A DNA stretch of 64,000 bases, from positions 4,556 to 68,555 of the forward strand of contig JAPOYA010000029.1 of NCBI GenBank assembly GCA_026706815.1, given 5' to 3'. Positions 1 through 64,000 of this stretch are shown here, piece by piece. The number at the start of each line of letters is the position of its first letter. Position 1 is the first letter of the stretch. Under the pieces are notes generated by a model that had not been told where the DNA came from, ran no database searches, and worked only from the letters and a program-made list of their open reading frames with translations. Both the position numbers and the translations under genes were made by a program. The DNA comes from Acidimicrobiaceae bacterium. GTDB taxonomy: Bacteria > Actinomycetota > Acidimicrobiia > Acidimicrobiales > Aldehydirespiratoraceae.

Positions 1-1
1 T

Positions 2-286
2 GCAGCGTTCCCGGGTGACATCGAAAGGCTTGCCAAGCTCGCCACGGGTGACATGGAACTCAAGAGCCTACTGGAGTTGTCAAGAACGCTTCAGGGAGAG
101 ATGCCCAAGAACCTCACATGGATGAAGAAGGCAGGCGTCAACGTTGGCCGCTACAACATGCTCAAGTTGCGGCACATCACCGACGAGGCCGACTGGCTGC
201 TCGCTCAACTGTGGGGGCTGACCCGAGAGCAGTACGAAATTGCAGGCAACCTGCGTGACCGCATGGTCTTCGGCAACAAGGAATGA
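2..286 (+). CDS. C-terminal fragment of a CDS that starts upstream of the window; function unknown
   Basis: The frame is open from the window edge to TGA at 284-286 (AAFPGDIERLAKLATGDMELKSLL...MVFGNKE). I recognise no motif. It is convergent with the DUF5615 gene. Confidence 0.4.
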   Translation, partial: AAFPGDIERLAKLATGDMELKSLLELSRTLQGEMPKNLTWMKKAGVNVGRYNMLKLRHITDEADWLLAQLWGLTREQYEIAGNLRDRMVFGNKE

Positions 287-306
287 CTCGATGATGTCTC
301 ACCGCG

Positions 307-738
307 TCACCGCTGTAGACGCAGATTCCCTCTCGAACGCTGAATCCAGACCCGCGCACCGTAAGGCATCGGGGCCAACTGCTTCTCCCAAGCAGGAACC
401 CATCGGGAGATGCTTTCGATCTGATTTCTCAGTCCGGCCAGTTGGGCAACAAAGACGATGACTTCAAGACCGAGCGAAGTGAGACCTGTGGTGCGAGCAT
501 TGCGACCCCGAAAATCGTCGTCGCACGTAACCAATACTCGTTCGTTTGTCGCACACCAGGCAGCGATTTCATCGTCAGATGCGTTCGAGCTACCGGATGC
601 CGAGATACTCAGTTCGTCAATGCGCGAGACATGGATGATGTCCGCAACGTTCAGGTCGATCGCATCCGCGACTCGATACGAGAGGTTGGCGTCCAGGCAG
701 AAACCAACGCTGCGAGGTTCAGCGCGTGAATTCGGCAA
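307..738 (-). CDS. DUF5615-like (PIN-like/Mut7-C-like) putative toxin
   Basis: 143-aa ORF with 'ERVLVTCDDDF', which resembles the conserved core of DUF5615 proteins. It overlaps the upstream DUF433 gene by 20 bp, the usual DUF433/DUF5615 pair arrangement. Confidence 0.6.
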   Translation of the reverse strand: MPNSRAEPRSVGFCLDANLSYRVADAIDLNVADIIHVSRIDELSISASGSSNASDDEIAAWCATNERVLVTCDDDFRGRNARTTGLTSLGLEVIVFVAQLAGLRNQIESISRWVPAWEKQLAPMPYGARVWIQRSRGNLRLQR

Positions 739-1417
739 CGCCTCTGACCTGGGAGACGCTCAGCTCGTACCATTCCGCGACCTCGTTCTCGGTCGCCACC
801 GCGAGGTTGGCGATAATGGTTTTCGCTGGAATACGGGTGCCGCGAACGATTGGCGCACCGAAACACACGACAGGGTCAATGTTGACCCACGGCGAGATGT
901 CCCAAGCATTCGCCGTGTCATCAACGAAGCGGATCTCGTCTGCAAATACCCGTACCGCGTCGCGCAACGCCAATTGCTTGGGATATCGACCGACAAGTTC
1001 TTCAGCTTGGTCAGCGAAGTCGGCCCATACGCCCACTCCGTCAGTGAAGAACGAACGGTGAGCCAACGGTCGTGTCACCGTCGGCTCGGCGACGCGGAGC
1101 GCTTCAAGCACCTTGCGAACTCTCTGCAACGAGGTGCCTTGGTCCCGGAGACGGCGCACCGTTTCCAAGCTGACAAGATCGAGGAAGCTGATTGTCTCGA
1201 TCCTGTGCGGGTGGCCTGTGGGGGAGACGATAACGGCGAGCCAACGCCGCAACTGTTGTGGTGTGGCCCGATCACCTCTGCCCACGATCGCCGCGGCTTG
1301 TGGAAACGAATATATGCCGTCGCAGAGTCGCGCATCGACACCAGATGTGCATTCGCGCTCGGGTGCGACGGTTTGTGCCATGTGTTTCAGGGTAACCCGA
1401 TTCCACCTGTCGGCCAT
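719..1417 (-). CDS. DUF433 domain protein with an N-terminal HTH-like extension (putative antitoxin/regulator)
   Basis: C-terminal 'PVVCFGAPIVRGTRIPAKTIIANL...EVAEWYELSVSQVRGVAEF' matches the DUF433 signature. N-terminal 'YSFPQAAAIVGRGDRATPQQLRRWL' looks like a MerR/excisionase-type HTH. The start is uncertain (1417 or 1381). Confidence 0.65.
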   Translation of the reverse strand: MADRWNRVTLKHMAQTVAPERECTSGVDARLCDGIYSFPQAAAIVGRGDRATPQQLRRWLAVIVSPTGHPHRIETISFLDLVSLETVRRLRDQGTSLQRVRKVLEALRVAEPTVTRPLAHRSFFTDGVGVWADFADQAEELVGRYPKQLALRDAVRVFADEIRFVDDTANAWDISPWVNIDPVVCFGAPIVRGTRIPAKTIIANLAVATENEVAEWYELSVSQVRGVAEFTR

Positions 1418-1474
1418 GGCTCATGTGCGGTGAGTTGTCGCACGAAATGCAGAGGTCAGAGGAGGTAGCGCACC

Positions 1475-4400
1475 TTGCCGAAGATTCTTGACAACATCGA
1501 CCTTGGGACTGAGAGCGAACTGCTCGAAACACTGAGGTCCTCGTATCGACTGGATGCGGCCATCGGATACTTCAACCTGCGCGGCTGGAAGCTGCTTGCG
1601 GATGCGGTACAGGCAATGCCGAAGCGTCCCGACGGAGCGAAGGCCCGGATTCTGGTCGGAATCCACGAGACCCCGGTCGAAGAGATGCGTCGCCTGACCC
1701 GGATGCGCCAACCCGACCCCATCGACAACCGCACGGCCGCACGCACGAAGAGCGAGACCGTCACGGAGTATCGGGACCAGTTGCAGACAGGGCTCCCGAC
1801 CGAGGGCGACGAGACAGCGCTTCGAGCTCTGCTGCGCCAGATCGAAGCAGGCGATGTGGCAGTGCGCGTCCACACCGCTCATCGGCTTCACGCCAAGCTG
1901 TACCTCTGCCACCGCGAAGACACAGCGGCCCCGCGGGTCGGATATGTCGGCTCCTCCAATCTCACCGTCGCTGGCCTACGTGAGCAGGGCGAGCTCAACG
2001 TGGATGTGGTGGACGGCGACGCCACCGACAAACTGGCCCGCTGGTTCGAGGACCGCTGGGACGACCCGTTCACTGTCGACGCGATGCCCGAGTTGGCTGA
2101 GACGCTGCGCGAGTCGTGGGCGTCAGAAGACCAACTGGACCCGTATCTGGTGTACCTCAAGATGGCCTACCACCTGTCCGCCGAAGCCCGTGAGGGGCTG
2201 ATCGAATACGGCTTGCCGGCTTCGATGCAGGACCAACTTCTGGACTTTCAGGCTGCTGCGGTCAAGATCGCCGCGCGGATCGTGATGCAGAAGGGCGGGG
2301 CGATGATCGGCGATGTGGTCGGCTTGGGCAAGACCTTGGTAGGCACCGCTGTTGCCCGGCTTCTTCAGGAGGAGCAGAGCTTCGAGACGCTGGTGGTGTG
2401 CCCGAAGAATCTCGTCGACATGTGGGAGTCGTATCTGCACACCTACGAGGTGAGGGGCAGAGTCGAGTCGCTGTCGATGGTCCACAAGACCCTGCCGGAC
2501 GCTCGCCGCTACAGGCTGGTGATTGTCGATGAAGCTCACAACCTCCGAAGCGACAAGCGCCGTGACCACGGAGTGCTGAAGGACTACATCGCTGCGAACG
2601 ACTCGAAGGTGCTGTTGTTGACTGCAACGCCGTACAACAAACAGCTCGGCGATCTTGCTTCGCAGCTGTCGCTGTTCATCCGACCTGACGACGACTTGGG
2701 TCTGCGACCGGAGCGGGCGATCGCCGAAGTGGTCGAGGCCGACTTCGAGTTGATGTGCCAAGGGCGGACGTCCACGCTGAATGCCTTCAAGCGGTCTGAG
2801 CACCTTGAGGACTGGCAGGATTTGATGTCGCAATATCTGGTGCGCCGCACCCGCCGGTTCGTCGAGGACAACTACGCCCAGTCAGACGAGTTGGGCCGCT
2901 ACCTGGAGTTCGGCACCGGCAAGAGGTTCTACTTCCCGAAGCGGATCGCCAAGCCCACCGAACGGATCCTGAGCGAAGACGACCCCGCACATGCGATGGC
3001 ATCAGACGACACTCTGAACGCGATCGGAGACCTCCGCCTGCCGCGGTACCAGTTGGGGAACTACATCGACAGCCGGTTCGAGCCCCCCGATGCCGACACC
3101 GCTCAACTCGTGGACGACTTGGACAACTCGGCCAGTGGCAACCTGGCCGGTTTCACGCGGATCACGATGTTCAAACGGCTTTCGTCGTCGGGCCCGGCGT
3201 TCATCGCCACGCTGCGCCGACATCGACTTCGCAACCAGGTAGCCGCCTATGCGCTTGCAGCCGACTCATCGGTGCCCATCGGCTCGGTCGACAACGCGTT
3301 GTGGGCGGCGGAGGTGGACAGCGACCCCGAAGACCAAGGAGCGGGTGACGGTGATACGGGACTGTTCGACTCCGATCACGGCACCGCTGCAAGCGCCTAC
3401 CGCAAACTTCAGGCCAAAGATCCCAAGGCGATTCGCTGGGCACCGCATTACATGTTCGAAGACGGCCTACTGAATGACCTGCAACATGACATAGGCGTCA
3501 TCACCGAGATGCTCGACCGCTTCGGTGCCTGGGACGCTGATCGTGACGGAAAGATCGCAGAACTGGAGCGCTTGATCACCGACGAGCATCCCCACGACAA
3601 GGTCTTGGTCTTCACGGAGGCGGCCGACACGGCCAACTATGTGTCAAGCGAACTGGAGCGGCGTGGCATAGAAGCTGTCGGTGTGGTCACAGGAGACTCC
3701 GAGAATCCCACAGCACTCGCCCAGAGGTTCTCACCCGTGTCCAACAACGTGGTCACCAACGGCTCGCCCATGTCCGATGAACTGCGCGTGCTCGTGTCCA
3801 CCGACGTGCTTTCGGAGGGACAGAACCTCCAGGACGCCCACATCATCGTCAACTACGACCTGCCATGGGCCATCGTCAAGCTCGTCCAACGAGCCGGCCG
3901 CGTGGACCGAATCGGGCAGAACTCGTCTGAAGTGCTGGTCTACTCGCTCATGCCGGCCGACGAGATCGAATCAGAAATCAGTCTGCGGGATCGCATCCGT
4001 GAACGCCTGGGTGAGAACGCCCGACTCCTCGGCTCTGACGAGAGGTTCTTCGGTGACCCAACCGAGAGCCAGATCATTTCCGGCGTGTACGACGAATCGT
4101 CCTCTTTCGGGCTGGGAGGCTCGGGTATCGACGACGTGGACCCTGTGTCTATGGCGTACGAAATCTGGAGACATGCCAGCGACAGTGACCCCGACATTGC
4201 CCGGAGGGTGGCTTCGATGCCCAACGTCGTCTACTCGACCAAACGCACCACGGAGAACGCGCCCCGCACAGGTGTGTTGGTCCATAGCCAAGCGGTCTTG
4301 GGAACTGACGTATTCGCGTTCGTGGAACCGAGCGGCCAAGCCCGCCGCGTCACCCCCCAAGAAGCTCTGAAGCTCGCCGAATGCCAACCCGACACCCCGG

Positions 4401-4786
4401 CGGCCAGCAGGCTCAAGGACCACCACGACCTCACCGCAGCAGCCCTGGGAGGGCCGTTGCGAACACCCACGGGGAGGGCCACCAGTGCTCTGCAAGGTGT
4501 GCGAGGCAAAGTTTGGCGGAGGCTGCATGAGCAGATGGACTGCTTCACCGACAATCTCCTGTTCAGCAGAGCAGAACTCGAAGCAGCTCACGACGCGATG
4601 AATGAACGTCCGCTCTACGAGGCAGCCACGCACCGACTGTCACAAGCGATGCGGGAACGCAGCAACGAAGATTTGGCAGCCCTCGTGGTGGAACTCCACA
4701 AAGACAGTCGGCTCTGCATGCCGCCTCCATCAGAAGGAACCGACGCCGACCCCACCATCGTCGCCACGATGGGATTGCAGCACTGA
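1475..4786 (+). CDS. HKD (phospholipase-D family) nuclease domain fused to an SNF2-family helicase
   Basis: TTG start with GGAGG 9 nt upstream. The N-terminus carries an HKD-like motif 'HAKLYLCHRED...GYVGSSNLT'. Helicase motifs follow: 'GLGKTLVG' (I), 'VIVDEAHNLR' (II, DEAH), 'LLLTATPYNK' (III), 'SEGQNLQ' and 'QRAGRVDRIGQ' (V/VI). 1103 aa. Confidence 0.85.
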   Translation: MPKILDNIDLGTESELLETLRSSYRLDAAIGYFNLRGWKLLADAVQAMPKRPDGAKARILVGIHETPVEEMRRLTRMRQPDPIDNRTAARTKSETVTEYRDQLQTGLPTEGDETALRALLRQIEAGDVAVRVHTAHRLHAKLYLCHREDTAAPRVGYVGSSNLTVAGLREQGELNVDVVDGDATDKLARWFEDRWDDPFTVDAMPELAETLRESWASEDQLDPYLVYLKMAYHLSAEAREGLIEYGLPASMQDQLLDFQAAAVKIAARIVMQKGGAMIGDVVGLGKTLVGTAVARLLQEEQSFETLVVCPKNLVDMWESYLHTYEVRGRVESLSMVHKTLPDARRYRLVIVDEAHNLRSDKRRDHGVLKDYIAANDSKVLLLTATPYNKQLGDLASQLSLFIRPDDDLGLRPERAIAEVVEADFELMCQGRTSTLNAFKRSEHLEDWQDLMSQYLVRRTRRFVEDNYAQSDELGRYLEFGTGKRFYFPKRIAKPTERILSEDDPAHAMASDDTLNAIGDLRLPRYQLGNYIDSRFEPPDADTAQLVDDLDNSASGNLAGFTRITMFKRLSSSGPAFIATLRRHRLRNQVAAYALAADSSVPIGSVDNALWAAEVDSDPEDQGAGDGDTGLFDSDHGTAASAYRKLQAKDPKAIRWAPHYMFEDGLLNDLQHDIGVITEMLDRFGAWDADRDGKIAELERLITDEHPHDKVLVFTEAADTANYVSSELERRGIEAVGVVTGDSENPTALAQRFSPVSNNVVTNGSPMSDELRVLVSTDVLSEGQNLQDAHIIVNYDLPWAIVKLVQRAGRVDRIGQNSSEVLVYSLMPADEIESEISLRDRIRERLGENARLLGSDERFFGDPTESQIISGVYDESSSFGLGGSGIDDVDPVSMAYEIWRHASDSDPDIARRVASMPNVVYSTKRTTENAPRTGVLVHSQAVLGTDVFAFVEPSGQARRVTPQEALKLAECQPDTPAASRLKDHHDLTAAALGGPLRTPTGRATSALQGVRGKVWRRLHEQMDCFTDNLLFSRAELEAAHDAMNERPLYEAATHRLSQAMRERSNEDLAALVVELHKDSRLCMPPPSEGTDADPTIVATMGLQH

Positions 4787-4941
4787 CGCCGAAGTGCGCG
4801 GTCGCCCGTCATTGGGGCGATGGATCGGGGTTGTCTGCAACAGGCGCGTACCGGTGCTGTCCAGCGGGACCAATGGGCAGCTGACATCTGCGCCGAGATC
4901 GGGTTTCCGAAGTGCCGCACAGCAAATGCATCAACCCTTTG

Positions 4942-4971
4942 TTGGCCGGGCACCGAAATGGTCGGTATAGT
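4942..4971 (+). promoter_or_regulatory. Candidate promoter for phd (TTGGCC - 18 nt - TATAGT), giving a leaderless or near-leaderless mRNA
   Basis: TATAGT at 4966-4971 lies 8 nt before the ATG at 4980. A -35-like TTGGCC sits at 4942-4947. Confidence 0.35.
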
Positions 4972-4979
4972 GGGTCAAA

Positions 4980-5219
4980 ATGAACCGGCAGATGACGGCG
5001 ACGCAAGCGAAGAGCCAGCTTTCGTCCTTGCTCAATGATGTGGCGGGGGGCGACGAGATCGAGATCACCAAGCATGGGCGGACAGTCGCTCGGCTGGTCC
5101 CGGCAGTCGGGCCTGCCGCGCTGTGTGGACGATTTGCCGGAGTAGCGGTCAGTGTGTCCGACGACGAGTTGTTGTTCTCAACCGGGGAAGCCTGGGAATC
5201 CTGTCGACCACGCTGCTGA
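4980..5219 (+). CDS. Phd/YefM-family type II antitoxin
   Basis: 'MTATQAKSQLSSLLNDVAGGDEIEITKHGRTVARLVP' is the typical Phd/YefM N-terminal fold signature. 79 aa. An alternative start exists at 4992. Confidence 0.75.
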   Translation: MNRQMTATQAKSQLSSLLNDVAGGDEIEITKHGRTVARLVPAVGPAALCGRFAGVAVSVSDDELLFSTGEAWESCRPRC

Positions 5220-5239
5220 TGGACGCCCATGTACTGTGA
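5201..5239 (+). pseudogene. Remnant of a vapC (PIN toxin) 5' end, truncated after ~10 codons
   Basis: The frame overlapping the phd stop reads L-S-T-T-L-L-M-D-A-H-V-L-stop. 'LLxDxHVL' is the canonical start of VapC PIN toxins that follow Phd-type antitoxins. The frame stops at 5237-5239, exactly where the AT-rich junction begins. Confidence 0.4.
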
Positions 5240-5301
5240 TTTTAGAACTTGTCGGCAAAATATTTTAGGATTTATTGAGGTTTTGTTTTAGAACTTGTCG
5301 G
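5240..5301. repeat. AT-rich junction with a 16-bp direct repeat TTTTAGAACTTGTCGG (5240-5255 and 5286-5301)
   Basis: The two copies are identical and 46 bp apart, in a locally very AT-rich stretch within a high-GC sequence. Confidence 0.7.
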
Positions 5302-5350
5302 ATCGTGGTCGGTTGTCGGTCGGCGCCTGACCGCGGTCAGCGGCCCGTTG

Positions 5351-5719
5351 TCAGTTGTCGGCGTCGACGGCGTGGGTGCGCAGCATCTGCAGAGGGACGA
5401 CTTCCAAGGCCCGTTCATGTGTTGCGGCAAGCCGAACTGGAGCCGCGGCGCCCGCGAGGGCGGCTTCGAGCCAGCGGGCGGCGCAGACACACCAACCGTC
5501 GCCTGGCGAGAGCCCCTCGAAACCCCACTCGGGCCGCGGTGTCGCCAGATCGTTGCCTGCCTCTTTGGAGAACTCCAAGAATTCGCGGGTGACGATTGAA
5601 CAAACGGTGTGCGAACCGACGTCCTCAGCGGAGGTATTGCAGCAACCGTCCCGGAAGAAACCGGTGACGGGATCAGTCCCGCACTCGACTAGTTCAGTCC
5701 CCAAAACGTTTTGTGCCAT
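5351..5719 (-). CDS. DUF2237 family protein
   Basis: 'GFFRDGCCNT...GSHTVCSIVTREFLEFSKEAGNDLATPRPEWGFEGLSPGDGWCVCAARW' matches the conserved DUF2237 pattern. Confidence 0.85.
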   Translation of the reverse strand: MAQNVLGTELVECGTDPVTGFFRDGCCNTSAEDVGSHTVCSIVTREFLEFSKEAGNDLATPRPEWGFEGLSPGDGWCVCAARWLEAALAGAAAPVRLAATHERALEVVPLQMLRTHAVDADN

Positions 5720-5796
5720 ACCTAATCAAACCACGGGCTACATTTCGTTGCGACATCCCAGCCACCGAAGGCAATACACCAGACAGGAAACCCCTG

Positions 5797-6285
5797 ATGC
5801 AACTGCGCTTGGCCACCGTGGCCGATGCCGAAGACCTCCGCCGGATCTACAACCACGAGGTCGAGAACACGACAGCAACCTTCGATATCGAGCCGCGAAG
5901 CCTGCAAGACCAGCGTCAATGGATCACTGAGCGCCAGGGTGCGCTCGGCGTTGTGGTCGCCGAGCTTGAAGGCCGAGTGGTTGGCTTCGCCAGCCTCAGC
6001 CCCTACCGGAACCGGGCCGGTTATCGCACGACCGTCGAGAACAGCGTGTACGTGAGCAAAGATGCAAGAGGGCTCGGCGTGGGTCGGGCGCTGATGGACG
6101 AACTCATCGATATGGCGGTCAAACGGGGATTTCACAGCATGGTCGCTCACATAGTCGGCGGCCATGAAGCGAGCATGGCGCTCCACCGTGCCTGCGGGTT
6201 CGAGGTCGTGGGCACAGAACGCGAGGTGGGTCGGAAATTCGGCGTCTGGCTCGATGCAGTCATCATGCAGCGCATGCTCGCCTAG
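5797..6285 (+). CDS. GNAT N-acetyltransferase, phosphinothricin-acetyltransferase-like
   Basis: 'LRLATVADAEDLRRIYNHEVENTTATFDIEPRS...QRQW' plus the acetyl-CoA motif 'RGLGVGRALMDELI' is typical of the PAT/Bar-like GNAT subfamily. I chose the ATG at 5797 over the upstream ORF start at 5713. Confidence 0.8.
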   Translation: MQLRLATVADAEDLRRIYNHEVENTTATFDIEPRSLQDQRQWITERQGALGVVVAELEGRVVGFASLSPYRNRAGYRTTVENSVYVSKDARGLGVGRALMDELIDMAVKRGFHSMVAHIVGGHEASMALHRACGFEVVGTEREVGRKFGVWLDAVIMQRMLA

Positions 6286-6352
6286 TGGACCAGTGATCTA
6301 GTGGACCAGTGCTCTAGTGGCCCAGTGCTCAGTGGGGCCCAGTGGCCCAGTA
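6282..6352. repeat. Tandem repeat, 16-bp unit CTAGTGGACCAGTGMT x3 plus degenerate copies
   Basis: Units lie at 6282-6297, 6298-6313 and 6314-6329, followed by CAGTGGGGCCCAGTGGCCCAGTAC. The first unit contains the stop codon of the GNAT gene. Confidence 0.8.
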
Positions 6353-6358
6353 CTGACA

Positions 6359-6383
6359 AGGCCCGGCACAGTAGGCCGGGCCT
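6359..6383. terminator. Stem-loop AGGCCCGGC-N7-GCCGGGCCT between the GNAT gene and the tRNA-Tyr 3' end
   Basis: Perfect 9-bp GC-rich stem (6359-6367 / 6375-6383) with a 7-nt loop and no U-tract. It sits 11 nt past the tRNA-Tyr 3' end. Confidence 0.5.
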
Positions 6384-6394
6384 CATCTCCGTTG

Positions 6395-6477
6395 TGGGCC
6401 GAGAAGGATTTGAACCTTCGTAGGCATATGCCGACGGGTTTACAGCCCGTTCCCTTTGGCCGCTCGGGCACCGACCC
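6395..6477 (-). tRNA. tRNA-Tyr (GTA), class II with a long variable arm
   Basis: The reverse complement folds as acceptor GGGTCGG/TCGGCCC, anticodon stem ACGGG/CCCGT with loop CTGTAAA, variable arm CGGCATATGCCTAC, and T-arm GAAGG-TTCAAAT-CCTTC. CCA is not encoded. Confidence 0.9.
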
Positions 6478-6571
6478 GCGGATCAGAAATACTATCGCTT
6501 CAGCACCGGGACCGGCGCAGATTTGCGGCCGGGGTCAATCAAGATCGACTGCCGCTTGATACGGTTTCGCC

Positions 6572-7060
6572 ATGCCGACATTCGATGTGGTCTCAGAACT
6601 CGACGGCCAAGAAGTCCGCAACGCCGTCGATCAAGCCTCCCGCGAGGTGTCCCAGCGCTACGACTTCAAGAACACAGGCTCCTCGGTGCAACTCGGCGAC
6701 AGCGTGATCGAGATGGCGTCGTCGTCGGAGGATCGTCTTGCTGCGCTGCGCCAAGTCCTCGAAGAGAAGCTGGTGAGGCGCAAGGTCAGCCTCCGGGCGC
6801 TCGACTACGGCAGCGTCGAACCGGCCTCTGGAGGGACCGTGCGCCAGACCGCTCGCCTGCAAGCCGGCATCTCCCAGGACAAGGCCAAAGAGATCAACAA
6901 GTTCATCAAAGGCCTCGGCCTCAAGGGCGTCCAGTCATCGGCACGGGGTGAGGAACTGCGAGTGCAGGGCAAGAAGCGCGACGACCTCCAGAAGGTGATC
7001 ACCGCGCTCAAAGAAGCCGACCTGCAGATCCCACTGCAGTTCATCAACTTCCGCGACTGA
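6572..7060 (+). CDS. yajQ: YajQ family (UPF0234) nucleotide/cyclic-di-GMP-binding protein
   Basis: 'MPTFDVVSELDGQEVRNAVDQASREVSQRYDFKNT...' and the C-terminal 'LQFINFRD' are the characteristic YajQ ends. 162 aa. Confidence 0.9.
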   Translation: MPTFDVVSELDGQEVRNAVDQASREVSQRYDFKNTGSSVQLGDSVIEMASSSEDRLAALRQVLEEKLVRRKVSLRALDYGSVEPASGGTVRQTARLQAGISQDKAKEINKFIKGLGLKGVQSSARGEELRVQGKKRDDLQKVITALKEADLQIPLQFINFRD

Positions 7061-7092
7061 GCTGACTCCGCCATTGAGCCAGCTCAGCCAGA

Positions 7093-7938
7093 TCACATCG
7101 AGCGCAGGCGGGCGATCCGCTCGGCGGTCGGGGGATGGGTGCTGAACAGCTTGCCGCCGCCCCTGCTGCCGCGGGCCTGAGCGCTCAGCGGGTTGACGAT
7201 GTAGCTGCTGGCCTGGTTCGGGTTGACGCTGACAGGGATGGCGTTGGCGCCGTGTTCGAGCTTCTCGAGAGCACTGGCCAGAGGTTCGCCGCTGCCGATC
7301 AGCTTCGCTGCTGAGGCGTCGGCCTGGAACTCGCGGCTGCGGCTGATGGCAGCTTGAATGATCATCGCCGCGATGGGCGCCAGAAGAGCAAAGGCGAGCT
7401 CGCCGAGCGGATTGCGATCGCGGTCGCCGCCACCGCCGAACATGGCGCCCCACATGACAATGTTCGCTGCGAATGTGATCGCCATGCCGATCGCGGCGGC
7501 GACCGAGCCGATGAGGATGTCCCGGTTGCGGATGTGGGCCAACTCATGGGCCAGCACGCCTCGAACCTCCTGCCAGTTCATGCGCTCCAGCAAGCCGACG
7601 GTCACCGCCACGGCGGCGTTGTTCGGGTTGCGTCCTGTTGCGAAAGCGTTCGGCTGCGGGTTGGGGGAGATGTAGAGCTTGGGCATGGGCATGCCGGCCC
7701 GCCTCGTGAGATCCTCCATGATCTCGTAGTACTGCGGCGCCTGCTCACGGGTCACCTCCTGAGCACGGGCGGATTTGATCGCCAGCGTGTCGCTGAACCA
7801 GTACGAGCCGCCGACCATGGCCAGAGCGATCACCAGGCCGATCACCAGGCCCGTCGAACTGCCGATGGCGCCGCCCGCCACGATGATCAGCCCGCCGAGC
7901 AGGGCGAGCAGAACGAAGGTCTTTGCTGTGTTGATCAT
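7093..7938 (-). CDS. htpX: Zinc metalloprotease HtpX (M48 family)
   Basis: '[10 protein letters not shown]' HExxH motif, N-terminal TM helices, and a '[13 protein letters not shown]' tail. The ATG at 7938 has GGAGGTG about 9 nt upstream. Confidence 0.9.
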
Positions 7939-8069
7939 GGGGTAGTTCACCTCCTAGCTGAGCCCCGCTATTGAAACGCGGGGCCGGCCGCCAATTGCCG
8001 CCTACAACACTAGGGCCAGTCTGATGCTCGCGGCTACGCCGATCTCTGCGATTTGGCTATTCCTCCCGG

Positions 8070-10061
<1,992 letters not shown>

Positions 10062-10124
10062 GGCAGATCCCTTCGCGTTCACTTTGTGGCGAAAACCATA
10101 CCCACGGTGGCTATCGCGTGCTGC

Positions 10125-10940
10125 ATGGGGAAAGCTGGTGAGATGTCGGATGAGATGTCGGAACAAACGAGCGCTGCGACCTACCAGCGAGACGGCCGCA
10201 TAGCCACGATCACCTACAACCGGCCTGAGGCGCTCAACGCTGTCAACGGGGCCATGCGCCAAGCCCTCGACGCCGCTTGGACCGAGTTCCGCGAAGACGA
10301 CGAGGCCTGGGTGGCCATAGTCACCGGCGCCGGCAGGGCCTTCTGCGCCGGAGCGGACCTGCGCGATCCAGCGGGATCGACCGGGACCTGGCCGGGTTCG
10401 TTCTGGGAGTGGCCCACGATCACCACCTTCGAGAGCGGCATGGAGATCTGGAAACCGACGATCGCCGCGGTGAACGGACCGTGTATCGGCTATGGACTGA
10501 CGGCGGTCCTGGCCTGCGATTTCGTGCTTGCCAGCGACCGGGCCAGTTTCGCATACCCCGAGGTGAGGCTCGGCCAGGCGACGATCGTGGGGGCGCTGAG
10601 GCTGCCGGACCATGTGGCGATTCCCGATGCTCTGGAACTGCTGTTGACCGGTGATCCGATAGATGCTGAACGCGCCGGAGAGATCGGGCTCGCCTGGCGG
10701 GTTCATCCCCACGAGGAACTGTTGGATGCGGCACGCGGTCTTGGTGAGCGGCTCTGTCAGGGAGCGCCGCTGGCTGTGCGAGCCACCAACGAGATGGTCA
10801 GGCGCGGCCGCAGGATGGATTGGACCGATGCGGTGCGGATGGGCGAGACGATGCGCCGAGTGGTGGGGCAGTCCGAGGACTCCGCCGAGGGCGTCCGGGC
10901 CTGGGCCGAGGAACGCGACCCCCGATGGAAGGCCCGATAA
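10125..10940 (+). CDS. Enoyl-CoA hydratase/isomerase (crotonase) family protein
   Basis: 'ITYNRPEALNAVNGAM...VAIVTGAGRAFCAGADLRD' is the crotonase signature. The start is uncertain (10086 GTG, 10125 ATG or 10143 ATG). Confidence 0.85.
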   Translation: MGKAGEMSDEMSEQTSAATYQRDGRIATITYNRPEALNAVNGAMRQALDAAWTEFREDDEAWVAIVTGAGRAFCAGADLRDPAGSTGTWPGSFWEWPTITTFESGMEIWKPTIAAVNGPCIGYGLTAVLACDFVLASDRASFAYPEVRLGQATIVGALRLPDHVAIPDALELLLTGDPIDAERAGEIGLAWRVHPHEELLDAARGLGERLCQGAPLAVRATNEMVRRGRRMDWTDAVRMGETMRRVVGQSEDSAEGVRAWAEERDPRWKAR

Positions 10941-11008
10941 AAGGCCGCCCCGGACAGCGCCTAGCCTCAGCCAGCGCTCGTTCTCAGTCTCAGCTAGTAG
11001 TCGGTCCG

Positions 11009-11599
11009 CTAGGTCCCGCTGGCGCCGGAGCTGACAGCAGCAGTGATTCTCCGGACCAGGGGTTCGAAGTGTTCCAGAGGGAGCGTGTCGTAGTCGGGGT
11101 CGAAGGCCTGCTGGTCCCAGTCGTCGGTGAACTGTTCGCACAGCGCGAACCACGACTCGTCTTGGAATTGGTCGCGCAAGTCTCTGGGAGCACCGAAGTG
11201 GTGGTAGTAGTGGCGGCCCTGGAAGTCTTGGTGGTTGAGAATCGTCTGGTAGACCTCATCGCGGACGTAGGGCTTGATGATTTCTGCGGATATGGCGCCG
11301 TGGTTGGACACCGAGATCGCTTTGCCTATGTCGTGGCAGAGACTGGCGAACACCATCTCTTCATCTGCGCCCGCCCGCTCGGCCATTGTGGCGGTCTGGA
11401 GGCTGTGCGTGAGTTGATCGGTGAGGAAGCCGTCGCGGATGTCGGCTAGGGATTGGAGCAGCATCAGTATCCGGTCTGCGACGCGGGGCTGGTTGATCGC
11501 TGTGCAGCGGCCGATGTGCGCCCACTGTTCAGCGGTGGACTCGTCCATTCTCCGGAAGCTGTCGTCGGCTGTATTGGTTGTCGGCTCGGTCACAGTCAT
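11009..11599 (-). CDS. HD-domain protein (PhnZ/MIOX-like metal-dependent hydrolase/oxygenase fold)
   Basis: 'HSLQTATMAERAGADEEMVFASLCHDIGK' carries H...HD, with later His residues in 'NHQDFQGRHYYHHF'. Confidence 0.7.
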   Translation of the reverse strand: MTVTEPTTNTADDSFRRMDESTAEQWAHIGRCTAINQPRVADRILMLLQSLADIRDGFLTDQLTHSLQTATMAERAGADEEMVFASLCHDIGKAISVSNHGAISAEIIKPYVRDEVYQTILNHQDFQGRHYYHHFGAPRDLRDQFQDESWFALCEQFTDDWDQQAFDPDYDTLPLEHFEPLVRRITAAVSSGASGT

Positions 11600-11641
11600 G
11601 GTCCGATGTTAGCCGAGTCGGTCGACGATACAAAGCACAAA

Positions 11642-11662
11642 GTTAAGTGTATAACACTCAAG
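11642..11662 (+). promoter_or_regulatory. HAIR-like (HspR-associated inverted repeat) operator upstream of clpB
   Basis: GTTAAGT-GTATAAC-ACTCAAG against the consensus CTTGAGT-N7-ACTCAAG: the right half matches 7/7 and the left half 5/7. A -10-like TATACT lies at 11671-11676. Confidence 0.55.
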
Positions 11663-11728
11663 TTTTCTGCTATACTGTAGCTACTAGCTCCAACCATCAA
11701 CCAGAAAGTCAAACCCAGAAATCCGAAC

Positions 11729-14218
11729 ATGTCCCTAGACCCCAACCGCTGGACTCTCAAGACCACCGAGGCGCTCGCCGCCGCGACTGAGGCGGCCCGC
11801 GGCGCCTCTCATCCGGAAATCACCCCCCAACATCTGCTGATCGCGCTGCTCGGCCAGCAAGACGGCATCGTGCAACCGCTGCTGCACAAGGTCGGAATCG
11901 ATGCTCTCGCTGCGAGAAGCAAGGCCGAATCGGCATTGGAGCGGCTGCCCAACGCCTACGGATCTGAGCCGCAACCGGCAAAACCGCTGATAGCCGCGCT
12001 CAACGAAGCCGACCAGATTCGCGGTGAACTGCACGATGACTACCTGTCGACCGAACACGTGCTGCTGGCCCTGGCCGAACTCATCGAGGTCGATCGCGAA
12101 GCGCTGCTCACGGCGCTGAAAGAGGTTCGCGGCGCACATCGCGTGACCAGCCAGACTCCGGAGAATCAATATCAGGCGTTGGAGCGATTCGGCCACGACC
12201 TCACCGAATCCGCTCGTTGCGGCGAACTCGATCCTGTCATAGGGCGTGACGACGAGATCCGCCGGGTCATACGCGTGCTGTCGCGTCGCACCAAGAACAA
12301 TCCGGTGCTGATAGGCGAACCGGGAGTCGGCAAAACCGCCATCGTCGAGGGCCTGGCGGCCCGGATAGTCGAAGGAGACGTTCCGGATTCGCTGCAGCAC
12401 AAACGGTTGGTCAACCTCGACATCTCGTTGCTCGTGGCAGGTGCGAAATACCGCGGCGAGTTCGAGGAACGCCTGCAAGCGGTGCTCAAAGAGATCGAAG
12501 ACGCCGACGGCGAGATCATCACGTTCGTCGATGAGATGCACACGGTGGTCGGCGCCGGCGCCGGCGAGGGGGCGATGGACGCCGGCAACATGCTCAAGCC
12601 GATGCTCGCCCGTGGCCGGTTGAGAATGATCGGCGCCACCACACTCGACGAATACCGCAAACACGTGGAGAAAGACCCCGCGTTGGAGCGACGATTCCAG
12701 CAGGTCCTGGTAGCACCGCCATCGGTTGAGTCCACGATCGCCATCCTGCGCGGCCTCAAGGAGCGCTATGAGGTCCACCACGGAGTGCGCATCCAAGATT
12801 CGGCGCTGGTTGCAGCTGCGGTGTTGAGCGATCGGTACCTGACCGGCCGTTTCCTGCCCGACAAGGCAATTGACCTAGTCGATGAAGCGGGTAGCTCGCT
12901 GCGCATAGAGATCGATTCTGTGCCGACCGAAATCGATGTCGTCGAGCGGCGGATACGTCAATACGAGATCGAACGGCTGGCTTTGGCGAAGGAGACAGAC
13001 ACCGCTTCGGCAGAACGCCTCAGCGACCTCGACCGAGAACTGGCGGACCTGAGAGAGCGGCTCGCTGCGCTCACGGTCAGATGGCAAGCCGAGAAGGACG
13101 CGATAACTGCTCTGCGTGAAATCAACGAGCAACTGGAGCATCTGCGCGGCGAAGTCGAACGCGAGACCGATCTGGAACGCGCCGCTGAACTCCGCTACGG
13201 CCAGATCCCCGGCCTCGAGCGGCAATTTGAAACGGCCAAAGAAGAACTCGACAAGCTCCAGGCTGAAGACCCGATGTTGAAAGAAGAAGTGGACGACCAG
13301 GACGTTGCAGAAGTCGTCAGCCGCTGGACCGGCATACCCGTCTCGCGGTTGATGGAGGGCGAAGTCCAGAAGCTCGTGCGCCTAGAGGACCATCTGCGAC
13401 AGCGGGTCGTGGGCCAGGACGACGCGGTCTCGGTGGTAGCCAACGCCGTCCGCCGCTCCAGAGCGGGGCTCGGCGATCCCCGCCGTCCCATAGGCAGCTT
13501 TCTGTTTCTCGGGCCGACGGGCGTCGGCAAGACCGAACTGGCTCGCTCACTGGCAGAGTTCCTCTTCGACGATGAACGCGCCATGGTTCGCATCGACATG
13601 TCGGAATACATGGAGAAGCACAGCGTCAGCCGGCTGATCGGGGCGCCACCCGGCTACGTCGGTTATGACGAGGGCGGACAGCTGACCGAAACCGTGAGGC
13701 GGCGGCCCTATTCCGTCGTACTGCTCGACGAAGTCGAAAAAGCCCATGCGGACGTCTTCAACGTCCTGCTGGCGCTGCTCGACGACGGCCGGCTGACCGA
13801 CGGGCAGGGCCGCACAGTCGACTTCTCCAACGTGGTCCTGATCATGACCTCCAACCTCGCGGGCGAGCCGAGAGACTTCTTCCGGCCCGAGTTCGTCAAC
13901 CGGATCGACGACATCGTCCGCTTCGGGTCGCTGACCCAAGACGACCTGACCAGGATATTCGACCTCCAGTTCGCGGATCTCGCCGCCCGCCTCGCCAGTC
14001 GCCGCATCGCGCTCGAAGTGACGGCCGAAGCCCGTATGCACATGGCGAGAATGGGTTACGACCCAGCCTTCGGCGCACGCCCATTGAGACGCCTGATCCA
14101 GCGGAGCATCGGCGATCCGCTGGCCATCGCCATCCTCGAAGGACAGTACCTCGAAGGCGACACGGTGAAGGTCGACGTCGAAGGACCCACCGACAATCCA
14201 CAGATCTCCCTTCGCTGA
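11729..14218 (+). CDS. clpB: ATP-dependent chaperone ClpB
   Basis: Clp N-domain, two AAA+ modules ('[15 protein letters not shown]', '[15 protein letters not shown]'), and a long coiled-coil middle domain between them. 829 aa. Confidence 0.95.
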
Positions 14219-17010
<2,792 letters not shown>

Positions 17011-17046
17011 CAGAGCGATTTGCTCCACGATCTTGATGCAGAACCT

Positions 17047-17448
17047 CTATGCGGAACGAGAGACCCCGGCACGCTTGAGGATTGCGGCGGGAACCCCGAC
17101 TGCCCGCCAAGCCGCGTAGCTGATTCCGTTGCTTTCGCTGTAGGCGCGCGCAACATCCACGAACTCGTCCTCAAGGGCTGAAATGTCCCCTGTTGTCTCC
17201 GCCGACTCAATCTTGGCGGCAAGATCCATTTTCTCCTGCGTGAGGCGCAGGCGTTGCATCGGTGTCGCAGCGCCCATTTCGTTGTCGATTTCAGTTATTC
17301 GTGCCTGCATGGTTTCTGGTGTCCGCCTGCGTCCCCGCTTCGGGCGATGCGACTCCAACGCTTCGAGGTAGTTGCGGACAGCCCGACCGCGGGCCCTGCC
17401 CACTGAAAGTGCTTCTCGATGTTCTGCTGACATGGTTCTTTTGGACAT
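17047..17448 (-). CDS. Conserved hypothetical, basic N-terminus (possible nucleic-acid-binding protein)
   Basis: The ATG at 17448 has GGAGGA 6 nt upstream. 133 aa, 'MSKRTMSAEHREALSVGRARGRAVRNYLEAL...KRGRRRTPE'. I cannot name a family. Confidence 0.5.
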   Translation of the reverse strand: MSKRTMSAEHREALSVGRARGRAVRNYLEALESHRPKRGRRRTPETMQARITEIDNEMGAATPMQRLRLTQEKMDLAAKIESAETTGDISALEDEFVDVARAYSESNGISYAAWRAVGVPAAILKRAGVSRSA

Positions 17449-17524
17449 TTTGTTCCTCCGATTTCTGATCTTATCGAGTTGGATTCTGCGAATAAACTCT
17501 ATCTGGATGTTCTGATATTCCTCA

Positions 17525-19054
17525 ATGACACTGGTGTCGGCAGTTCTGGCGCGATGCCCGATTGAGTCATCGGCCGTGTCGCTGAATAACGTTCTCAACG
17601 TGCAGAACGCTCCAACCGCCGCCTACTCCATCACCCTCAAGATCTCCCTTGACAACTTGCCGGGCACGCTCGGTCGCTTCGCGGCTGCGGTCGGTGACGT
17701 TGGCGGCAACATCGCCGGCATTCCCGGTTTTGAAGCGAAGGGCCCCACGGTGGTGCGCGACATCGACGTTCATTGCCGGTCCGAAGCGCACGCCGTCCAG
17801 ATTGCAGAAGCGGTCGACGCGCTCGAAGGGGTGATGGTGCTCGACTGGTGGGACCGCACCTATGCCCTCCACGAAGGGGGCAAGATCGAGGTTCTGCCAC
17901 TCTGTTCGGTGGGTGACGCAGACGACCTGTCGATGGCGTACACGCCCGGTGTGGCGCGAGTCTGCCTGAGTATTCGCGACGATGAATCGCTGGCGCACCG
18001 CTACACCATCAAGAAGAACACGGTGGCGATCGTCAGCGACGGCAGTGCGGTGCTCGGACTAGGCAACATCGGCGCGCACGCGGCAATGCCGGTGATGGAA
18101 GGAAAAGCCCTGCTGTTCAAGGAATTCGGTGGTATCGACGGCTTCCCGATCTGTTTGGACACCCAGGACACAGAAGAGATCATCGAGACGGTCGCCCATA
18201 TCGCGCCGGCGTTCGGGGGGATCAACCTCGAAGACATCGCTGCGCCGGCCTGTTTCGAAATCGAGGAGCGTCTGAAAGCAGCCCTCCCGATACCGGTCTT
18301 CCACGATGATCAGCACGGCACCGCGATCGTCGCGCTGGCCGCCCTCAGCAACGCGTTGAAGCTGGTCGACAAGAATATTGCCGACATTTCGGTGGTCATC
18401 TCCGGAATGGGTGCCGCGGGAGTGGCCGTCGGCAGGATTCTGCTCGACGCCGGAGTCGGTGAGGTCGTAGGCGTTGACCGGATCGGAGCCGTGTATGAGG
18501 GGCGCGACCAGCAGAATGAAGTCAAGGAACGGTTTGCGGCAATCACCAACCCCGACCGCAAGGCGGGGACGCTGTCAGATGTGTTGGTGGGCGCTGATGT
18601 GTTCGTAGGGGTGTCGGCACCAGACCTCATTGACGCCGCGAACCTTCGAAGGATGGCCAGAGACCCGATCGTGTTCGCTATGGCGAACCCGGATCCCGAG
18701 ATCCGTCCCGAGATCGCCGACGGCCTGGCCGCCGTGATGGCCACAGGAAGATCCGACTTCCCCAACCAGATCAACAACGTGCTGGCGTTCCCCGGAATTT
18801 TCAGGGGGACCCTCGACGTCGGCGCACACAGCGTGACCGAGCACATGAAGGTGAGCGCGGCTGCGGCCATCGCTGCTTGTGTGCCCAAATCGGAACTGCG
18901 GCCCGATTTTGTGGTGCCGTCCGTTTTCGATCGTTCAGTTGCGCCGATGGTGGCGAGAGCTGTTGCTGCTGCAGCCGAGCGGGACGGCGTTGTTCGCAGT
19001 CAAAACGGCGTGGGCGGACCCGATGCCCATGGATCGAGTCCCAACGGGGGCTGA
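17525..19054 (+). CDS. NAD(P)-dependent malic enzyme with an N-terminal ACT-like domain
   Basis: 'DLSMAYTPGVARVC', 'VAIVSDGSAVLGLGNIGAHAAMPVMEGKALLFKEFGGID', 'FHDDQHGTAIV' and 'ISGMGAAGVAV' are malic-enzyme motifs. The start is uncertain. Confidence 0.85.
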   Translation: MTLVSAVLARCPIESSAVSLNNVLNVQNAPTAAYSITLKISLDNLPGTLGRFAAAVGDVGGNIAGIPGFEAKGPTVVRDIDVHCRSEAHAVQIAEAVDALEGVMVLDWWDRTYALHEGGKIEVLPLCSVGDADDLSMAYTPGVARVCLSIRDDESLAHRYTIKKNTVAIVSDGSAVLGLGNIGAHAAMPVMEGKALLFKEFGGIDGFPICLDTQDTEEIIETVAHIAPAFGGINLEDIAAPACFEIEERLKAALPIPVFHDDQHGTAIVALAALSNALKLVDKNIADISVVISGMGAAGVAVGRILLDAGVGEVVGVDRIGAVYEGRDQQNEVKERFAAITNPDRKAGTLSDVLVGADVFVGVSAPDLIDAANLRRMARDPIVFAMANPDPEIRPEIADGLAAVMATGRSDFPNQINNVLAFPGIFRGTLDVGAHSVTEHMKVSAAAAIAACVPKSELRPDFVVPSVFDRSVAPMVARAVAAAAERDGVVRSQNGVGGPDAHGSSPNGG

Positions 19055-19058
19055 TCTG

Positions 19059-21182
19059 ATGTTCGAACACCTGTTGTCGCCGATCTCCATCGGGCCTATG
19101 GAGTTGAGGAACCGGATGGTCATGGCCCCGATGGGAGTCGAGATCGTCGGCGACGACGGATTCGCAAACGATGCGATCATCGCCTATTACGAAGAACGAG
19201 CCCGCGGTGGAGCAGGACTGATCATCACCGAAGTGTGCGCCATGGCGTACCCCCGGGGAGCCAACTCGGTGCACCAACTGGGCCTGTCAGACGACCGCTA
19301 TATCCCTGCGCTGCAGAAGCTCACCGAACGGGTGCACAGCCACGGCGCCAAAATCGCCGTGCAACTCGTGCATCACGGCAAGGTCTCCCGTGTCGACGTC
19401 AAGCAGGGACGACCGGTGCTGGTCCCGTCGATTCCTCAATGGCACGGGTCCCTCGACATGATCAACGATCTGACTCCCGAGGAGTTGGGGCTGATGGCGG
19501 CGGCGAACGGCGGGGGGAAGCCCGACTACCGGGAGATGACCGAGGGCGACATTGCCGAGGTGACCGCCGATTTTGCCGCCGCTGCGGCACGGGCGCAGGA
19601 AGCCGGATTCGACGGTGTCGAGATCCACGGCGCCCACGGCTATCTGATTTCCGGATTCCTCTCCGCGCAGTGGAACCGCCGAGAAGACGACTACGGCGGG
19701 GACATTCGCAACCGGTCTCGGCTGCTGTGCGATGTGATCGCCGCCGCGCAAGCTGCGACCGACGACGATTTCGCGGTCTGGTGCCGCCTTGACGCCCTCG
19801 AGTACCGCACCCCCGCCGGCATCGTCTTCTCGGACACCGAGACAACCGCCCAGCTCGCCCAGGAGGCCGGTTCGGATGCGATTCACCTCAGCGCCTACGG
19901 CGACCAGACCTCAGGCCCGGCGTTCACCGAGGGGACCCTGCCCCATCGTGAAGCAACCCACGCGGCGCTGTCGGGCCAGTTGAAGAGCAAACTCGACGTG
20001 CCGGTCATCGCGGTCGGCCGAATTCGTCCGGAAACCGGCGACGAGATGATCGCCCACGGCAAAGCGGACCTGATCGCGATGGGCCGCCAGATGCTGGCCG
20101 ATCCCGAGACCGCGTTGAAAGTCGCCGAGCGCCGCCCGGCCGACATCCGCCCGTGCATCAACTGCTACACCTGCGTGGCCCAGCCCTTCTTCGACAGACG
20201 GGTTCGCTGCACGGTCAACCCTGTGCTGGCCCATGAGGTCGAGTTGCGCGGCATAGAGCGCACCGCTGCCTCCGAACCGAAGTCGGTGGTGATTGTCGGC
20301 GGTGGACCAGCCGGTATGGAGGCGGCTCGGGTCGCTGCCACACGAGGGCACAGGGTCACGATCTTCGAGGCCGGCCCTCAACTGGGCGGTGCGCTGAGAT
20401 TCGGAGCGCTGGTGTATGAGCCGAACCTTCAGCTCTTGAAATGGCTGACGAGGCAGATGGAAACGCTCAAGGTCGATGTGCGGTTGAGCACACCGGCGAC
20501 CGTCGATACGGTCCGAGCGCTGCGCCCCGACCATGTGATCGTGGCGACCGGAGCTTCACGGGTGCGGCCGGAAATCCCCGGTATCGAATTGAACCATGTG
20601 CTCGATGGTGACAACCTGCGGGCCATGCTGACCGATCCGTCAGCCGACGCTTCACGGAAGCTCTCCTTCACCGGGCGAGTCGCGGTTGCAGCCGGAAAGC
20701 GACTGGGGTTGACCGACGATCCGGAACGCCTGGCTTCGCTGACCCGCCACTACATGCCTATCGGCAAGCGGGTCGCGATTCTGGGAGGCGGTCTTGTCGG
20801 CATCGAGCTCGCCGAGTTCCTGGTGGATCGCGGCCGGACAGTGACTGTGCTTGAACAAGGAGCGACTCTGGCCACTGAGATGGCCCACCCGCGGCGTTGG
20901 CGTGTGCTGACCGACCTTCGTGAGCACGGCGCCGAGTTGTCGACCGAAGCCGAGGTGCTGGAGGTGACCGCCACACAGGTGCGCTACCGCCGCAACGAGG
21001 CCGACCATGCTGTCGACGCCGACTGTGTGGTGATCGCCTCTGGGCTGACCGGCGACGACTCGGTCTGCGAGCAGATGCGGGCGGCCGGACTGGCCCCTGT
21101 GGCGATCGGAGATTGCACGGGAGTCGGCTATCTCGAAGGAGCCATGGCCGAAGGCTTCCACGCAGGCCACGCCGTCGGCTAG
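19059..21182 (+). CDS. 2,4-dienoyl-CoA reductase-like NADH:flavin oxidoreductase (OYE domain + FAD/NAD(P) domain)
   Basis: 'LRNRMVMAPMG...YYEERARGGAGLIITE' is the OYE N-domain, 'IRPCINCYTCV' a Fe-S Cys cluster, and 'VVIVGGGPAGMEAA' plus 'VAILGGGLVGIELA' two Rossmann motifs. The ATG at 19059 follows a GGGGG run. Confidence 0.85.
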   Translation: MFEHLLSPISIGPMELRNRMVMAPMGVEIVGDDGFANDAIIAYYEERARGGAGLIITEVCAMAYPRGANSVHQLGLSDDRYIPALQKLTERVHSHGAKIAVQLVHHGKVSRVDVKQGRPVLVPSIPQWHGSLDMINDLTPEELGLMAAANGGGKPDYREMTEGDIAEVTADFAAAAARAQEAGFDGVEIHGAHGYLISGFLSAQWNRREDDYGGDIRNRSRLLCDVIAAAQAATDDDFAVWCRLDALEYRTPAGIVFSDTETTAQLAQEAGSDAIHLSAYGDQTSGPAFTEGTLPHREATHAALSGQLKSKLDVPVIAVGRIRPETGDEMIAHGKADLIAMGRQMLADPETALKVAERRPADIRPCINCYTCVAQPFFDRRVRCTVNPVLAHEVELRGIERTAASEPKSVVIVGGGPAGMEAARVAATRGHRVTIFEAGPQLGGALRFGALVYEPNLQLLKWLTRQMETLKVDVRLSTPATVDTVRALRPDHVIVATGASRVRPEIPGIELNHVLDGDNLRAMLTDPSADASRKLSFTGRVAVAAGKRLGLTDDPERLASLTRHYMPIGKRVAILGGGLVGIELAEFLVDRGRTVTVLEQGATLATEMAHPRRWRVLTDLREHGAELSTEAEVLEVTATQVRYRRNEADHAVDADCVVIASGLTGDDSVCEQMRAAGLAPVAIGDCTGVGYLEGAMAEGFHAGHAVG

Positions 21183-21241
21183 TCCGCCATCCGGCCACGC
21201 CGTCGGCTGAGCCACTCAGTTGAGCAACAGAGGGAACCTGA

Positions 21242-21268
21242 GCGGCCCGGCAGGGCGTGCCGGGCCGC
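21242..21268. terminator. Stem-loop GCGGCCCGGC-N7-GCCGGGCCGC just past the tRNA-Phe 3' end
   Basis: Perfect 10-bp stem (21242-21251 / 21259-21268), 3 nt beyond the tRNA-Phe CCA end and also downstream of the fadH-like gene. Confidence 0.55.
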
Positions 21269-21271
21269 TAA

Positions 21272-21347
21272 TGGTGGTCGGGACCGGCGTCGATCCGGTG
21301 ACCTACCGCTTTTCAGGCGGCCGCTCTGCCAACTGAGCTACCCGACC
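21272..21347 (-). tRNA. tRNA-Phe (GAA), CCA encoded
   Basis: The reverse complement is GGTCGGGTAGCTCAGTTGGCAGAGCGGCCGCCTGAAAAGCGGTAGGTCACCGGATCGACGCCGGTCCCGACCACCA. The anticodon loop is CTGAAAA. The T-loop reads ATCGACG, which is unusual (A at position 54). Confidence 0.9.
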
Positions 21348-21371
21348 CCACAGCATCCTCGAGAGAATGCG

Positions 21372-21449
21372 TGGCGGTCCTGACGGGATTTGAACCCGCG
21401 GCCTCCACCTTGACAGGGTGGCGATCACTCCAAACTGATCTACAGGACC
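21372..21449 (-). tRNA. tRNA-Asp (GTC), CCA encoded
   Basis: The reverse complement is GGTCCTGTAGATCAGTTTGGAGTGATCGCCACCCTGTCAAGGTGGAGGCCGCGGGTTCAAATCCCGTCAGGACCGCCA. The anticodon loop is CTGTCAA. Confidence 0.9.
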
Positions 21450-21630
21450 CCTCACGGACAAGCCGTGCGAACCTGAAACGGTATGCCACCCCGCCTGTAT
21501 TCGCAACCTGTTTCAAGCCGAGCCGGCGCCGACCTCCCAGCAGCGCCCACAGGGGAATTGGCTGGGCAGTGGCCGGTTCGAGCCTGTAATTCCTTTGCCC
21601 TTGGGCGGGGGGTGCGGCCATGATCGTGGG

Positions 21631-22491
21631 ATGCGTTCTGTTGCGGAGTTGGTCGCGTCGGTGGACGCTGCATTTGTCGAGACGGGCCGCGGCCTGACTG
21701 GGTGGGAGGACCCGCATCCCGATCGCAGGCCTTCGGATGAGGAGTATTCCCGCGTGACGAACCCGCAGAAATGGCGGATCCTGCGCGCTCGGGCTGAGGC
21801 TTGGCTGAACGCGTTGGCTGCAACCGGCCTGGCCCAAGTAGAAGCAGACGTCGACCTAGAGTGGGAGGAACCGCCGAGGATCGATGTCGTCAGTGTTCAG
21901 CGGGCTTTGCCGCGGGTCGCTGGCACCATCCCGCTCGTCTTCGGCTGGACCCGCTCCGAAATCGACGGAGGCATTGTGATTGGCGTCGGTGACCCGACAG
22001 TAGTCGTGGAGGTGATCCCTGATTGCGGGTGTGATGCTTGCGACTCCGGGTCCCAGGACGTCCTCGACCTGCTGGACGAATACGTGCTCGGTGTGGTTGC
22101 CGGCGAATACCGCAGGCTCAGGCGAGGCAAGCGGGAGATCACGGTCTACACACAGGACCGCCAAGGCTGGGGAGGTTTCGACGGGCTATGGGGAAAGTTC
22201 TGGAGACTGGTACCAGGCTGGCTAATAGGAGCCTCACCCTCTACCACGACAGACTCTTTGTACTTCACCACGACCGACGACCTCGTACCCGAAGGGCGCT
22301 TCAGCAGGTCTGGGCGCCGGGCCAGATTCATCAAGGGCAAGCTCAGACGGCTGTTTCGCCTTCCCAGAGCAATCGCCCGCAATTCTGCCAGCCGCCGCCG
22401 TTGCAAACAGGTGGAGAAGGCTCTGGCGCGCCCGAAAGGCTGGCACGAGGTGTCTGGATCGTCCTGGCTCGACGGCGAAAACGGACAATAG
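21631..22491 (+). CDS. DUF6226-like protein
   Basis: 'VIPDCGCDACDSGSQDVLDLLDEYV' is the motif I associate with actinobacterial DUF6226 proteins. I chose the start at MRSVAELV (21631). Confidence 0.65.
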   Translation: MRSVAELVASVDAAFVETGRGLTGWEDPHPDRRPSDEEYSRVTNPQKWRILRARAEAWLNALAATGLAQVEADVDLEWEEPPRIDVVSVQRALPRVAGTIPLVFGWTRSEIDGGIVIGVGDPTVVVEVIPDCGCDACDSGSQDVLDLLDEYVLGVVAGEYRRLRRGKREITVYTQDRQGWGGFDGLWGKFWRLVPGWLIGASPSTTTDSLYFTTTDDLVPEGRFSRSGRRARFIKGKLRRLFRLPRAIARNSASRRRCKQVEKALARPKGWHEVSGSSWLDGENGQ

Positions 22492-22581
22492 GGAGGTGCT
22501 GCGTCTCATCGATTTCGCGGCGGCGGCGAGTGCATGCGAGACTGCTTGAACAAATCTCATGGGAGCCTGGGAGGTGTGTCG

Positions 22582-22803
22582 ATGGCTGATGTTCCAGACG
22601 ACGACTGCCGGTCGTCTGTGCCGTCAAACGCCGAGTCCTTGGAGTCGGTGCTCGCACAGAACGCCGCAAGCCGAGTTCCGCCTACTCGAGTTGAGCTTCG
22701 GGAACGGGCGCTTGAGACGCGCAACAGCTACCAGATTGGAGCGTTGCCAGGCGAGGACGTTAGCACGCATGGATCCAAGCTCTTCCCCGGTCTCGCCGGT
22801 TGA
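22582..22803 (+). CDS. Possible small hypothetical protein (73 aa)
   Basis: The ATG at 22582 is preceded by GGGAGG. There is no recognisable motif, and it could be non-coding. Confidence 0.25.
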   Translation: MADVPDDDCRSSVPSNAESLESVLAQNAASRVPPTRVELRERALETRNSYQIGALPGEDVSTHGSKLFPGLAG

Positions 22804-22845
22804 CCTGGCCAATCCAGGCGTCGTAGTCGAGGTGGTTCTCCAACG

Positions 22846-24405
22846 ATGAGCACGCGTCGGCCCAATGTCCTCTTCGTCATCACTGATCAGCATCGAGCAG
22901 ACCACGTCGGCTTCATGGGCAATCAGGTGGTGAAGACGCCGAACCTCGACGCGATCGCCGCCCGCGGGACAGTGTTCGAGAACGCCTGGGTCAGCAACCC
23001 GGTGTGCATGCCCAACCGATGCACGATCATGACCGGCCGCATGCCGAGCGGCCACGGCGTGATCTTCAATGACCGATCGCTTGAATGGAACGCCAACACC
23101 CACGTACGCCAGTTCCGGGCAGCGGGCTACCGGACCGCGCTGATCGGCAAGAGCCACCTCCAGCACGGAATGAGCAGCGAGTCGGTGTTGCAGATAGTCG
23201 ACTCGCCTGCGGTCGCTGATCCATACCCGCCGGGTTGGAACCACCTCGAGCACCCGCAGTTCTATACGGACCGCATACCTGATTGGCCTGACGACTTCTA
23301 CGGTTTCGACACCGTCGAGTTGTCGATCAACCACGGTGCCAGCGTCGCCGGCCATCACTACCACTGGGCAATCGAACGCGGGGCACGCCATGAAGACCTC
23401 GCCGTGACGCGGCAATCTCCTGACAATCCGCGTCGGCGCGGTGGTGACGTGTGGTGGCAGGTCTACGAGCCTCCCTATGACGAGGAGTTCCACTCGTCCT
23501 CCTTCGTCGCCGAGCGCACGATCTCGTTCATCGAGGCGGCGGCGGCAGAAGGATCGCCCTGGTTGGCTTGGGCATCGTTCCCGGATCCTCATCACCCGTT
23601 CACCCCGCCCGGACGGTGGTTCGATCGTCATCGACCCGAAGACATGGAGCTGCCGGCGACATTCGACGACCCGCTGGAGGGAGCTCCCGGGTTCCTGCGC
23701 CGCTTCCAGCAGAGCACCGTTCACGAACAGGCCGTCTACGTGTCCCACACCGGCGCCACCAGCCCCGAGGTGACTCGTGCCGCGATGGCCGCGAACTACG
23801 GCACGATCGAGATGATCGATGACCGCGTCGGCCAGATCCTCGCGACGATCGACCGACTCGGCGTGTCGGACGACACCATCGTGGTCTTCACCTCCGACCA
23901 CGGCGACATGATGGGAGATCACGGACTCCTGTTGAAGGGGACGATGCACTATCGCGGCGTGCTGCAGGTTCCCCTCGTGATCGTCGATCCCCGGCGCAGC
24001 GGAGCCCGCACAGATTCGCTCGCCAGCAGCATCGACCTCGGGCCGACACTGCTCGACCTCTGCGGGCTTGAGCAGTACCACGGCATCAAGGGAGTCAGCC
24101 AGGCGCCGGTGTTGGACGGTCCTTCCACATCGGTACGCGACTGCGTGCTGGTTGAGGACGACATCGATCTTCGGCACATCGACTGGTTCCCAACGACGAT
24201 TCGCACCCTCGTAACACCCACGCACCGCTATTCCCGCTACAGCACCGGCGAGGATCAACTCTGCGAGTTGTGGACGGACGACGACGAGCGAACGAACCTC
24301 TCGTCCTCGCATCCGGAGCTTCGCGCTCAGATGATCGAGCAACTTGCCGACGCAATGATGGCGCACTCCGACAAGGCCCGCGGCGCACCGGTGGCAGGAG
24401 GTTGA
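22846..24405 (+). CDS. Sulfatase (arylsulfatase family, Cys-type)
   Basis: 'NVLFVITDQHRAD' and the sulfatase signature 'CMPNRCTIMTGR' (C-x-P-x-R), then 'FTSDHGDMMGDHG'. Confidence 0.9.
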   Translation: MSTRRPNVLFVITDQHRADHVGFMGNQVVKTPNLDAIAARGTVFENAWVSNPVCMPNRCTIMTGRMPSGHGVIFNDRSLEWNANTHVRQFRAAGYRTALIGKSHLQHGMSSESVLQIVDSPAVADPYPPGWNHLEHPQFYTDRIPDWPDDFYGFDTVELSINHGASVAGHHYHWAIERGARHEDLAVTRQSPDNPRRRGGDVWWQVYEPPYDEEFHSSSFVAERTISFIEAAAAEGSPWLAWASFPDPHHPFTPPGRWFDRHRPEDMELPATFDDPLEGAPGFLRRFQQSTVHEQAVYVSHTGATSPEVTRAAMAANYGTIEMIDDRVGQILATIDRLGVSDDTIVVFTSDHGDMMGDHGLLLKGTMHYRGVLQVPLVIVDPRRSGARTDSLASSIDLGPTLLDLCGLEQYHGIKGVSQAPVLDGPSTSVRDCVLVEDDIDLRHIDWFPTTIRTLVTPTHRYSRYSTGEDQLCELWTDDDERTNLSSSHPELRAQMIEQLADAMMAHSDKARGAPVAGG

Positions 24406-24524
24406 CTATGTCGGCCGATTTCGCCGGAGCGGCGGTGGAGCCCGTGACCACGTGACAGCCGAATCCAGCTATGAAGGTCGTGCAGGGTGGCTCCGCGCGA
24501 CCACGCCGAGCGAGCTGCAAGAAG

Positions 24525-24597
24525 CACCCCGTACGGGATTCGAACCCGTGTTACCGGCGTGAAAGGCCGGCGTCCTAGGCCGCTGGACGAACGGGGC
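24525..24597 (-). tRNA. tRNA-Glu (TTC)
   Basis: The reverse complement is GCCCCGTTCGTCCAGCGGCCTAGGACGCCGGCCTTTCACGCCGGTAACACGGGTTCGAATCCCGTACGGGGTG. The anticodon loop is CTTTCAC. CCA is not encoded. Confidence 0.9.
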
Positions 24598-24741
24598 CCG
24601 ACCAGAGAACCGGCCGAACGCCAGCATACGCCGCCCGGTCAAAGAGCGTGCGCCCATTTGCGTACAAGCACGTTGGAGCCAAGTGGCGAAAGGGTCCTTT
24701 CGCAACCGAGGCTCGACGGTGCGCCACTTGGCCGCGGCGAT

Positions 24742-25206
24742 CTACAGGTCGGGATGTTCGCTGGCAGCGGAGATGAGTTGCTCGAGGAGCCAGCCGATCC
24801 ATTCGTAGAGGGCGGCAGAGGCGGTGTCGGGCATCTCGTGGCTGACGAGGTCGATGCCGGCGAGGGCGAGTTGTTCACCCAGCACCAGACGGAGACTGTT
24901 CAGGCTCTGCATCCAAGCTGCGACTGCCGAGGTGTCGAGTTCGGCGCCGGAGAGTGTCGACTCGACGGTCTCGATGGCTTCGAGTCGGCTGCGGAGAAGA
25001 TCGTCGTCTACGAGTTCCCGATACGAGGACTCGGCCTCGGCGTTGTCGAGATGGGCGGGAGGCTTCAATCGCCTCAACGCTTCGTCCGTTTCGCCGCCGC
25101 TGATCAGCAAGTCGCGAAGATCCGACAGCACCTGGGCGAGCATCTCGCGTTCGCCGGAGGGGAGATCCACGACAACCACAGCGCCCTCGTAGCGGAATCG
25201 GCTCAT
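24742..25206 (-). CDS. DUF2017 domain protein (ClpS-associated)
   Basis: '[27 protein letters not shown]...[26 protein letters not shown]' resembles DUF2017. Its start overlaps the clpS stop by 4 bp (ATGA), the usual actinobacterial arrangement. Confidence 0.7.
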
Positions 25207-25490
25207 TCGTCCTGCTCCATGGTCGCCGAGAGGCCGTGTTCGTGAAGCCGGAAGACGTCGAACTCGGCTTTTTCTCTGGTCCCCGAAGACACCACAGCCT
25301 TGCCTTCGACGTGGACTTCCATCATCAGCCGGTGGGCTTTCTCGGCTGAGTAGCCGAACAGTTTCCGGAACACGAACGCCACGTACGACATCAGGTTGAT
25401 CGGGTCGTCCCAGACCAGCACCTTCCAAGGCCGCGCATAGGCAACCGACTCGTCGGCCTCTGTTTCGGGGGCGATCACTGGTGCCGTCAT
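25203..25490 (-). CDS. clpS: ATP-dependent Clp protease adaptor ClpS
   Basis: '[47 protein letters not shown]' is the ClpS core. Confidence 0.9.
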
Positions 25491-26455
25491 GTCACGGCTT
25501 CTGTTGGATCGGCTCGATCAACGGCCCGATTGACAAGGACCGCGGTGTCCACAGTCGTCGACAGATGCAGCCGGACGATGGCGATCCAACTCACAGAAGC
25601 CCCGAGGATATGGACCCCGACCAGCAGCACGGGGACACCGGCGAAGTACTGCCAGTAGCCGACCACGCCCTGGGCGATCAACAGGCTCACAGCCACCGTG
25701 GCACGCCGGCGGATCTCCGGTTGCTGTCGCAGATGAGCGGAGCGGATGAGCCACACGACTCCCAGCAGCAAGGCCAGTGCGATGATGCTGTGAACGCGCG
25801 TCACCTCGCGCACGAGGAACGGCAGGCGCTGAGCGACTTCTGCCTCGTCGCTCCCGCTGTGGGGTCCCGATCCCGTTACGATTGTGCCACTGACCAGCAG
25901 GATTGCACCGACTGCATAGACAATGCGCGCGGCTGGGGTGAACGGCCCGGCCACGCGGCGAGCAGCGCTGTCGTCACGCCCGGCCAACTCCACGAGCACG
26001 ACCGCGTTGGCCAGAAGCACCATGCTCAACAAGAAGTGGCCCATAGTGAACCTGGGGTCGAGCTCGGTCTTGACCAGCACCGCGCCCAGCACGACCTGTG
26101 CGGCCACCCCGGCGACTAGCCCCCACGACCAGAGCACCAGATCTCTTCGGCGGGGTGAGCGTCGCAGGGAGCCGAGCACAGCCAGGATCACCGCCGCCGC
26201 GACCACGCCGGTGAACAGGCGGTTCGCGAATTCGATCAGGGCGTGATATTCAAGGTCGGCAACGAACTGGTCCTCTTCGCAATTGGGCCAATCGGAGCAG
26301 CCAAGCCCCGAACCCGTGAGGCGTACCGCTCCGCCAGACACCACGATCACAGTCAGTGACCACAGCGCGCCGCGGGTCCAACTCGCGTAGCGAGCAGGGC
26401 TGACCGGCCCGAAAGCAACCGCCCGCAGCGACGTCGAAATAGAGGACACACTCAA
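25487..26455 (-). CDS. ctaA: Haem A synthase (COX15/CtaA family)
   Basis: Polytopic membrane protein with '[16 protein letters not shown]' and 'HALIEFANR', typical of CtaA. TTG or GTG start; it overlaps clpS by 4 bp. Confidence 0.85.
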
Positions 26456-26467
26456 AGCGTACGGCCG

Positions 26468-27403
26468 GTGGCGTGGTCTTGGTTTCGGGGCCGTAGCCTG
26501 ACCGACGTGAGTGAAGCAACTGAGGTCCGATCTCGGTCTCGTGCCGCCGCCTTCGTGGCGTTGACCAAGCCGCGGATCATCGAGCTTCTGCTCATAACCA
26601 CAGTGCCCACCATGGTCGTGGCAGATTCTGGGATCCCGTCGCTCTGGCTGATCGTTGCGACCGTGGTCGGCGGGGCGCTCGCCGCGGGCGGCGCGAACGC
26701 CTTCAACATGTACATCGATCGCGACATCGACCGCCTCATGGAACGCACCAAGGGCCGTCCGCTTGTAACTGGCGAAGTCTCCCCGCGCCAGGCTCTGGTC
26801 TTCGCCTTCGTACTGGAAATCGGCGCCTTCGGATGGCTGTGGGGATTCGTCAACCTGCTGTCGGCTGTGCTGGCAGTTTCAGCCACCCTCTTCTATGTCT
26901 TCGTCTACTCGCTGTGGTTGAAGCGGACCTCTGCGAGCAACATCGTCATCGGCGGCGCCGCCGGAGCGGTGCCGGTTCTGGTCGGCTGGTCCGCGGTCGC
27001 CAACCGGCTTGACTGGCCGCCTCTGGTGCTCTTCGCGATCATCTTCGTTTGGACCCCTCCCCACTTCTGGGCGCTGGCGATCCGTTACAAGGAGGACTAC
27101 GCGGCCGCCGACGTGCCGATGCTGCCAGTCGTCGTGAGCCTCAAGAAGACCGCGAGCAGGATTGTGCTCTACACGCTGCTGCTGTGGGGCCTCACCTTGG
27201 TGTTTGCTCCCGTAGCCGATATGGGCTGGCTGTATCTGTGCTCAGCGGTGCTGCTCGGAGCAGTTTTCTCGGGCTTGGCGGTGCGAGTTTTCCGCAGGCC
27301 TGAGCCGCAGCGGGCAATGCGGCTTTTCGGCTGGTCGATCACTTATGTGACGTTGTTGTTCGCGGCGATGGCCGTTGATGAGGTGGTTCGCAATGGCGTC
27401 TGA
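26468..27403 (+). CDS. ctaB: Protohaem IX farnesyltransferase (haem O synthase)
   Basis: 'ALTKPRIIELLL', 'GGANAFNMYIDRDIDRLMERTKGRPL' and 'TPPHFWALA' are UbiA/CtaB motifs. The start is uncertain (26468 or 26507 GTG). Confidence 0.9.
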   Translation: MAWSWFRGRSLTDVSEATEVRSRSRAAAFVALTKPRIIELLLITTVPTMVVADSGIPSLWLIVATVVGGALAAGGANAFNMYIDRDIDRLMERTKGRPLVTGEVSPRQALVFAFVLEIGAFGWLWGFVNLLSAVLAVSATLFYVFVYSLWLKRTSASNIVIGGAAGAVPVLVGWSAVANRLDWPPLVLFAIIFVWTPPHFWALAIRYKEDYAAADVPMLPVVVSLKKTASRIVLYTLLLWGLTLVFAPVADMGWLYLCSAVLLGAVFSGLAVRVFRRPEPQRAMRLFGWSITYVTLLFAAMAVDEVVRNGV

Positions 27404-27553
27404 CAAACCGCTGCCGCCGGGTTTCTATTCTGGCGCTCGGGTCAAGGTAGGCTTCTCGGCTGGTAACCCAACTCAGCAATCCATTGACAGGCAACGCGCA
27501 GACACATATGCGCGGTGCTGTGCGCCCGGGGCGCTCGGAGGACATTCGCCAAC

Positions 27554-29272
27554 ATGACGATGACCGATTCACCACCAGCTGCGAACACCGCGCTGGCGGC
27601 CGCCTCGCCCCGAGTCGTCGGCCTCTTCGATGCTCTCACCACCACAGACCACAAGCGCATCGGCCGGCTGTGGATTCGGTCGGGCCTGCTCGGGTTGCTG
27701 GCGGCCACTCTCGTCGGCGTTGTCCTGACCATCGAGAACAGCAATTCGTCTCCCGACGACGTCTTCGGCGGGATCAACAACTACTTCCAGTACTTCAGCC
27801 TCTACCGATTCGGTCTGGTGCTGCTGGTGGTGGCTCCGCTGTTCGTGGGACTTGCCACGGTGGTCGTGCCGATGCAGGTAGGTGCAACGAACATCGCTTT
27901 CCCCCGGGCGGCCCACGGCGCGGTCTGGCTGTTCATGATCGGCGCGGGAACCACGGTCGTCTCCGTCGTGTCGGGCGGGGGTTGGGGGGCGTTGGACGGC
28001 GTCACCGGCGCCGAACAAGACGCCATTGCTTTGACCCTGGCCGGCACCGGACTGGTGATCGTCTCGCTGCTGGCGGCCTCTGTCTGTGTTGCAACAACGG
28101 TCGTGTCGCTGCGCACTTCCGGCATGAACCTGATGCGGGTGCCGTTGTTCGCCTGGTCAATGCTGGTCGCGGCCGGCGTTTGGCTGCTGACCCTGCCCGT
28201 GGCGCTCAGCAATCTCGTCTTGGTCTACTTCGATCTCCGCGGCGGTCCCAGAACGCCCGAATCGTTCGGCATCGCCGAGGGGTCGAACGCGATCTACTCG
28301 CAGATCGGCTGGCTGGTCGAGCAACCACAGATCTACGCGTTCGCGATTCCCGTTCTGGGTGTGCTCGGAACCATTGCGCCGGTGGTCGCGAAGCGCCGCC
28401 ATGCACAGCACGTGATCGCAGTCGCCCTGATCGGCCTCTTCGGCCTGCTCTCAGTGGGCGGCTGGAGCCAACCATGGTTCCAGGGCGACAATTACGACGA
28501 GAAGTTCGTGTTCATCGTCTTCGGGCTTTTCGCGGCGATACCGGTGCTCGGTTCGATCGGGGCGGCCGCTGACACAATCGTCGGGCGCGGTTCGGACGGC
28601 GATCCGGATCCAGGCGCAGACGTCGGCGGCGAGAGAGGCCTTGCGGGGCTCTTGTCGGTCTATGGCCTAGGTGCGATCGGTGCTGCTCTGCTGCTGCTCG
28701 CGGGGACTGTCGCCGGGCTGGCACGGGTGATCCAACCCTGGGATCTCGGTGACCGGACCACGGTGACCTCGGTTATGAACCTCGTGCTGTTCAGCGCGGC
28801 CGCGGCAGCGATTGCCGGCATCTGGTTCTGGGCGCCCAAGATCGGCGGCCGCGAACTTCCCGTTTCGACGGGCCGTCTTGCAATGCTCGACGTCGTGGCG
28901 GGCGCGGTCCTGCTCGGCGGAGCGGATTTCGTCAACGGGTTCTTAGAGACTCCCGCGTTCGGGTATCAGGTGGCGGGGAGTTCTGCGCCGCTTGTGGCTG
29001 AGCCTTCGAATCAGGGCTTCGTCGAGGCAATGAACGTGGTCGGAGCCATCGGTGCAGTGCTGATAGCGCTCGGTGCTCTGGCCGTGTTCGCAGCAATGGC
29101 GAAGGCCATGAGATCGAGCGGGGCGGTCGACGACAATCCCTACGGCGGTCAAACCTTGGAATGGACCACCTCGTCTCCTCCACCACCCGGTAACTTCTCA
29201 GAACCACCGGGGCGCGTCGTCTCTGAAGCTCCGTTGCTAGACACAGTGAACGAGAACGGGGAGGAGGCCTGA
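27554..29272 (+). CDS. Cytochrome c oxidase subunit I homologue lacking the canonical haem/CuB histidine ligands
   Basis: Shares 'TTDHKRIG', 'IAFPR', 'WFWAPKIGG' and 'TLEWTTSSPPPP' with the CtaD at 31939. FTMHG aligns to FSLYR, GHPEVY to EQPQIY, WAHHMF to GWSQPWF, and AHFHYV to SVMNLV. GGAGGA lies 11 nt before the ATG at 27554. Confidence 0.75.
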   Translation: MTMTDSPPAANTALAAASPRVVGLFDALTTTDHKRIGRLWIRSGLLGLLAATLVGVVLTIENSNSSPDDVFGGINNYFQYFSLYRFGLVLLVVAPLFVGLATVVVPMQVGATNIAFPRAAHGAVWLFMIGAGTTVVSVVSGGGWGALDGVTGAEQDAIALTLAGTGLVIVSLLAASVCVATTVVSLRTSGMNLMRVPLFAWSMLVAAGVWLLTLPVALSNLVLVYFDLRGGPRTPESFGIAEGSNAIYSQIGWLVEQPQIYAFAIPVLGVLGTIAPVVAKRRHAQHVIAVALIGLFGLLSVGGWSQPWFQGDNYDEKFVFIVFGLFAAIPVLGSIGAAADTIVGRGSDGDPDPGADVGGERGLAGLLSVYGLGAIGAALLLLAGTVAGLARVIQPWDLGDRTTVTSVMNLVLFSAAAAAIAGIWFWAPKIGGRELPVSTGRLAMLDVVAGAVLLGGADFVNGFLETPAFGYQVAGSSAPLVAEPSNQGFVEAMNVVGAIGAVLIALGALAVFAAMAKAMRSSGAVDDNPYGGQTLEWTTSSPPPPGNFSEPPGRVVSEAPLLDTVNENGEEA

Positions 29273-29859
29273 TGGTTACCACCACCGGTCTTCCGGCCCC
29301 CGAGACAACCCGCCCGCGCAGCCTGCTGGTGGGCACGATGTTCAGCTGTGCGGCGGCGTTCATGTTCTTCTGCGGCGTTATCGGCGTCTACATCCTCAAA
29401 CGGGCCGAGGCCCGCGACGAAGGAGCCGAGTGGTTCCCAGAAGGCGTCGTTGAACTCGGGCCCTCGGGTTTCATCTTCTGGACGCTGGTCCTGTCGGTTT
29501 TCACGGTTCAATGGGCCGTGCAGGCGATCAATGCCGACGACCGCATCAACGCCTATGTCGCACTGGCTCTCACCGGGCTGTTCGGAGCCGCGATCTTCAA
29601 TCAGATGTGGTTCATCATCAACGACACCGGGTTTGCGTCGGCTGCGGACAACGCCCAGTTCCTGTTCTTCATCGTCAACGGCACGTTCATCGTCTTTCTG
29701 ATCGCTGCGGTCGTGTTCGTCGCGCTGACGACTGTGCGTGCACTTGCCGGCCAGTTCGGACCGCGCCGAGCCGAAGCCGTGTCTTCAGCGGCTGTGGCTT
29801 GGAACACGGTGGTGTTCATGTGGGCCGTCGTCTACTACCTCATCTACATCACGAAGTAA
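29272..29859 (+). CDS. Cytochrome c oxidase subunit III-like 5-TM protein (degenerate)
   Basis: Collinear with the CtaE at 34014: 'GFHGVHVSLGIVML' aligns to 'VNGTFIVFLIAAVV', and 'YWHFVDVVWIFIFTVIYL' to 'AWNTVVFMWAVVYYLIYI'. ATGA overlap with the upstream gene, with GGAGGAGG as RBS. Confidence 0.65.
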   Translation: MVTTTGLPAPETTRPRSLLVGTMFSCAAAFMFFCGVIGVYILKRAEARDEGAEWFPEGVVELGPSGFIFWTLVLSVFTVQWAVQAINADDRINAYVALALTGLFGAAIFNQMWFIINDTGFASAADNAQFLFFIVNGTFIVFLIAAVVFVALTTVRALAGQFGPRRAEAVSSAAVAWNTVVFMWAVVYYLIYITK

Positions 29860-29866
29860 GGGTCAG

Positions 29867-30655
29867 ATGTTCACCACGGGCTTCAAGTTCTTCTTCGGAA
29901 TCGGGATGGCGTTGGCGACCGGCGCGGTCTTCTACGGCTACACGACGGGCGGCAACCATATGGGACCGCTGTCGATGGGATGGAAGGGCGGTATCGGCGA
30001 GCACCTCGGATACTCGTTGCTGTTGGGGCTCGGCGTCACTGCCATGACGGTGGCGCTGTTCCTGGTGTTCTTCCGGGATGCCGACCCTGCCGCTCAGGCC
30101 CACTACATGGGCGTCGAGCAGATCCCGACCAACAGTCTGGTCACCGCCAGCTTCTGGCCGGTGGTCGGCGCCTTTGCTGTGGGCACAATGGCGATAGGGC
30201 TGGTTCTGCACACAGCGGTGTTCGTCACCGGCTTGGTCGTCTGCGGCGTGGTCGCGATCGAGTGGCTGATGGACGGTTGGGCGGACCGGGCGACGGGTGA
30301 CCCCGAAGCCAATCGGGCTCTGCGCAACCGGGTGATGGCGCCGATCGAGATCCCGGCTCTGGGCGCCGCGATCGTGGCTTTGGGCGTGTTGGCGACCAGC
30401 CGGATCCTGCTGGCCACCTCGAAACTCGGGTCGGTGGTGGTGGCCGGCGTCGTGTCTGTGTTGATTCTCGGCATTGCGGTGTTGTTCGCTCGGAAGACCC
30501 GGATCAACAAGAACATCCTGGCGGGTTCGGTTCTGCTTCTGGCGGTGGCGGTTCTCGTCGGCGGAATCGTCGCTACCGTCACAGGCGAACGAGACTTCCA
30601 TCCACATGAAGTGCACGACGCGCCGCACGGAACCGATACCGGGGAGGGACACTAA
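29867..30655 (+). CDS. Polytopic membrane protein with an actinobacterial CtaF (oxidase subunit IV)-like core plus extra TM helices
   Basis: 'SFWPVVGAFAVGTMAIGLVL...IEWLMDGW' parallels 'SFWPLVLAVGLPLIGYGLIF...FAWALEP' at the C-terminus of the CtaD at 31939. About 7 predicted TM segments. The ATG at 29867 is in frame with ORF 29738. Confidence 0.55.
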   Translation: MFTTGFKFFFGIGMALATGAVFYGYTTGGNHMGPLSMGWKGGIGEHLGYSLLLGLGVTAMTVALFLVFFRDADPAAQAHYMGVEQIPTNSLVTASFWPVVGAFAVGTMAIGLVLHTAVFVTGLVVCGVVAIEWLMDGWADRATGDPEANRALRNRVMAPIEIPALGAAIVALGVLATSRILLATSKLGSVVVAGVVSVLILGIAVLFARKTRINKNILAGSVLLLAVAVLVGGIVATVTGERDFHPHEVHDAPHGTDTGEGH

Positions 30656-30656
30656 G

Positions 30657-31937
30657 GTGAGCGGTTTCATTCGCACAGTGTCCTCCCGGCCTTGCTCGCG
30701 GCGCCGGCCGGAGGGGTTGATCCTCGGACTTGCGCTGGTGTTGACCGGATGCGCCGCCGACGCGGAACTCGACACGTTTCAGGACCAGAGCGAGACCGCC
30801 CGCCAGATCAACGATCTGGCGATTCCCGTGTTCATCGTCGCAGGCGTTGTGCTGGTGCTCGTCTGCGGTGCCATCTTGTGGATGTCGGTCAAGAACCGAG
30901 TACCGGCCGACGACGATTACGAAGGCGAGTTCCCCACCCAGGTCTCACACAACAACAGGCTGGAGATCGGTTGGACGCTCGGCCCCTTCGTGATCATGGT
31001 CGTCATCGCGGTGGCCACGCTGGTGACGCACTTGGCAATCAACAGCACAGAGGCCAACGCCATTGAGATTCAGGTGGAGGTTGACGGCGAGGACGGCAAG
31101 GAAGGCAAGGTCGTGACTTGGGAGCCCAGAGTGGTCGTGGTCGGCCAGCAATGGTGGTGGGAGTACCGCTATTACCTGACCAAGGACATCACCACCGACG
31201 ACCTCGGCGACCCTTGGAACCTTCCCGAAGCCGACATCGTCACCGCAGGGCAGATGGTCATCCCCACGGGCGAGGAAGTCGAACTGATCATCACCTCGCG
31301 AGACGTCATCCACTCGCACTGGATCCCGGCGCTCAACGGCAAGAAGGACGCGGTGCCCGGGCTGTACACCCCTTGGAAGATCGAAGCCGACGAACCGGGC
31401 GTCTACTTCGGGCAGTGCACCGAGTTCTGCGGGTTGTCGCACAGCCGCATGCGAATGCAGGCGGTAGCGGTGACGCCGAGCGCGTTCCAGGAGTGGATCC
31501 ATGCTCAGATGACGCCGGCGACCATGCCGACGGACGAGAACTCCGCTGAGTACCGCGGAATGCAGGTGTTCTCGAACTTCTGCGCCAGCTGCCACCTGAT
31601 AAACGGTCTAAACGACAGCGACTACAACGGTGCCGAGACTGTCTCCGGAAGCGCCCCGGATCTCACCCATTTCGCGGGTCGAACCACGTTCGCGGGCGGT
31701 GTGTTCAACACCTACAACCCAGACGGTTCGCTCAACGACGACGATCTCGCTGCCTGGATCCGCAACCCCGATGATGTGAAGGAAAACTACGCGGACGACC
31801 TCCCAGAGGGCGCCCTCCCGCGCGGGATGCCCGACATGGGGCTCTCCGAGCGACAGATTGACGATGTGATCGCCTTGCTGGCCACGCTCGGCCCAAGACC
31901 GACCGCCGCCCAGATTCTGGCGACAGAGGTGGAGTGA
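30657..31937 (+). CDS. ctaC: Cytochrome c oxidase subunit II fused to a cytochrome c domain (caa3-type), lipoprotein
   Basis: Lipobox 'LVLTGC', CuA site 'HSHWIPALNGK...CTEFCGLSHSRM', and haem c motif 'CASCH'. GTG at 30657 follows GGGGAGGGA. Confidence 0.9.
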   Translation: MSGFIRTVSSRPCSRRRPEGLILGLALVLTGCAADAELDTFQDQSETARQINDLAIPVFIVAGVVLVLVCGAILWMSVKNRVPADDDYEGEFPTQVSHNNRLEIGWTLGPFVIMVVIAVATLVTHLAINSTEANAIEIQVEVDGEDGKEGKVVTWEPRVVVVGQQWWWEYRYYLTKDITTDDLGDPWNLPEADIVTAGQMVIPTGEEVELIITSRDVIHSHWIPALNGKKDAVPGLYTPWKIEADEPGVYFGQCTEFCGLSHSRMRMQAVAVTPSAFQEWIHAQMTPATMPTDENSAEYRGMQVFSNFCASCHLINGLNDSDYNGAETVSGSAPDLTHFAGRTTFAGGVFNTYNPDGSLNDDDLAAWIRNPDDVKENYADDLPEGALPRGMPDMGLSERQIDDVIALLATLGPRPTAAQILATEVE

Positions 31938-31938
31938 G

Positions 31939-34011
31939 ATGACCATCACGGAACCCACTACCGAGGGGCCCAAAACCGAGGGGCCGCTAGAACTCGAATC
32001 CGGCCGCGAGGCTCTGGCGGAGCGACCGCTCGGGGTGCTCACCCGGCCGCAGGGAGGCAGGGGTTGGCGTGACTGGTTGAGCACCGTCGACCACAAGAAG
32101 ATCGGGATCATGTACGGCGTTTCCGCCATGGTCTTCTTCGTGGTGGGCGGCATCGAGGCCCTGCTGATCCGTTTGCAGCTGGCGGTGCCCAACGGTGGTG
32201 TGCTGTCGGCCGATGTCTACAACCAGGTGTTCACCATGCACGGCGTGACCATGGTGTTCCTGTTCATCATGCCTTTGGCAGCGGCTTTCGCGAACTATCT
32301 GATTCCGCTTCAGATCGGCGCCAGAGATGTGGCGTTCCCGCGGCTCAACGCGCTCTCGTATTGGGTCTGGCTGTCTGGGGCGATCTTCTTGAACAGTTCT
32401 TGGATCGTCGGCGGAGGCGGAGCGGACTGTGGCTGGTTCTGCTACTCGCCCAACAGCGGTGTGACCTTCTCGCCGAGCCACGGCGTCGACTTCTATGCGA
32501 TCGGCTTGCTGATCGCCGGTATCGCCTCGTTGGTCTCAGCCATCAACCTGATCGTCACGTGTCTCAATATGCGGGCCCCCGGGATGGACTTGTTCCGCAT
32601 GCCGGTCATGACCTGGATGCTGTTGATCACCCAGTTCCTGCTGCTGTTCGCGTTGCCGGTCATCACCGTCGCTCTGTTCCTGTTGATGTTCGACCGCCTG
32701 TTCGACGCCAGCTTCTTCAATCCCGACGCGGGCGCCGATCCGTTGTTGTGGCAGCACCTCTTCTGGATATTCGGGCATCCCGAGGTCTACATCATCATTC
32801 TGCCCGCCTTCGGCGTCGTGTCCGAAGTGATCCCGACGTTCAGCCGCAAACCCATATTCGGCTACACGTTCATGGTGTTCTCGGGTATAGCCATCGGCTT
32901 CATGGGATGGGGGGTCTGGGCTCATCACATGTTCGTGTCGGGTATCGGTCCGATCTCGGTGGCGGCGTTCTCGTTGTCGACGATGTTCATTGCGGTGCCG
33001 ACGGGCGTGAAGGTCTTGAACTGGTTGGCCACCATGTGGGGCGGACAGATCCGCTTCACAACGGCAATGCTCTTCGCGGTGGGAACGGTGGCTATGTTCA
33101 CCATCGGCGGGCTTTCGGGGGTGACCCACGCTCTGGCGCCCGCTGACACCCAACAGACCGACACTTATTACATCGTGGCTCATTTCCACTATGTGATCTT
33201 CGGTGGCGGTGTGCTCGGGTTGATGGGCGGCCTCTACTACTGGTGGCCGAAGATATTCGGTTACATGCTCAACGAGCGCCGCGGCAAGATCAATTTCTGG
33301 TTGATGCTCATCGGCTTCAACCTGACCTTCGGGCCGATGCACATACTCGGACTGCAGGGGATGAGCCGTCGTATCGACACCTATTCATCGGGGTTCGGGT
33401 TCGAGTTCTGGAACATGGTGGCGACCATCGGCTCGTTCATCATCGCGGTCTCGGTTGTGGTCCTGTTCCACAACATCTGGAAGTCGAAACGAGAGGCGGC
33501 CGACCTGCCGCCCCCGGGTCCTGATCCCTGGGACGCACGAAGCCTTGAGTGGATGGTTCCCTCGCCGGTGCCCGAGCACAACTTCGATGAAGTTCCCACG
33601 GTGGAGGGCCTCGACGAGTGGTGGCACCGCAAATACAGCTTTGACGACGACGGCAGGGTCGTGCAGATCGCCACGGCTGAAGAAGCAGCCCAGGACGGCT
33701 CGGCCAAGGGCGTGCATCTGCCCGCGCCCTCGTTCTGGCCGCTGGTGCTGGCTGTGGGCCTGCCGTTGATCGGCTATGGACTGATATTCAACCTGTGGCT
33801 CTGCGTGCCCGGCGGTCTGTTGGTCGGCATGGGCATCTTCGCCTGGGCCCTCGAGCCTGTAGACGACCCCGATGCGACCCACGACCACCACGACGACGAC
33901 CACGGCGACGATGATGACGACCACGACGACACTGCCTCGGCTCCGGTTGCGCCCGGCGATGACACTGCCTCGGCTCCGGTTGCGCCCGGCGAGCAGCAGG
34001 GAGGTGAGTGA
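31939..34011 (+). CDS. ctaD: Cytochrome c oxidase subunit I with a fused CtaF-like two-TM C-terminal extension and an acidic His/Asp tail
   Basis: All canonical ligand motifs are present: 'FTMHG', 'GHPEVY', 'WAHHMF' and 'AHFHYV'. The C-terminal 'SFWPLVLAVGLPLIGYGL...' is followed by 'THDHHDDDHGDDDDDHDD' and two 'DTASAPVAPG' repeats. Confidence 0.95.
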   Translation: MTITEPTTEGPKTEGPLELESGREALAERPLGVLTRPQGGRGWRDWLSTVDHKKIGIMYGVSAMVFFVVGGIEALLIRLQLAVPNGGVLSADVYNQVFTMHGVTMVFLFIMPLAAAFANYLIPLQIGARDVAFPRLNALSYWVWLSGAIFLNSSWIVGGGGADCGWFCYSPNSGVTFSPSHGVDFYAIGLLIAGIASLVSAINLIVTCLNMRAPGMDLFRMPVMTWMLLITQFLLLFALPVITVALFLLMFDRLFDASFFNPDAGADPLLWQHLFWIFGHPEVYIIILPAFGVVSEVIPTFSRKPIFGYTFMVFSGIAIGFMGWGVWAHHMFVSGIGPISVAAFSLSTMFIAVPTGVKVLNWLATMWGGQIRFTTAMLFAVGTVAMFTIGGLSGVTHALAPADTQQTDTYYIVAHFHYVIFGGGVLGLMGGLYYWWPKIFGYMLNERRGKINFWLMLIGFNLTFGPMHILGLQGMSRRIDTYSSGFGFEFWNMVATIGSFIIAVSVVVLFHNIWKSKREAADLPPPGPDPWDARSLEWMVPSPVPEHNFDEVPTVEGLDEWWHRKYSFDDDGRVVQIATAEEAAQDGSAKGVHLPAPSFWPLVLAVGLPLIGYGLIFNLWLCVPGGLLVGMGIFAWALEPVDDPDATHDHHDDDHGDDDDDHDDTASAPVAPGDDTASAPVAPGEQQGGE

Positions 34012-34087
34012 CCATGACCACAGAAACCTCGGCTCCCGTTGCATCTGATGCCGACACCGCTGCCGCGGCTCTGGTTGCGCCCGGCGA
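33928..34087 (+). repeat. Tandem copies of the dispersed repeat (core GCGGCTCCGGTTGCGCCCGGCG) spanning the ctaD/ctaE junction
   Basis: Two 33-bp copies lie at 33928-33959 and 33961-33992. A degenerate copy sits at 34025-34050 and another good copy at 34053-34087. The ctaD stop and ctaE start lie between them. Confidence 0.85.
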
Positions 34088-34670
34088 CAGCAACGATCAC
34101 GGACCCACCACCGGCATCTCCAACACCAAGCTGGCGATGTGGCTGTTCCTCGGTTCGGAGTGTCTGCTGTTCGGCGGTCTGATCTCGACCTACCTGCTCT
34201 ACAAGACCCGCCGCGGCCCGGACAATCTGGCGATCCCGACAGACGTGTTCGACATTCCGTTCACTTCGATCAGCTCGTTCGTCCTGTTGATGAGCTCGCT
34301 GACAATGGTGCTCGCGCTCGCCGCGCTCACTCGGGGCGACAACCACGGTGCGCGTGTCTGGCTGCTGGCGACGAGCATGCTCGGCGGCGTGTTCATCGGC
34401 GGCCAGGTGTATGAGTTCACCAGCTTCCTGCGCGAGGGGGTCGGCTTCACCAACAATCCGGCCAGTTCCGCGTTCTACGCGTTGACCGGATTCCACGGGG
34501 TTCACGTCAGTCTCGGCATCGTGATGCTGATGTCGTTGTTCGTTGCCTCATGGCAGGGGAAGCTCCGTCAAGAGCATTCCGAGACCGTCGAGATCGTGGG
34601 TCTCTACTGGCACTTCGTCGACGTGGTGTGGATCTTCATCTTCACTGTCATCTATCTGGTTCCCGCCTAG
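34014..34670 (+). CDS. ctaE: Cytochrome c oxidase subunit III
   Basis: 'LAMWLFLGSECLLFGGLI', 'FYALTGFHGVHVSLG' and 'YWHFVDVVWIFIF'. The start is either ATG 34014 or GTG 34008, which overlaps the ctaD stop. Confidence 0.9.
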   Translation: MTTETSAPVASDADTAAAALVAPGDSNDHGPTTGISNTKLAMWLFLGSECLLFGGLISTYLLYKTRRGPDNLAIPTDVFDIPFTSISSFVLLMSSLTMVLALAALTRGDNHGARVWLLATSMLGGVFIGGQVYEFTSFLREGVGFTNNPASSAFYALTGFHGVHVSLGIVMLMSLFVASWQGKLRQEHSETVEIVGLYWHFVDVVWIFIFTVIYLVPA

Positions 34671-34686
34671 GGGTTTGGAGCAACCC

Positions 34687-35070
34687 ATGAACACGACGAC
34701 CTCTGAACACGAAGCCCCCGACGCAGAAGAAGCCACTGTGCCCAAAGAAGCCACTGTGCCTGAAGACGGCGCGCGGGAGCACTCCGAGCACGAGCACCCG
34801 TCTGACTGGGATTACGTCAAGATCGCCCTGATCCTCGCGGTCATCACCGCAGTCGAGGTCTTCACCTACTTCGAGTCGGTATACGACTGGGGCAGTCTTC
34901 TGATCCCGTCCTTGCTGATAATGATGGTGGTCAAGTTCTGGCTGGTGGCGACCTGGTTCATGCACCTGAAGTTCGACAACCCGATCTTCTCGAAGATGTT
35001 CGTCGGAGGGTTGTTGCTGGCCGTCGGCGTGTATGTCGCTGCGCTTGCAGCTTTCGAGTTCTGGGCGTGA
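34687..35070 (+). CDS. ctaF: Cytochrome c oxidase subunit IV (Bacillus CtaF/CoxIV type)
   Basis: Small 3-TM protein, 'YVKIALILAVITAVEVFTYF...VKFWLVATWFMHLKFD', typical of the prokaryotic subunit IV family. The N-terminus carries an 18-bp in-frame duplication (EATVPK/EATVPE). Confidence 0.8.
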   Translation: MNTTTSEHEAPDAEEATVPKEATVPEDGAREHSEHEHPSDWDYVKIALILAVITAVEVFTYFESVYDWGSLLIPSLLIMMVVKFWLVATWFMHLKFDNPIFSKMFVGGLLLAVGVYVAALAAFEFWA

Positions 35071-35075
35071 TTTGA

Positions 35076-36011
35076 ATGGACGGGCCTTGGGAGTTCGAGG
35101 CCCATCCCGCAGTCTGGATGCTGATAGCGGGGATCGTGGCTCTCGGCTACTACGCGGTTCGACATATCGGACCCATGGTGGTGCCCGCCGGGCAGACCAT
35201 CGTGACGAAACGGCAGAAGCGCTGTTTCGCGCTTGCGGTGTTCCTGCTGTGGGTAGCTGCGGACTGGCCGATGCACGACATCGCCGAGGAATACCTCTAC
35301 TCGGTCCACATGGGCCAGCACCTGCTGATCGCCTTCATCGTCCCGCCGCTGATGCTGCTGGCTATGCCGGAGTGGTTGGCCCGCCTGATCGTGATCGACG
35401 GAGGCGCGGCGTCGCGGGCGCTGCGGGCCCTCACCCGCCCTGTTGTCGCAGCGGTCATATTCAATGCCCTGCAGATCCTGTCGCACTGGTCCGCGGTCGT
35501 CAACCTGTCGGTTGAGAACGGGGTCTTCCACTACACCATCCATCTTGCGGTGTTCTTCTCGGCGCTGTTGATGTGGTTCCCGGTGGTGGGTCCGCTCCCC
35601 GAACTTCAGATGAGCGAGCCGGGAAAGATGGTCTACCTGTTCACCAGTTCGATCGTGCCGACGGTCCCTGCGGGCTGGTTGACCTTCGCGGAGGGCGTTG
35701 TCTATTCGGCTTACGACCATGCTGATCCGCTGTGGGGCATATCTCCGACCGATGACCAACAGGCCGCCGGAGCGGTGATGAAAGTCATCGGAGGCTTCTA
35801 CCTCTGGGCGCTCATCACCATCCGCTACTTCCGCTTCACTTCCGGGCGCCGCGAGGCTGATCTTGTGGCTCGGCGTTCCCGCAGGCAACCCGCCCTGAAA
35901 CCGGAGACGGAGCGTGTTGGCGCGGTTGCCCTCACTGGCGATCTGACGTTCGGTGACGTGCAGCGGGCATTCGATGAGAATCCCGAGCCACCGCGCGAAG
36001 CCCCAACATGA
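35076..36011 (+). CDS. ctaG: Cytochrome c oxidase assembly factor CtaG (caa3 type)
   Basis: Polytopic protein with 'HMGQHLLIAFIVPPLMLLAMP' and 'VMKVIGGFYLW', characteristic of Bacillus-type CtaG. Confidence 0.8.
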   Translation: MDGPWEFEAHPAVWMLIAGIVALGYYAVRHIGPMVVPAGQTIVTKRQKRCFALAVFLLWVAADWPMHDIAEEYLYSVHMGQHLLIAFIVPPLMLLAMPEWLARLIVIDGGAASRALRALTRPVVAAVIFNALQILSHWSAVVNLSVENGVFHYTIHLAVFFSALLMWFPVVGPLPELQMSEPGKMVYLFTSSIVPTVPAGWLTFAEGVVYSAYDHADPLWGISPTDDQQAAGAVMKVIGGFYLWALITIRYFRFTSGRREADLVARRSRRQPALKPETERVGAVALTGDLTFGDVQRAFDENPEPPREAPT

Positions 36012-36081
36012 CTTGTCGACGAGATTGATTCGACCGCTGCATGCCCTTCATGATTATTTGACACATTTTCATGCTATTCGG

Positions 36082-36109
36082 TTGACGCTCCCATGCATCT
36101 GAGTAGAGT
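36082..36109 (+). promoter_or_regulatory. Candidate promoter TTGACG - 16 nt - TAGAGT, giving a leaderless mRNA for the 36118 ORF
   Basis: The -10 ends 8 nt before the ATG at 36118. The surrounding 100 bp is markedly AT-richer than its flanks. Confidence 0.45.
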
Positions 36110-36117
36110 GTCGTGTC

Positions 36118-36432
36118 ATGGACGCGGCGCTGCTTGTGATGATTTCGACGTTGTTCGTAGCAATGCTTGGAAGTTCTTGGCAGCAGTCGCGTGAGAATGC
36201 CAAGACTCGCAGCCTCATGGTGCAGCTCAACGATGACACTCGCAGTGAGCTGCGCGGCGAGATGAGAGATCTTCGCAGTGAGCTGCGCGGCGATATCAAT
36301 GAGCTGCGAAGCGACCACAAGTCCTTGGCGGCTGCTCTTGGCGACGTTCGGGAGCGGCTCGCGCGCATTGAAGGACATCTCGGAATCGGTATCGAGAAAC
36401 CGGCCGAAACGGATACCGAAAGCTCTGGGTAG
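36118..36432 (+). CDS. Small membrane-anchored coiled-coil protein (hypothetical)
   Basis: N-terminal hydrophobic helix 'AALLVMISTLFVAMLG', then repeated 'RSELRGEMRDL / RSELRGDINEL / RSD' encoded by a 33-bp in-frame tandem repeat. Confidence 0.5.
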   Translation: MDAALLVMISTLFVAMLGSSWQQSRENAKTRSLMVQLNDDTRSELRGEMRDLRSELRGDINELRSDHKSLAAALGDVRERLARIEGHLGIGIEKPAETDTESSG

Positions 36433-36476
36433 GTGGATGAGCGCAAGCTCTTGATCGGGCGCTACCGTCAACGGCC

Positions 36477-37766
36477 ATGCTCGACATCAAGCTGATCCGT
36501 TCGGATCCCGACGCTGTCAAGACAGCTGTCGCGCGCCGAGGAGAGCCGACCTCGTCGATCGACGAGATCGTGGAGCTGGACGCGATACTCCGCACGACTT
36601 CCACCGAGCGCGACGAGATCCGCTCTGAGATTCGCCAGACCTCGAAGCAAGTGGGTGTGCTGCACGCGCAGGGCAAGGCCGGTGAGGCGAGTGCTCTTGC
36701 TGATCACAGTCGCTCTCTGGGGACTCAGGAGAAAACGCTTGACGAGCGCTGCGAACGACTCGCGGCTGAGCTCCGGGAGTTGCTCCTCAACGTCAGCAAC
36801 ATGCCGTCGCCGGACGCTCCCGACGGGCTGACCGAAGACGGCAATGTCGAAGTTCGCAGATCCGGCTATGACCCTGCCGCATACGGCGACCACCAGAAGG
36901 TGCCCCACTGGGAGATAGGCGAACAGCTGCAGATCCTCGACGCCGACCGCGCGGTGCGACTCTCGGGCTCGATGTTCGTGATGTACCGCGGCGACGGCGC
37001 GCGATTGCTGCGAGCGCTGATCGCCTACGGGCTCGAGCGCAACCGGGACGCCTTTGAAGAGGTTCGGCCGCCGACCCTGGTGAAGTCCAACACGATGATC
37101 GGGAGCGGTCATCTGCCGAAGTTCGCTGATGATGCTTACCACATCGAACGCGACGACCTGTGGGCCATTCCGACGTCTGAGGTTTCGTTGACCTCGATGT
37201 TCAGCGGTGAGATCCTCAACGAGGACGAACTGCCGATGAGGCTGATGGCGCACACCTCGTGCTACCGGCGCGAGGCCGGCGCGGCGGGACGCGACACCCG
37301 CGGCCTGCTGCGGGTCCATGAGTTCGACAAGGTCGAGATGTATGCGTTCTGCACCCCTGAGCAAGGTTACGGCATGCACATGGAGATCCTCGATCGGGCC
37401 GAGAGCGCCATCCGCGACTTGGGTTTGGCCCATCGGGTGCTCGACCTGGCTTGCGGCGATATCAGCGGTGCGGGCACACGCACTTTCGACATCGAGGTCT
37501 TCGCCCCTGGCGCGGACCGTTGGCTTGAGGTGTCGTCGGTTTCGTGGTGTACCGACTATCAGACCCGGCGGGCCAATATCCGCTATCGGTCCGAGGGCAC
37601 GAAGGGCACCCGGTTCGTTCACAGCCTCAACGGCTCGGCGCTGGCGGTCCCGCGGGTCTGGGCCGCGATCGTGGAGACCTGCCGGCAGCCCGACGGTTCG
37701 ATCGATATGCCCGAAGTCCTGCACCCCTATCTCGGCGGCTTGACCAAGATTCCGGCCCCGAGTTGA
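36477..37766 (+). CDS. serS: Serine--tRNA ligase
   Basis: 'MLDIKLIRSDPDAVK' and class II aaRS motifs ('HTSCYRREAGAAGRDTRGLLRVHEFDKVE', 'TRFVHSLNGSALAVPR'). Confidence 0.95.
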   Translation: MLDIKLIRSDPDAVKTAVARRGEPTSSIDEIVELDAILRTTSTERDEIRSEIRQTSKQVGVLHAQGKAGEASALADHSRSLGTQEKTLDERCERLAAELRELLLNVSNMPSPDAPDGLTEDGNVEVRRSGYDPAAYGDHQKVPHWEIGEQLQILDADRAVRLSGSMFVMYRGDGARLLRALIAYGLERNRDAFEEVRPPTLVKSNTMIGSGHLPKFADDAYHIERDDLWAIPTSEVSLTSMFSGEILNEDELPMRLMAHTSCYRREAGAAGRDTRGLLRVHEFDKVEMYAFCTPEQGYGMHMEILDRAESAIRDLGLAHRVLDLACGDISGAGTRTFDIEVFAPGADRWLEVSSVSWCTDYQTRRANIRYRSEGTKGTRFVHSLNGSALAVPRVWAAIVETCRQPDGSIDMPEVLHPYLGGLTKIPAPS

Positions 37767-37775
37767 TCGACCGGT

Positions 37776-38096
37776 CTAGGCGAGCGAGATAGCCAACAGA
37801 GCGGCGGCGACGCCGACGACAAGGGTCAACGATCCATACGCCAGGGCGCGGACGCGGGACTTCGGCCACATCTCCACCAGTTCTCCGGCCAGCGCTGAGA
37901 AAGTTGTGAAGGCGCCGAGGCCGCCGATACCGACGATGATCATCTCGTCGGCACCGGACGCGTGCAGCAGTCCGAAGGCGAACGTCCCGGCGATGTTCGC
38001 GACGAAGGTTCCCCACGGTGATCCGAGGCGCTCACCAAGCTGCCAACGTGCCAGTGTGCCGATCAGAGCGGCTGCGCCGAACGCCATGACGGTCAT
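37776..38096 (-). CDS. crcB: Fluoride channel CrcB/FluC (second of a pair)
   Basis: 4-TM protein with 'GTFVANIAGTFAFGLL' and 'GGLGAFTTFSA', the CrcB signature. Confidence 0.85.
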   Translation of the reverse strand: MTVMAFGAAALIGTLARWQLGERLGSPWGTFVANIAGTFAFGLLHASGADEMIIVGIGGLGAFTTFSALAGELVEMWPKSRVRALAYGSLTLVVGVAAALLAISLA

Positions 38097-38470
38097 GAGC
38101 GTCGCCCTGCCAGTTGAGCGCCTAGCCGGTGTCCTGAGAGCACCGCCACCAGTCCGATTCCGACTGTCACCGCCGTGAAACCGACCGCGTCGGCGATCTG
38201 ACCGTGGTCGATGCGATCAGCTATCTCGGCTGCGAGCGTGGAGAAGGTGGTCAGCGAACCGCAGAAACCGACGCCAAGAAATAGCCGGATCGACGAGTTC
38301 TCGGCATGGGTGCGAAGCAACATCCCCAAAATGAACGCGCCGACACTGTTGACGACCAGCAGAGTCGTCAACGGGTCGTCGACGATCTCGGTCACAGCCC
38401 ATCGCAGAACAGCGCCGACGATTCCTGCGATCGCCAAACCTGCGATTGCCACAAACCGACTAGCGCTCAC
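38093..38470 (-). CDS. crcB: Fluoride channel CrcB/FluC (first of a pair)
   Basis: 'LVVNSVGAFILGML' and 'GFCGSLTTFSTLA'. It overlaps the downstream crcB by 4 bp. I preferred GTG at 38470, because the ORF-track start at 38494 would abut the pdxH start. Confidence 0.8.
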   Translation of the reverse strand: MSASRFVAIAGLAIAGIVGAVLRWAVTEIVDDPLTTLLVVNSVGAFILGMLLRTHAENSSIRLFLGVGFCGSLTTFSTLAAEIADRIDHGQIADAVGFTAVTVGIGLVAVLSGHRLGAQLAGRRS

Positions 38471-38493
38471 CTTGCAAACAGTAGGCTCCGGCA

Positions 38494-39135
38494 ATGGACA
38501 TGGCCGCGATGCGTGAAGAGTTCGGGCGCGCCGGTCTTGATGTCTCAGATGTCGCAGAAGATCCGATTGTGCAGTTCCGTGAGTGGTTCGACCTCTGGAA
38601 GACCGTCGACCCCCACCTCGCGGACACCATGGTGCTGTCCACGGTCGACGCTGAGGGTTGGCCGGATGCCCGCGCCGTTCTGTTGAAGGGCGTCGATAGC
38701 CGCGGGTTCGTTTTCTTTACCAACCGCACCTCGGCCAAGGGCGTCCAACTTGAAGCCGGCGGGCGCGCCGCGCTGACGATGGTGTGGCGGGAGATTGAGC
38801 GGCAGGTTCGGGTTGTCGGAGAGGTCAGCCGCGTCCCCGAGTCGGAATCCGACGCGTACTTCGCGAGCCGTCCGAGAGGTGCACAGATCGGTGCGTGTGC
38901 GAGCGAACAGTCCGCAGTGCTCGGCTCGCGGGCCGAGCTCGAGGCGCGCGTAGCGGAACTGGAACAGCAGTATCCGAACAAGATTCCGAGGCCGGCTCAT
39001 TGGGGCGGTTACCTGGTCGCTCCTCGAAGTGTGGAGTTCTGGCAGGGCCGTCCTGACCGTCTTCACGACCGGGTCCGCTATCGCCTCGAAACGGATGCCG
39101 CGGACGCCTGGATTGTCGAGCGTCTAGCCCCCTGA
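38494..39135 (+). CDS. pdxH: Pyridoxamine 5'-phosphate oxidase
   Basis: 'ARAVLLKGVDSRGFVFFTNRTSAKG', 'ERQVRVVGEV', 'SRPRGAQIGA' and 'EFWQGRPDRLHDRVRY' are PdxH motifs. Confidence 0.9.
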   Translation: MDMAAMREEFGRAGLDVSDVAEDPIVQFREWFDLWKTVDPHLADTMVLSTVDAEGWPDARAVLLKGVDSRGFVFFTNRTSAKGVQLEAGGRAALTMVWREIERQVRVVGEVSRVPESESDAYFASRPRGAQIGACASEQSAVLGSRAELEARVAELEQQYPNKIPRPAHWGGYLVAPRSVEFWQGRPDRLHDRVRYRLETDAADAWIVERLAP

Positions 39136-40251
39136 CTCGGTTGCCGCCTCTGGGGCGAGAGGATTGCGGGCGCGCAGATATCTGGTGATCCGCCGCCACG
39201 CGAGCCAAACGACGAGTGCCGTAAAGGCCGCTTCGATGGGCGCACCGAACCGCAACGGGTCGCTGAACCAGTGGGCGATCCGCAGCGGCCAACCTCCGAT
39301 GAGGCGGACCAGCGGCAGGAAGATGAACTCTCCCCGGTTGAACAGGAACTCGATTATCAGGTAGCTGCAGATGTAACCGGCGCTGACGCTGATTCGCTTG
39401 ACTCGGTCGCTTTCAAGGTCCCGCCAGCCGATTATCAGCGCGCCGATCACGCCCAGAATACTGATCACCGCGATGCGCTCCGGGGTCGTGTCCTGGATCC
39501 AGTTGTTGACCGCCGCTTGCATCTCCAGGAAACGGTCGACCCTGGGGCTTGAGTAATTGTCGCCTGACAGCACCCGGATCTCGAAGTACCCGTAGTCGAT
39601 CAGGTAGAGACCGGCGATCAGGAGCACCAAACCTGAGAAACGCCCCACGTAGGGCAGCACCTGTCGCATCCCCTTGGCCACATCGGTTTTGGCGAGCGCC
39701 AGACTCATGGTCAAGAAGGTGATCAGAGCGCCCATGCCCAGCGCGTAGGCGAGGAAGTTGCCGAGTCCTTTCAGCCATCCGTCCGTCGTGAACGAGGTTG
39801 TGACCGACGACAGGAAAAGCCCGATGGTGCACGACAGTGAGACCACGGCGTAGCTCACCCCGAAGAGGAAGACCGATGAGAGGTCACGGCTGCCGGTCCC
39901 GAGGTTCAGTTTCGGGAGCCGCAGCACGAAGTCCTTGCCGAGCGCCATGAAGACCCCTAGGGGAAGCATCAATGCGCCGATCGCGATCGTCACATAGCCT
40001 GTGTACTCGAAGACTGTGCCTTCGCTGACGATCGTCTCGAATGCCACTCCGCAGAGCCCGAACACCGCGATGAATCCAGCGGTCATGACCAAGCCCACGA
40101 CTAGGCCGCGCACGATGGTGGCCAGCCGACTGGCTTTCTTGTCGCCGTCGACACCTAGAAAATAGGAGAGGTAGACGGGCAGCAGCGCGAAACCGCACGG
40201 GTTGAACGCGGCTACCAGACCCAGCGCGAAAGGAAAGGCGTAGACACCCAT
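39124..40251 (-). CDS. ccdA: CcdA/DsbD-family thiol:disulfide transmembrane electron transporter with an extra C-terminal membrane domain
   Basis: 'AAFNPCGFALLPVYLSYF' and a second-half Cys in 'VVSLSCTIGLF'. About 135 additional C-terminal residues carry further TM helices. The 3' end overlaps the pdxH 3' end by 12 bp (convergent). Confidence 0.8.
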   Translation of the reverse strand: MGVYAFPFALGLVAAFNPCGFALLPVYLSYFLGVDGDKKASRLATIVRGLVVGLVMTAGFIAVFGLCGVAFETIVSEGTVFEYTGYVTIAIGALMLPLGVFMALGKDFVLRLPKLNLGTGSRDLSSVFLFGVSYAVVSLSCTIGLFLSSVTTSFTTDGWLKGLGNFLAYALGMGALITFLTMSLALAKTDVAKGMRQVLPYVGRFSGLVLLIAGLYLIDYGYFEIRVLSGDNYSSPRVDRFLEMQAAVNNWIQDTTPERIAVISILGVIGALIIGWRDLESDRVKRISVSAGYICSYLIIEFLFNRGEFIFLPLVRLIGGWPLRIAHWFSDPLRFGAPIEAAFTALVVWLAWRRITRYLRARNPLAPEAATESGG

Positions 40252-40314
40252 TACGTTGTGCCTATCAGAACTGCGTGCATTTCAGAACGATGGGCATCAG
40301 AGAACCTGCGCGCA

Positions 40315-40884
40315 TCAGAGGAGGTTCTCGGTGATCAGGTCGCGCAGGCTTTCGCTGGTCAGCACCCCGGCCCATTGCTCCACTACCACTCCGTTGCGAT
40401 CGATCATCAGCGTGCTGGGCATGGCTATAAGGCCCAGGTCACCGAACAGCGATCCGTCTGAGTCCCATCCCGACGGATAGGAGACCCCTGTATCGGCCAG
40501 CAGCTCCAGCGAGGGCGCGGCGGACCCGTCGCGGCTGATGCCCAGAAAGTTAATGTGATCTTTGAGTTCCTGGTAGACGGTCTCAAACTCGGGCAGCTCG
40601 GCGCGGCACGGACCGCACCAAGCGGCGAAGAAGTTGACTACCAGCGGCTTGTCGAGATGGCTTGCGAACGTGTCGTGGCTGTCGCCGACCAGTGAGGCGA
40701 AACGGAGATCACCGATAGATCCTTCGACAGGCTCGTGCTCGACGTCTTCGGTTTCGGGAATGAGCGCGCCGTTAGAGAGTTTGATGCTGTTGGCCTCGCC
40801 GAATTCGCTGGAGGCGTCGTCGCCGCAGGCAGCGACAATCACGACGGTCAGCAAGACCGCGGCGAATCTACAGAACAAGCGCAT
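40315..40884 (-). CDS. TlpA/ResA-like thioredoxin-fold thiol-disulfide oxidoreductase, lipoprotein
   Basis: Lipobox 'VIVAAC' and the active site 'FFAAWCGPCRAELPEF'. Confidence 0.85.
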   Translation of the reverse strand: MRLFCRFAAVLLTVVIVAACGDDASSEFGEANSIKLSNGALIPETEDVEHEPVEGSIGDLRFASLVGDSHDTFASHLDKPLVVNFFAAWCGPCRAELPEFETVYQELKDHINFLGISRDGSAAPSLELLADTGVSYPSGWDSDGSLFGDLGLIAMPSTLMIDRNGVVVEQWAGVLTSESLRDLITENLL

Positions 40885-40910
40885 CGGAAACCTGGCAAGA
40901 CGCTACCTCG

Positions 40911-41014
40911 GCGCGCTGGTTGTCGCGGCTCCGGTTGCGCCCGGCGTAAGCAACGCGCCTGAGCAGCGCGCTGGTTGTCGCGGCTCCGGTTGCGCCCGGC
41001 GTAAGCAACGCGCC
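40911..41014 (+). repeat. Two identical 49-bp copies (period 55 bp) of the dispersed repeat, intergenic between whiB7-like and tlpA-like
   Basis: GCGCGCTGGTTGTCGCGGCTCCGGTTGCGCCCGGCGTAAGCAACGCGCC occurs at 40911-40959 and 40966-41014. The unit ends are inverted (GGCGCG...CGCGCC). Confidence 0.85.
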
Positions 41015-41093
41015 GCTGTGGCGCTGATCGACCGAGAACCGGGGCTCGCGTTTGCCGTTGCCTGAGTTCTGGGGGAGTGGTCGATCAGCGCCG

Positions 41094-41474
41094 TTAAGCG
41101 GTCCGCCGTTCCGCTCGTTCCCGAAGGTGGATCGGCACCGGAATCACCGGCATCAGATCCTCGGGACGAGCCACTTTGGGAGGACGGCCCCGACGGCGTT
41201 TGACGGCCAGCATCTCGCCGTTCATGAAGAGCTGCCCACCCCACACTCCCCACTGCTCTTTGTTGTTCAGAGCAGTTTCCAGGCAGGGCGCGATCACCGG
41301 GCACTCGACGCAGACGCGTTTTGCAGCAGAAATCTCGCCTATGTCGTCGGAGAAGAACAGGTCGTAGGCGTTGTCTACCGTCTTGCAGGCCGCGTGCGTC
41401 TCCCAGGCGGCGCTATCAGTTCGGAGTTGTTCAGTGGCTGGGAGTTGTTCAGTGATATCGACGAGGGTGGACAT
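41094..41474 (-). CDS. whiB7: WhiB-family transcription factor with a C-terminal AT-hook (WhiB7/WblC-like)
   Basis: Cys pattern 'C...C-VE-C-PVIAP-C', a 'GVWGG' turn, and the C-terminal 'KRRRGRPPK' AT-hook. The ATG at 41474 follows GGAAGGAG. Confidence 0.85.
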   Translation of the reverse strand: MSTLVDITEQLPATEQLRTDSAAWETHAACKTVDNAYDLFFSDDIGEISAAKRVCVECPVIAPCLETALNNKEQWGVWGGQLFMNGEMLAVKRRRGRPPKVARPEDLMPVIPVPIHLRERAERRTA

Positions 41475-41580
41475 GGCCCCGTCTCCTTCCGTGTTTCTGT
41501 TCTCTTCTTCTGTCGATTTCTTGTCTAGTGGGTTTCTTGTGCGGCTGTGTGTTGGGTAGGCAACGTGTTGGTCGGGCAAC

Positions 41581-41617
41581 GCAGAAAGGCCGCTGGGACT
41601 ACCAGCGGCCTTTCTGC
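41581..41617 (-). terminator. Strong hairpin in the whiB7-like leader (candidate attenuator/terminator)
   Basis: GCAGAAAGGCCGCTGG-gact-ACCAGCGGCCTTTCTGC. It lies 23 nt downstream of the uORF stop and ~105 nt upstream of the whiB start. There is no U-tract. Confidence 0.55.
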
Positions 41618-41640
41618 GTACTTCCCGTTATTGGGTCTGA

Positions 41641-41781
41641 TTACCCGGAGGGAGCGCCGAAGGGCCGCAAGAAGTGATATGGCTTCGTGGCAAACCAAGA
41701 AGCCGGCATGACCGTCCGCACATTTACGCGCGCGGCAATGTCAGCTCGAAGCTGATGCCCGGTGCGATGAATGTTGCTCAT
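41641..41781 (-). CDS. Candidate leader peptide (uORF, 46 aa) upstream of whiB7-like
   Basis: ATG at 41781 through TAA at 41641-41643: MSNIHRTGHQLRADIAARVNVRTVMPASWFATKPYHFLRPFGAPSG. The RBS (AAGGA) is weak. The call rests on position only. Confidence 0.4.
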   Translation of the reverse strand: MSNIHRTGHQLRADIAARVNVRTVMPASWFATKPYHFLRPFGAPSG

Positions 41782-41845
41782 GGCGGTCCTTTTCTGCGGC
41801 CGAGATTCTCCGGCGGAAAACCAGAGTGGCTGACTTCAGCATATA

Positions 41846-41863
41846 TGTCAACCGAATTAATTT
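41846..41863 (-). promoter_or_regulatory. -35-like TTGACA preceded by the AT-rich tract AAATTAATT (candidate WhiB7 autoregulatory site)
   Basis: The minus strand reads GCGCAAATTAATTCGGTTGACATATATG. The AT-tract ends 3 nt upstream of TTGACA. I could not find a convincing -10. Confidence 0.4.
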
Positions 41864-41898
41864 GCGCGTCCGGCGCGGCTGGGCCGGCACGGCGGGGA

Positions 41899-41931
41899 GT
41901 TCACCGGGAGTTCATTGTCGGTTCATCTGTT
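41899..41931 (+). promoter_or_regulatory. PHO-box-like operator: three tandem 11-nt direct repeat units upstream of pstS
   Basis: GTTCACCGGGA GTTCATTGTCG GTTCATCTGTT. Each unit matches the Streptomyces PhoP unit G(G/T)TCAYYYR(G/C)G at 9/11 positions. It lies ~100 bp upstream of the pstS ATG. Confidence 0.6.
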
Positions 41932-42029
41932 TTGGGCTGCGACTTCGTGCAGTTCCCGTAGATTTCTGCTGAACCAGGGTTCGCGCAAATTGGCGCGTCC
42001 TCTGTGAAAGGAACAACAAAGGAACATAT

Positions 42030-43052
42030 ATGCATCGTTCTCAGCGTTCGGTCCGGCGTGCGGCTCAGCTTCTGGTGTTGATCGTGGGTTTGTCGCTGGC
42101 CGCATCGGCGTGTGGATCGGGTGGTTCTGACGGTTCGCCCTCGGGTTCGGCCGGCGGATCCTCTGGAGAGATCTTCATCTCGGGTTCCTCGACGGTCGAG
42201 CCGATCTCGGTGCGCGTCCAGGAACTGTTCAATGACATCAATCCCGATGTTCTGATTGCTGTCGACGGCCCCGGGACCGGCGATGGCTTCGTGCTGTTCT
42301 GCAGCGGCGAGACTGACGTCTCAAATGCCTCGCGGGCGATCAGGGACAGCGAGGCAGAAGAGTGCGCGGCCAACGGAGTCGACTACGTGGAACTCCAGGT
42401 CGGCATTGACGGCCTGGGCGTCATGACGAACGCCTCCAATGACCTGGTGGAGTGCGTTTCGTTCGCCGACCTCTATGCCCTGACCGGTCCCGAAGCGACC
42501 GGATACCGCTCTTGGGCTGACGCGAACGGCGTGTCTGTCGAACTCGGCGGTGCTGGAGAGCTCCCGGACGCGCCGCTCGATATTTTCGGCCCCGGGGAAG
42601 AGTCCGGAACCTTCGACACGTTCGTCGAACTGGTGGTTGAACATCCAGCAGAAGAACGGGGCCAAGCCGGTACGACCCGACCCGATTACAATCCGTCCGG
42701 TGATGACAACGTGATCCTGCAGGGAATCACCGGTTCGGACAGTTCGCTCGGTTGGGTGGGTTTTGCGTTCGCCAGCGGCGCGCAGGGAGTCAAGCTTCTC
42801 GACGTTGACAGCGGTGGGAGCGGATGCGTTGCTGCCACGCCCGAGACCATCGCTTCGGGCGAGTACCCGTTGAGCCGCCCGTTGTTCGTCTATGTCAATT
42901 CCGACAAGGCCGCGAGCAACCCGGGTCTGGAAGCCTATGTCGACTTCTACATGGACGCCGGCCTCGATCAGGCCGTGGGCGAAGTCGGTTACGTTGAACT
43001 GACCGATGCGGCCAAAGCCGAAGTTCGGGCGGCTTGGACCGAGCGAACCTGA
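42030..43052 (+). CDS. pstS: Phosphate ABC transporter substrate-binding lipoprotein PstS
   Basis: Lipobox 'LAASAC' and 'ISGSSTVEPI...VDGPGTGDGF...NASRAI', typical of the PstS family. Genetic context is pstCAB. Confidence 0.9.
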   Translation: MHRSQRSVRRAAQLLVLIVGLSLAASACGSGGSDGSPSGSAGGSSGEIFISGSSTVEPISVRVQELFNDINPDVLIAVDGPGTGDGFVLFCSGETDVSNASRAIRDSEAEECAANGVDYVELQVGIDGLGVMTNASNDLVECVSFADLYALTGPEATGYRSWADANGVSVELGGAGELPDAPLDIFGPGEESGTFDTFVELVVEHPAEERGQAGTTRPDYNPSGDDNVILQGITGSDSSLGWVGFAFASGAQGVKLLDVDSGGSGCVAATPETIASGEYPLSRPLFVYVNSDKAASNPGLEAYVDFYMDAGLDQAVGEVGYVELTDAAKAEVRAAWTERT

Positions 43053-44008
43053 AGGTCCTGAAGGTGGAGACTCCTGATCCGGTCCCCGGCGCGTTGAGCC
43101 TGGCCGCACTGGCGGGATCACCGCGCCGGGTCCGCAGGGAGCGCTTGATCAGCCGTGTGATGTTCTGCGCGGCGTTGGTCTCGGTGGTGGTCTCTGCGCT
43201 GATCATCTACGCGCTGTTCTCCGAAGCCTGGATCTTCATGCGTGATGTCGATTGGTCCTCCACCTGGGGTGAGCTCGGATGGTTCCCGAGACGCGGCATC
43301 TATGACATGCCGACGCTGCTGGTTGCGAGCCTGTGGACCACGCTGATCGCCATGATCGTGGCGGCGCCGCTGGGGATGGGTGCGGCGATCTACCTCTCGG
43401 AGTACGCCCGCCCTACTCACCGTGCGATCCTGAAGCCGATCCTGGAAATCCTTGCGGGGATTCCAAGCGTGGTCCTCGGATTCTTCGCATTGCTGTGGCT
43501 CGCTCCCAACGTCGTGGCCCATATCGGCGGCGAGGGCGGCCGGGGTTCGATGCTGACGGCAGGTATCGGGGTGGGGATTCTCACGGTCCCGCTGGTGGCG
43601 TCGATTTCGGAGGATGCGATGGCCGCGGTCCCGAAGTCGTTGCGGGAGGCTTCAGCGGGGCTGGGCGCGCGCAACGCGGTCACGACGTTGCGTGTGGTGT
43701 TGCCTGCCGCAGTCTCGGGGCTTGTCGCGTCGCTGATCGTGGCGGTGTCCCGGGCCCTCGGCGAGACGATGGTCGTGTTCATGGCGGGCGGTGCGGCTGA
43801 TGCGGTCATCAGGACCTACTCGCCCTACGACGGCAGTCTCACGATGCCGTCGGCGATGGCTTCGCTGGCTTCGGGCACTGATCAAGTCGTTGGTGAGGGC
43901 CTGACCTTCCAGAGCCTGTTCTTTGTCGGTCTGGTGCTCTTCTTGTTGACTCTGGGACTCAACTTGATCGGGGACCGTTTCGTGACTCGGGTCCGAGAGC
44001 AGTACTGA
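43034..44008 (+). CDS. pstC: Phosphate ABC transporter permease PstC
   Basis: A 6-TM permease with 'AAIYLSEYA...ILEILAGIPSVVLGFF' (EAA-loop region). The start is uncertain (TTG 43034 or GTG 43064). Confidence 0.9.
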   Translation: MDRANLKVLKVETPDPVPGALSLAALAGSPRRVRRERLISRVMFCAALVSVVVSALIIYALFSEAWIFMRDVDWSSTWGELGWFPRRGIYDMPTLLVASLWTTLIAMIVAAPLGMGAAIYLSEYARPTHRAILKPILEILAGIPSVVLGFFALLWLAPNVVAHIGGEGGRGSMLTAGIGVGILTVPLVASISEDAMAAVPKSLREASAGLGARNAVTTLRVVLPAAVSGLVASLIVAVSRALGETMVVFMAGGAADAVIRTYSPYDGSLTMPSAMASLASGTDQVVGEGLTFQSLFFVGLVLFLLTLGLNLIGDRFVTRVREQY

Positions 44009-44017
44009 GGCGGTGAC

Positions 44018-44998
44018 GTGACTCTCGCCACGATAGGAACAGTTGCCAGACGGGGTGCGACAGGTTTTGAGCGGAAGCGGACCGACGTGGCCGGGGGACT
44101 CTTCAAAGCTCTGATCCTGTCCGCTCTTGTGGTGTCGCTGCTGGTTCTCGCGGTGCTGCTCATCGACACGGTCGCTGACGCCTGGTCCCAGCTCTCGACG
44201 AGGGCTTGGGACTTTTTGAACGGGTCGCTGCGGTCTCGTTCGATCGACGACAAGCTGGGTGTGAAGCAGGGGTTGTATGGATCGTTCTGGATCGGCGTGT
44301 TCGTCGCGTTGACGGCGTTCCCCATCGGCGTCGGGGCTGCGATCTACCTGGAGGAGTACGCCGCCAAGTCCCGCCTGGCCGCGCTCATCGAACTCGTGAT
44401 CCGGAACCTCGCGGGTGTGCCTTCCGTCGTCTACGGACTTCTCGGCCTGTTCCTGTTCGTTGAGCGCAGCACCGTCTTCGGTTTCGTCGGCCTAGGTTGG
44501 CTCGCTGACGCAACCGGCGGCCGTTCGGTGCTGTCAGCGGGGTTGACGCTGGCAGTTCTGGTGTTGCCGATCGTGATCATCACTGCACAGGAGGCGGTGC
44601 GCTCGGTTCCCTCAGGTCTCAAGGAGGGCGCCTATGGGCTTGGCGCGACCAAGTCCGAGATGGTGTGGACCCAGATCCTGCCCTACGCGGCGCCCGGAAT
44701 CTTGACGGGCACCTTGTTGGCAATGTCACGCGCCATCGGTGAGGCCGCGCCGTTGATCCTGGTCGGGGCGATCACTGGCGGCCTGACCCGCAACCCTGAG
44801 TTGTGGGACGCCTCGGGCCTCCGCGAGAAGTTCACTGCGCTTCCCATAATCATCGTCGAGTGGGTGAGCGAACGCGGCCGGGATCCTGGTTTTGCCGAAG
44901 CCGCGGCGGCCGCGATTGTTGTGCTGCTCGTGCTGGTGCTGTTGTTGAACATGACTGCGATCCTGCTGCGCAACCGTTTCGAGAGGAAGCGAGGCTGA
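44018..44998 (+). CDS. pstA: Phosphate ABC transporter permease PstA
   Basis: '[37 protein letters not shown]' and '[16 protein letters not shown]'. Confidence 0.9.
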
Positions 44999-45008
44999 CT
45001 GATGACCT

Positions 45009-45044
45009 CCACATATGGGACCACATATGGGACCACATATGGGA
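45009..45044. repeat. Perfect tandem repeat (CCACATATGGGA)x3 between pstA and pstB
   Basis: Three identical 12-mers lie at 45009-45020, 45021-45032 and 45033-45044. Each contains the palindrome CATATG. Confidence 0.85.
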
Positions 45045-45084
45045 CAATGCTCGACCGGCAGACGAAAGCTCTGAGGAGCGACCT

Positions 45085-45951
45085 ATGACGGCGATCGATG
45101 ATATGACTGAGGGCCGTGATTCCGAGCCGCTCGGTGAGGTGGGCGCGGAGAGTCCAGCGATGCCCGAGGTGGTCTTCGATGTTGAGGAGCTGAGTGTCTA
45201 TTACGGCGAGTTTCAGGCCGTACAGGATGCCAGTCTCAAGGTCCACGAGAATGAGATCACTGCATTCATCGGTCCTTCGGGCTGCGGCAAGACCACTCTG
45301 TTGCGGTGCTTCAACCGTATGAACGACCTGATCGAGACAGCGAAGGTCACGGGTTCGCTGCGTTACCACGGGGTCGATCTCTACGATTCGAAGGTGGATG
45401 CTGTTGAGGTGCGCCGTCGGATCGGCATGGTCTTCCAGAAGCCCAACCCGTTTCCGAAGTCGATCCGAGCCAATGTCGCATACGGGCCGAGGGTGGCGGG
45501 TTTGGCCAAGAAGGGCCCGGTGATGGACGACATCGTCGAGAATTCGCTGCGCAAAGCCGCCCTGTGGGATGAGGTGAAGGACCGGCTCGACGACAATGCC
45601 CTGGGGTTGTCGGGCGGGCAGCAGCAGCGCCTGTGCATTGCCCGGGCTATTGCGACCGATCCGGACGTCCTGCTGATGGACGAGCCCTGTTCGGCGCTCG
45701 ATCCGATCGCCACCACGCGCATTGAAGAATTGATGCACGGGCTCAAGGACGACTATTCGATCGTCATCGTCACCCACAACATGCAGCAGGCGGCGCGGGT
45801 GAGCGATCGCACCGCCTTCTTTTCGGTGAACGTCAACCCGGACTCCGACAACCGGACCGGTATTTTGGTGGAATATGATTCGACGCAACAGATATTCTCG
45901 AATCCTTCCGATGAGCGGACCGAGAACTATGTGACTGGCCGCTTCGGATGA
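45085..45951 (+). CDS. pstB: Phosphate ABC transporter ATP-binding protein PstB
   Basis: '[20 protein letters not shown]', '[14 protein letters not shown]' and '[12 protein letters not shown]'. The ATG at 45085 follows GAGGAG. Confidence 0.95.
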
Positions 45952-45968
45952 GATGAGAAGAGTGCCCG

Positions 45969-46691
45969 GTGACCGAAGAACTCCGCAAGACCTATCACGA
46001 AGAGCTTGAATCGGTCCGCGAGACGATCGTTCGCATGGCGGGGGTTGTCGGGGAGACGATCCCACGCGGCACCGAGGCGTTCTTGTCGGGGGATCTGGCC
46101 GAGGCGCAGCGGATCATCGAGGATGACGACGCGATCGACGCGATGTCGGTCGAGTTGGAGGAGCGCTGCTACCAACTCTTGGCTCTGCAGCAGCCGATGG
46201 CATCGGATTTGCGAGCGATCACGACCGCGTTGTGGATGAACGCGGAGATCGAGCGTTCCGGTGATCTGATGGCCAACATCGCCCAGGCGACCCGCCGTGT
46301 CTACGGCAGTTCGTTCGGCCCGCGGATCCGGGGATTGATCGCCCAGATGAGCGAGGAGGCCGCACGTCTGGTTCGTTTGGCGATCGACAGCTATGCAGAG
46401 GGGAACAGCGGGCTGGCGGTCGCTCTCGACGACATCGACGACCGGCTCGACGACCTTCACCTGGACGCCATCTCCGCGATCTTCGAAGGCAGCCGTGAGC
46501 ACGCGTTCGATCTGCAGGTGGGGGTGCAGCTCGCTCTTGTCTGCCGGTTCTACGAGCGGATCGGCGATCATGCGGTGAACATGGGCGAACGGGTCCGTTA
46601 CATGGTCGATGGCTGGCTGCCGGAGCATTCAGGTGCTCTGCGGGCACAGGCTCGGGCGACCGGATCCGGTGAAATCGGGGACGCCACCTGA
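45969..46691 (+). CDS. phoU: Phosphate signalling regulator PhoU
   Basis: Two PhoU repeats with 'ASDLRAITTALWMNAEIERSGDLMANIA' and 'RFYERIGDHAVNMGE'. Confidence 0.9.
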   Translation: MTEELRKTYHEELESVRETIVRMAGVVGETIPRGTEAFLSGDLAEAQRIIEDDDAIDAMSVELEERCYQLLALQQPMASDLRAITTALWMNAEIERSGDLMANIAQATRRVYGSSFGPRIRGLIAQMSEEAARLVRLAIDSYAEGNSGLAVALDDIDDRLDDLHLDAISAIFEGSREHAFDLQVGVQLALVCRFYERIGDHAVNMGERVRYMVDGWLPEHSGALRAQARATGSGEIGDAT

Positions 46692-46706
46692 TAGGAGCGA
46701 CTTGAA

Positions 46707-48050
46707 ATGACAGCGCTCTTGGCCATCCTGGCGGCGGTCGTGGCGGCGGCGGTCGGTGCAATCGTTGCGGGAATCCGGCAACGGCGTCGCGTCAACCAGC
46801 ATCTTGACCGCATCGCGAATCGTGTCTCGGGTGTGGTCGCACCGGCGTCGAAATCTCCGGTCGCCGCGGTCGAACGCCTTGAGACGGTCCTTGAGGCCAC
46901 CGACGCCGAGCGACAGCTGCGGGGCGCCGAACGCCGCTATGAGGCCGCCCTCGAGGCGATTGACATGGGCGTCGTCGTCGTCGATGAGAACGGGAGCGCG
47001 GTTTTCTGCAACACCTCTGCCAGTTGGTACCGCGAGGGCCGGCACAGCGAGGCGGTCATTGCCCAGAAGATCGATGATTTGATCCACTCGGCGGTGAGGG
47101 GCGAGAGGGTCGAGCAGAGCGTTGTTCTGTATGGGCCGCCGCGGCGGGCGTTGTTCGTGTCGGCGTTGCCGATCCACACCGAAGATGAACTTGTGGGTGC
47201 GATAGCGCTCATTCACGATGTCACCGAGGTGGAGCAGGCCAACGCCATCCGGCGCGATTTCGTGGCCAATATAAGCCACGAGCTCCGCACGCCGATCGGC
47301 GCCGTTTCGTTGCTCGCCGAAACGCTGATCGGTGAGCACGACCCCGAGGTGATCGACTCGCTGGCCCATCGCCTGCTTGTCGAAGCAGGACGTTTGACCA
47401 GCACGGTTCAGGATCTGCTCGAACTCAGTCGGATTGAGCACAGCGGCGATTCGGAGTTCTCCGCGGTCGCTGTTCAAGGCGTCGTTGGCGGAGCGCATGA
47501 TCGGGCGCGCGCGGCGGCGGCACAGCGGGGTGTGGCGATCACCGTCGACGCGCCCGAACTGGATTTGCAGGTGCGCGGCGACCGCCGTCAGCTCACTTCA
47601 GCGATGTTCAATCTGCTTGACAATGCCATCAAGTTCTCGGACCCGGAGGGTGGTTCTGTGTCGGTCGGCGTCCGCGAGGCTCACGGTCGAGTTGAGGTTG
47701 AGGTTGCCGACAGCGGCATCGGGATCCCGCGTCAGGATCTCGAGCGCATTTTCGAACGCTTCTATCGGGTTGACCGAGGGCGCAGCCGCACGACTGGCGG
47801 TATCGGCCTCGGCTTGTCGATGGTGCGCCACATCGTCGCCAATCACGGGGGACGCGTGTCGGTCGATTCGACCGAGGGCGAGGGAGCCACGTTCACGATG
47901 GACCTCCCGCTGATCCCGGACAGCCCCGGGGTGGGTGCCGCGCAGACTTCCGCGGCTCCGGCTGCGCCCGGCGAAAGCACCGCGCAGGCTTCCGCGGCTC
48001 CGGTTGCGCCCGGCAAAAACACAGCGCCCGGCGGAAACAGCCCCCCGTGA
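46707..48050 (+). CDS. senX3: Sensor histidine kinase (SenX3/PhoR-like; TM + PAS + HisKA + HATPase)
   Basis: H-box 'FVANISHELRTPIG', N-box 'LLDNAIKFS', and G-boxes 'DSGIGIP' and 'GGIGLGLSMV'. The C-terminal Ala/Pro tail is encoded by the dispersed repeat. Confidence 0.85.
   Translation: MTALLAILAAVVAAAVGAIVAGIRQRRRVNQHLDRIANRVSGVVAPASKSPVAAVERLETVLEATDAERQLRGAERRYEAALEAIDMGVVVVDENGSAVFCNTSASWYREGRHSEAVIAQKIDDLIHSAVRGERVEQSVVLYGPPRRALFVSALPIHTEDELVGAIALIHDVTEVEQANAIRRDFVANISHELRTPIGAVSLLAETLIGEHDPEVIDSLAHRLLVEAGRLTSTVQDLLELSRIEHSGDSEFSAVAVQGVVGGAHDRARAAAAQRGVAITVDAPELDLQVRGDRRQLTSAMFNLLDNAIKFSDPEGGSVSVGVREAHGRVEVEVADSGIGIPRQDLERIFERFYRVDRGRSRTTGGIGLGLSMVRHIVANHGGRVSVDSTEGEGATFTMDLPLIPDSPGVGAAQTSAAPAAPGESTAQASAAPVAPGKNTAPGGNSPP
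47939..48041 (+). repeat. Two 42-bp tandem copies plus a partial copy of the dispersed repeat at the senX3/regX3 junction
   Basis: CGCGCAGACTTCCGCGGCTCCGGCTGCGCCCGGCGAAAGCAC lies at 47939-47980. CGCGCAGGCTTCCGCGGCTCCGGTTGCGCCCGGCAAAAACAC lies at 47981-48022. A partial copy runs to 48041. Confidence 0.85.
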
Positions 48051-48763
48051 ATTCTGCGGCGCGAATTCTGGTGGTGGAGGACGAAGAGTCCTTTGTCGAG
48101 GCGCTCCGTGTGGGTCTTCAGCGCGAGGGGTTCCTCGTTGAGATCGCCCGCGACGGCACCGAGGCGTTGGAGCGGTTCGCCCGGAACAAGCCCGATCTGG
48201 TTCTGCTGGACGTGATGCTGCCGGGGATGTCCGGCGTCGACGTCTGCCGCGAGATCCGCTCGTCGTCTTCGGTTCCGATCATCATGGTCACCGCGAAGAG
48301 CGAGGAGATCGACGCGGTCGTGGGTCTTGAAGTCGGCGCCGACGACTATGTGGCGAAGCCCTATCGATTGCGGGAACTGGTGGCCCGAATACGGGCGGTC
48401 CTGCGTCGTTCTGCGGTAAGTCGCTGGCCGGGCAGCGGTGGTCCCGGCGCCGACTCCAGCGATCAGGTTCTGCGCGTCGGCGCACTGCAACTCGACCGAG
48501 AGCGTCACGAGGCCACCGTCGATGGTGAAGTGGTCCAACTCCCGTTGAAGGAGTTCCAGATATTGGCGTTGCTAATGTTGAACCAAGAGATGGTTGTGAC
48601 CCGCGAGACCTTCATCGACCGGGTGTGGGGCTATGACTACGTGGGCGACACCAAAACGCTCGACGTCCACATCAAGCGGCTGAGAGCGAAGATTGAACCG
48701 AACCCGGATCGCCCCGAACGCATCGTCACGATCCGCGGGGTCGGCTACAAACTGACGGCTTGA
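48047..48763 (+). CDS. regX3: OmpR-family response regulator (RegX3/PhoP-like)
   Basis: 'ILVVEDEESF...DLVLLDVMLPGMSG...ADDYVAKPY' receiver domain plus a winged-helix C-terminus 'IVTIRGVGYKL'. The GTG overlaps the kinase stop (GTGA). Confidence 0.9.
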   Translation: MNSAARILVVEDEESFVEALRVGLQREGFLVEIARDGTEALERFARNKPDLVLLDVMLPGMSGVDVCREIRSSSSVPIIMVTAKSEEIDAVVGLEVGADDYVAKPYRLRELVARIRAVLRRSAVSRWPGSGGPGADSSDQVLRVGALQLDRERHEATVDGEVVQLPLKEFQILALLMLNQEMVVTRETFIDRVWGYDYVGDTKTLDVHIKRLRAKIEPNPDRPERIVTIRGVGYKLTA

Positions 48764-48786
48764 CTCCAACTCTATTCGCTCGGCTT

Positions 48787-49410
48787 CTAGGGCTCGTTTG
48801 TTGTGGCCCTCAGGGCGTGGCGGATGCGGTGGCGGGTGACCCACAGGCGCAACAGCACGAGTCCCGCGAGCAAAGCAGCGGTGACTCCGTAGACGACGAC
48901 CGGCGAAGCTTCGACGAAGACGCCGTAGAGGCCCCAAAGGACGCCTTCGAGAGCCACGAGCACCCATGACAGCGGGGAGACTCCCACCGGCGCGTGCGAC
49001 CTCCATGCGGCGACCACCGAGGGACCGAGGTAGAGCCCGTTGGACAGTCCGAGTACCGTCCCCAGGACCGTCCAGCCGGCCTCCAGCTGGACCACGACGC
49101 ACGCTACGGCGACCACGGCCGACAACAGCAGGCCCGTTCGCACCCCCGCACCGTTGCGGTAGAGCAGATACAGCACCACGCCGTAGCTGGCCGTGCCGAC
49201 GAGACATGCAGGAATCGCGACCCACAGTTCCTCGGCCACTACGTAGGCGATCCAGCCGGCGTTGACCGTTGTGCCGATCGCTGCCCATTCTGGCGATACA
49301 CCCTCGGTCCGGCCGATCCGCAGCAGCCGGACGATCTGAGGCAGGATCTGGACGAACGTGACGGCTGTGGCTACGACGCCAACCACCACAGCGATCTCGG
49401 TCTGGCTCAC
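48787..49410 (-). CDS. 7-TM membrane protein, possibly PQ-loop/SWEET-like
   Basis: 'TFVQILPQIVRLLR' has a PQ motif in the first helix pair. The rest is hydrophobic, and the assignment is tentative. Confidence 0.45.
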   Translation of the reverse strand: MSQTEIAVVVGVVATAVTFVQILPQIVRLLRIGRTEGVSPEWAAIGTTVNAGWIAYVVAEELWVAIPACLVGTASYGVVLYLLYRNGAGVRTGLLLSAVVAVACVVVQLEAGWTVLGTVLGLSNGLYLGPSVVAAWRSHAPVGVSPLSWVLVALEGVLWGLYGVFVEASPVVVYGVTAALLAGLVLLRLWVTRHRIRHALRATTNEP

Positions 49411-49524
49411 CGGCCCAATCTACTCGCGTGCACAGAGGGCCGACAGCGGCTTGTCAATGCCGATTGGGCGGTCAGCAACGCTGGTGACAGTCATCGTGTC
49501 AGTGCATACGGGTAGGGTGAGCCG

Positions 49525-51789
49525 ATGCCCGAAACCTCGCCTCTTCTGGAAGGCCTGAACCCTTCTCAGTACGACGCGGTGCTGCACTCAGGAGGCCCTC
49601 TGCTGGTCGTGGCGGGGGCCGGTTCGGGCAAGACCCGGGTGCTCACGCACCGGATCGCCCACATGATCGACGAGGGCATGTCGCCGTTTGAGATCCTCGC
49701 CATCACGTTCACCAACAAGGCCGCGGGCGAGATGAAAGAGCGTGTCTCCGCGCTCGTGGGTCCGGTGGCCGAACGCATGTGGGTTTCGACATTCCATTCC
49801 GCGTGTGTGCGGATCCTGCGCCGCGATACCGACCGACTGGGCTATCCGGGCCGGTTCTCGATCTACGACCAGGCTGACGCCCGGCGCTTGACCGGCTACG
49901 TGATCCGCGATCTCAACCTTGATTCCAAGAGATTCGCGCCGCGGTCGGTCCACGCCACGATCTCGACTGCCAAGAACGACAACGTGTCGGCGAGCGCCTA
50001 TGCCGACGGCGCCGAGGGGTTCCTCCAAAAGCGTGTGGCAGACGTCTACTTGGAATACCAGCGACGGCTGGTTGCCGCAGCCGCCATGGACTTCGACGAT
50101 CTGCTGATGCGCACGGTCGAGTTGTTCAGGACCCAGCCCGACGTGCTGCAGCACTGGCGCGACCGCTTCGCGCACGTCCTCGTCGACGAGTACCAGGACA
50201 CCAACTCGGTGCAGAACGAGCTTGTCCTGATGCTCGCCGAACAGCATCGCGGGGTCTCGGTCGTTGGCGACGGCGACCAGTCGATCTACGCCTTCAGGGG
50301 CGCTGATCTGCGCAACATCCTGGAGTTTGAGAAGGCCTTCCCCGATGCCACAACAATCGTGCTCGAGCAGAACTACCGCTCGACACAGTCCATCCTCGAC
50401 GCGGCCAACGCGGTGATCGCCCAGAACATGGGCCGCATCCCCAAAGACTTGTGGACCGACCGTGGACGGGGCGACAAGATCGTGCGTTACCACGCGGACG
50501 ATGAGCATGACGAGGCTCGTTACGTGGCCCATGAGCTGTCCCGTTTGCACTCCAATGAGGGCATGCGCTGGGACGAGATGGCGGTGTTCTACCGCACGAA
50601 CAGCCAGTCACGCGTGCTCGAGGAGCAGCTGGTGCGCGTCGGGATCCCATACCAGTTGGTGGGCGGCGCCCGCTTCTATGACCGGCGCGAGATCAAAGAC
50701 GCGGTGGCGTATCTGCGCGCTGTCGTCAACCCGACCGACGAGGTGAGCGTGAAGCGGGTCCTCAACGTGCCCAAACGCGGCGTCGGCGATTCGTCGATCA
50801 GCAAGCTCGACGTCTGGGCCGCAGCACGAGGCCTGTCTTTTTTCGAGGCGCTGCAGGACCATCGCAACGCAGGAGTGAGCGGCCGGGCGACGACGGGCAT
50901 CGAGCAGTTCCTGTCGATCATCGACGCCATACGCGAGCTCGACGCGGGTCCGGCAACCATCATCGAAGAGGCTCTTGAACGCTCCGGATACCTCGAAGAA
51001 CTGCAGGCAACCCTCGGCATCGAGGCTGAGGGGCGGCTCGAGAACATCATGGAATTGCTCGGCATGGCCCGCGAGCACGAAACGGTCGATGAGTTCACCG
51101 AGCAGATCAGCCTGGTAACCGACACCGACAGCATGGATGACTCCGAGTCGCTTGTGACGCTGATGACCCTCCATTCGGCCAAGGGACTCGAGTTCCCGGT
51201 CGTCTTCCTCACCGGTATGGAAGATGGGGTTCTTCCGCACATTCGGACTCTGGGCGAGCCCCGGGAACTCGAGGAGGAACGGCGCTTGGCGTATGTGGGC
51301 GTCACCAGGGCGATGCAGGCGCTTCACCTGACGTGCGCCTGGAGCCGCATGCTCAACGGCATGACCCAATACAATCCGCCGAGCCGTTTCTTCTCAGAGA
51401 TCCCCGACGACTTGGTGACTGAGATCAGCGGCCGAGGCCGTCGAGGCAACCGCTTCGGCCGCTCGTACCCAGGAGGCAGCAGCCGTCGGCAACTGGAACG
51501 GCAACGCGGTGCAAGCCGAAGCGGGGGAAATCGGATTGATGCGCACCGTGAACGGCTCGTCGACAGCGCCTTCGACAGCGAGAGTCCCGCTGCGAGGTCG
51601 CCTTTCGCGTCGAAGGGAGCCGAGTCACTCGGCCTGAAGATCGGCGACGGCGTGTGTCACGCGAAATGGGGCGAGGGAGTCATAGTCGACATGAGCGGAA
51701 GCCCGGACAGTCCGGAGGCCACCGTGAACTTCGCTGATGCCGGCCAGAAAATCCTGCTGTTGTCCCTGGCACCCTTGGAGAAGCTTTGA
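49525..51789 (+). CDS. pcrA: ATP-dependent DNA helicase PcrA/UvrD (SF1)
   Basis: 'LLVVAGAGSGKTRVLTHRIA', 'VLVDEYQDTN', 'GDGDQSIYAFRGA', 'TLMTLHSAKGLEFPVVFL' and 'RRLAYVGVTRA'. Confidence 0.95.
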   Translation: MPETSPLLEGLNPSQYDAVLHSGGPLLVVAGAGSGKTRVLTHRIAHMIDEGMSPFEILAITFTNKAAGEMKERVSALVGPVAERMWVSTFHSACVRILRRDTDRLGYPGRFSIYDQADARRLTGYVIRDLNLDSKRFAPRSVHATISTAKNDNVSASAYADGAEGFLQKRVADVYLEYQRRLVAAAAMDFDDLLMRTVELFRTQPDVLQHWRDRFAHVLVDEYQDTNSVQNELVLMLAEQHRGVSVVGDGDQSIYAFRGADLRNILEFEKAFPDATTIVLEQNYRSTQSILDAANAVIAQNMGRIPKDLWTDRGRGDKIVRYHADDEHDEARYVAHELSRLHSNEGMRWDEMAVFYRTNSQSRVLEEQLVRVGIPYQLVGGARFYDRREIKDAVAYLRAVVNPTDEVSVKRVLNVPKRGVGDSSISKLDVWAAARGLSFFEALQDHRNAGVSGRATTGIEQFLSIIDAIRELDAGPATIIEEALERSGYLEELQATLGIEAEGRLENIMELLGMAREHETVDEFTEQISLVTDTDSMDDSESLVTLMTLHSAKGLEFPVVFLTGMEDGVLPHIRTLGEPRELEEERRLAYVGVTRAMQALHLTCAWSRMLNGMTQYNPPSRFFSEIPDDLVTEISGRGRRGNRFGRSYPGGSSRRQLERQRGASRSGGNRIDAHRERLVDSAFDSESPAARSPFASKGAESLGLKIGDGVCHAKWGEGVIVDMSGSPDSPEATVNFADAGQKILLLSLAPLEKL

Positions 51790-51908
51790 CCCTTGTCCGC
51801 CAATCGTCGTCGAAGCCCACTGTTCAGCCCTGCGTCTAACCGTCTTAGATCAGGGGTTGCGGTGCCATCCATAGGTTGTCACGGACGGCTCACGCCAAAG
51901 CGGGGGTC

Positions 51909-52403
51909 TCACTCGGGTGATTCGTTGAGAAGAACGTGGATACTGCCGTCTCTGACCTCGACGCGGTATTGCAGCAGACCAGTGCCTTCAGCGTCGACTG
52001 TGACCTCGTCGCAGGTGCTGCTGCTGCCCGCAGCGGTGGTAAGGAAGAACTCCGCGGCGCTGGGATCCCAAGAGAAGAAACAGTCTCGAGGATCCTGCGC
52101 GCGTCGGGCTGCGAAGGCCAGCCATCCCTGCTCCAGATCGTTGCCGCGGTGGTTGACGATGATGTCGCGCTGCCCGACACTGCCGACATCGGAGAACAGG
52201 ATCGGACCCCTTTCTCGAATCTCTTGATCGATGGCTTCGGCATCGCCGGCGTCGAAGTCTCTGTCGCCGAGGACGAATTGTGTGTTTTCCTGAGATGCAG
52301 CGAACCAGACCATGGCCCCGAGCAATCCCGCTATCACCACCGCGGTGAATCCGAGGAGCAGGGCGTTACGGGCGTTTAACTGCGGACCTCGGGCGACGGG
52401 CAT
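51909..52403 (-). CDS. Hypothetical protein with an N-terminal membrane anchor
   Basis: 164 aa with TM 'ALLLGFTAVVIAGLLGAMVWFA'. I recognise no family. Confidence 0.5.
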   Translation of the reverse strand: MPVARGPQLNARNALLLGFTAVVIAGLLGAMVWFAASQENTQFVLGDRDFDAGDAEAIDQEIRERGPILFSDVGSVGQRDIIVNHRGNDLEQGWLAFAARRAQDPRDCFFSWDPSAAEFFLTTAAGSSSTCDEVTVDAEGTGLLQYRVEVRDGSIHVLLNESPE

Positions 52404-52530
52404 GGCTCCTCGCGTTTGATTGCGGCGTACTGTGCGACAACGTGCGGACTGGGAATCGGCGACTGCGTAGCAGCCGCGAAGGTGTCACAGCATTGGGACC
52501 CGCCTAGTATCGCCTGAGTTCAGGCAGACT

Positions 52531-52572
52531 TTGCCTGATTCGACTCAAGTATTGCCTGATTCGACCCGAGTA
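52531..52572 (+). repeat. 21-bp direct repeat x2 (TTGCCTGATTCGACYCRAGTA) immediately upstream of sucC
   Basis: Copies lie at 52531-52551 and 52552-52572. They are preceded by the related AGTATCGCCTGAGTTCAGGC, which contains the palindrome GCCTGA-GT-TCAGGC. The repeat ends at the sucC RBS. Confidence 0.7.
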
Positions 52573-52583
52573 TTGGAGGCGCG

Positions 52584-53723
52584 GTGGATCTTTTCGAGTA
52601 CCAGGGAAAGGAGTTCTTCGCCAGTTACGGAATGCCCGTCTCAGCCGGCGAGGTGGCTTTCACTGTCCCCGAGGCGGTCGCCGCAGCAGAGCGGCTCGGC
52701 GCGCCGGTCATGGTCAAAGCCCAGGTTCACACGGGTGGGCGGGGCAAAGCAGGCGGCGTCAAGTTCGCCGCTGACATCGACGCGGTGCGCGAGCATGCAG
52801 GCAACATCCTGGGCCTCGACATCAAAGGCCACACTGTGCGCCGGGTCTGGATCGAGAAAGCGTCAGACATCGCCGAGGAGTACTACGCCAGCTTCACACT
52901 CGACCGTTCGGCGAAGAAGCATCTCGGGATGCTCTCGGTGGAGGGCGGAGTCGAGATCGAAACGGTCGCCGAAACCAACCCCGACGCGATCGCCAAGATC
53001 TGGATAGACCCGATCGACGGACTCAGCGAAGCGACATGCCGAGACTGGGTCGCGGCCGCAAACCTCCCCGACGCTGCAGTCGAGGGGGCGGTCGACGTGC
53101 TGTTGAAGCTGTACCGCGCCTACAGCGAGGGCGACGCCGATCTCGTGGAGATCAACCCGCTCATCCTGACCCCGGAGGGCTCAGTACACGTGCTCGACGC
53201 CAAGGTGACCCTCGACGGCAACAGCGAGTTCCGCCACCCCGGCTACAGCCAGTACGACTCCACCCAGAGCCGGGATGAACGCGAGGAGGCGGCGCACGCC
53301 AAGGGGCTGCAGTATGTCGGGCTCGAAGGCACGGTCGGGGTGATCGCCAACGGCGCGGGTCTGGCGATGAGCACCGTCGATGTGGTCAACCAGGTCGGCG
53401 GCAGTCCCGCCAATTTCCTCGACATAGGCGGCGGCGCAAACGCCGATGTCATGGCCGGGGCTTTGGAGGTCATCAACAACGACCCCGCGGTGAAGGCCAT
53501 TTTCATCAACATCTTCGGCGGCATCACCCGCGGCGAGGAGATCGCCGGCGGCATCCTCGAAGCAATGGAACGCGTGGAGATCGATTCGCCCATCGTCATC
53601 CGGCTCGACGGCACCAACGCAGACGAGGGTAGGGCGATCCTGGAACCTCACCTGACCGACGAGTTGATGATGCAACCGACCATGCTCGACGCGGCCCGCC
53701 GTGTAGTCGAGCTCGCTGGTTGA
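52584..53723 (+). CDS. sucC: Succinyl-CoA synthetase beta subunit
   Basis: 'MDLFEYQGKEFFASYGMPV', 'VMVKAQVHTGGRGKAGGVKF' and 'NFLDIGGGA'. GTG start after GGAGG. Confidence 0.95.
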   Translation: MDLFEYQGKEFFASYGMPVSAGEVAFTVPEAVAAAERLGAPVMVKAQVHTGGRGKAGGVKFAADIDAVREHAGNILGLDIKGHTVRRVWIEKASDIAEEYYASFTLDRSAKKHLGMLSVEGGVEIETVAETNPDAIAKIWIDPIDGLSEATCRDWVAAANLPDAAVEGAVDVLLKLYRAYSEGDADLVEINPLILTPEGSVHVLDAKVTLDGNSEFRHPGYSQYDSTQSRDEREEAAHAKGLQYVGLEGTVGVIANGAGLAMSTVDVVNQVGGSPANFLDIGGGANADVMAGALEVINNDPAVKAIFINIFGGITRGEEIAGGILEAMERVEIDSPIVIRLDGTNADEGRAILEPHLTDELMMQPTMLDAARRVVELAG

Positions 53724-53750
53724 ATCGGCGGCGAAGAAAGGAGACTGACG

Positions 53751-54635
53751 ATGAGCATCTTCGTCGACGAGAACACGAAGGTCGTCTACCAGGGCCTCAC
53801 CGGGTCACAAGGCAGCTACTACGGCCGCCTGAACCGTGACTACGGCACACAGGTGGTGGCGGGCACCCATCCGACCAAGGCAGGCACTGATGTCGATGGT
53901 GTGCCCATTTTCGCCAATGTGGCCGACGCGGTGCAGGAGACCGGCGCCACTGCGAGCTGCATTTTCATTCCCGCCCCCGGAGTGCGGGGCGCAGTGCTCG
54001 AAGCCGCTCAGGGGGGCGTCGAGTTCATCGTTGCCATCACCGAGGGAGTGCCCGCCCACGACGAGATCTACTTCTACAACGCCTTGAAGCGGGACTACCC
54101 CGACGTCTTGCTGCTCGGTCCGAACTGTCCGGGCATCATCAGTCCGGGAAAGTGCAACATCGGCATCACCGCCGGGCACATCGCCAAGCCCGGAGGTCCT
54201 GTGGGAATCGTCAGCCGTTCAGGCACTCTCACCTACCAGGCGCTGTATGAGCTGAAGCAGAAAGACGTCGGCGTGACGACCTGTGTCGGCATAGGCGGCG
54301 ACCCAGTGCCCGGTACGTCGTTCATCGATTGTCTGCGGGCCTTTCAAGACGACCCGGAAACTCTGGCTGTGATGATGATCGGCGAGATCGGCGGTTCGGC
54401 CGAGGAGGAAGCGGCTGAGTTCATCAAGAACCATATGACCAAACCGGTCGCCGGCTATATAGCCGGGGTGACCGCGCCGCCCGGCAAGAAGATGGGCCAT
54501 GCAGGAGCGATCGTCTCAGGAGGCCGAGGCACCGCAGCGGCCAAGATCGAGGCGTTGACCGACGCCGGTGTCCGTGTCGGGCAGAACCCGACAGAAGCGG
54601 GCGAACTGATGGCTGATATCGTCGCTGGTCTGTGA
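53751..54635 (+). CDS. sucD: Succinyl-CoA synthetase alpha subunit
   Basis: 'KVVYQGLTGSQGS', 'GPNCPGIISP', 'SRSGTLTYQ' and the phosphohistidine loop 'GHAGAIVSGG'. Confidence 0.95.
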   Translation: MSIFVDENTKVVYQGLTGSQGSYYGRLNRDYGTQVVAGTHPTKAGTDVDGVPIFANVADAVQETGATASCIFIPAPGVRGAVLEAAQGGVEFIVAITEGVPAHDEIYFYNALKRDYPDVLLLGPNCPGIISPGKCNIGITAGHIAKPGGPVGIVSRSGTLTYQALYELKQKDVGVTTCVGIGGDPVPGTSFIDCLRAFQDDPETLAVMMIGEIGGSAEEEAAEFIKNHMTKPVAGYIAGVTAPPGKKMGHAGAIVSGGRGTAAAKIEALTDAGVRVGQNPTEAGELMADIVAGL

Positions 54636-54671
54636 CAGTGCGGGCAGCCTTCGGCTTGCTAGGTTCGGGCG

Positions 54672-56291
54672 ATGAACAGCAGGGCAGTGAACAGCAGTGT
54701 GGGTCGGCGCCGGGCGCTGTTGTCTGTATTCGACAAATCGGGGATCGTGGAGTTCGCCGGAGGACTGGTTGAACTCGGCTGGGAACTGGTCTCAAGCGGT
54801 GGCACCGCAGAGGTCATATCCGCCGCTGGCATCGCGGTCACCGATGTCGCGGACTACACCGGCTCGCCGATCATGTTGGGGCACCGTGTGGCGACACTGC
54901 ACCCGCGCCTTCACGGCGGCATCCTCGCAGATCGAGAAGACCCCGAGCATCAAGCGGACCTGATAGCCAACAACATCGAGGTGATCGACCTGGTTGTCGG
55001 CAATCTCTATCCGTTCCGGTCCGAACCGGGCATCGAGATGATCGATATCGGCGGCCCGACTCTCATGCGGTCTGCGGCCAAGAACCACGAGTACGTCGGG
55101 GTTGTCACGAATCCTGCGGACTACGAACCGATCTTGGCGGAACTTCGCTCCAACGACTCGGCCTTGTCCGCGCAGACGCGGCGGCGATTGGCCAGGGCGG
55201 CGTTCGCCCACACCGCGGCCTATGACGCAGCGATCGTCGGCTGGCTCGACAGCACCGACCCGGAGTCGGCTGCGCTTCCCCATACAGCGCTTCCCCACAC
55301 AGCGCTTCCCTCCACAGTGCTTCCCCCCACGATCCATGTCGCTCTGGAACGTGCGGAAGTGCTCCGCTATGGCGAAAACCCGCACCAGAGCGGGGCGCGC
55401 TACCGCTCGATGGGCGAGACCAGCATGTGGGATCGGGTGGAACAGTATTCCGGTGTGTCGCTGAGCTACCTGAACCTCTTCGATGCGGACGCGGCGTGGC
55501 GCCTGGCCCAAGAACTGGGTGATCTCTCCGGCGGCTGTGCGGCGGCGATCATCAAACACGCCAACCCCTGCGGTGCGGCGGTGGCGACCGACCTTGCCTC
55601 GGCCTATCAGCGTGCCTTCGAGTGCGATCCCCGTAGTGCGTTCGGCGGGATCGTGGCGGTCAATCGAATCGTGGGGGAGTCGACGGTCCAAGCGATGGAA
55701 GCGGCTGCTCAGGCTGATGTGATCATCGCTCCCGGTTATGCCGACGGTGTTGTCGACCGCCTGATCGCCAAGCGTAGAAACACCCGTATTCTGCGGATTG
55801 AAGCCCCCGAGGCGTCCTCAGCGTCCGCAAAGGCCAATATCAACCTGCGCCAAATAACCGACGGTTTCCTGGTCCAGGAAGCGCAGCGCTTCGCTTCGGC
55901 GCCCCCCCAGTGGCAGGTGGCCACAGAGCGTCAGCCAACCGCCGCGGAGACGGCCGACGCAGCCTTTGCATGGCGAGTCTGCGGTCACGTCAAGTCCAAC
56001 GCTGTGGTCCTGGTTCGTGACGGCGTGGCCTGGGGGATCGGAGCGGGTCAACAAAACCGGGTTGAAGCAGCCCGAATAGCTGTGAGCAAAGCCGACGGCA
56101 GAGCCCAAGGAGGCGCCTGCGCCAGCGACGCCTTCTACCCTTTCCCCGACGGCATTCACGCTGCGGCAGATGCTGGAGCAGCCATAATCGTGCAACCGGG
56201 CGGGTCGGTCAACGACGAAGAGACGATAGCCGCGGCAAATGAGCGCGGCATCGCCATGGTCTTCACCGCCGAACGGCAGTTTCTCCACTAG
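54672..56291 (+). CDS. purH: Bifunctional AICAR transformylase / IMP cyclohydrolase
   Basis: '[16 protein letters not shown]', '[14 protein letters not shown]' and '[10 protein letters not shown]', with C-terminal '[10 protein letters not shown]...[10 protein letters not shown]'. Confidence 0.95.
55272..55331 (+). repeat. In-frame 15-bp tandem repeat x4 inside purH ([20 protein letters not shown])
   Basis: GCGCTTCCCCATACA / GCGCTTCCCCACACA / GCGCTTCCCTCCACA / GTGCTTCCCCCCACG. Confidence 0.85.
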
Positions 56292-56302
56292 GAAACCGAG
56301 CA

Positions 56303-57058
56303 ATGGACAGTCCAGTCGACAAACCGAAGGGCAAGGCACCGAGAGAAGCCAAGAGTCTCCAGTGGGCGCTGAAGGTCGGTGAGCAGCGCCGTTCGAGCGC
56401 TTTCTACCAGTCGATTCGATTTCTGATTCGAGTGTTTCTGTGGCGTTGGCTCAGAACCCAGCATCGGGGATCGGAGAACATCCCTCCGACGGGTCCGGTG
56501 ATCATCGCTCCGGTCCACCGCTCCAATCTTGACGCACCGCTGCTGTCTGTATGCACCAAGCGTCATCTGCGAGCGTTGGCCAAGGAGTCGCTCTTCGTGA
56601 ATCCGCTGGGCGCCTGGATTTGCGCCGCGCTCGGTTCGATACCGCTGCGGCGGGGAGAAGCCGACCGGGATGCGATGCGCGCGGCGCGGACGCTGCTCGA
56701 CTCGGGCGCCATGCTGCTCGTCTTCCCCGAAGGCACCCGCCAGAGCGGAAACCAGGTAACCGGGGTCTTCGACGGGATGTCGTATCTGGCTTCCAAGACG
56801 AAAGCTCCGATCATTCCGGTGGGGATCGCCGGAACAGAAGGCGCGTTGCCGACGGGATCGAAGTTCCCCAAAAGAGCGCGTACCGCGATTGTGATAGGTG
56901 CTCCGATCAGAGCCCCTCAAGGTCGCCTGAGCCGGCCGGAGTTGTCGGCTCTGAGCACTGAGGTCGGCACGCGCCTCCAAGAGGTGTTCGACGAAGCACA
57001 GACCCTGGTCGACTCGCCGAGCCCGGCCCGCTGGAAGTCAAAGTATCGCGATTTGTGA
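56303..57058 (+). CDS. plsC: 1-acyl-sn-glycerol-3-phosphate acyltransferase family
   Basis: The HX4D motif 'VHRSNLD' and 'VFPEGTRQ'. Confidence 0.85.
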   Translation: MDSPVDKPKGKAPREAKSLQWALKVGEQRRSSAFYQSIRFLIRVFLWRWLRTQHRGSENIPPTGPVIIAPVHRSNLDAPLLSVCTKRHLRALAKESLFVNPLGAWICAALGSIPLRRGEADRDAMRAARTLLDSGAMLLVFPEGTRQSGNQVTGVFDGMSYLASKTKAPIIPVGIAGTEGALPTGSKFPKRARTAIVIGAPIRAPQGRLSRPELSALSTEVGTRLQEVFDEAQTLVDSPSPARWKSKYRDL

Positions 57059-57070
57059 TACAGTACAGAT

Positions 57071-57310
57071 ATGGCGTACGCGGTATCGGTCCGGCTTGAT
57101 GATGAAGCCGCTAGAGCACTCAGTGTCTTGGAGGCGTCCGGCCTGAGCCGCTCTCAGGCGATCCGTTCCGCGCTGGTCGAGGCGGCGCGACGGAGGCTCA
57201 GCCGCTCTGCTCTAGCGGCTGAAGCGGCGAAGCTCGAGGCCGACGAGTTCGATCGATCCGAAATGCTGGCGGTAGCGGAGTTGATGGAGTCAATGCGTGC
57301 TCCGCGGTGA
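57071..57310 (+). CDS. mazE: Ribbon-helix-helix antitoxin (MazE/CopG-like)
   Basis: 'VSVRLDDEAARALSVLEASGLSRSQAIRSAL' is an RHH signature. It overlaps the downstream toxin gene by 14 bp. Confidence 0.75.
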   Translation: MAYAVSVRLDDEAARALSVLEASGLSRSQAIRSALVEAARRRLSRSALAAEAAKLEADEFDRSEMLAVAELMESMRAPR

Positions 57311-57614
57311 CATTTTCCGTTTCAGGCTTCCAAAAGGAACTGGGCATGAACAGCACGGGGACCGTTTCGGCGTAGTGATCCAAGCTGACGAATTGCTTCC
57401 TCGTTCAGTCGTCATCGTGGCTCCGACATCGCAATCTGCGCGGCCGGCTTCGTTCCGACCTGAAATCGCCCTCGGCGGGCAACAGACCAGGGTGCTGGTC
57501 GAGCAGATCGGCGCTGTCGACGCCTCTCGGCTAGGAGACTTGGAAGGCCGCCTCACCCCCGAAGAACTCTGGGGCGTCGACGAGGCTCTTCTCGCCGTCC
57601 TCGGACTCCGCTGA
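57297..57614 (+). CDS. mazF: MazF/PemK-family mRNA interferase toxin
   Basis: 'LRGDIFRFRLPKGTGHEQHGDRFGVVIQAD...VVIVAPTSQS...VLVEQIGAVDASRL' matches the MazF/PemK pattern. Confidence 0.85.
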   Translation: MLRGDIFRFRLPKGTGHEQHGDRFGVVIQADELLPRSVVIVAPTSQSARPASFRPEIALGGQQTRVLVEQIGAVDASRLGDLEGRLTPEELWGVDEALLAVLGLR

Positions 57615-57721
57615 TTGACGGCACGGATAGCGAACGAGTTCTGCAAGGCCCAGGACCTCGCGGACGAATCCGGCAAAATGGGGATTGGCGGCACGGATCA
57701 GGCGAACGAGTTTCTGCAAGG
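57613..57721 (+). repeat. ~36-39-bp direct repeat (period ~70 bp) between mazF and icd, with a third partial copy at 57813-57824
   Basis: GATTGACGGCACGGATAGCGAACGAGTTCTGCAAGG lies at 57613-57648. GATTGGCGGCACGGATCAGGCGAACGAGTTTCTGCAAGG lies at 57683-57721. GATTGACGGCAC recurs at 57813. Confidence 0.75.
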
Positions 57722-57852
57722 GCTACTGGGCGAGGAGGCTTGGGAGGCAGCGAACAACCGCTGAGAGCGCCCCGACTGGCCCCGGCGTCGGGGCGAACGG
57801 GCGAACAGCGCCGATTGACGGCACTTCTGGCGCGGCGGGTACAGTCAACGGC

Positions 57853-59049
57853 ATGGCAGAAAAGATCTCGATGCAATCGGACGGCACGCTGGCCGTTCCG
57901 GACAATCCCATCATCCCCTTCATCGAAGGCGACGGCACCGGAGTCGACATCTGGCCTGCGGCGAAGCTGGTGCTCGATGCGGCAGCCGCCAAATACGGCA
58001 GATCCATTGCTTGGCGTGAAGTGCTCGCCGGCGAAAAAGCGTTCAACGAGACCGGTGACTGGCTTCCCCAGGCAACGATCGACAGCTTCAGCGAATACCT
58101 GATCGGCATCAAGGGCCCGCTCACCACGCCGATCGGCGGGGGCTTCCGCAGCCTCAACGTCGCGATCCGCCAGATCATGGATCTCTATGTGTGCCTTCGC
58201 CCGGTGCGCTGGTTCACCGGGGTGCCGTCGCCGGTTAGGGAACCGCATCTGGTCGACATGGTGATCTTCCGGGAGAACACCGAGGACATCTACGCCGGTC
58301 TCGAAGTCGAGTCGGGCACGCCCGAGGCCCGCAAGATGATGGACCTCCTCTACGACGCGTTCGGCTGGCAGATCCGCCCCGACAGCGGTATCGGCGTCAA
58401 ACCGGTCTCGAAGACCGGTTCGCAGCGCCTCCAGCGAGCGGCGCTCGAGTATGCGGTTCGTCGCAACCGCAAGCGAGTCCACTGGGTGCACAAGGGCAAC
58501 ATCATGAAGTTCACCGAGGGGGCCTTCCAGAAATGGGGCTACGAACTCGTCCGCGAGGAGTTCTCCGATGCAGCCGTCGGGTGGGATGACTGCGGCGGCG
58601 ACCCTGGCGACAAGATCCTGGTGCAGGACGCCATCGCCGACATCGCTCTGCAGCAGGTGTTGACCCGCCCCGCGGAGTTCGACGTGATCGCCACGATGAA
58701 CCTCAACGGCGACTATCTGTCCGATGCGTTGGCTGCTCAGGTCGGCGGGATCGGCATCGCTCCGGGCGCCAACATCAACTACGCGACCGGTCACGGCGTT
58801 TTCGAGGCCACACATGGGACGGCCCCCAAATACGCCGGCCAGGACAAGGTCAACCCGTCCTCGGTGTTGTTGTCGGGGGTGATGATGTTCGAGCATCTCG
58901 GCTGGCAGGACTCCGCTGACGACATCATTGCTGCGGTGGAGATCACAATCGCCGAGAAGGTCGTCACCTACGACTTCGCCCGGTTGATGGACGGCGCCAC
59001 TGAGGTGAAATGCTCAGAGTTCGCTTCGGCAATCGTCGACCGACTCTGA
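57853..59049 (+). CDS. icd: NADP-dependent isocitrate dehydrogenase (homodimeric type)
   Basis: '[15 protein letters not shown]', '[23 protein letters not shown]', '[11 protein letters not shown]' and '[26 protein letters not shown]'. I chose the ATG at 57853 over the ORF-track start at 57685. Confidence 0.95.
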
Positions 59050-59100
59050 AAAACCGAGCCCGTAGCCCGATTCTGGGGAGGAGCTGTCGGTGGGTGCTCT

Positions 59101-60903
59101 GTGAGTTCTAGAGTTCCTTTGAGTGAAGGCCTCGTAGTCGACGATCACATCTGGCGGCGCGGCGCGCGCTTGATCGCACGGTCGCTGCGCGCGCATCCGG
59201 GTCCTCATACGATTGCGATGATCGGTGCGACGCTGTTCGTGTTCGCTGCGGTCGGGGGCGCCTGGGTGTTGCGCGGAGTGACCGACGAGTTGATCATTCC
59301 GGCTTTCGACAGCAGCGCACTGGCCGAGACCGGCTTGGAAAGGAATATTTCGGGCGACGCGGTCTGGCTGGCGATGGCCGCGCTGGTCGGGGTGTCGTTG
59401 ATCCGCGGCGTCAGCGTGGTCACCCGCCGGTTCTTCCTGTCGATGGCTGAGTTCCGGACTCAGCGTGATTGGCGGCGTGGACTGCTGTGGCACTACCTCG
59501 ACGTGCCTCTGCGCTTCCATCGCTCGAAACCGACCGGCGAGTTGCTGGCGCACGCGGACATAGACGTGCAGATGGCCACGATGGTCCTCAAACCCCTGGC
59601 GTTCTCGTTGAGCGTGGTTCTGCTGGTGCTGGTCTCGGTTGTCAGCATTGCCTTGGTCCACCCGTTGCTGGCTTTGATAGCCGCGATCCTTTTTCCGACT
59701 CTGGTGATCGTCAGCCAGAAGTACACGTCTTTGGTGGAGGAGCCCGCGGCGCTCGCCCAGCAGCGTGTCGGCGATGTGTCGGCGATCGCGCACGAGAGTT
59801 TCGACGGCGCTGTGGTCGTGAAGACGCTGGGGCGTGAAGCCGCTGAGGTTGAGCGCATGCTCAAAGCCTCGGATCGGTTGCGGGAGTGGCGGGTGCGGGT
59901 CGGCCGCCTTCGGGCGAACTTCGAGCCTGTGATCGATTCGCTTCCCAACGTCGGCATTATTCTGCTGATCTTGGTCGGCACTTGGCTGGTGTCGCGCGGT
60001 TCGGCGAGCGAGGGTGACCTGGTGTTGGCGGCCACTCTGTTCGGGCTGCTCACGACCCCTTTGCGGGTGTTGGGGTTCTTTCTTGAGGAGTTGCCTCGTT
60101 CAGTGGTGTCCCTTGAACGGGTCGATCGGGTGATGGCGCATCCGCTCCAGGATCGCAGCGGCACCGCCGCGCTGCCCGATGGTCCGCTGGGTGTGGTCGT
60201 CGACGACCTGACGGTCGGGTACGCAAGCAGCGAAGCGCTGTCGGGAATGTCGTTTGTCGTCGATCCGGGTGAGACGCTTGCGTTGGTGGGGCCGACGGGG
60301 TCCGGCAAGTCCACATTGCTTGAATCCATCGCGGGTCTGCTCGAACACTCCGGCGGGAGTATCAGGATCGGAGGGGTTGCGGTTGGTGAACTCGCTCCTG
60401 AGGAGTTGTCGCGTGGGGTGGCTCTGGCGTTTCAAGAGGCTTTCCTGTTCGCCTCTTCGATTGCGGAGAACGTGGCGATGGGTCGGGCGGGTGTTGATGT
60501 CGACGGTTCGCTGCGGCTGGCTGAGGCCGACGGCTTCGCGGCTGCGCTGCCGTCGGGCTCTGCGACGGTGGTGGGCGAGCGCGGTCAGACGCTGTCGGGA
60601 GGGCAACGACAGCGGGTGGCGCTGGCCCGGGCGCTGGCCCGCTCGCCGCAGTTACTGTTGCTCGACGACGCCACAAGCGCGGTGGACCCGGTGGTGGAAG
60701 CCCGCATTCTCGACAACCTGGGTCAGCACCTCGACACCACAGTCATTGTGGTGGCCCACCGCATATCCACGATCTTGTTGGCTGACCGGGTTGCGTACAT
60801 CGAAGCCGGAAGAGTTGTGGCTGTCGGCCGACACGAGGATCTCCTGCAGCGTGAGGACTACCGCTCACTGGTGATGACATACGAACAGGCCGATCTGCCA
60901 TGA
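59101..60903 (+). CDS. ABC exporter, fused permease/ATPase (first of a heterodimer pair)
   Basis: Six-TM N-domain, Walker A 'GPTGSGKSTLL', signature 'LSGGQRQRVALARAL', and Walker B 'LLLLDDATSAVD'. Confidence 0.9.
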   Translation: MSSRVPLSEGLVVDDHIWRRGARLIARSLRAHPGPHTIAMIGATLFVFAAVGGAWVLRGVTDELIIPAFDSSALAETGLERNISGDAVWLAMAALVGVSLIRGVSVVTRRFFLSMAEFRTQRDWRRGLLWHYLDVPLRFHRSKPTGELLAHADIDVQMATMVLKPLAFSLSVVLLVLVSVVSIALVHPLLALIAAILFPTLVIVSQKYTSLVEEPAALAQQRVGDVSAIAHESFDGAVVVKTLGREAAEVERMLKASDRLREWRVRVGRLRANFEPVIDSLPNVGIILLILVGTWLVSRGSASEGDLVLAATLFGLLTTPLRVLGFFLEELPRSVVSLERVDRVMAHPLQDRSGTAALPDGPLGVVVDDLTVGYASSEALSGMSFVVDPGETLALVGPTGSGKSTLLESIAGLLEHSGGSIRIGGVAVGELAPEELSRGVALAFQEAFLFASSIAENVAMGRAGVDVDGSLRLAEADGFAAALPSGSATVVGERGQTLSGGQRQRVALARALARSPQLLLLDDATSAVDPVVEARILDNLGQHLDTTVIVVAHRISTILLADRVAYIEAGRVVAVGRHEDLLQREDYRSLVMTYEQADLP

Positions 60904-62894
60904 GCGGGTCGGCCAACTCGTCGCCCCCTCCGAGGGCTCCGGCTGCGCCCGGCGACAACAGAGCGCCCGGCTCCGGTCCCGCGGCTCCGACCGCGCCCGG
61001 CGACAGCGCCGCATCGGGGGTGGAAGAGGCCATTGCGCTGCTCGACGGCAACGCAGCGCCGGACGTCGGCGCTCTGACCGTGCTGCGGCGCGGGCTTGCG
61101 ATCAGTCCGGAACTGAAGTCCGGGCTGCGTGTGACCCTGGCGATGGCCTTCACCGCCGCGGCCGGACGTCTGATCGTGCCCATACTGGTGCAGCAGGTTC
61201 TGGACAGGGGACTGCTGGGTGAGGGGGGCTATCGACCCGGATTCGTGCTGCTCGCCTCGTGTCTGGCGTTCGGCATCGTGATCGTGGTCTTCGCAGCGGC
61301 CCGGACAACTCACATACGTCTGGTGACAGCGGCCGAATCATTGCTTCTGGGTTTGCGGATCCGTGCCTTTGAACACATCCACAAGCTGAGCATGGCCGAC
61401 CACACGGGGAGCAGGCGCGGTGTGCTGGTCAGCAGGGTCACCTCAGACGTGGAGTCGCTGGCACAGTTCACCCAGTGGGGCGCGTTGAGTTGGATCATCA
61501 ACAGCTCGATCGTCGTCGGAACATTGACGGTGATGACGGTCTACAACTGGAAGCTGACGCTTCTGGTCGTGCTGTGCCATCTTCCGTTGATCCCGTTCCT
61601 GCGTTGGGTGCAGGTCCGCCAGTTCGCCGCGTATGGACTAGTGAGGACCCGCGTGTCCGAAACGCTGGGTGAGACCTCCGAGGCGGTCTCCGGCGCGCCG
61701 GTCATCCGGGCTTACGGTTACGACGCCACGCTGCGGGAGCGCCTCGACGGGGTGGTCGACCGCCAGTACGGCGCCCAGCTTCGCTCGAGCATCTGGTTCG
61801 CCGGGATGCTCCCGGTAGTCGACTTCTTCTCGTCGTTGTCCTTGGCGATGGCGGTGGGTGCGGGCGTTTGGTGGAGCGGCAGCGTTGACGTCGGCGTGGG
61901 TGAATTGGTGGCGTTCTTGTTCCTTGTCAACATGTTGGTGAATCCCATCGCCGAAGTGGGCGAGGTGATGGATCAGACCCAGACTGCTCTGGCCGGATGG
62001 TGGAAGATCCTCGCTGTTCTCGACGTGCCGGTTGAAGTCGAGGAGCCAGAAGACGGCGTGGACCTTCCGGCTGGGCCGTTGGCGGTGGCGGTCGCTGGTG
62101 TCAACTTCCGATACCGAGACGGTGAGCAGGTGCTTCACGACGTCGATCTGTCGATTGCTGCGGAAAGCAATGTTGCGGTGGTTGGCGAGACCGGCAGCGG
62201 CAAGACGACACTGGCGCGTCTGTTGACACGGCTCGCCGACCCGACTGACGGCACGATCCTGGTCGGTGGAGTTGATCTGGCGACCGTCGATCCCGCATCG
62301 CGGCGCAGGGCGATCCGCATGGTTCCCCAGGACGGATTCCTGTTCGACACCTCGATCGGGGAGAACATCTGCTTCGGCCGCCCCGACGCGACCATCGACG
62401 ATGCCGTTGCCGCTGTCGATGCGCTCGGGCTCACCGACTGGCTCGCGAGGGTTCCAGGTGGTTTGGACGCGATTGTGGGGGAGAGGGGCGGTCGCCTCTC
62501 GGTCGGCGAACGCCAGCTTGTCGCATTGGCTCGGGCCCAGGTGGCCGATCCAGGCCTGTTGCTGCTCGATGAGGCTACTTCAGCGGTCGACCCCGAAACT
62601 GAAGAGGCGCTGGTTGCGGCTCTGAGCCGTCTGGCGGCGGGTCGAACCATGATTTCGATCGCCCACCGCCTGTCCACCGCGGAGCGGGCCGATCTCGTGT
62701 TGGTGTTCGACGACGGCCGGATCGTACAACAGGGCACGCACGAAGAACTCGTGTCAGTCGAGGGCGTCTACAGCACCATGTACGACTCCTGGATCGGCAA
62801 CACCCGCACCGATGCAACCGTTCAACTCCGCCAGTCGCTCAGGACCGTCGGAGAATCCCGTACTATTCGCTATGGTCGGCGGTCACGCTGGTAG
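60900..62894 (+). CDS. ABC exporter, fused permease/ATPase (second of the pair)
   Basis: Walker A '[14 protein letters not shown]', '[14 protein letters not shown]', and '[12 protein letters not shown]'. ATGA overlap with the upstream gene. The N-terminal Pro/Ala-rich ~40 aa are encoded by the dispersed repeat. Confidence 0.9.
60934..61007 (+). repeat. Two copies (period 48 bp) of the dispersed repeat at the junction of the two ABC exporter genes
   Basis: GGGCTCCGGCTGCGCCCGGCGACAAC lies at 60934-60959 and GCGGCTCCGACCGCGCCCGGCGACAGC at 60981-61007. Confidence 0.75.
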
Positions 62895-62958
62895 CGTTCA
62901 GCGCGGTGCGCAGAATACCCTTTCGAAGACCCCGCATTGCTTATGGATGAGGATGCCC

Positions 62959-63945
62959 ATGAATGACCCTGTTCGCGTAGCCGTTAGCGGGGCAGCCGGC
63001 CAGATCGGCTACAGCCTTCTGTTCAGAATCGCCAGCGGTTCCATGTTGGGACCGGACCAGCCGGTCATTCTGCAGTTGCTCGAGATCCCGCCGGCCATGA
63101 ATGCGCTCGAAGGCGTGGCGATGGAGCTCGACGACGGAGCGTTTCCATTGCTCGTCGGCATCACCCAGAGCGACAATCCCAACACCGCTTTCGAAGGCGC
63201 CAACATTGCAATGTTGGTTGGTTCCCGCCCACGTTCCAAAGGCATGGAACGAAAGGACCTGCTCGAAGCCAACGGCGCGATCTTCACGGTGCAGGGCAAG
63301 GCGATCAACAACAACGCGGCGGACGACGTCAGGGTGCTGGTGGTCGGAAACCCGGCCAACACCAATGCGCTCATCGCCATGAACAACGCTCCGGACGTGC
63401 CCGACGATCGTTTCACGGCGATGACTCGTTTGGACCACAACCGTGCCATGGCCCAGTTGGCGGGCAAGCTTGATGTGTCAGTCAACGACATCAAGAGGAT
63501 GACGATCTGGGGCAACCACTCCGCAACTCAGTACCCCGATGTCTTCCACTGCACCGTCAACGGTTCTGATGCTGCGACCGCGATCGGAGATCGGGCTTGG
63601 CTTGCAGATTCGTTCATTCCGACCGTTCAGCAACGCGGCGCGGCGATCATCGAGGCTCGCGGACTGTCGTCGGCAGCTTCAGCGGCTTCGGCCGCGGTGG
63701 ACCACGTACGCGACTGGATGTTGGGAACCGATGATGGGGATTGGGTCTCGATGGCGATCGCCTCTGATGGTTCCTATGGAGTCCCGCAGGGATTGATGTC
63801 GTCGTTCCCGGTTGCCTGTGGGGGCGGCGAGCATGCCATCGTCGGCGGTCTTGAGATCAACGAGTTCTCACGAGACCGCATCGATGCTTCGGTCGCCGAG
63901 CTTGCCGAAGAACGTGAAACGGTCCGAGAACTCGGCCTGATCTGA
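62959..63945 (+). CDS. mdh: Malate dehydrogenase
   Basis: '[23 protein letters not shown]', '[16 protein letters not shown]', '[10 protein letters not shown]' and 'TRLDHNRA'. In-frame alternative ATGs lie at 62947 and 62953. Confidence 0.95.
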
Positions 63946-64000
63946 CGCACAACCACAGTCATCGCGAGCTGCTGGAGATCTGGACCGTCCGGCCCGCGTG

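What the first reader, a model, noticed from the sequence alone, without database searches (positions are those of the whole stretch)
27554..30655. Cofactor-less shadow set of oxidase subunits I, III and IV inserted between ctaB and ctaC
The cta cluster reads ctaA / ctaB - X - Y - Z - ctaC - ctaD - ctaE - ctaF - ctaG.
- X (27554-29272) is unmistakably a haem-copper oxidase subunit I homologue. It shares TTDHKRIG, IAFPR, WFWAPKIGG and the C-terminal TLEW..SPPPP with the canonical CtaD 4.4 kb downstream.
- In my manual alignment every canonical ligand position in X is substituted. Helix II FTMHG becomes FSLYR, the CuB GHPEVY becomes EQPQIY, WAHHMF becomes GWSQPWF, and helix X AHFHYV becomes SVMNLV.
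- Y (29272-29859) is collinear with subunit III but has lost GFHGVHV and WHFVD.
- Z (29867-30655) repeats the SFWP... two-helix unit that is fused to the C-terminus of the real CtaD, then adds more TM helices.
- The three genes are intact, tightly coupled (an ATGA overlap and a 7-bp gap) and have good RBSs, so they do not look like pseudogenes.

An oxidase-shaped membrane module that cannot bind haem a, haem a3 or CuB is not something I know to be described. Possible roles are an assembly scaffold or chaperone, a supercomplex spacer, or a proton- or ion-conducting module that uses the retained channels. These roles are speculation.
Basis: partly seen in the sequence, partly recalled or inferred. 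Interest (0 to 1): 0.85.

Follow-up and report, generated by a model that had tools for sequence, protein, structure and literature searches.

The report
Cofactor-less oxidase paralogues in cta operon
Three intact, strongly conserved genes at the head of a cytochrome c oxidase operon encode copies of the oxidase's membrane core that have lost every haem and copper ligand; this looks like the first "dead-enzyme" paralogue set seen in this respiratory enzyme family, and its function is still unknown.

Summary
X (27554-29272) is a 12-helix haem-copper oxidase subunit I homologue in which all six ligand His are replaced. It has only four His in total, and the D- and K-channel residues are gone too. 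Y (29272-29859) is a 5-helix subunit III homologue with no His. Z (29867-30655) is a 7-helix protein of no known family. Its helices 3-4 match the two-helix hairpin fused to the real CtaD C-terminus.

The three genes are translationally coupled to each other and to ctaC. The order X-Y-Z-ctaC-ctaD is kept in 62 of 71 Acidimicrobiales genomes; the other 9 are cut by contig ends. dN/dS is 0.02-0.4, so they are not pseudogenes.

New here:
- The family is large: at least 150 clusters at 50% identity.
- Cofactor loss is graded. No member keeps CuB, but about 17% keep the bis-His pair of the low-spin haem.
- In four of the five haem-His relatives whose operon I read, Z carries a type-1 blue-copper domain on the outer side.

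The window's set is the fully stripped end state of a once redox-active accessory module. The most likely present role is a redox-inert structural or assembly partner of the caa3 oxidase; this is inferred, not shown. I found no description in the literature.

The parts
25487..26455 (-). ctaA (haem A synthase), divergent neighbour; context
   Evidence: Pfam COX15-CtaA 87 bits. It sits in the same position in relatives.
26468..27403 (+). ctaB (haem O synthase); context
   Evidence: Pfam UbiA 226.5 bits. It lies within 400 nt upstream of X in 66 of 71 related loci.
27404..27553 (+). Conserved ctaB-X intergenic region; likely promoter and 5' leader of the X-Y-Z-ctaCDEFG unit (inferred)
   Evidence: Long identical stretches in relatives whose X is 75-90% identical. 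A TAGGCT hexamer fits a TANNNT -10 (my reading). A GGAGGA ribosome-binding site lies 11 nt before ATG 27554. The sigma-70 consensus scan found nothing here.
27554..29272 (+). X: 12-helix haem-copper oxidase subunit I paralogue without haem a, haem a3 or CuB ligands and without D/K channel residues
   Evidence: Pfam COX1 120.6 bits. TIGR02891 194.5 bits against a cut-off of 670.75. Ligand columns. Four His in total. AF2 model pLDDT 79.8, pTM 0.84. Foldseek TM-scores to subunit I chains 0.56-0.83 over the two normalisations. The start is supported by the conserved N-terminus MTMTESPP.
29272..29859 (+). Y: 5-helix subunit III paralogue with no His
   Evidence: Pfam COX3 27.5 bits (cut-off 23.8). 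NF050119 aa3_CtaE_Actin 44.7 bits. hhalign against CtaE: probability 98.6%, E 1e-15. Best solved relative is mycobacterial CtaE 6adq_G at 36.6 bits.
29867..30655 (+). Z: 7-helix membrane protein of no named family. Helices 3-4 (residues 92-137) match the hairpin fused to CtaD. It has a conserved cytoplasmic loop WADRATGDPEANRxLRNR and a His/acid-rich C-terminal tail predicted to lie outside the cell.
   Evidence: No Pfam, NCBIfam or PDB sequence hit. hhalign against the CtaD C-terminus: probability 87%, E 4e-6. The Z profile gives weak hits to COX3 helices 1-2. Seven helices appear in the low-confidence AF2 model, pLDDT 52.8. 666 homologues, all unnamed. Topology comes from the positive-inside rule (my count on the sequence) and from the outer-side cupredoxin in relatives.
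30658..31937 (+). ctaC: subunit II with CuA site and fused cytochrome c domain; lipoprotein signal (LVLTGC); starts 2 nt after Z's stop
   Evidence: The translation shows HSHW...CTEFCGLSHSRM and CASCH. COX2 and Cytochrom_C domains are present in orthologues.
31939..34011 (+). ctaD: canonical subunit I with all six His, plus a C-terminal two-helix hairpin and a His/Asp-rich tail
   Evidence: Pfam COX1 526 bits, Cyt_c_ox_IV 24.2 bits. TIGR02891 693.5 bits, above its cut-off. Ligand pattern HHHHHH.
34008..34670 (+). ctaE: canonical 5-helix subunit III
   Evidence: Pfam COX3 74 bits. CyoC, QoxC and aa3_CtaE_Actin score 132-140 bits.
34687..35070 (+). ctaF: caa3-type subunit IV
   Evidence: TIGR02229 caa3_sub_IV 30.1 bits, below its cut-off of 37.25. 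COX4_pro in orthologues. Start at MNTTTSE.
35076..36011 (+). ctaG: Caa3_CtaG assembly factor
   Evidence: Pfam Caa3_CtaG 138 bits.

Best explanation
**What it is (shown).** X, Y and Z are an old paralogous copy of the oxidase membrane core.
- X is a subunit I fold.
- Y is a 5-helix subunit III.
- Z supplies the two-helix hairpin that the real CtaD carries at its own C-terminus, plus five more helices.

The set has lost all redox cofactor sites and both proton channels. It is still produced from the same operon as the active caa3 oxidase and is kept by purifying selection.

**How it arose (shown in outline).** Relatives with the same gene order show a graded series. None keeps CuB. Some keep the bis-His pair of the low-spin haem. 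In four of the five haem-His loci I read (L068, L078, L079, L082), Z ends in a type-1 blue-copper domain on the outer face. So the ancestral module most likely carried an outer copper centre and a membrane haem beside the oxidase. The window's lineage is the end state with no cofactors.

**How it works now (inferred by elimination).** The three proteins assemble into a redox-inert, oxidase-shaped membrane module. It binds the CtaC-D-E-F oxidase as a permanent structural partner, or acts as an assembly platform for it. The closest parallel is the cofactor-poor paralogue that pairs with the catalytic subunit in cytochrome bd oxidases. It does not reduce oxygen, carry electrons or pump protons through the canonical paths.
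For: **Homology and fold**
-.

**No ligands**
- All six His columns are substituted in X and in most close homologues.
- X has four His in total and Y has none.
- The D-channel Asp and K-channel Lys are absent in all 128 representatives.

**Not decaying**
- ORFs are intact with the order X-Y-Z-ctaC-ctaD in 62 of 71 species-level loci. The other 9 are cut by contig ends and there are no exceptions.
- The same order holds in metagenome contigs where X is only about 32-36% identical.
- Nei-Gojobori dN/dS:

| Gene | dN/dS |
|---|---|
| X | 0.05-0.27 |
| Y | 0.02-0.40 |
| Z | 0.04-0.23 |
| ctaC | 0.04-0.19 |
| ctaD | 0.03-0.20 |

**Co-production with the oxidase**
- The X-Y junction is TGATG, the Y-Z gap is 7 nt and the Z-ctaC gap is 2 nt. 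There is no convincing terminator inside the unit.
- A conserved upstream leader precedes X.

**Graded loss across 128 representatives**

| His in the six ligand columns | Representatives |
|---|---|
| 0 | 74 |
| 1 | 27 |
| 2 | 22 |
| 3 | 3 |
| 4 | 2 |
| 6 | 0 |

- The helix II His and the second helix X His are kept together in 22 (Fisher p 2e-9).
- Lineages that keep His branch nearest the real CtaD in a rough NJ tree.

**Blue copper on Z in relatives that keep haem His**
- L068: Cupredoxin_1 32.1 bits (cut-off 27) and Copper-bind 25.6 bits (cut-off 21.2).
- L079: Cupredoxin_1, with PHNVAIY...FRCDVHPNM.
- L078: YHNVAIY...FKCDFHPTM.
- L082: Copper-bind 26.3 bits (cut-off 21.2).

**Conserved surface**
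- Positions conserved across the whole X family are mostly those shared with the real CtaD. They lie on the cytoplasmic-face loops plus fold-forming Pro, Gly and Trp.
- This fits a preserved scaffold rather than a new active site.
Against: - There is no direct evidence of physical association with CtaCDEF. Operon membership and coupling show co-expression, not binding.
- I could not run a multimer structure prediction, and the Z model was unusable (pLDDT 52.8).
- Some replaced positions are themselves conserved. Gln stands at the second CuB His column in 89 of 128 representatives, and Gln at the first CuB His column and at the E286 column in about half. That could mark a new polar site with a function of its own.
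- X evolves faster than CtaD: 48% identity where CtaD is 83%. Constraint is looser than on a core catalytic subunit.
- No expression data were available.
- No cultured organism with the module was identified.
Confidence: 0.5

Rival explanations
1. **Independent non-redox function.** X-Y-Z has been re-used as a transporter, ion channel or small-molecule binding module built on the oxidase fold. It sits in the cta operon only for co-regulation.
For: - The former binuclear-centre positions are not random. Gln at the second CuB column occurs in 89 of 128 representatives, Gln at the E286 column in 65 of 128, and Tyr or Phe at the cross-link Tyr column in 95 of 128.
- Family-specific conserved termini (MTMTESPP, SEAPLLD) and Z's invariant cytoplasmic loop WADRATGDPEANR could be interaction or gating elements.
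Against: - The canonical D and K pathway residues are absent in every representative.
- Across the wide family, almost all positions conserved at 80% or more are shared with the real CtaD and are structural.
- The gene order with ctaCDEF has no exception in 71 loci. That argues for a functional tie to the oxidase rather than mere co-regulation.
Confidence: 0.15
2. **Transient assembly factor.** X-Y-Z is a mould-like chaperone that holds CtaC or newly made subunits, or hands over copper through Z's His-rich outer tail, and is absent from the mature enzyme.
For: - It lies between the haem A synthesis genes (ctaA, ctaB) and the structural genes, and the same operon holds CtaG.
- Z's tail after the last helix is His/acid-rich in most relatives that lack the cupredoxin. 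By topology it lies where relatives have a copper domain.
- One relative has a thioredoxin-like gene between Z and ctaC.
Against: - Tight translational coupling points to production in amounts similar to the structural subunits. That is unusual for an assembly factor.
- A 12 + 5 + 7 helix complex is a costly chaperone.
- No known oxidase assembly factor has this fold (review PMC9145763).
- The tail sequence is not conserved in detail.
Confidence: 0.2
3. **Decaying duplicates.** X, Y and Z are pseudogenes on their way out, or artefacts of gene calling.
For: - All catalytic residues are lost.
- X diverges faster than CtaD.
Against: - ORFs are intact in more than 70 species-level genomes spanning 30-90% identity. 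Frameshifts appear only in two loci where all neighbouring genes are broken too (L069, L076).
- dN/dS is well below 1 for all three genes.
- Ribosome-binding sites and coupling are conserved.
- At least 150 clusters at 50% identity exist.
Confidence: 0.02
4. **Still a haem protein.** X binds haem or a metal through non-His ligands, for example the Tyr at the helix II column, and remains redox-active.
For: - Tyr replaces the helix II His in 62 of 74 close homologues.
- The cross-link Tyr column is Tyr in 57 of 74.
Against: - In the wider family the helix II column is H, Y, S, G, F or A, and the helix X columns vary freely (V, Q, L / A, N, L). No alternative ligand is conserved.
- X has one Cys and no conserved Met or Lys at these columns.
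Confidence: 0.08

Closest known systems
A-family haem-copper oxidase core (CtaD / CtaE plus the C-terminal hairpin), e.g. the neighbouring caa3 oxidase, mycobacterial aa3 (6hwh, 6adq) and Thermus caa3 (2yev)
   Same: - X has the same 12-helix fold: TM-scores 0.56-0.83 over the two normalisations and Pfam COX1 over the full length.
- Y is collinear with 5-helix subunit III.
- Z contains the hairpin that other oxidases carry on subunit I, on subunit III or on CtaF.
- The best solved relatives are the mycobacterial CtaD (139 bits) and CtaE (36.6 bits).
   Different: - There are no haem a, haem a3 or CuB ligands, no D or K channel, and no subunit II partner of its own.
- X scores 194.5 bits against the CtaD equivalog cut-off of 670.75.
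CydA' / CydB-type partners in cytochrome bd oxidases (a paralogue of the catalytic subunit serving as the second subunit)
   Same: - Concept: a duplicated copy of the catalytic membrane subunit co-associates with the active copy.
- The 'b'-type paralogues lack the functional residues. The paper reports that CydAA' is formed by co-association of two superfamily paralogues and that 'b'-type subfamilies lack the proton-channel residues (bioRxiv 10.1101/2021.01.16.426971, read).
   Different: - It is an unrelated superfamily.
- There the pairing is shown biochemically. Here association is only inferred.
- Here a whole three-protein core is duplicated, not a single subunit.
Sulfocyanin SoxE / membrane-anchored blue-copper proteins of archaeal terminal oxidase supercomplexes
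   Same: - This applies to the distant relatives only. Their Z carries an outer-side type-1 copper domain with a His, Cys, His, Met ligand set.
- There is a weak SoxE hit of 19.3 bits, cut-off 21.
- The gene lies inside an oxidase operon.
   Different: - The window's Z has no cupredoxin domain at all.
- Even in the relatives the anchor is a 7-helix protein, not a single helix.
- Similarity to SoxE is below threshold.
NorE / orphan subunit-III-like accessory proteins of NO reductase and oxidase clusters
   Same: A subunit III homologue is encoded as an accessory next to a haem-copper superfamily enzyme (my own knowledge, not tested here).
   Different: - Y comes with its own subunit I-like partner.
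- No comparison with NorE sequences was run.

Membership tests
Haem-copper oxidoreductase superfamily, subunit I (Pfam COX1 PF00115) | 12-helix subunit I fold and a sequence match above the family threshold | tested here: met
   120.6 bits against a cut-off of 34.8, model positions 1-435 of 436. AF2 model pTM 0.84. Foldseek TM-scores to subunit I chains 0.56-0.83 over the two normalisations.
Haem-copper oxidoreductase superfamily, subunit I (functional enzyme) | Six conserved His: two for the low-spin haem, one for the high-spin haem and three for CuB/FeB | tested here: not met
   The columns read Y, Q, Q, P, V, N in X. X has only four His, none at these columns.
A-family cytochrome c oxidase CtaD (NCBIfam TIGR02891 equivalog) | Whole-protein score above the curated cut-off; D- and K-channel residues present | tested here: not met
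   194.5 bits against a cut-off of 670.75. The D-channel Asp is Asn, the Glu equivalent to E286 is Gln, and the K-channel Lys is Ser.
NO reductase-type HCO families (cNOR, qNOR, eNOR, bNOR, sNOR, gNOR, nNOR) | Haem ligands and a three-His (or His/Asp) metal site are retained; the active-site Tyr is missing | tested here: not met
   No haem or metal-site His is present. The defining features are taken from PMC11214002.
Cytochrome oxidase subunit III (Pfam COX3 PF00510) | Sequence match above threshold; collinear 5-helix core | tested here: met
   Y scores 27.5 bits against a cut-off of 23.8. hhalign against CtaE: probability 98.6%, 162 aligned columns.
Actinobacterial aa3 CtaE (NCBIfam NF050119) | Score above the curated cut-off of 190 | tested here: not met
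   Y scores 44.7 bits. It is still Y's best NCBIfam hit.
Actinobacterial subunit IV CtaF (Pfam Cyt_c_ox_IV PF12270) | Sequence match to the 4-helix model | tested here: inconclusive
   Z has no hit at E <= 0.1. Z residues 92-137 match the CtaD C-terminal hairpin (hhalign E 4e-6). That hairpin itself hits PF12270 positions 76-125 at 24.2 bits, below the cut-off of 26.9.
caa3-type subunit IV (COX4_pro / TIGR02229) | Similarity to the operon's own CtaF | tested here: not met
   hhalign of Z against CtaF: probability 1.4%.
Subunit II (COX2) or cupredoxin | Cupredoxin domain with copper ligands | tested here: not met
   The window's Z ends 22 residues after its last helix. hhalign of Z against CtaC: probability 0.7%. 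Only distant relatives carry a type-1 cupredoxin.
Pseudogene / decaying duplicate | Frameshifts or stops in orthologues; dN/dS near 1 | tested here: not met
   The genes are intact in more than 70 loci. dN/dS is 0.02-0.40.
Subunit of the caa3 oxidase holo-complex | Physical co-purification or a structure with CtaCDEF | not testable with these tools
   Only operon linkage and translational coupling are available.

The most novel reading that the evidence does not exclude
Acidimicrobiales respire with an asymmetric terminal oxidase. An active caa3 unit is permanently paired with a full-size, cofactor-free pseudo-oxidase (X-Y-Z) that descends from a blue-copper- and haem-bearing electron-entry arm. 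This would be the first pseudoenzyme subunit set known in the haem-copper oxidase superfamily. The living intermediates would show step by step how a redox enzyme turns into a pure scaffold.
Probability: 0.35. Interest if true: 0.85.

Novelty: new variant of a known kind. Interest (0 to 1): 0.75.

Why it matters
**A rule would be broken.** Haem-copper oxidases are among the best-studied membrane enzymes, and the six ligand His of subunit I are treated as universal for the superfamily. Here a large, selected family keeps the fold but none of the cofactors, and it always sits at the head of a caa3 operon.

**What would follow if it is a subunit.**
- It would change how the respiratory chain of a widespread marine, soil, sponge-associated and wastewater group (Acidimicrobiales, including Microthrix relatives) is drawn.
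- It would give a natural series for studying how redox proteins lose cofactors: blue copper plus haem, then haem only, then nothing.

**A practical point.** These genes are annotated as "cbb3-type cytochrome c oxidase subunit I". That inflates counts of terminal oxidases in metagenome surveys.

Tried and rejected
- **Z structure.** The AF2 model of Z from a 26-sequence alignment had pLDDT 52.8. It was too poor for a fold search, so only the helix count was used.
- **Z against solved structures.** As a single sequence Z found nothing. As a profile it gave only weak COX3 N-terminal hits (E 0.04-3.5) and designed helical repeats.
- **Z against other oxidase subunits.** hhalign against CtaF (COX4_pro) and against CtaC found no relation. 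The idea that Z's last helices are a subunit II remnant has no support.
- **Literature.** Eight searches or readings found no paper describing a ligand-less subunit I.
- **Cultured hosts.** The species-level genome scan and the third protein search returned only MAG or metagenome names.
- **Promoter and terminator scan.** Counts were at the shuffled expectation and gave no information.
- **Rfam scan of the window.** It found only four tRNAs.
- **Relic of the actinobacterial aa3.**
  - The idea was that X-Y-Z descend from the actinobacterial aa3 (CtaD/CtaE/CtaF) and are not a copy of the neighbouring caa3.
  - Hints: X and Y score best against mycobacterial CtaD and CtaE, and Y's best NCBIfam hit is aa3_CtaE_Actin.
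  - I had no outgroup sequences for a proper tree, so this stays open.
- **L081.** This COX1-like gene with four His sits in a different gene context. I left it out of the X-Y-Z family.
- **NJ tree.** The tree is rough (BLOSUM distances, long branches). I use it only as a hint of branching order.

Full report
**1. The observation**

Pfam and NCBIfam confirm the gene order ctaA(-), ctaB, X, Y, Z, ctaC, ctaD, ctaE, ctaF, ctaG.

The downstream oxidase is a complete caa3 type:
- CtaC has the CuA motif and a CASCH cytochrome c domain.
- CtaD scores 693.5 bits on TIGR02891, above its cut-off, and has all six ligand His.
- CtaE, a caa3-type subunit IV and Caa3_CtaG follow.

X (27554-29272):
- It matches Pfam COX1 from end to end at 120.6 bits. 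CtaD scores 526.
- It is 25% identical to CtaD, E 1e-36.

| Real CtaD | X |
|---|---|
| FTMHG | FSLYR |
| GHPEVY | EQPQIY |
| WAHHMF | WSQPWF |
| AHFHYV | SVMNLV |

- This does not depend on alignment detail. X has only four His in 572 residues (33, 121, 283, 286), and Y has none.
- The channel residues are gone as well. The D-channel Asp is Asn, the Glu equivalent to E286 is Gln, and the K-channel Lys is Ser.
- An AF2 model of X (60-sequence alignment, pLDDT 79.8, pTM 0.84) has 12 long helices. It superposes on solved subunit I chains with TM-scores of 0.56-0.83 over the two normalisations.

Y (29272-29859):
- It passes the COX3 threshold (27.5 against 23.8 bits).
- It aligns to CtaE over 162 columns with hhalign probability 98.6%.
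- GFHGVHV and WHFVD are replaced.

Z (29867-30655):
- It has no family hit.
- Residues 92-137 match the two-helix hairpin at the C-terminus of CtaD (hhalign probability 87%, E 4e-6).

Junctions:
- A GGAGGA ribosome-binding site lies 11 nt before ATG 27554.
- X and Y share TGATG, a 1-nt overlap rather than ATGA.
- The Y-Z gap is 7 nt.
- ctaC starts at GTG 30658, 2 nt after Z's stop.

**2. Not pseudogenes, and not rare**

- X finds 546 proteins at E <= 1e-10. The best 120 are 46-100% identical, and all come from Acidimicrobiia or Actinomycetota MAGs. They are usually named "cbb3-type cytochrome c oxidase subunit I" or hypothetical.
- A scan of one genome per species found 72 loci. The closest (about 89-90% identity) are Acidimicrobiales and "Acidimicrobiaceae" MAGs. 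Others are Aldehydirespiratoraceae and Microthrixaceae.
- In 62 of 71 loci the order X-Y-Z-ctaC-ctaD is complete. The other nine are cut by contig ends, and there is no exception. ctaB lies within 400 nt upstream in 66.
- Nei-Gojobori dN/dS over 13 close pairs:

| Gene | dN/dS |
|---|---|
| X | 0.05-0.27 |
| Y | 0.02-0.40 |
| Z | 0.04-0.23 |
| ctaC | 0.04-0.19 |
| ctaD | 0.03-0.20 |

- X does evolve faster than CtaD: for example 48% identity where CtaD is 83%.

**3. The family is large and cofactor loss is graded**

An exhaustive search of 1.84 billion 50%-identity representatives gave 201 hits at E <= 1e-30. The best 150 all score 151 bits or more. That is more than X scores against any solved oxidase, where the best is 139 bits.

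I aligned the 128 full-length representatives with real CtaD sequences and read the six ligand columns:

| His in the six columns | Representatives |
|---|---|
| 0 | 74 |
| 1 | 27 |
| 2 | 22 |
| 3 | 3 |
| 4 | 2 |
| 6 | 0 |

- The second CuB His is never kept and is Gln in 89 of 128. The first CuB His is kept in 6.
- The helix II His and the second helix X His are the axial pair of the low-spin haem. They are kept together in 22 representatives (Fisher p 2e-9).
- The D-channel Asp and the K-channel Lys are absent in all.
- In a rough NJ tree rooted on CtaD, the lineages that keep His branch first and the zero-His forms, including the window's X, are nested. Bis-His forms also occur inside nested clades, which suggests repeated loss.

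**4. Z in the less degenerate relatives carries blue copper**

The Z alignment showed C-terminal extensions in the most distant loci.

| Locus | X ligand columns | Z C-terminus |
|---|---|---|
| L068 | three haem His (STLHG, AHAHLT) | Cupredoxin_1 32.1 bits (cut-off 27), Copper-bind 25.6 bits (cut-off 21.2); motif VPHNIAF...FRCDVHPDQM |
| L079 | bis-His | PHNVAIY...FRCDVHPNM |
| L078 | bis-His | YHNVAIY...FKCDFHPTM |
| L082 | three His | Copper-bind 26.3 bits; weak SoxE 19.3 bits; a second free-standing cupredoxin gene lies before ctaC |
| L080 | three His | no extension |
| L070, L072-L075 | one His | a roughly 110-residue extension with no copper ligands |

- All these loci keep the same operon order.
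- Topology. My count on the Z sequence puts about 10 Lys/Arg in the N-terminus and loops 2, 4 and 6, against 3-4 in the other loops. This places the N-terminus inside and the C-terminus outside. That fits an outer-side copper domain.
- In the window's Z the domain is gone. Only a His/acid-rich tail (FHPHEVHDAPHGTDTGEGH) remains. Such tails are common in cupredoxin-less Z.

**5. What Z's hairpin is**

- The Z family profile gives weak but consistent hits (E 0.04-3.5) to the first two helices of 7-helix subunit III (...PSPWP...).
- The CtaD C-terminal hairpin hits the extra C-terminal helices of B. subtilis QoxB (E 0.1), C. glutamicum subunit IV residues 80-125 (E 9.5), and Pfam Cyt_c_ox_IV positions 76-125 at 24.2 bits.
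- It is established knowledge, from memory and not tested here, that oxidases with a 5-helix subunit III carry the missing two helices elsewhere.
- So X (12 helices) + Y (5) + the Z hairpin reproduce a full subunit I plus III core. The remaining five helices of Z have no detectable relative.

**6. How it most likely works**

Shown:
- The window's X-Y-Z cannot bind haem a, haem a3 or CuB at the canonical sites.
- It lacks the canonical proton paths.
- It is co-encoded and translationally coupled with the active oxidase.
- It is under purifying selection.
- It descends from forms with a low-spin haem site and an outer blue-copper domain.

Inferred:
- The ancestral module was an electron-carrying arm beside the oxidase. 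Type-1 Cu over a membrane haem mirrors CuA over haem a.
- In the window's lineage that role was given up. What selection still keeps is the body of the protein.
- Positions conserved across the whole family are almost all those shared with real CtaD: the cytoplasmic-face loops DHK..G, PLQxG...AFPR, R..GM...P.F.W, W.PK..G and TLEW.SPP..F, plus Pro, Gly and Trp. This fits a preserved scaffold.
- I therefore favour a redox-inert structural or assembly partner of the caa3 oxidase (confidence about 0.5). The permanent-subunit version is somewhat more likely than a transient chaperone, because of the coupling to ctaC.

Against this:
- There is no direct evidence of association.
- The conserved Gln residues at the former CuB site and the family-specific termini MTMTESPP and SEAPLLD could mark a function I cannot see.

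**7. Comparison with what is known**

- X is a member of the COX1 fold family, but it fails every functional criterion of an oxidase or NO reductase.
- The new HCO families described in PMC11214002 all keep haem ligands and a metal site.
- The nearest concept is in cytochrome bd oxidases, where a paralogue of the catalytic subunit that lacks functional residues pairs with it (bioRxiv 10.1101/2021.01.16.426971).
- The blue-copper form of Z recalls sulfocyanin.
- No paper in the searchable library describes a ligand-less subunit I, and the review of oxidase assembly proteins does not list anything like it.

**8. Verdict**

- I rate it a new variant of a known kind: a pseudoenzyme branch of the haem-copper oxidase superfamily.
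- Interest is 0.75. It would surprise a specialist, the evolutionary series is unusually complete, and clear experiments exist, but the present function is not established.

Noticed in passing
L068:8156-9109; L079:5549-6523; L078:10346-11338; L082:2629-3669: In distant relatives Z is fused to a C-terminal type-1 blue-copper (cupredoxin) domain with a His, Cys, His, Met ligand set. In the same operons X keeps the low-spin haem His pair or three haem His. L070 and L072-L075 have a domain of similar size without copper ligands.
   Followed up: yes
window 27404-27553: The 150-nt ctaB-X spacer is conserved almost base for base in relatives whose proteins are only 75-90% identical. It holds a TAGGCT hexamer that fits an actinobacterial -10, and a GC-rich stretch (GCGCGGTGCTGTGCGCC) just before the ribosome-binding site. 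It may be a promoter plus a structured leader.
   Followed up: partly
window 33880-34011 (CtaD C-terminus): The real CtaD ends in a His/Asp-rich run (DATHDHHDDDHGDDDDDHDD) followed by an exact 11-residue tandem repeat (DDTASAPVAPG twice). With 14 helices this tail would be cytoplasmic. Its length varies among relatives: CtaD is 668-706 aa.
   Followed up: no
L078:11338-11904: One relative has a thioredoxin-like (AhpC-TSA/Redoxin, TlpA-like) gene inserted between Z and ctaC. The window has a similar gene plus a CcdA-like gene 4-5 kb downstream on the other strand (39124-40902).
   Followed up: partly
L072:1385-5902 and L073: In this deep-branching group ctaB is 4.6-4.8 kb from X. The gap holds DUF1501 and DUF1800 genes, and a response regulator plus histidine kinase pair lies directly upstream of X.
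   Followed up: partly
L081:1946-3538: This is a different orphan COX1-like gene. It has His at four of the six ligand columns: helix II, the second CuB column and both helix X columns. It is followed by a 397-aa UbiA-family gene and two large proteins with no Pfam hit. It is not in a cta operon and is probably a separate degenerate subunit I family.
   Followed up: no
L082:3683-4069 (- strand): A free-standing 128-aa cupredoxin gene (Cupredoxin_1 39 bits) lies between Z and ctaC in one relative.
   Followed up: no
window 30658-30750: ctaC starts with GTG and encodes a lipoprotein-type signal with the lipobox LVLTGC, so subunit II is probably lipid-anchored. The mechanical ORF list starts it 184 nt too early (TTG 30474), overlapping Z.
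   Followed up: partly
window 6395-6477, 21275-21449, 24525-24597 (- strand): Four tRNA genes are present. They are the only Rfam matches in the window.
   Followed up: no
database annotation of P0005, P0014, P0025, P0044, P0364 and others: Public records name these ligand-less proteins "cbb3-type cytochrome c oxidase subunit I" or "heme/copper-type cytochrome/quinol oxidase subunit 1". Automated counts of terminal oxidases in Acidimicrobiia MAGs will be too high.
   Followed up: no

Follow-up and report, generated by a model that had tools for sequence, protein, structure and literature searches.

Among the loci of mycobacterial interspersed repetitive units (MIRU; described by Supply et al. 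1997 and covered in PMC3184786 and PMC12548453) is a two-component kinase/regulator junction, and filled MIRU sites are flanked by tetranucleotide direct repeats (PMC3184786). A repeat family of comparable build is present in Acidimicrobiia; it is described here from a stretch of 64,000 nt of Acidimicrobiaceae DNA (called the window below) and from related genomes. With MIRU it shares short tandem units at tens of dispersed loci, many of them at co-directional gene junctions, with a kinase/regulator junction among the loci of both systems; the units contain ORFs, copy number is variable among relatives, and a transposase of its own is absent. The differences are as follows: the basic unit is modular and of 30–33 nt (MIRU: 40–100 bp); one 22-nt core is common to arrays of many periods; arrays stand in both orientations, at convergent and divergent intergenic sites and, in one case, as a linker inside a protein; units join the flanking proteins in frame and do not form separate mini-ORFs; tetranucleotide direct repeats were not seen in one empty/filled pair. 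The parallel with MIRU had been drawn in the original prediction; its tandem build, dispersal, gene junctions and copy-number variation were found again, while single orientation and siting restricted to operons were not. Read-through small ORFs had also been expected; mini-ORFs of the MIRU type, overlapping the stop and start codons of the neighbours, were not seen, the units being either fused to flanking ORFs or non-coding.

Strict membership in MIRU is impossible since the hosts are Acidimicrobiia and not Mycobacterium; the likeness described here is one of structure. The kind of element, a MIRU-like minisatellite, is known; new is this family of Acidimicrobiia with its 22-base core, and a description of this particular family was not found in the literature. 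It gives an independent, non-mycobacterial case of a MIRU-like dispersed minisatellite that can be compared locus by locus in many species, and such comparisons help to ask about the spread, the core constancy and the gene-boundary preference of these elements.

The supposition that no equivalent had been described outside mycobacteria was too strong: REP/BIME, BOX, RUP, Rickettsia palindromic elements (RPE) and further small repeats, in-frame fusions included, have been reviewed (PMC3184786), with RPE and the pneumococcal BOX and RUP given as small repeats fused in frame to genes (section 15). RPE, BOX and RUP resemble the present family as DNA repeats tolerated in coding sequence, where they extend 5' or 3' ends or insert internally, frame and position being filtered by selection; they are longer (RPE-type: ca. 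100–150 bp), palindromic or MITE-like and usually single-copy per site, whereas the Acidimicrobiia unit is non-palindromic and stands in hypervariable tandem arrays. REP/BIME are similar in units of ca. 35 nt, extragenic clusters at operon junctions and family-wide conservation, but REP are imperfect palindromes that form stable stem-loops, alternate in orientation and are tied to RAYT (Y1) transposases, and the Acidimicrobiia repeats give no fold signal and are direct and tandem, with many copies coding. Unlike MITEs, the arrays have no terminal inverted repeats, only the unit consensus being found at array ends; unlike CRISPR, they have no unique spacers, the stretches between cores being repeated along with the cores.

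Vertebrate minisatellites of the Jeffreys type are dispersed arrays of unequal unit length with a common short GC-rich core and hypervariable copy number; Supply et al. reportedly likened MIRU loci to vertebrate minisatellites in 2000. The GC-rich core common to arrays of different unit lengths and the hypervariability recur in the Acidimicrobiia family; it differs in its haploid bacterial genome and in the partial translation of its arrays. DNA uptake sequences (DUS of Neisseria, USS of Pasteurellaceae) stand for the most part singly, at an even spacing and at roughly a hundred times the density. They, too, are short motifs conserved across related species, in both orientations and in biased frames when coding, but the copies in Acidimicrobiia are clustered, tandem and sparse.

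Repeat arrays and host genes in the window

The core GCGGCTCCGGYTGCGCCCGGCG gave nine matches in the 64-kb window, all on the + strand; query GCGGCTCCGGTTGCGCCCGGCG, up to 3 mismatches allowed; match starts: 33937, 33970, 34065, 40925, 40980, 47952, 47994, 60933 and 60981; expected from shuffles: 0.01 matches, nine or more being reached in 0 of 100 shuffles. The repeat had been predicted at five loci of the window with every copy on the + strand, and both statements were borne out. The nine cores form five clusters; a profile HMM of 122 distinct units, run over the whole window, found no further copies, and the first 33 kb were free of the repeat. Tandem Repeats Finder gave 33924–33992 (period 33, 97% matches), 40911–41014 (period 55, 100% matches) and 47938–48027 (period 42, 89% matches); the cores at 60933 and 60981 are spaced by 48 nt. 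The number of copies, predicted as 2–4 per locus, is actually 2 per locus plus partial modules. At 34025–34087, where copies had been placed, one full unit was obtained; the copy that should begin at 34025 is only a degenerate core (Table 1).

Table 1. Repeat copies and host or neighbour genes in the window (positions in nt of the window).
Feature	Position	Strand	Remarks
ctaD	31939..34011	+	COX1 fused to subunit IV-like segment; carries tail array
CtaD C-terminal tail array	33924..33993	+	two 33-nt units, cores 33937–33958 and 33970–33991
ctaE (COX3)	34014..34670	+	carries head units
Degenerate core TCGGCTCCCGTTGCATCTGATG in CtaE N-terminal head	34029..34050	+	16/22 bases; below HMM threshold
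Full unit in CtaE N-terminal head	34065..34097	+	core and tail ACAGCAACGAT, read AAALVAPGDSND
Thioredoxin/redoxin-like gene	40315..40884	-	start 27 nt from intergenic array
Intergenic array, whiB/thioredoxin-like spacer	40911..41014	+	two identical 55-nt units
whiB-family gene	41094..41579	-	maximal ORF; stop 80 nt from intergenic array
Histidine kinase (HisKA and HATPase_c)	46707..48050	+	downstream of phoU; carries tail array
Histidine kinase C-terminal tail array	47938..48041	+	two 42-nt units and one short B module
OmpR-type response regulator	48047..48763	+	overlaps kinase stop codon
First ABC transporter fused permease/ATPase	59101..60903	+	stop overlaps next start (ATGA)
Second ABC transporter fused permease/ATPase	60900..62894	+	carries head array
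Second ABC transporter protein N-terminal head array	60933..61011	+	two cores 48 nt apart

All coding copies in the window read A-(A/S)-P-(V/A)-A-P-G, in agreement with the common relative frame that had been claimed; the units of the CtaD tail read DDTASAPVAPG, twice. A Shine-Dalgarno sequence (GGGAGGTG) is located within the ctaD tail; ATG 34014 is the most likely start of ctaE, and its exact 218-aa product is present in public annotation. For the whiB-family gene the public call is 126 aa, and the maximal ORF is listed in Table 1. Arrays of this family interrupt short-read assemblies and displace predicted start codons, a point to heed when MAGs of these Acidimicrobiia are annotated.

The array between the whiB-family and thioredoxin-like genes does not code and runs antisense to the gene on either side; with the antisense in-frame arrays of relatives it contradicts the single orientation relative to genes that had been proposed. 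The short B module of the kinase tail (GCGCCCGGCGGAAACAGC) occupies 48022–48039, and the array ends just 5' of the GTGA in which the kinase stop and the regulator start overlap; in the second ABC head a short B module stands between the two cores. The kinase/regulator locus of the window is a phosphate-type two-component junction; the MIRU-bearing two-component operon of mycobacteria is senX3-regX3. In-frame hosts of the family comprise CtaD, CtaE, the histidine kinase, the ABC transporter, NuoJ, SdhC, a GMC oxidoreductase, MenD and an FAH-family protein.

Unit structure and reading frame

The unit consists of two modules, A (GCGGCTCCGGYT) and B (GCGCCCGGCG followed by AMAGCAMM(GCG)), with the extended consensus CC-core-AMAGCAMMGCG. 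The basic unit is non-palindromic and of 30–33 nt; array periods range from 27 to 96 nt (mainly 30–63), the longer ones being due to an extra B module or to a captured piece of host flank. The core varies at position 11 (T/C) and position 13 (G/A); genome-specific homogenisation of these variants was not observed, both coexisting within genomes and even within arrays.

In the window, the codons of APxAPG are always GCT CCG GTT/GCT GCG CCC GGC; GCT makes up only 14% of Ala codons and GTT only 11% of Val codons, and for a given APVAPG just these codons have a probability of 4.6e-4 per occurrence. Periods of non-coding arrays are 32, 35, 37, 50 and 55 nt, none of these a multiple of three. At the ABC junction of relatives, reverse-complement copies are also in frame. 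The recurrence of rare codons, the non-triplet periods of non-coding arrays and the in-frame reverse complements together establish a DNA-level repeat and not a convergent peptide, as the original prediction had it.

All sense coding loci (at least 11 independent) are in frame AAPxAPG, and all credible antisense coding loci are in frame PGAxGAA. Off-frame coding calls (L008, L038, L039, L047, L055, L099 and, antisense, L014) were rejected as over-extended or spurious ORFs of a simple gene caller. The constant frame, and positions that suit flexible linkers (protein ends and, in a MenD-like enzyme, one site between domains), would be expected from peptide-level selection, by which the Ala/Pro/Gly segments are functional linkers or tails and their nucleotide identity is the result of recent gene conversion. 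This explanation is very improbable; it is largely refuted by the arrays, about half of the total, that are non-coding and whose periods are not divisible by three. Moreover, one site carries either sense or antisense arrays, and thus different peptides; the segment is wholly absent from some orthologues that are just 82–87% identical; and the host proteins are unrelated, cytoplasmic as well as membrane-bound.

Distribution and orientation among genomes

In the genome scan, matches fell at 114 or more loci. At least 62 arrays, belonging to 37 orthology groups (independent loci), come from a single Acidimicrobiia clade (Ca. Aldehydirespiratoraceae and relatives; at least 16 genomes), to which the family is confined among the matches listed; five chance-like singletons from the same clade are left out of this set. 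The family is thus both dispersed and tandem, as predicted. In other taxa, 54 matches fell at 53 loci, only one of which had more than a single hit; they are regarded as chance matches since the tail consensus is absent from them. Viral contigs gave three single matches and no arrays. Around the ascertained loci, ca. 490 kb of sequence yielded no more than about 3 additional arrays.

Chance GC-rich sequence of low complexity, or an assembly artefact, has a negligible probability and is regarded as refuted. High-GC genomes of unrelated taxa do yield single chance 19-mer matches, but the nine matches in the window by far exceed expectation, identical arrays were found in four independent assemblies, the family is present in complete long-read chromosomes, complete chromosomes with the family including OZ240616, OZ220692, OZ244898, OZ242187 and OZ243951, and the tail consensus is limited to the Acidimicrobiia clade.

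About half of the 62 arrays lie in intergenic DNA, between genes that are co-directional (with the array in sense or antisense), convergent or divergent, and one array in relatives is an internal, interdomain linker of the MenD-like enzyme; the predicted siting at gene junctions was retained in this form, and the statement that every locus is an operon junction was abandoned. Among co-directional intergenic arrays, sense is about twice as frequent as antisense. About 73–75% of arrays follow the direction of the local genes and positive GC skew; positive local GC skew was counted for 47 of 68 arrays and is inseparable from gene orientation. The orientation bias could point to a strand-specific function.

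RNA folding had been proposed as a check with the original prediction; RNA and DNA folds of units and arrays, calculated for both strands, were not better than those of shuffled sequence (z -0.35 to +1.4). An Rfam family was not found: a scan of the whole window at gathering threshold and one of the surroundings of the intergenic array at E-value threshold returned nothing but tRNAs and noise. An RNA-level element at operon junctions, tuning mRNA stability or translational coupling in the manner of REP/BIME and as proposed for MIRU, is unlikely in view of these results, and arrays also stand antisense, at convergent or divergent sites and inside genes; a junction with 0–13 units in close relatives is ill-suited to tuned regulation. 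Consistent with such an element are the twofold excess of sense arrays and the many arrays at co-directional stop/start overlaps (ctaD/ctaE, kinase/regulator, ABC1/ABC2 and coaE/uvrB, the last with arrays in five species). A 16S-23S spacer setting of some arrays, suggested by an upstream GGATCACCTCC, was rejected: no rRNA was found in Rfam, and translation identified the coaE-uvrB junction.

Copy-number turnover and proposed origin

Each locus of the window is repeat-bearing in relatives of 79–90% identity, always with another unit number or period. Comparison of relatives, a further check proposed at the outset, revealed variation of the VNTR type (unit ranges from protein clusters at ≥90% identity): CtaD tails, 0–7 units; CtaE heads, 0–5 units; ABC heads, either no unit, units in sense, or antisense units numbering 2, 9 or 13. 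In L129 the ABC head carries 13 tandem antisense units of 36 nt with identical cores and near-identical linkers; in L133 it is empty. The ctaD/ctaE junction of L132 (81.7% identical) is without a unit, and the outgroups L125 and L127 (72–73% identical) have no unit in 22 kb. Among 3–4 near-identical assemblies, no difference in copy number was observed. Visible consequences are Ala/Pro/Gly-rich protein tails and heads that vary, and a varying distance between neighbouring genes at junctions; with 0–13 units on core respiratory and transport proteins, the arrays are a source of rapid variation in protein length.

Local expansion, contraction and decay of arrays follow from perfect multi-copy arrays, from copy numbers that differ in every orthologous comparison and from array-specific linkers; the likely cause is replication slippage or unequal recombination. 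The element is probably a lineage-specific, non-autonomous dispersed minisatellite formed by seeding of single units, expansion by slippage and selective filtering; a selfish or neutral minisatellite is the best reading. Single units would have been seeded at many sites within one Acidimicrobiia clade, by a short templated insertion at GC-rich microhomology, which is favoured, or by a trans-acting enzyme, favoured likewise. Empty and filled alleles differ by insertions and not by point changes; in the one empty/filled pair compared (L133 vs L129), only a shared GC-rich, GCCGCG-like microhomology was found, with no clean target-site duplication or insertion signature. A transposase or autonomous partner was not found near the arrays, and no paralogue recurs beside arrays within any genome; a trans-acting gene may lie farther away. 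Selection would then act as a filter, the observed pattern being that arrays last nowhere but in spacers between genes and in those protein ends or linkers that are disordered; within genes, only one frame per orientation survives, AAPxAPG and PGAxGAA both consisting of small, flexible residues.

At orthologous sites the core (19–22 nt) is exact despite 15–20% divergence of the flanking DNA. Such constancy is not predicted by pure neutrality and would imply selection, gene conversion or a duplication advantage of intact cores. Also counted against the minisatellite reading are the absence of genome-specific homogenisation, of a clean insertion signature and of copy-number differences among the near-identical assemblies, and the orientation bias. 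There is a small chance that the 22-nt core is a sequence-specific signal for trans-acting machinery unique to this clade, which could be a recombinase/transposase aimed at gene boundaries or a DNA-uptake/recombination receptor. If so, the constancy of the core over at least 16 species would reflect that interaction, and the family would lend itself, as a tractable case in nature, to the long-open question of how MIRU-type elements move and persist; were uptake part of its role, Actinomycetota would have their first uptake-signal-like motif.

In a related explanation, which is rather improbable too, the core is a functional cis-acting DNA signal that is read by a clade-specific protein and maintained by selection or molecular drive, the arrays being a by-product; candidates are a DNA-uptake or recombination signal and a binding site of a nucleoid/segregation protein. 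It accords with a core that stays exact in at least 16 species while flanks and linkers diverge, with two CCGG half-sites 10 nt apart in the core, with arrays kept at orthologous positions and with the bias to positive GC skew; core-like CtaD tails already present in outgroups (APVTAG; gcaccggtgaccgccggcgac) look as motif creation by drift and drive would. On the other side, copies are clustered in arrays and not singly spread, both over the window and around the ascertained loci, filled and empty alleles differ by insertions, the skew bias is inseparable from gene orientation, and the L091 array decays in core and linker alike.

Some members of the clade are sponge-associated, and the Acidimicrobiia concerned are uncultured; for strain typing of such bacteria the arrays are usable as VNTR markers.

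Repeat arrays of the window and structure of the unit

The window was searched with the 22-base core GCGGCTCCGGTTGCGCCCGGCG, up to three mismatches being allowed; nine matches were found, all on the + strand, against 0.01 expected by chance (dinucleotide-preserving shuffles of the window), and the dispersed repeat of the original prediction was borne out. The copy that had been placed at 34025 is not a full one; a degenerate core only (16 of 22 bases) is present at 34029-34050. A profile HMM of 122 different family units detected no further copy in the window, and the first 33 kb are without any. Flanking genes were named by Pfam. The Shine-Dalgarno sequence ahead of the probable ctaE start is part of the ctaD tail. 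pstB and phoU immediately precede the kinase/regulator pair, which is therefore of the phosphate type.

Features of the window (positions in nt)
Feature	Position	Strand	Basis or remark
Core matches (starts)	33937, 33970, 34065, 40925, 40980, 47952, 47994, 60933, 60981	+	GCGGCTCCGGTTGCGCCCGGCG, ≤3 mismatches
Array	33924-33992	+	Tandem Repeats Finder, period 33
Array	40911-41014	+	Tandem Repeats Finder, period 55, 100% identical
Array	47938-48027	+	Tandem Repeats Finder, period 42
CtaD	31939-34011		Pfam
CtaE	probable start ATG 34014		Pfam; 218-aa product from this ATG found in public annotation
Thioredoxin-like gene	40315-40884	minus	Pfam
whiB	41094-41579	minus	Pfam
Histidine kinase	46707-48050		Pfam
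OmpR-type regulator	48047-48763		Pfam
Two fused ABC transporter proteins	59101-60903 and 60900-62894		Pfam
His/Asp-rich run in CtaD tail, ahead of repeat units	33860-33930		HDHHDDDHGDDDDDHDD
Inverted repeat, perfect, 14 bp	41020-41093	minus	GGCGCTGATCGACC ... GGTCGATCAGCGCC
12-nt tandem repeat, perfect	45009-45045		CCACATATGGGA, 3 copies
15-nt tandem repeat	55272-55330		3.9 copies
16-nt and 8-nt tandem repeats	6280-6351		CTAGTGGACCAGTGCT

The window is matched by four independent metagenome assemblies at 99.9-100%, and its proteins are annotated under an 'Acidimicrobiaceae bacterium' MAG. Contigs of the window's own strain (short-read; L119, L123 and L124) begin or end inside arrays or a few hundred bases off, and short-read assemblies appear to be broken by the arrays; the sequence L120 is chimeric-looking just upstream of the kinase array. 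The His/Asp-rich CtaD run is kept in kind in more than 100 Acidimicrobiia CtaD orthologues, and the C-terminal segment of the window CtaD is subunit IV-like.

The repeat is a DNA-level element and not a convergent peptide, as had been proposed: every APxAPG in the window genes is encoded by GCT CCG GTT/GCT GCG CCC GGC (background: GCT, 14% of alanines; GTT, 11% of valines; probability of the exact codons by chance, 4.6e-4 per independent occurrence); there are non-coding arrays with periods indivisible by three (32, 35, 37, 50, 55 nt); and the in-frame reading of reverse-complement copies is S-P-G-A-T-G-A-A. Alignment of all copies gave the consensus CC-GCGGCTCCGGYTGCGCCCGGCG-AMAGCAMMGCG. The unit is built of two modules, A (GCGGCTCCGGYT) and B (GCGCCCGGCG, then AMAGCAMM); the basic unit, A + B, is 30-33 nt long, and longer periods (42, 45, 48-51, 55, 60, 63 nt) include a further B module or a linker peculiar to the array. 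The core has no stop codon in any of its six frames. No inverted termini were found on the unit, Rfam gave no match at the arrays, and folding was no better than that of shuffles (RNA and DNA of single units, dimers and the window intergenic array; z from -0.35 to +1.4).

Distribution, gene context and reading frames in relatives

An exact 19-mer was scanned for in one genome per species (at least 114 loci). Among the matches listed, 61 loci come from Acidimicrobiia MAGs (Ca. Aldehydirespiratoraceae, 'Acidimicrobiales', and 'Acidimicrobiaceae' including sponge-derived bins); together with the window, and after exclusion of five chance-like Acidimicrobiia singletons, they make up at least 62 junction-level arrays in at least 37 orthology groups and at least 16 genomes. 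Other taxa contributed 53 loci (54 matches, all but one single hits among the matches listed) and viral contigs three single matches; the tail consensus was absent throughout the other taxa, and their matches are the chance ones to be expected in high-GC DNA. Among the matches listed, the family is restricted to one clade.

Gene context in relatives was assigned with a simple codon-usage gene caller and then checked by translation. About half of the arrays among the matches listed are intergenic, every gene arrangement being represented: between co-directional genes (sense, ~12 independent loci; antisense, ~6), convergent genes (~6) and divergent genes (~7). The remainder are coding, placed at the ends or in linkers of proteins: in the hosts also seen in the window (CtaD tail, CtaE head, kinase tail, ABC head), in the tails of NuoJ, SdhC (2 vs 3 units in two species) and a GMC-oxidoreductase (5 vs 2 units), at the head of a B12-binding-domain protein (3 vs 1 units), as an interdomain insert of nine units in a MenD-like enzyme and, as antisense copies, in the tail of an FAH-family protein and inside a hydantoinase-like protein. 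The restriction to operon junctions that had been claimed is thus wrong. The claim of a single orientation also fails: the intergenic array of the window is antisense to both flanking genes, and relatives' arrays run both ways, though with a bias (~73-75% with local gene direction and positive GC skew, two factors inseparable in 8-kb samples).

In all of at least 11 independent sense coding loci the frame is AAPxAPG, and in all credible antisense ones it is PGAxGAA; the other four frames, giving Arg-rich or Cys-containing peptides, were met only in spurious or over-extended ORFs. Arrays frequently span the entire spacer and directly adjoin a stop or start codon. Five species have the repeat between coaE and uvrB, and in two of them the coaE stop is the TAG of the unit tail. 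The repeat persists solely at harmless sites and in harmless frames.

Copy-number turnover and proposed origin

Array positions are inherited: at all window loci the repeat is found at the matching junction in species with flanks 79-90% identical, with unit number, period or linker differing every time. VNTR-type variation, also foreseen, was found; in the 15 orthology groups with at least two species among the matches listed, copy number differs in almost all (3/1/4/1/1, 2/7/4, 6/1 units, for example). Protein clusters (≥90% identity), a sample unselected for the motif, contained CtaD tails of 0-7 units (682-747 aa), CtaE heads of 0-5 units (206-261 aa) and ABC heads with no units, sense units, both orientations, or 2, 9 or 13 antisense units. 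The longest of these heads, in the related sequence L129 (2517-2970), consists of tandem 36-nt units encoding (SSPGVAGAAHPV)n, with identical cores and near-identical linkers, a few bases being changed in the last units; its relatives have 9, 2 or 0 units. Arrays of 3-4 near-identical assemblies are identical, whereas orthologues differ; change is thus fast between species or sub-species, and none was seen at the finest scale available. Arrays grow, shrink and decay locally; that of the relative L091 is decaying in both core and linker.

Empty sites occur within the clade at ctaD/ctaE (L132, 81.7% identical to the window) and at the ABC head (L133); no unit was present over 22 kb in two outgroups of 72-73% identity. 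The serS-crcB interval of L132 (15600-20300) carries an insertion with an AbiEii-like gene, a DDE transposase and a large SLH/RCC1 protein. In most CtaD orthologues of 80-87% amino-acid identity, the C-terminus is ...AEPVTAGAEGGE instead; the DNA for this ending (gcaccggtgaccgccggcgac) is ~76% like the core, perhaps by coincidence, as a decayed old copy or as a sign that microhomology guides seeding.

Expansion would proceed by replication slippage or unequal recombination, and array-specific linkers would arise when the first duplication takes in host flank; the L129 linker looks like such captured flank, since it resembles that left at the empty site of L133. New sites were probably seeded repeatedly: one junction has copies of either orientation, and the clade has filled as well as empty sites. 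The favoured route is a short templated insertion where GC-rich microhomology exists, or else a putative trans-acting enzyme. The core is exact across species between which neutral sites are expected to be saturated, and no genome-specific homogenisation of it was seen; candidate explanations are a duplication advantage of intact cores, inter-locus conversion and selection for protein binding.

Comparison with known repeats and other repeats nearby

The mycobacterial two-component operon with MIRU copies is senX3-regX3; in the present family too a kinase/regulator junction is among the loci, though the two families are presumably unrelated. The MIRU analogy, drawn originally, holds for tandem structure, dispersal, gene-boundary preference, non-autonomy and copy-number variation, but not for single orientation or operon-only location. 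MIRU units of 40-100 bp occupy 40-50 loci inside polycistronic operons, show signs of insertion, have ORFs overlapping neighbouring genes, and serve widely as VNTR markers (PMC3184786, PMC12548453). The present family, in contrast, has its host in another class, a shorter and modular unit, one core common to arrays of many periods, both orientations, all intergenic contexts, and units fused straight to flanking proteins with no mini-ORFs; it is MIRU-like in behaviour and not MIRU. Membership of REP/BIME (no palindrome), MITE (no inverted termini), CRISPR (no unique spacers) and uptake sequences (copies sparse and clustered) was rejected. Selfish repeats tolerated in frame are known for RPE, BOX and RUP (PMC3184786); the unusual part is tandem arrays that are in frame, hypervariable and of either orientation. 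The repeats form a real, clade-specific hypervariable minisatellite family, apparently undescribed.

Directly behind the whiB stop codon, the inverted repeat surrounds an inner, C-rich hairpin (RNA fold -39.9 kcal/mol, z = -6.2); the inner block (ccggggctcgc..gccgttgcc) is kept even in outgroups at 72% identity. Rfam gave no family at this site, perhaps a terminator or a conserved 3' element of whiB. In the related sequence L073, the spacer between whiB and the thioredoxin-like gene has a single family unit adjoined by an unrelated ~37-nt tandem repeat (ccaacatcttgcagaaYgcgcgaactacScggcg, ~4 copies; 5930-6060, reverse strand). In the window, the 12-nt repeat lies in the gap after the ORF 44018-44998, the 15-nt repeat encodes (ALPHT)n in the ORF 54672-56291, and the 16-nt and 8-nt repeats are found immediately upstream of a minus-strand tRNA gene (6395-6477).
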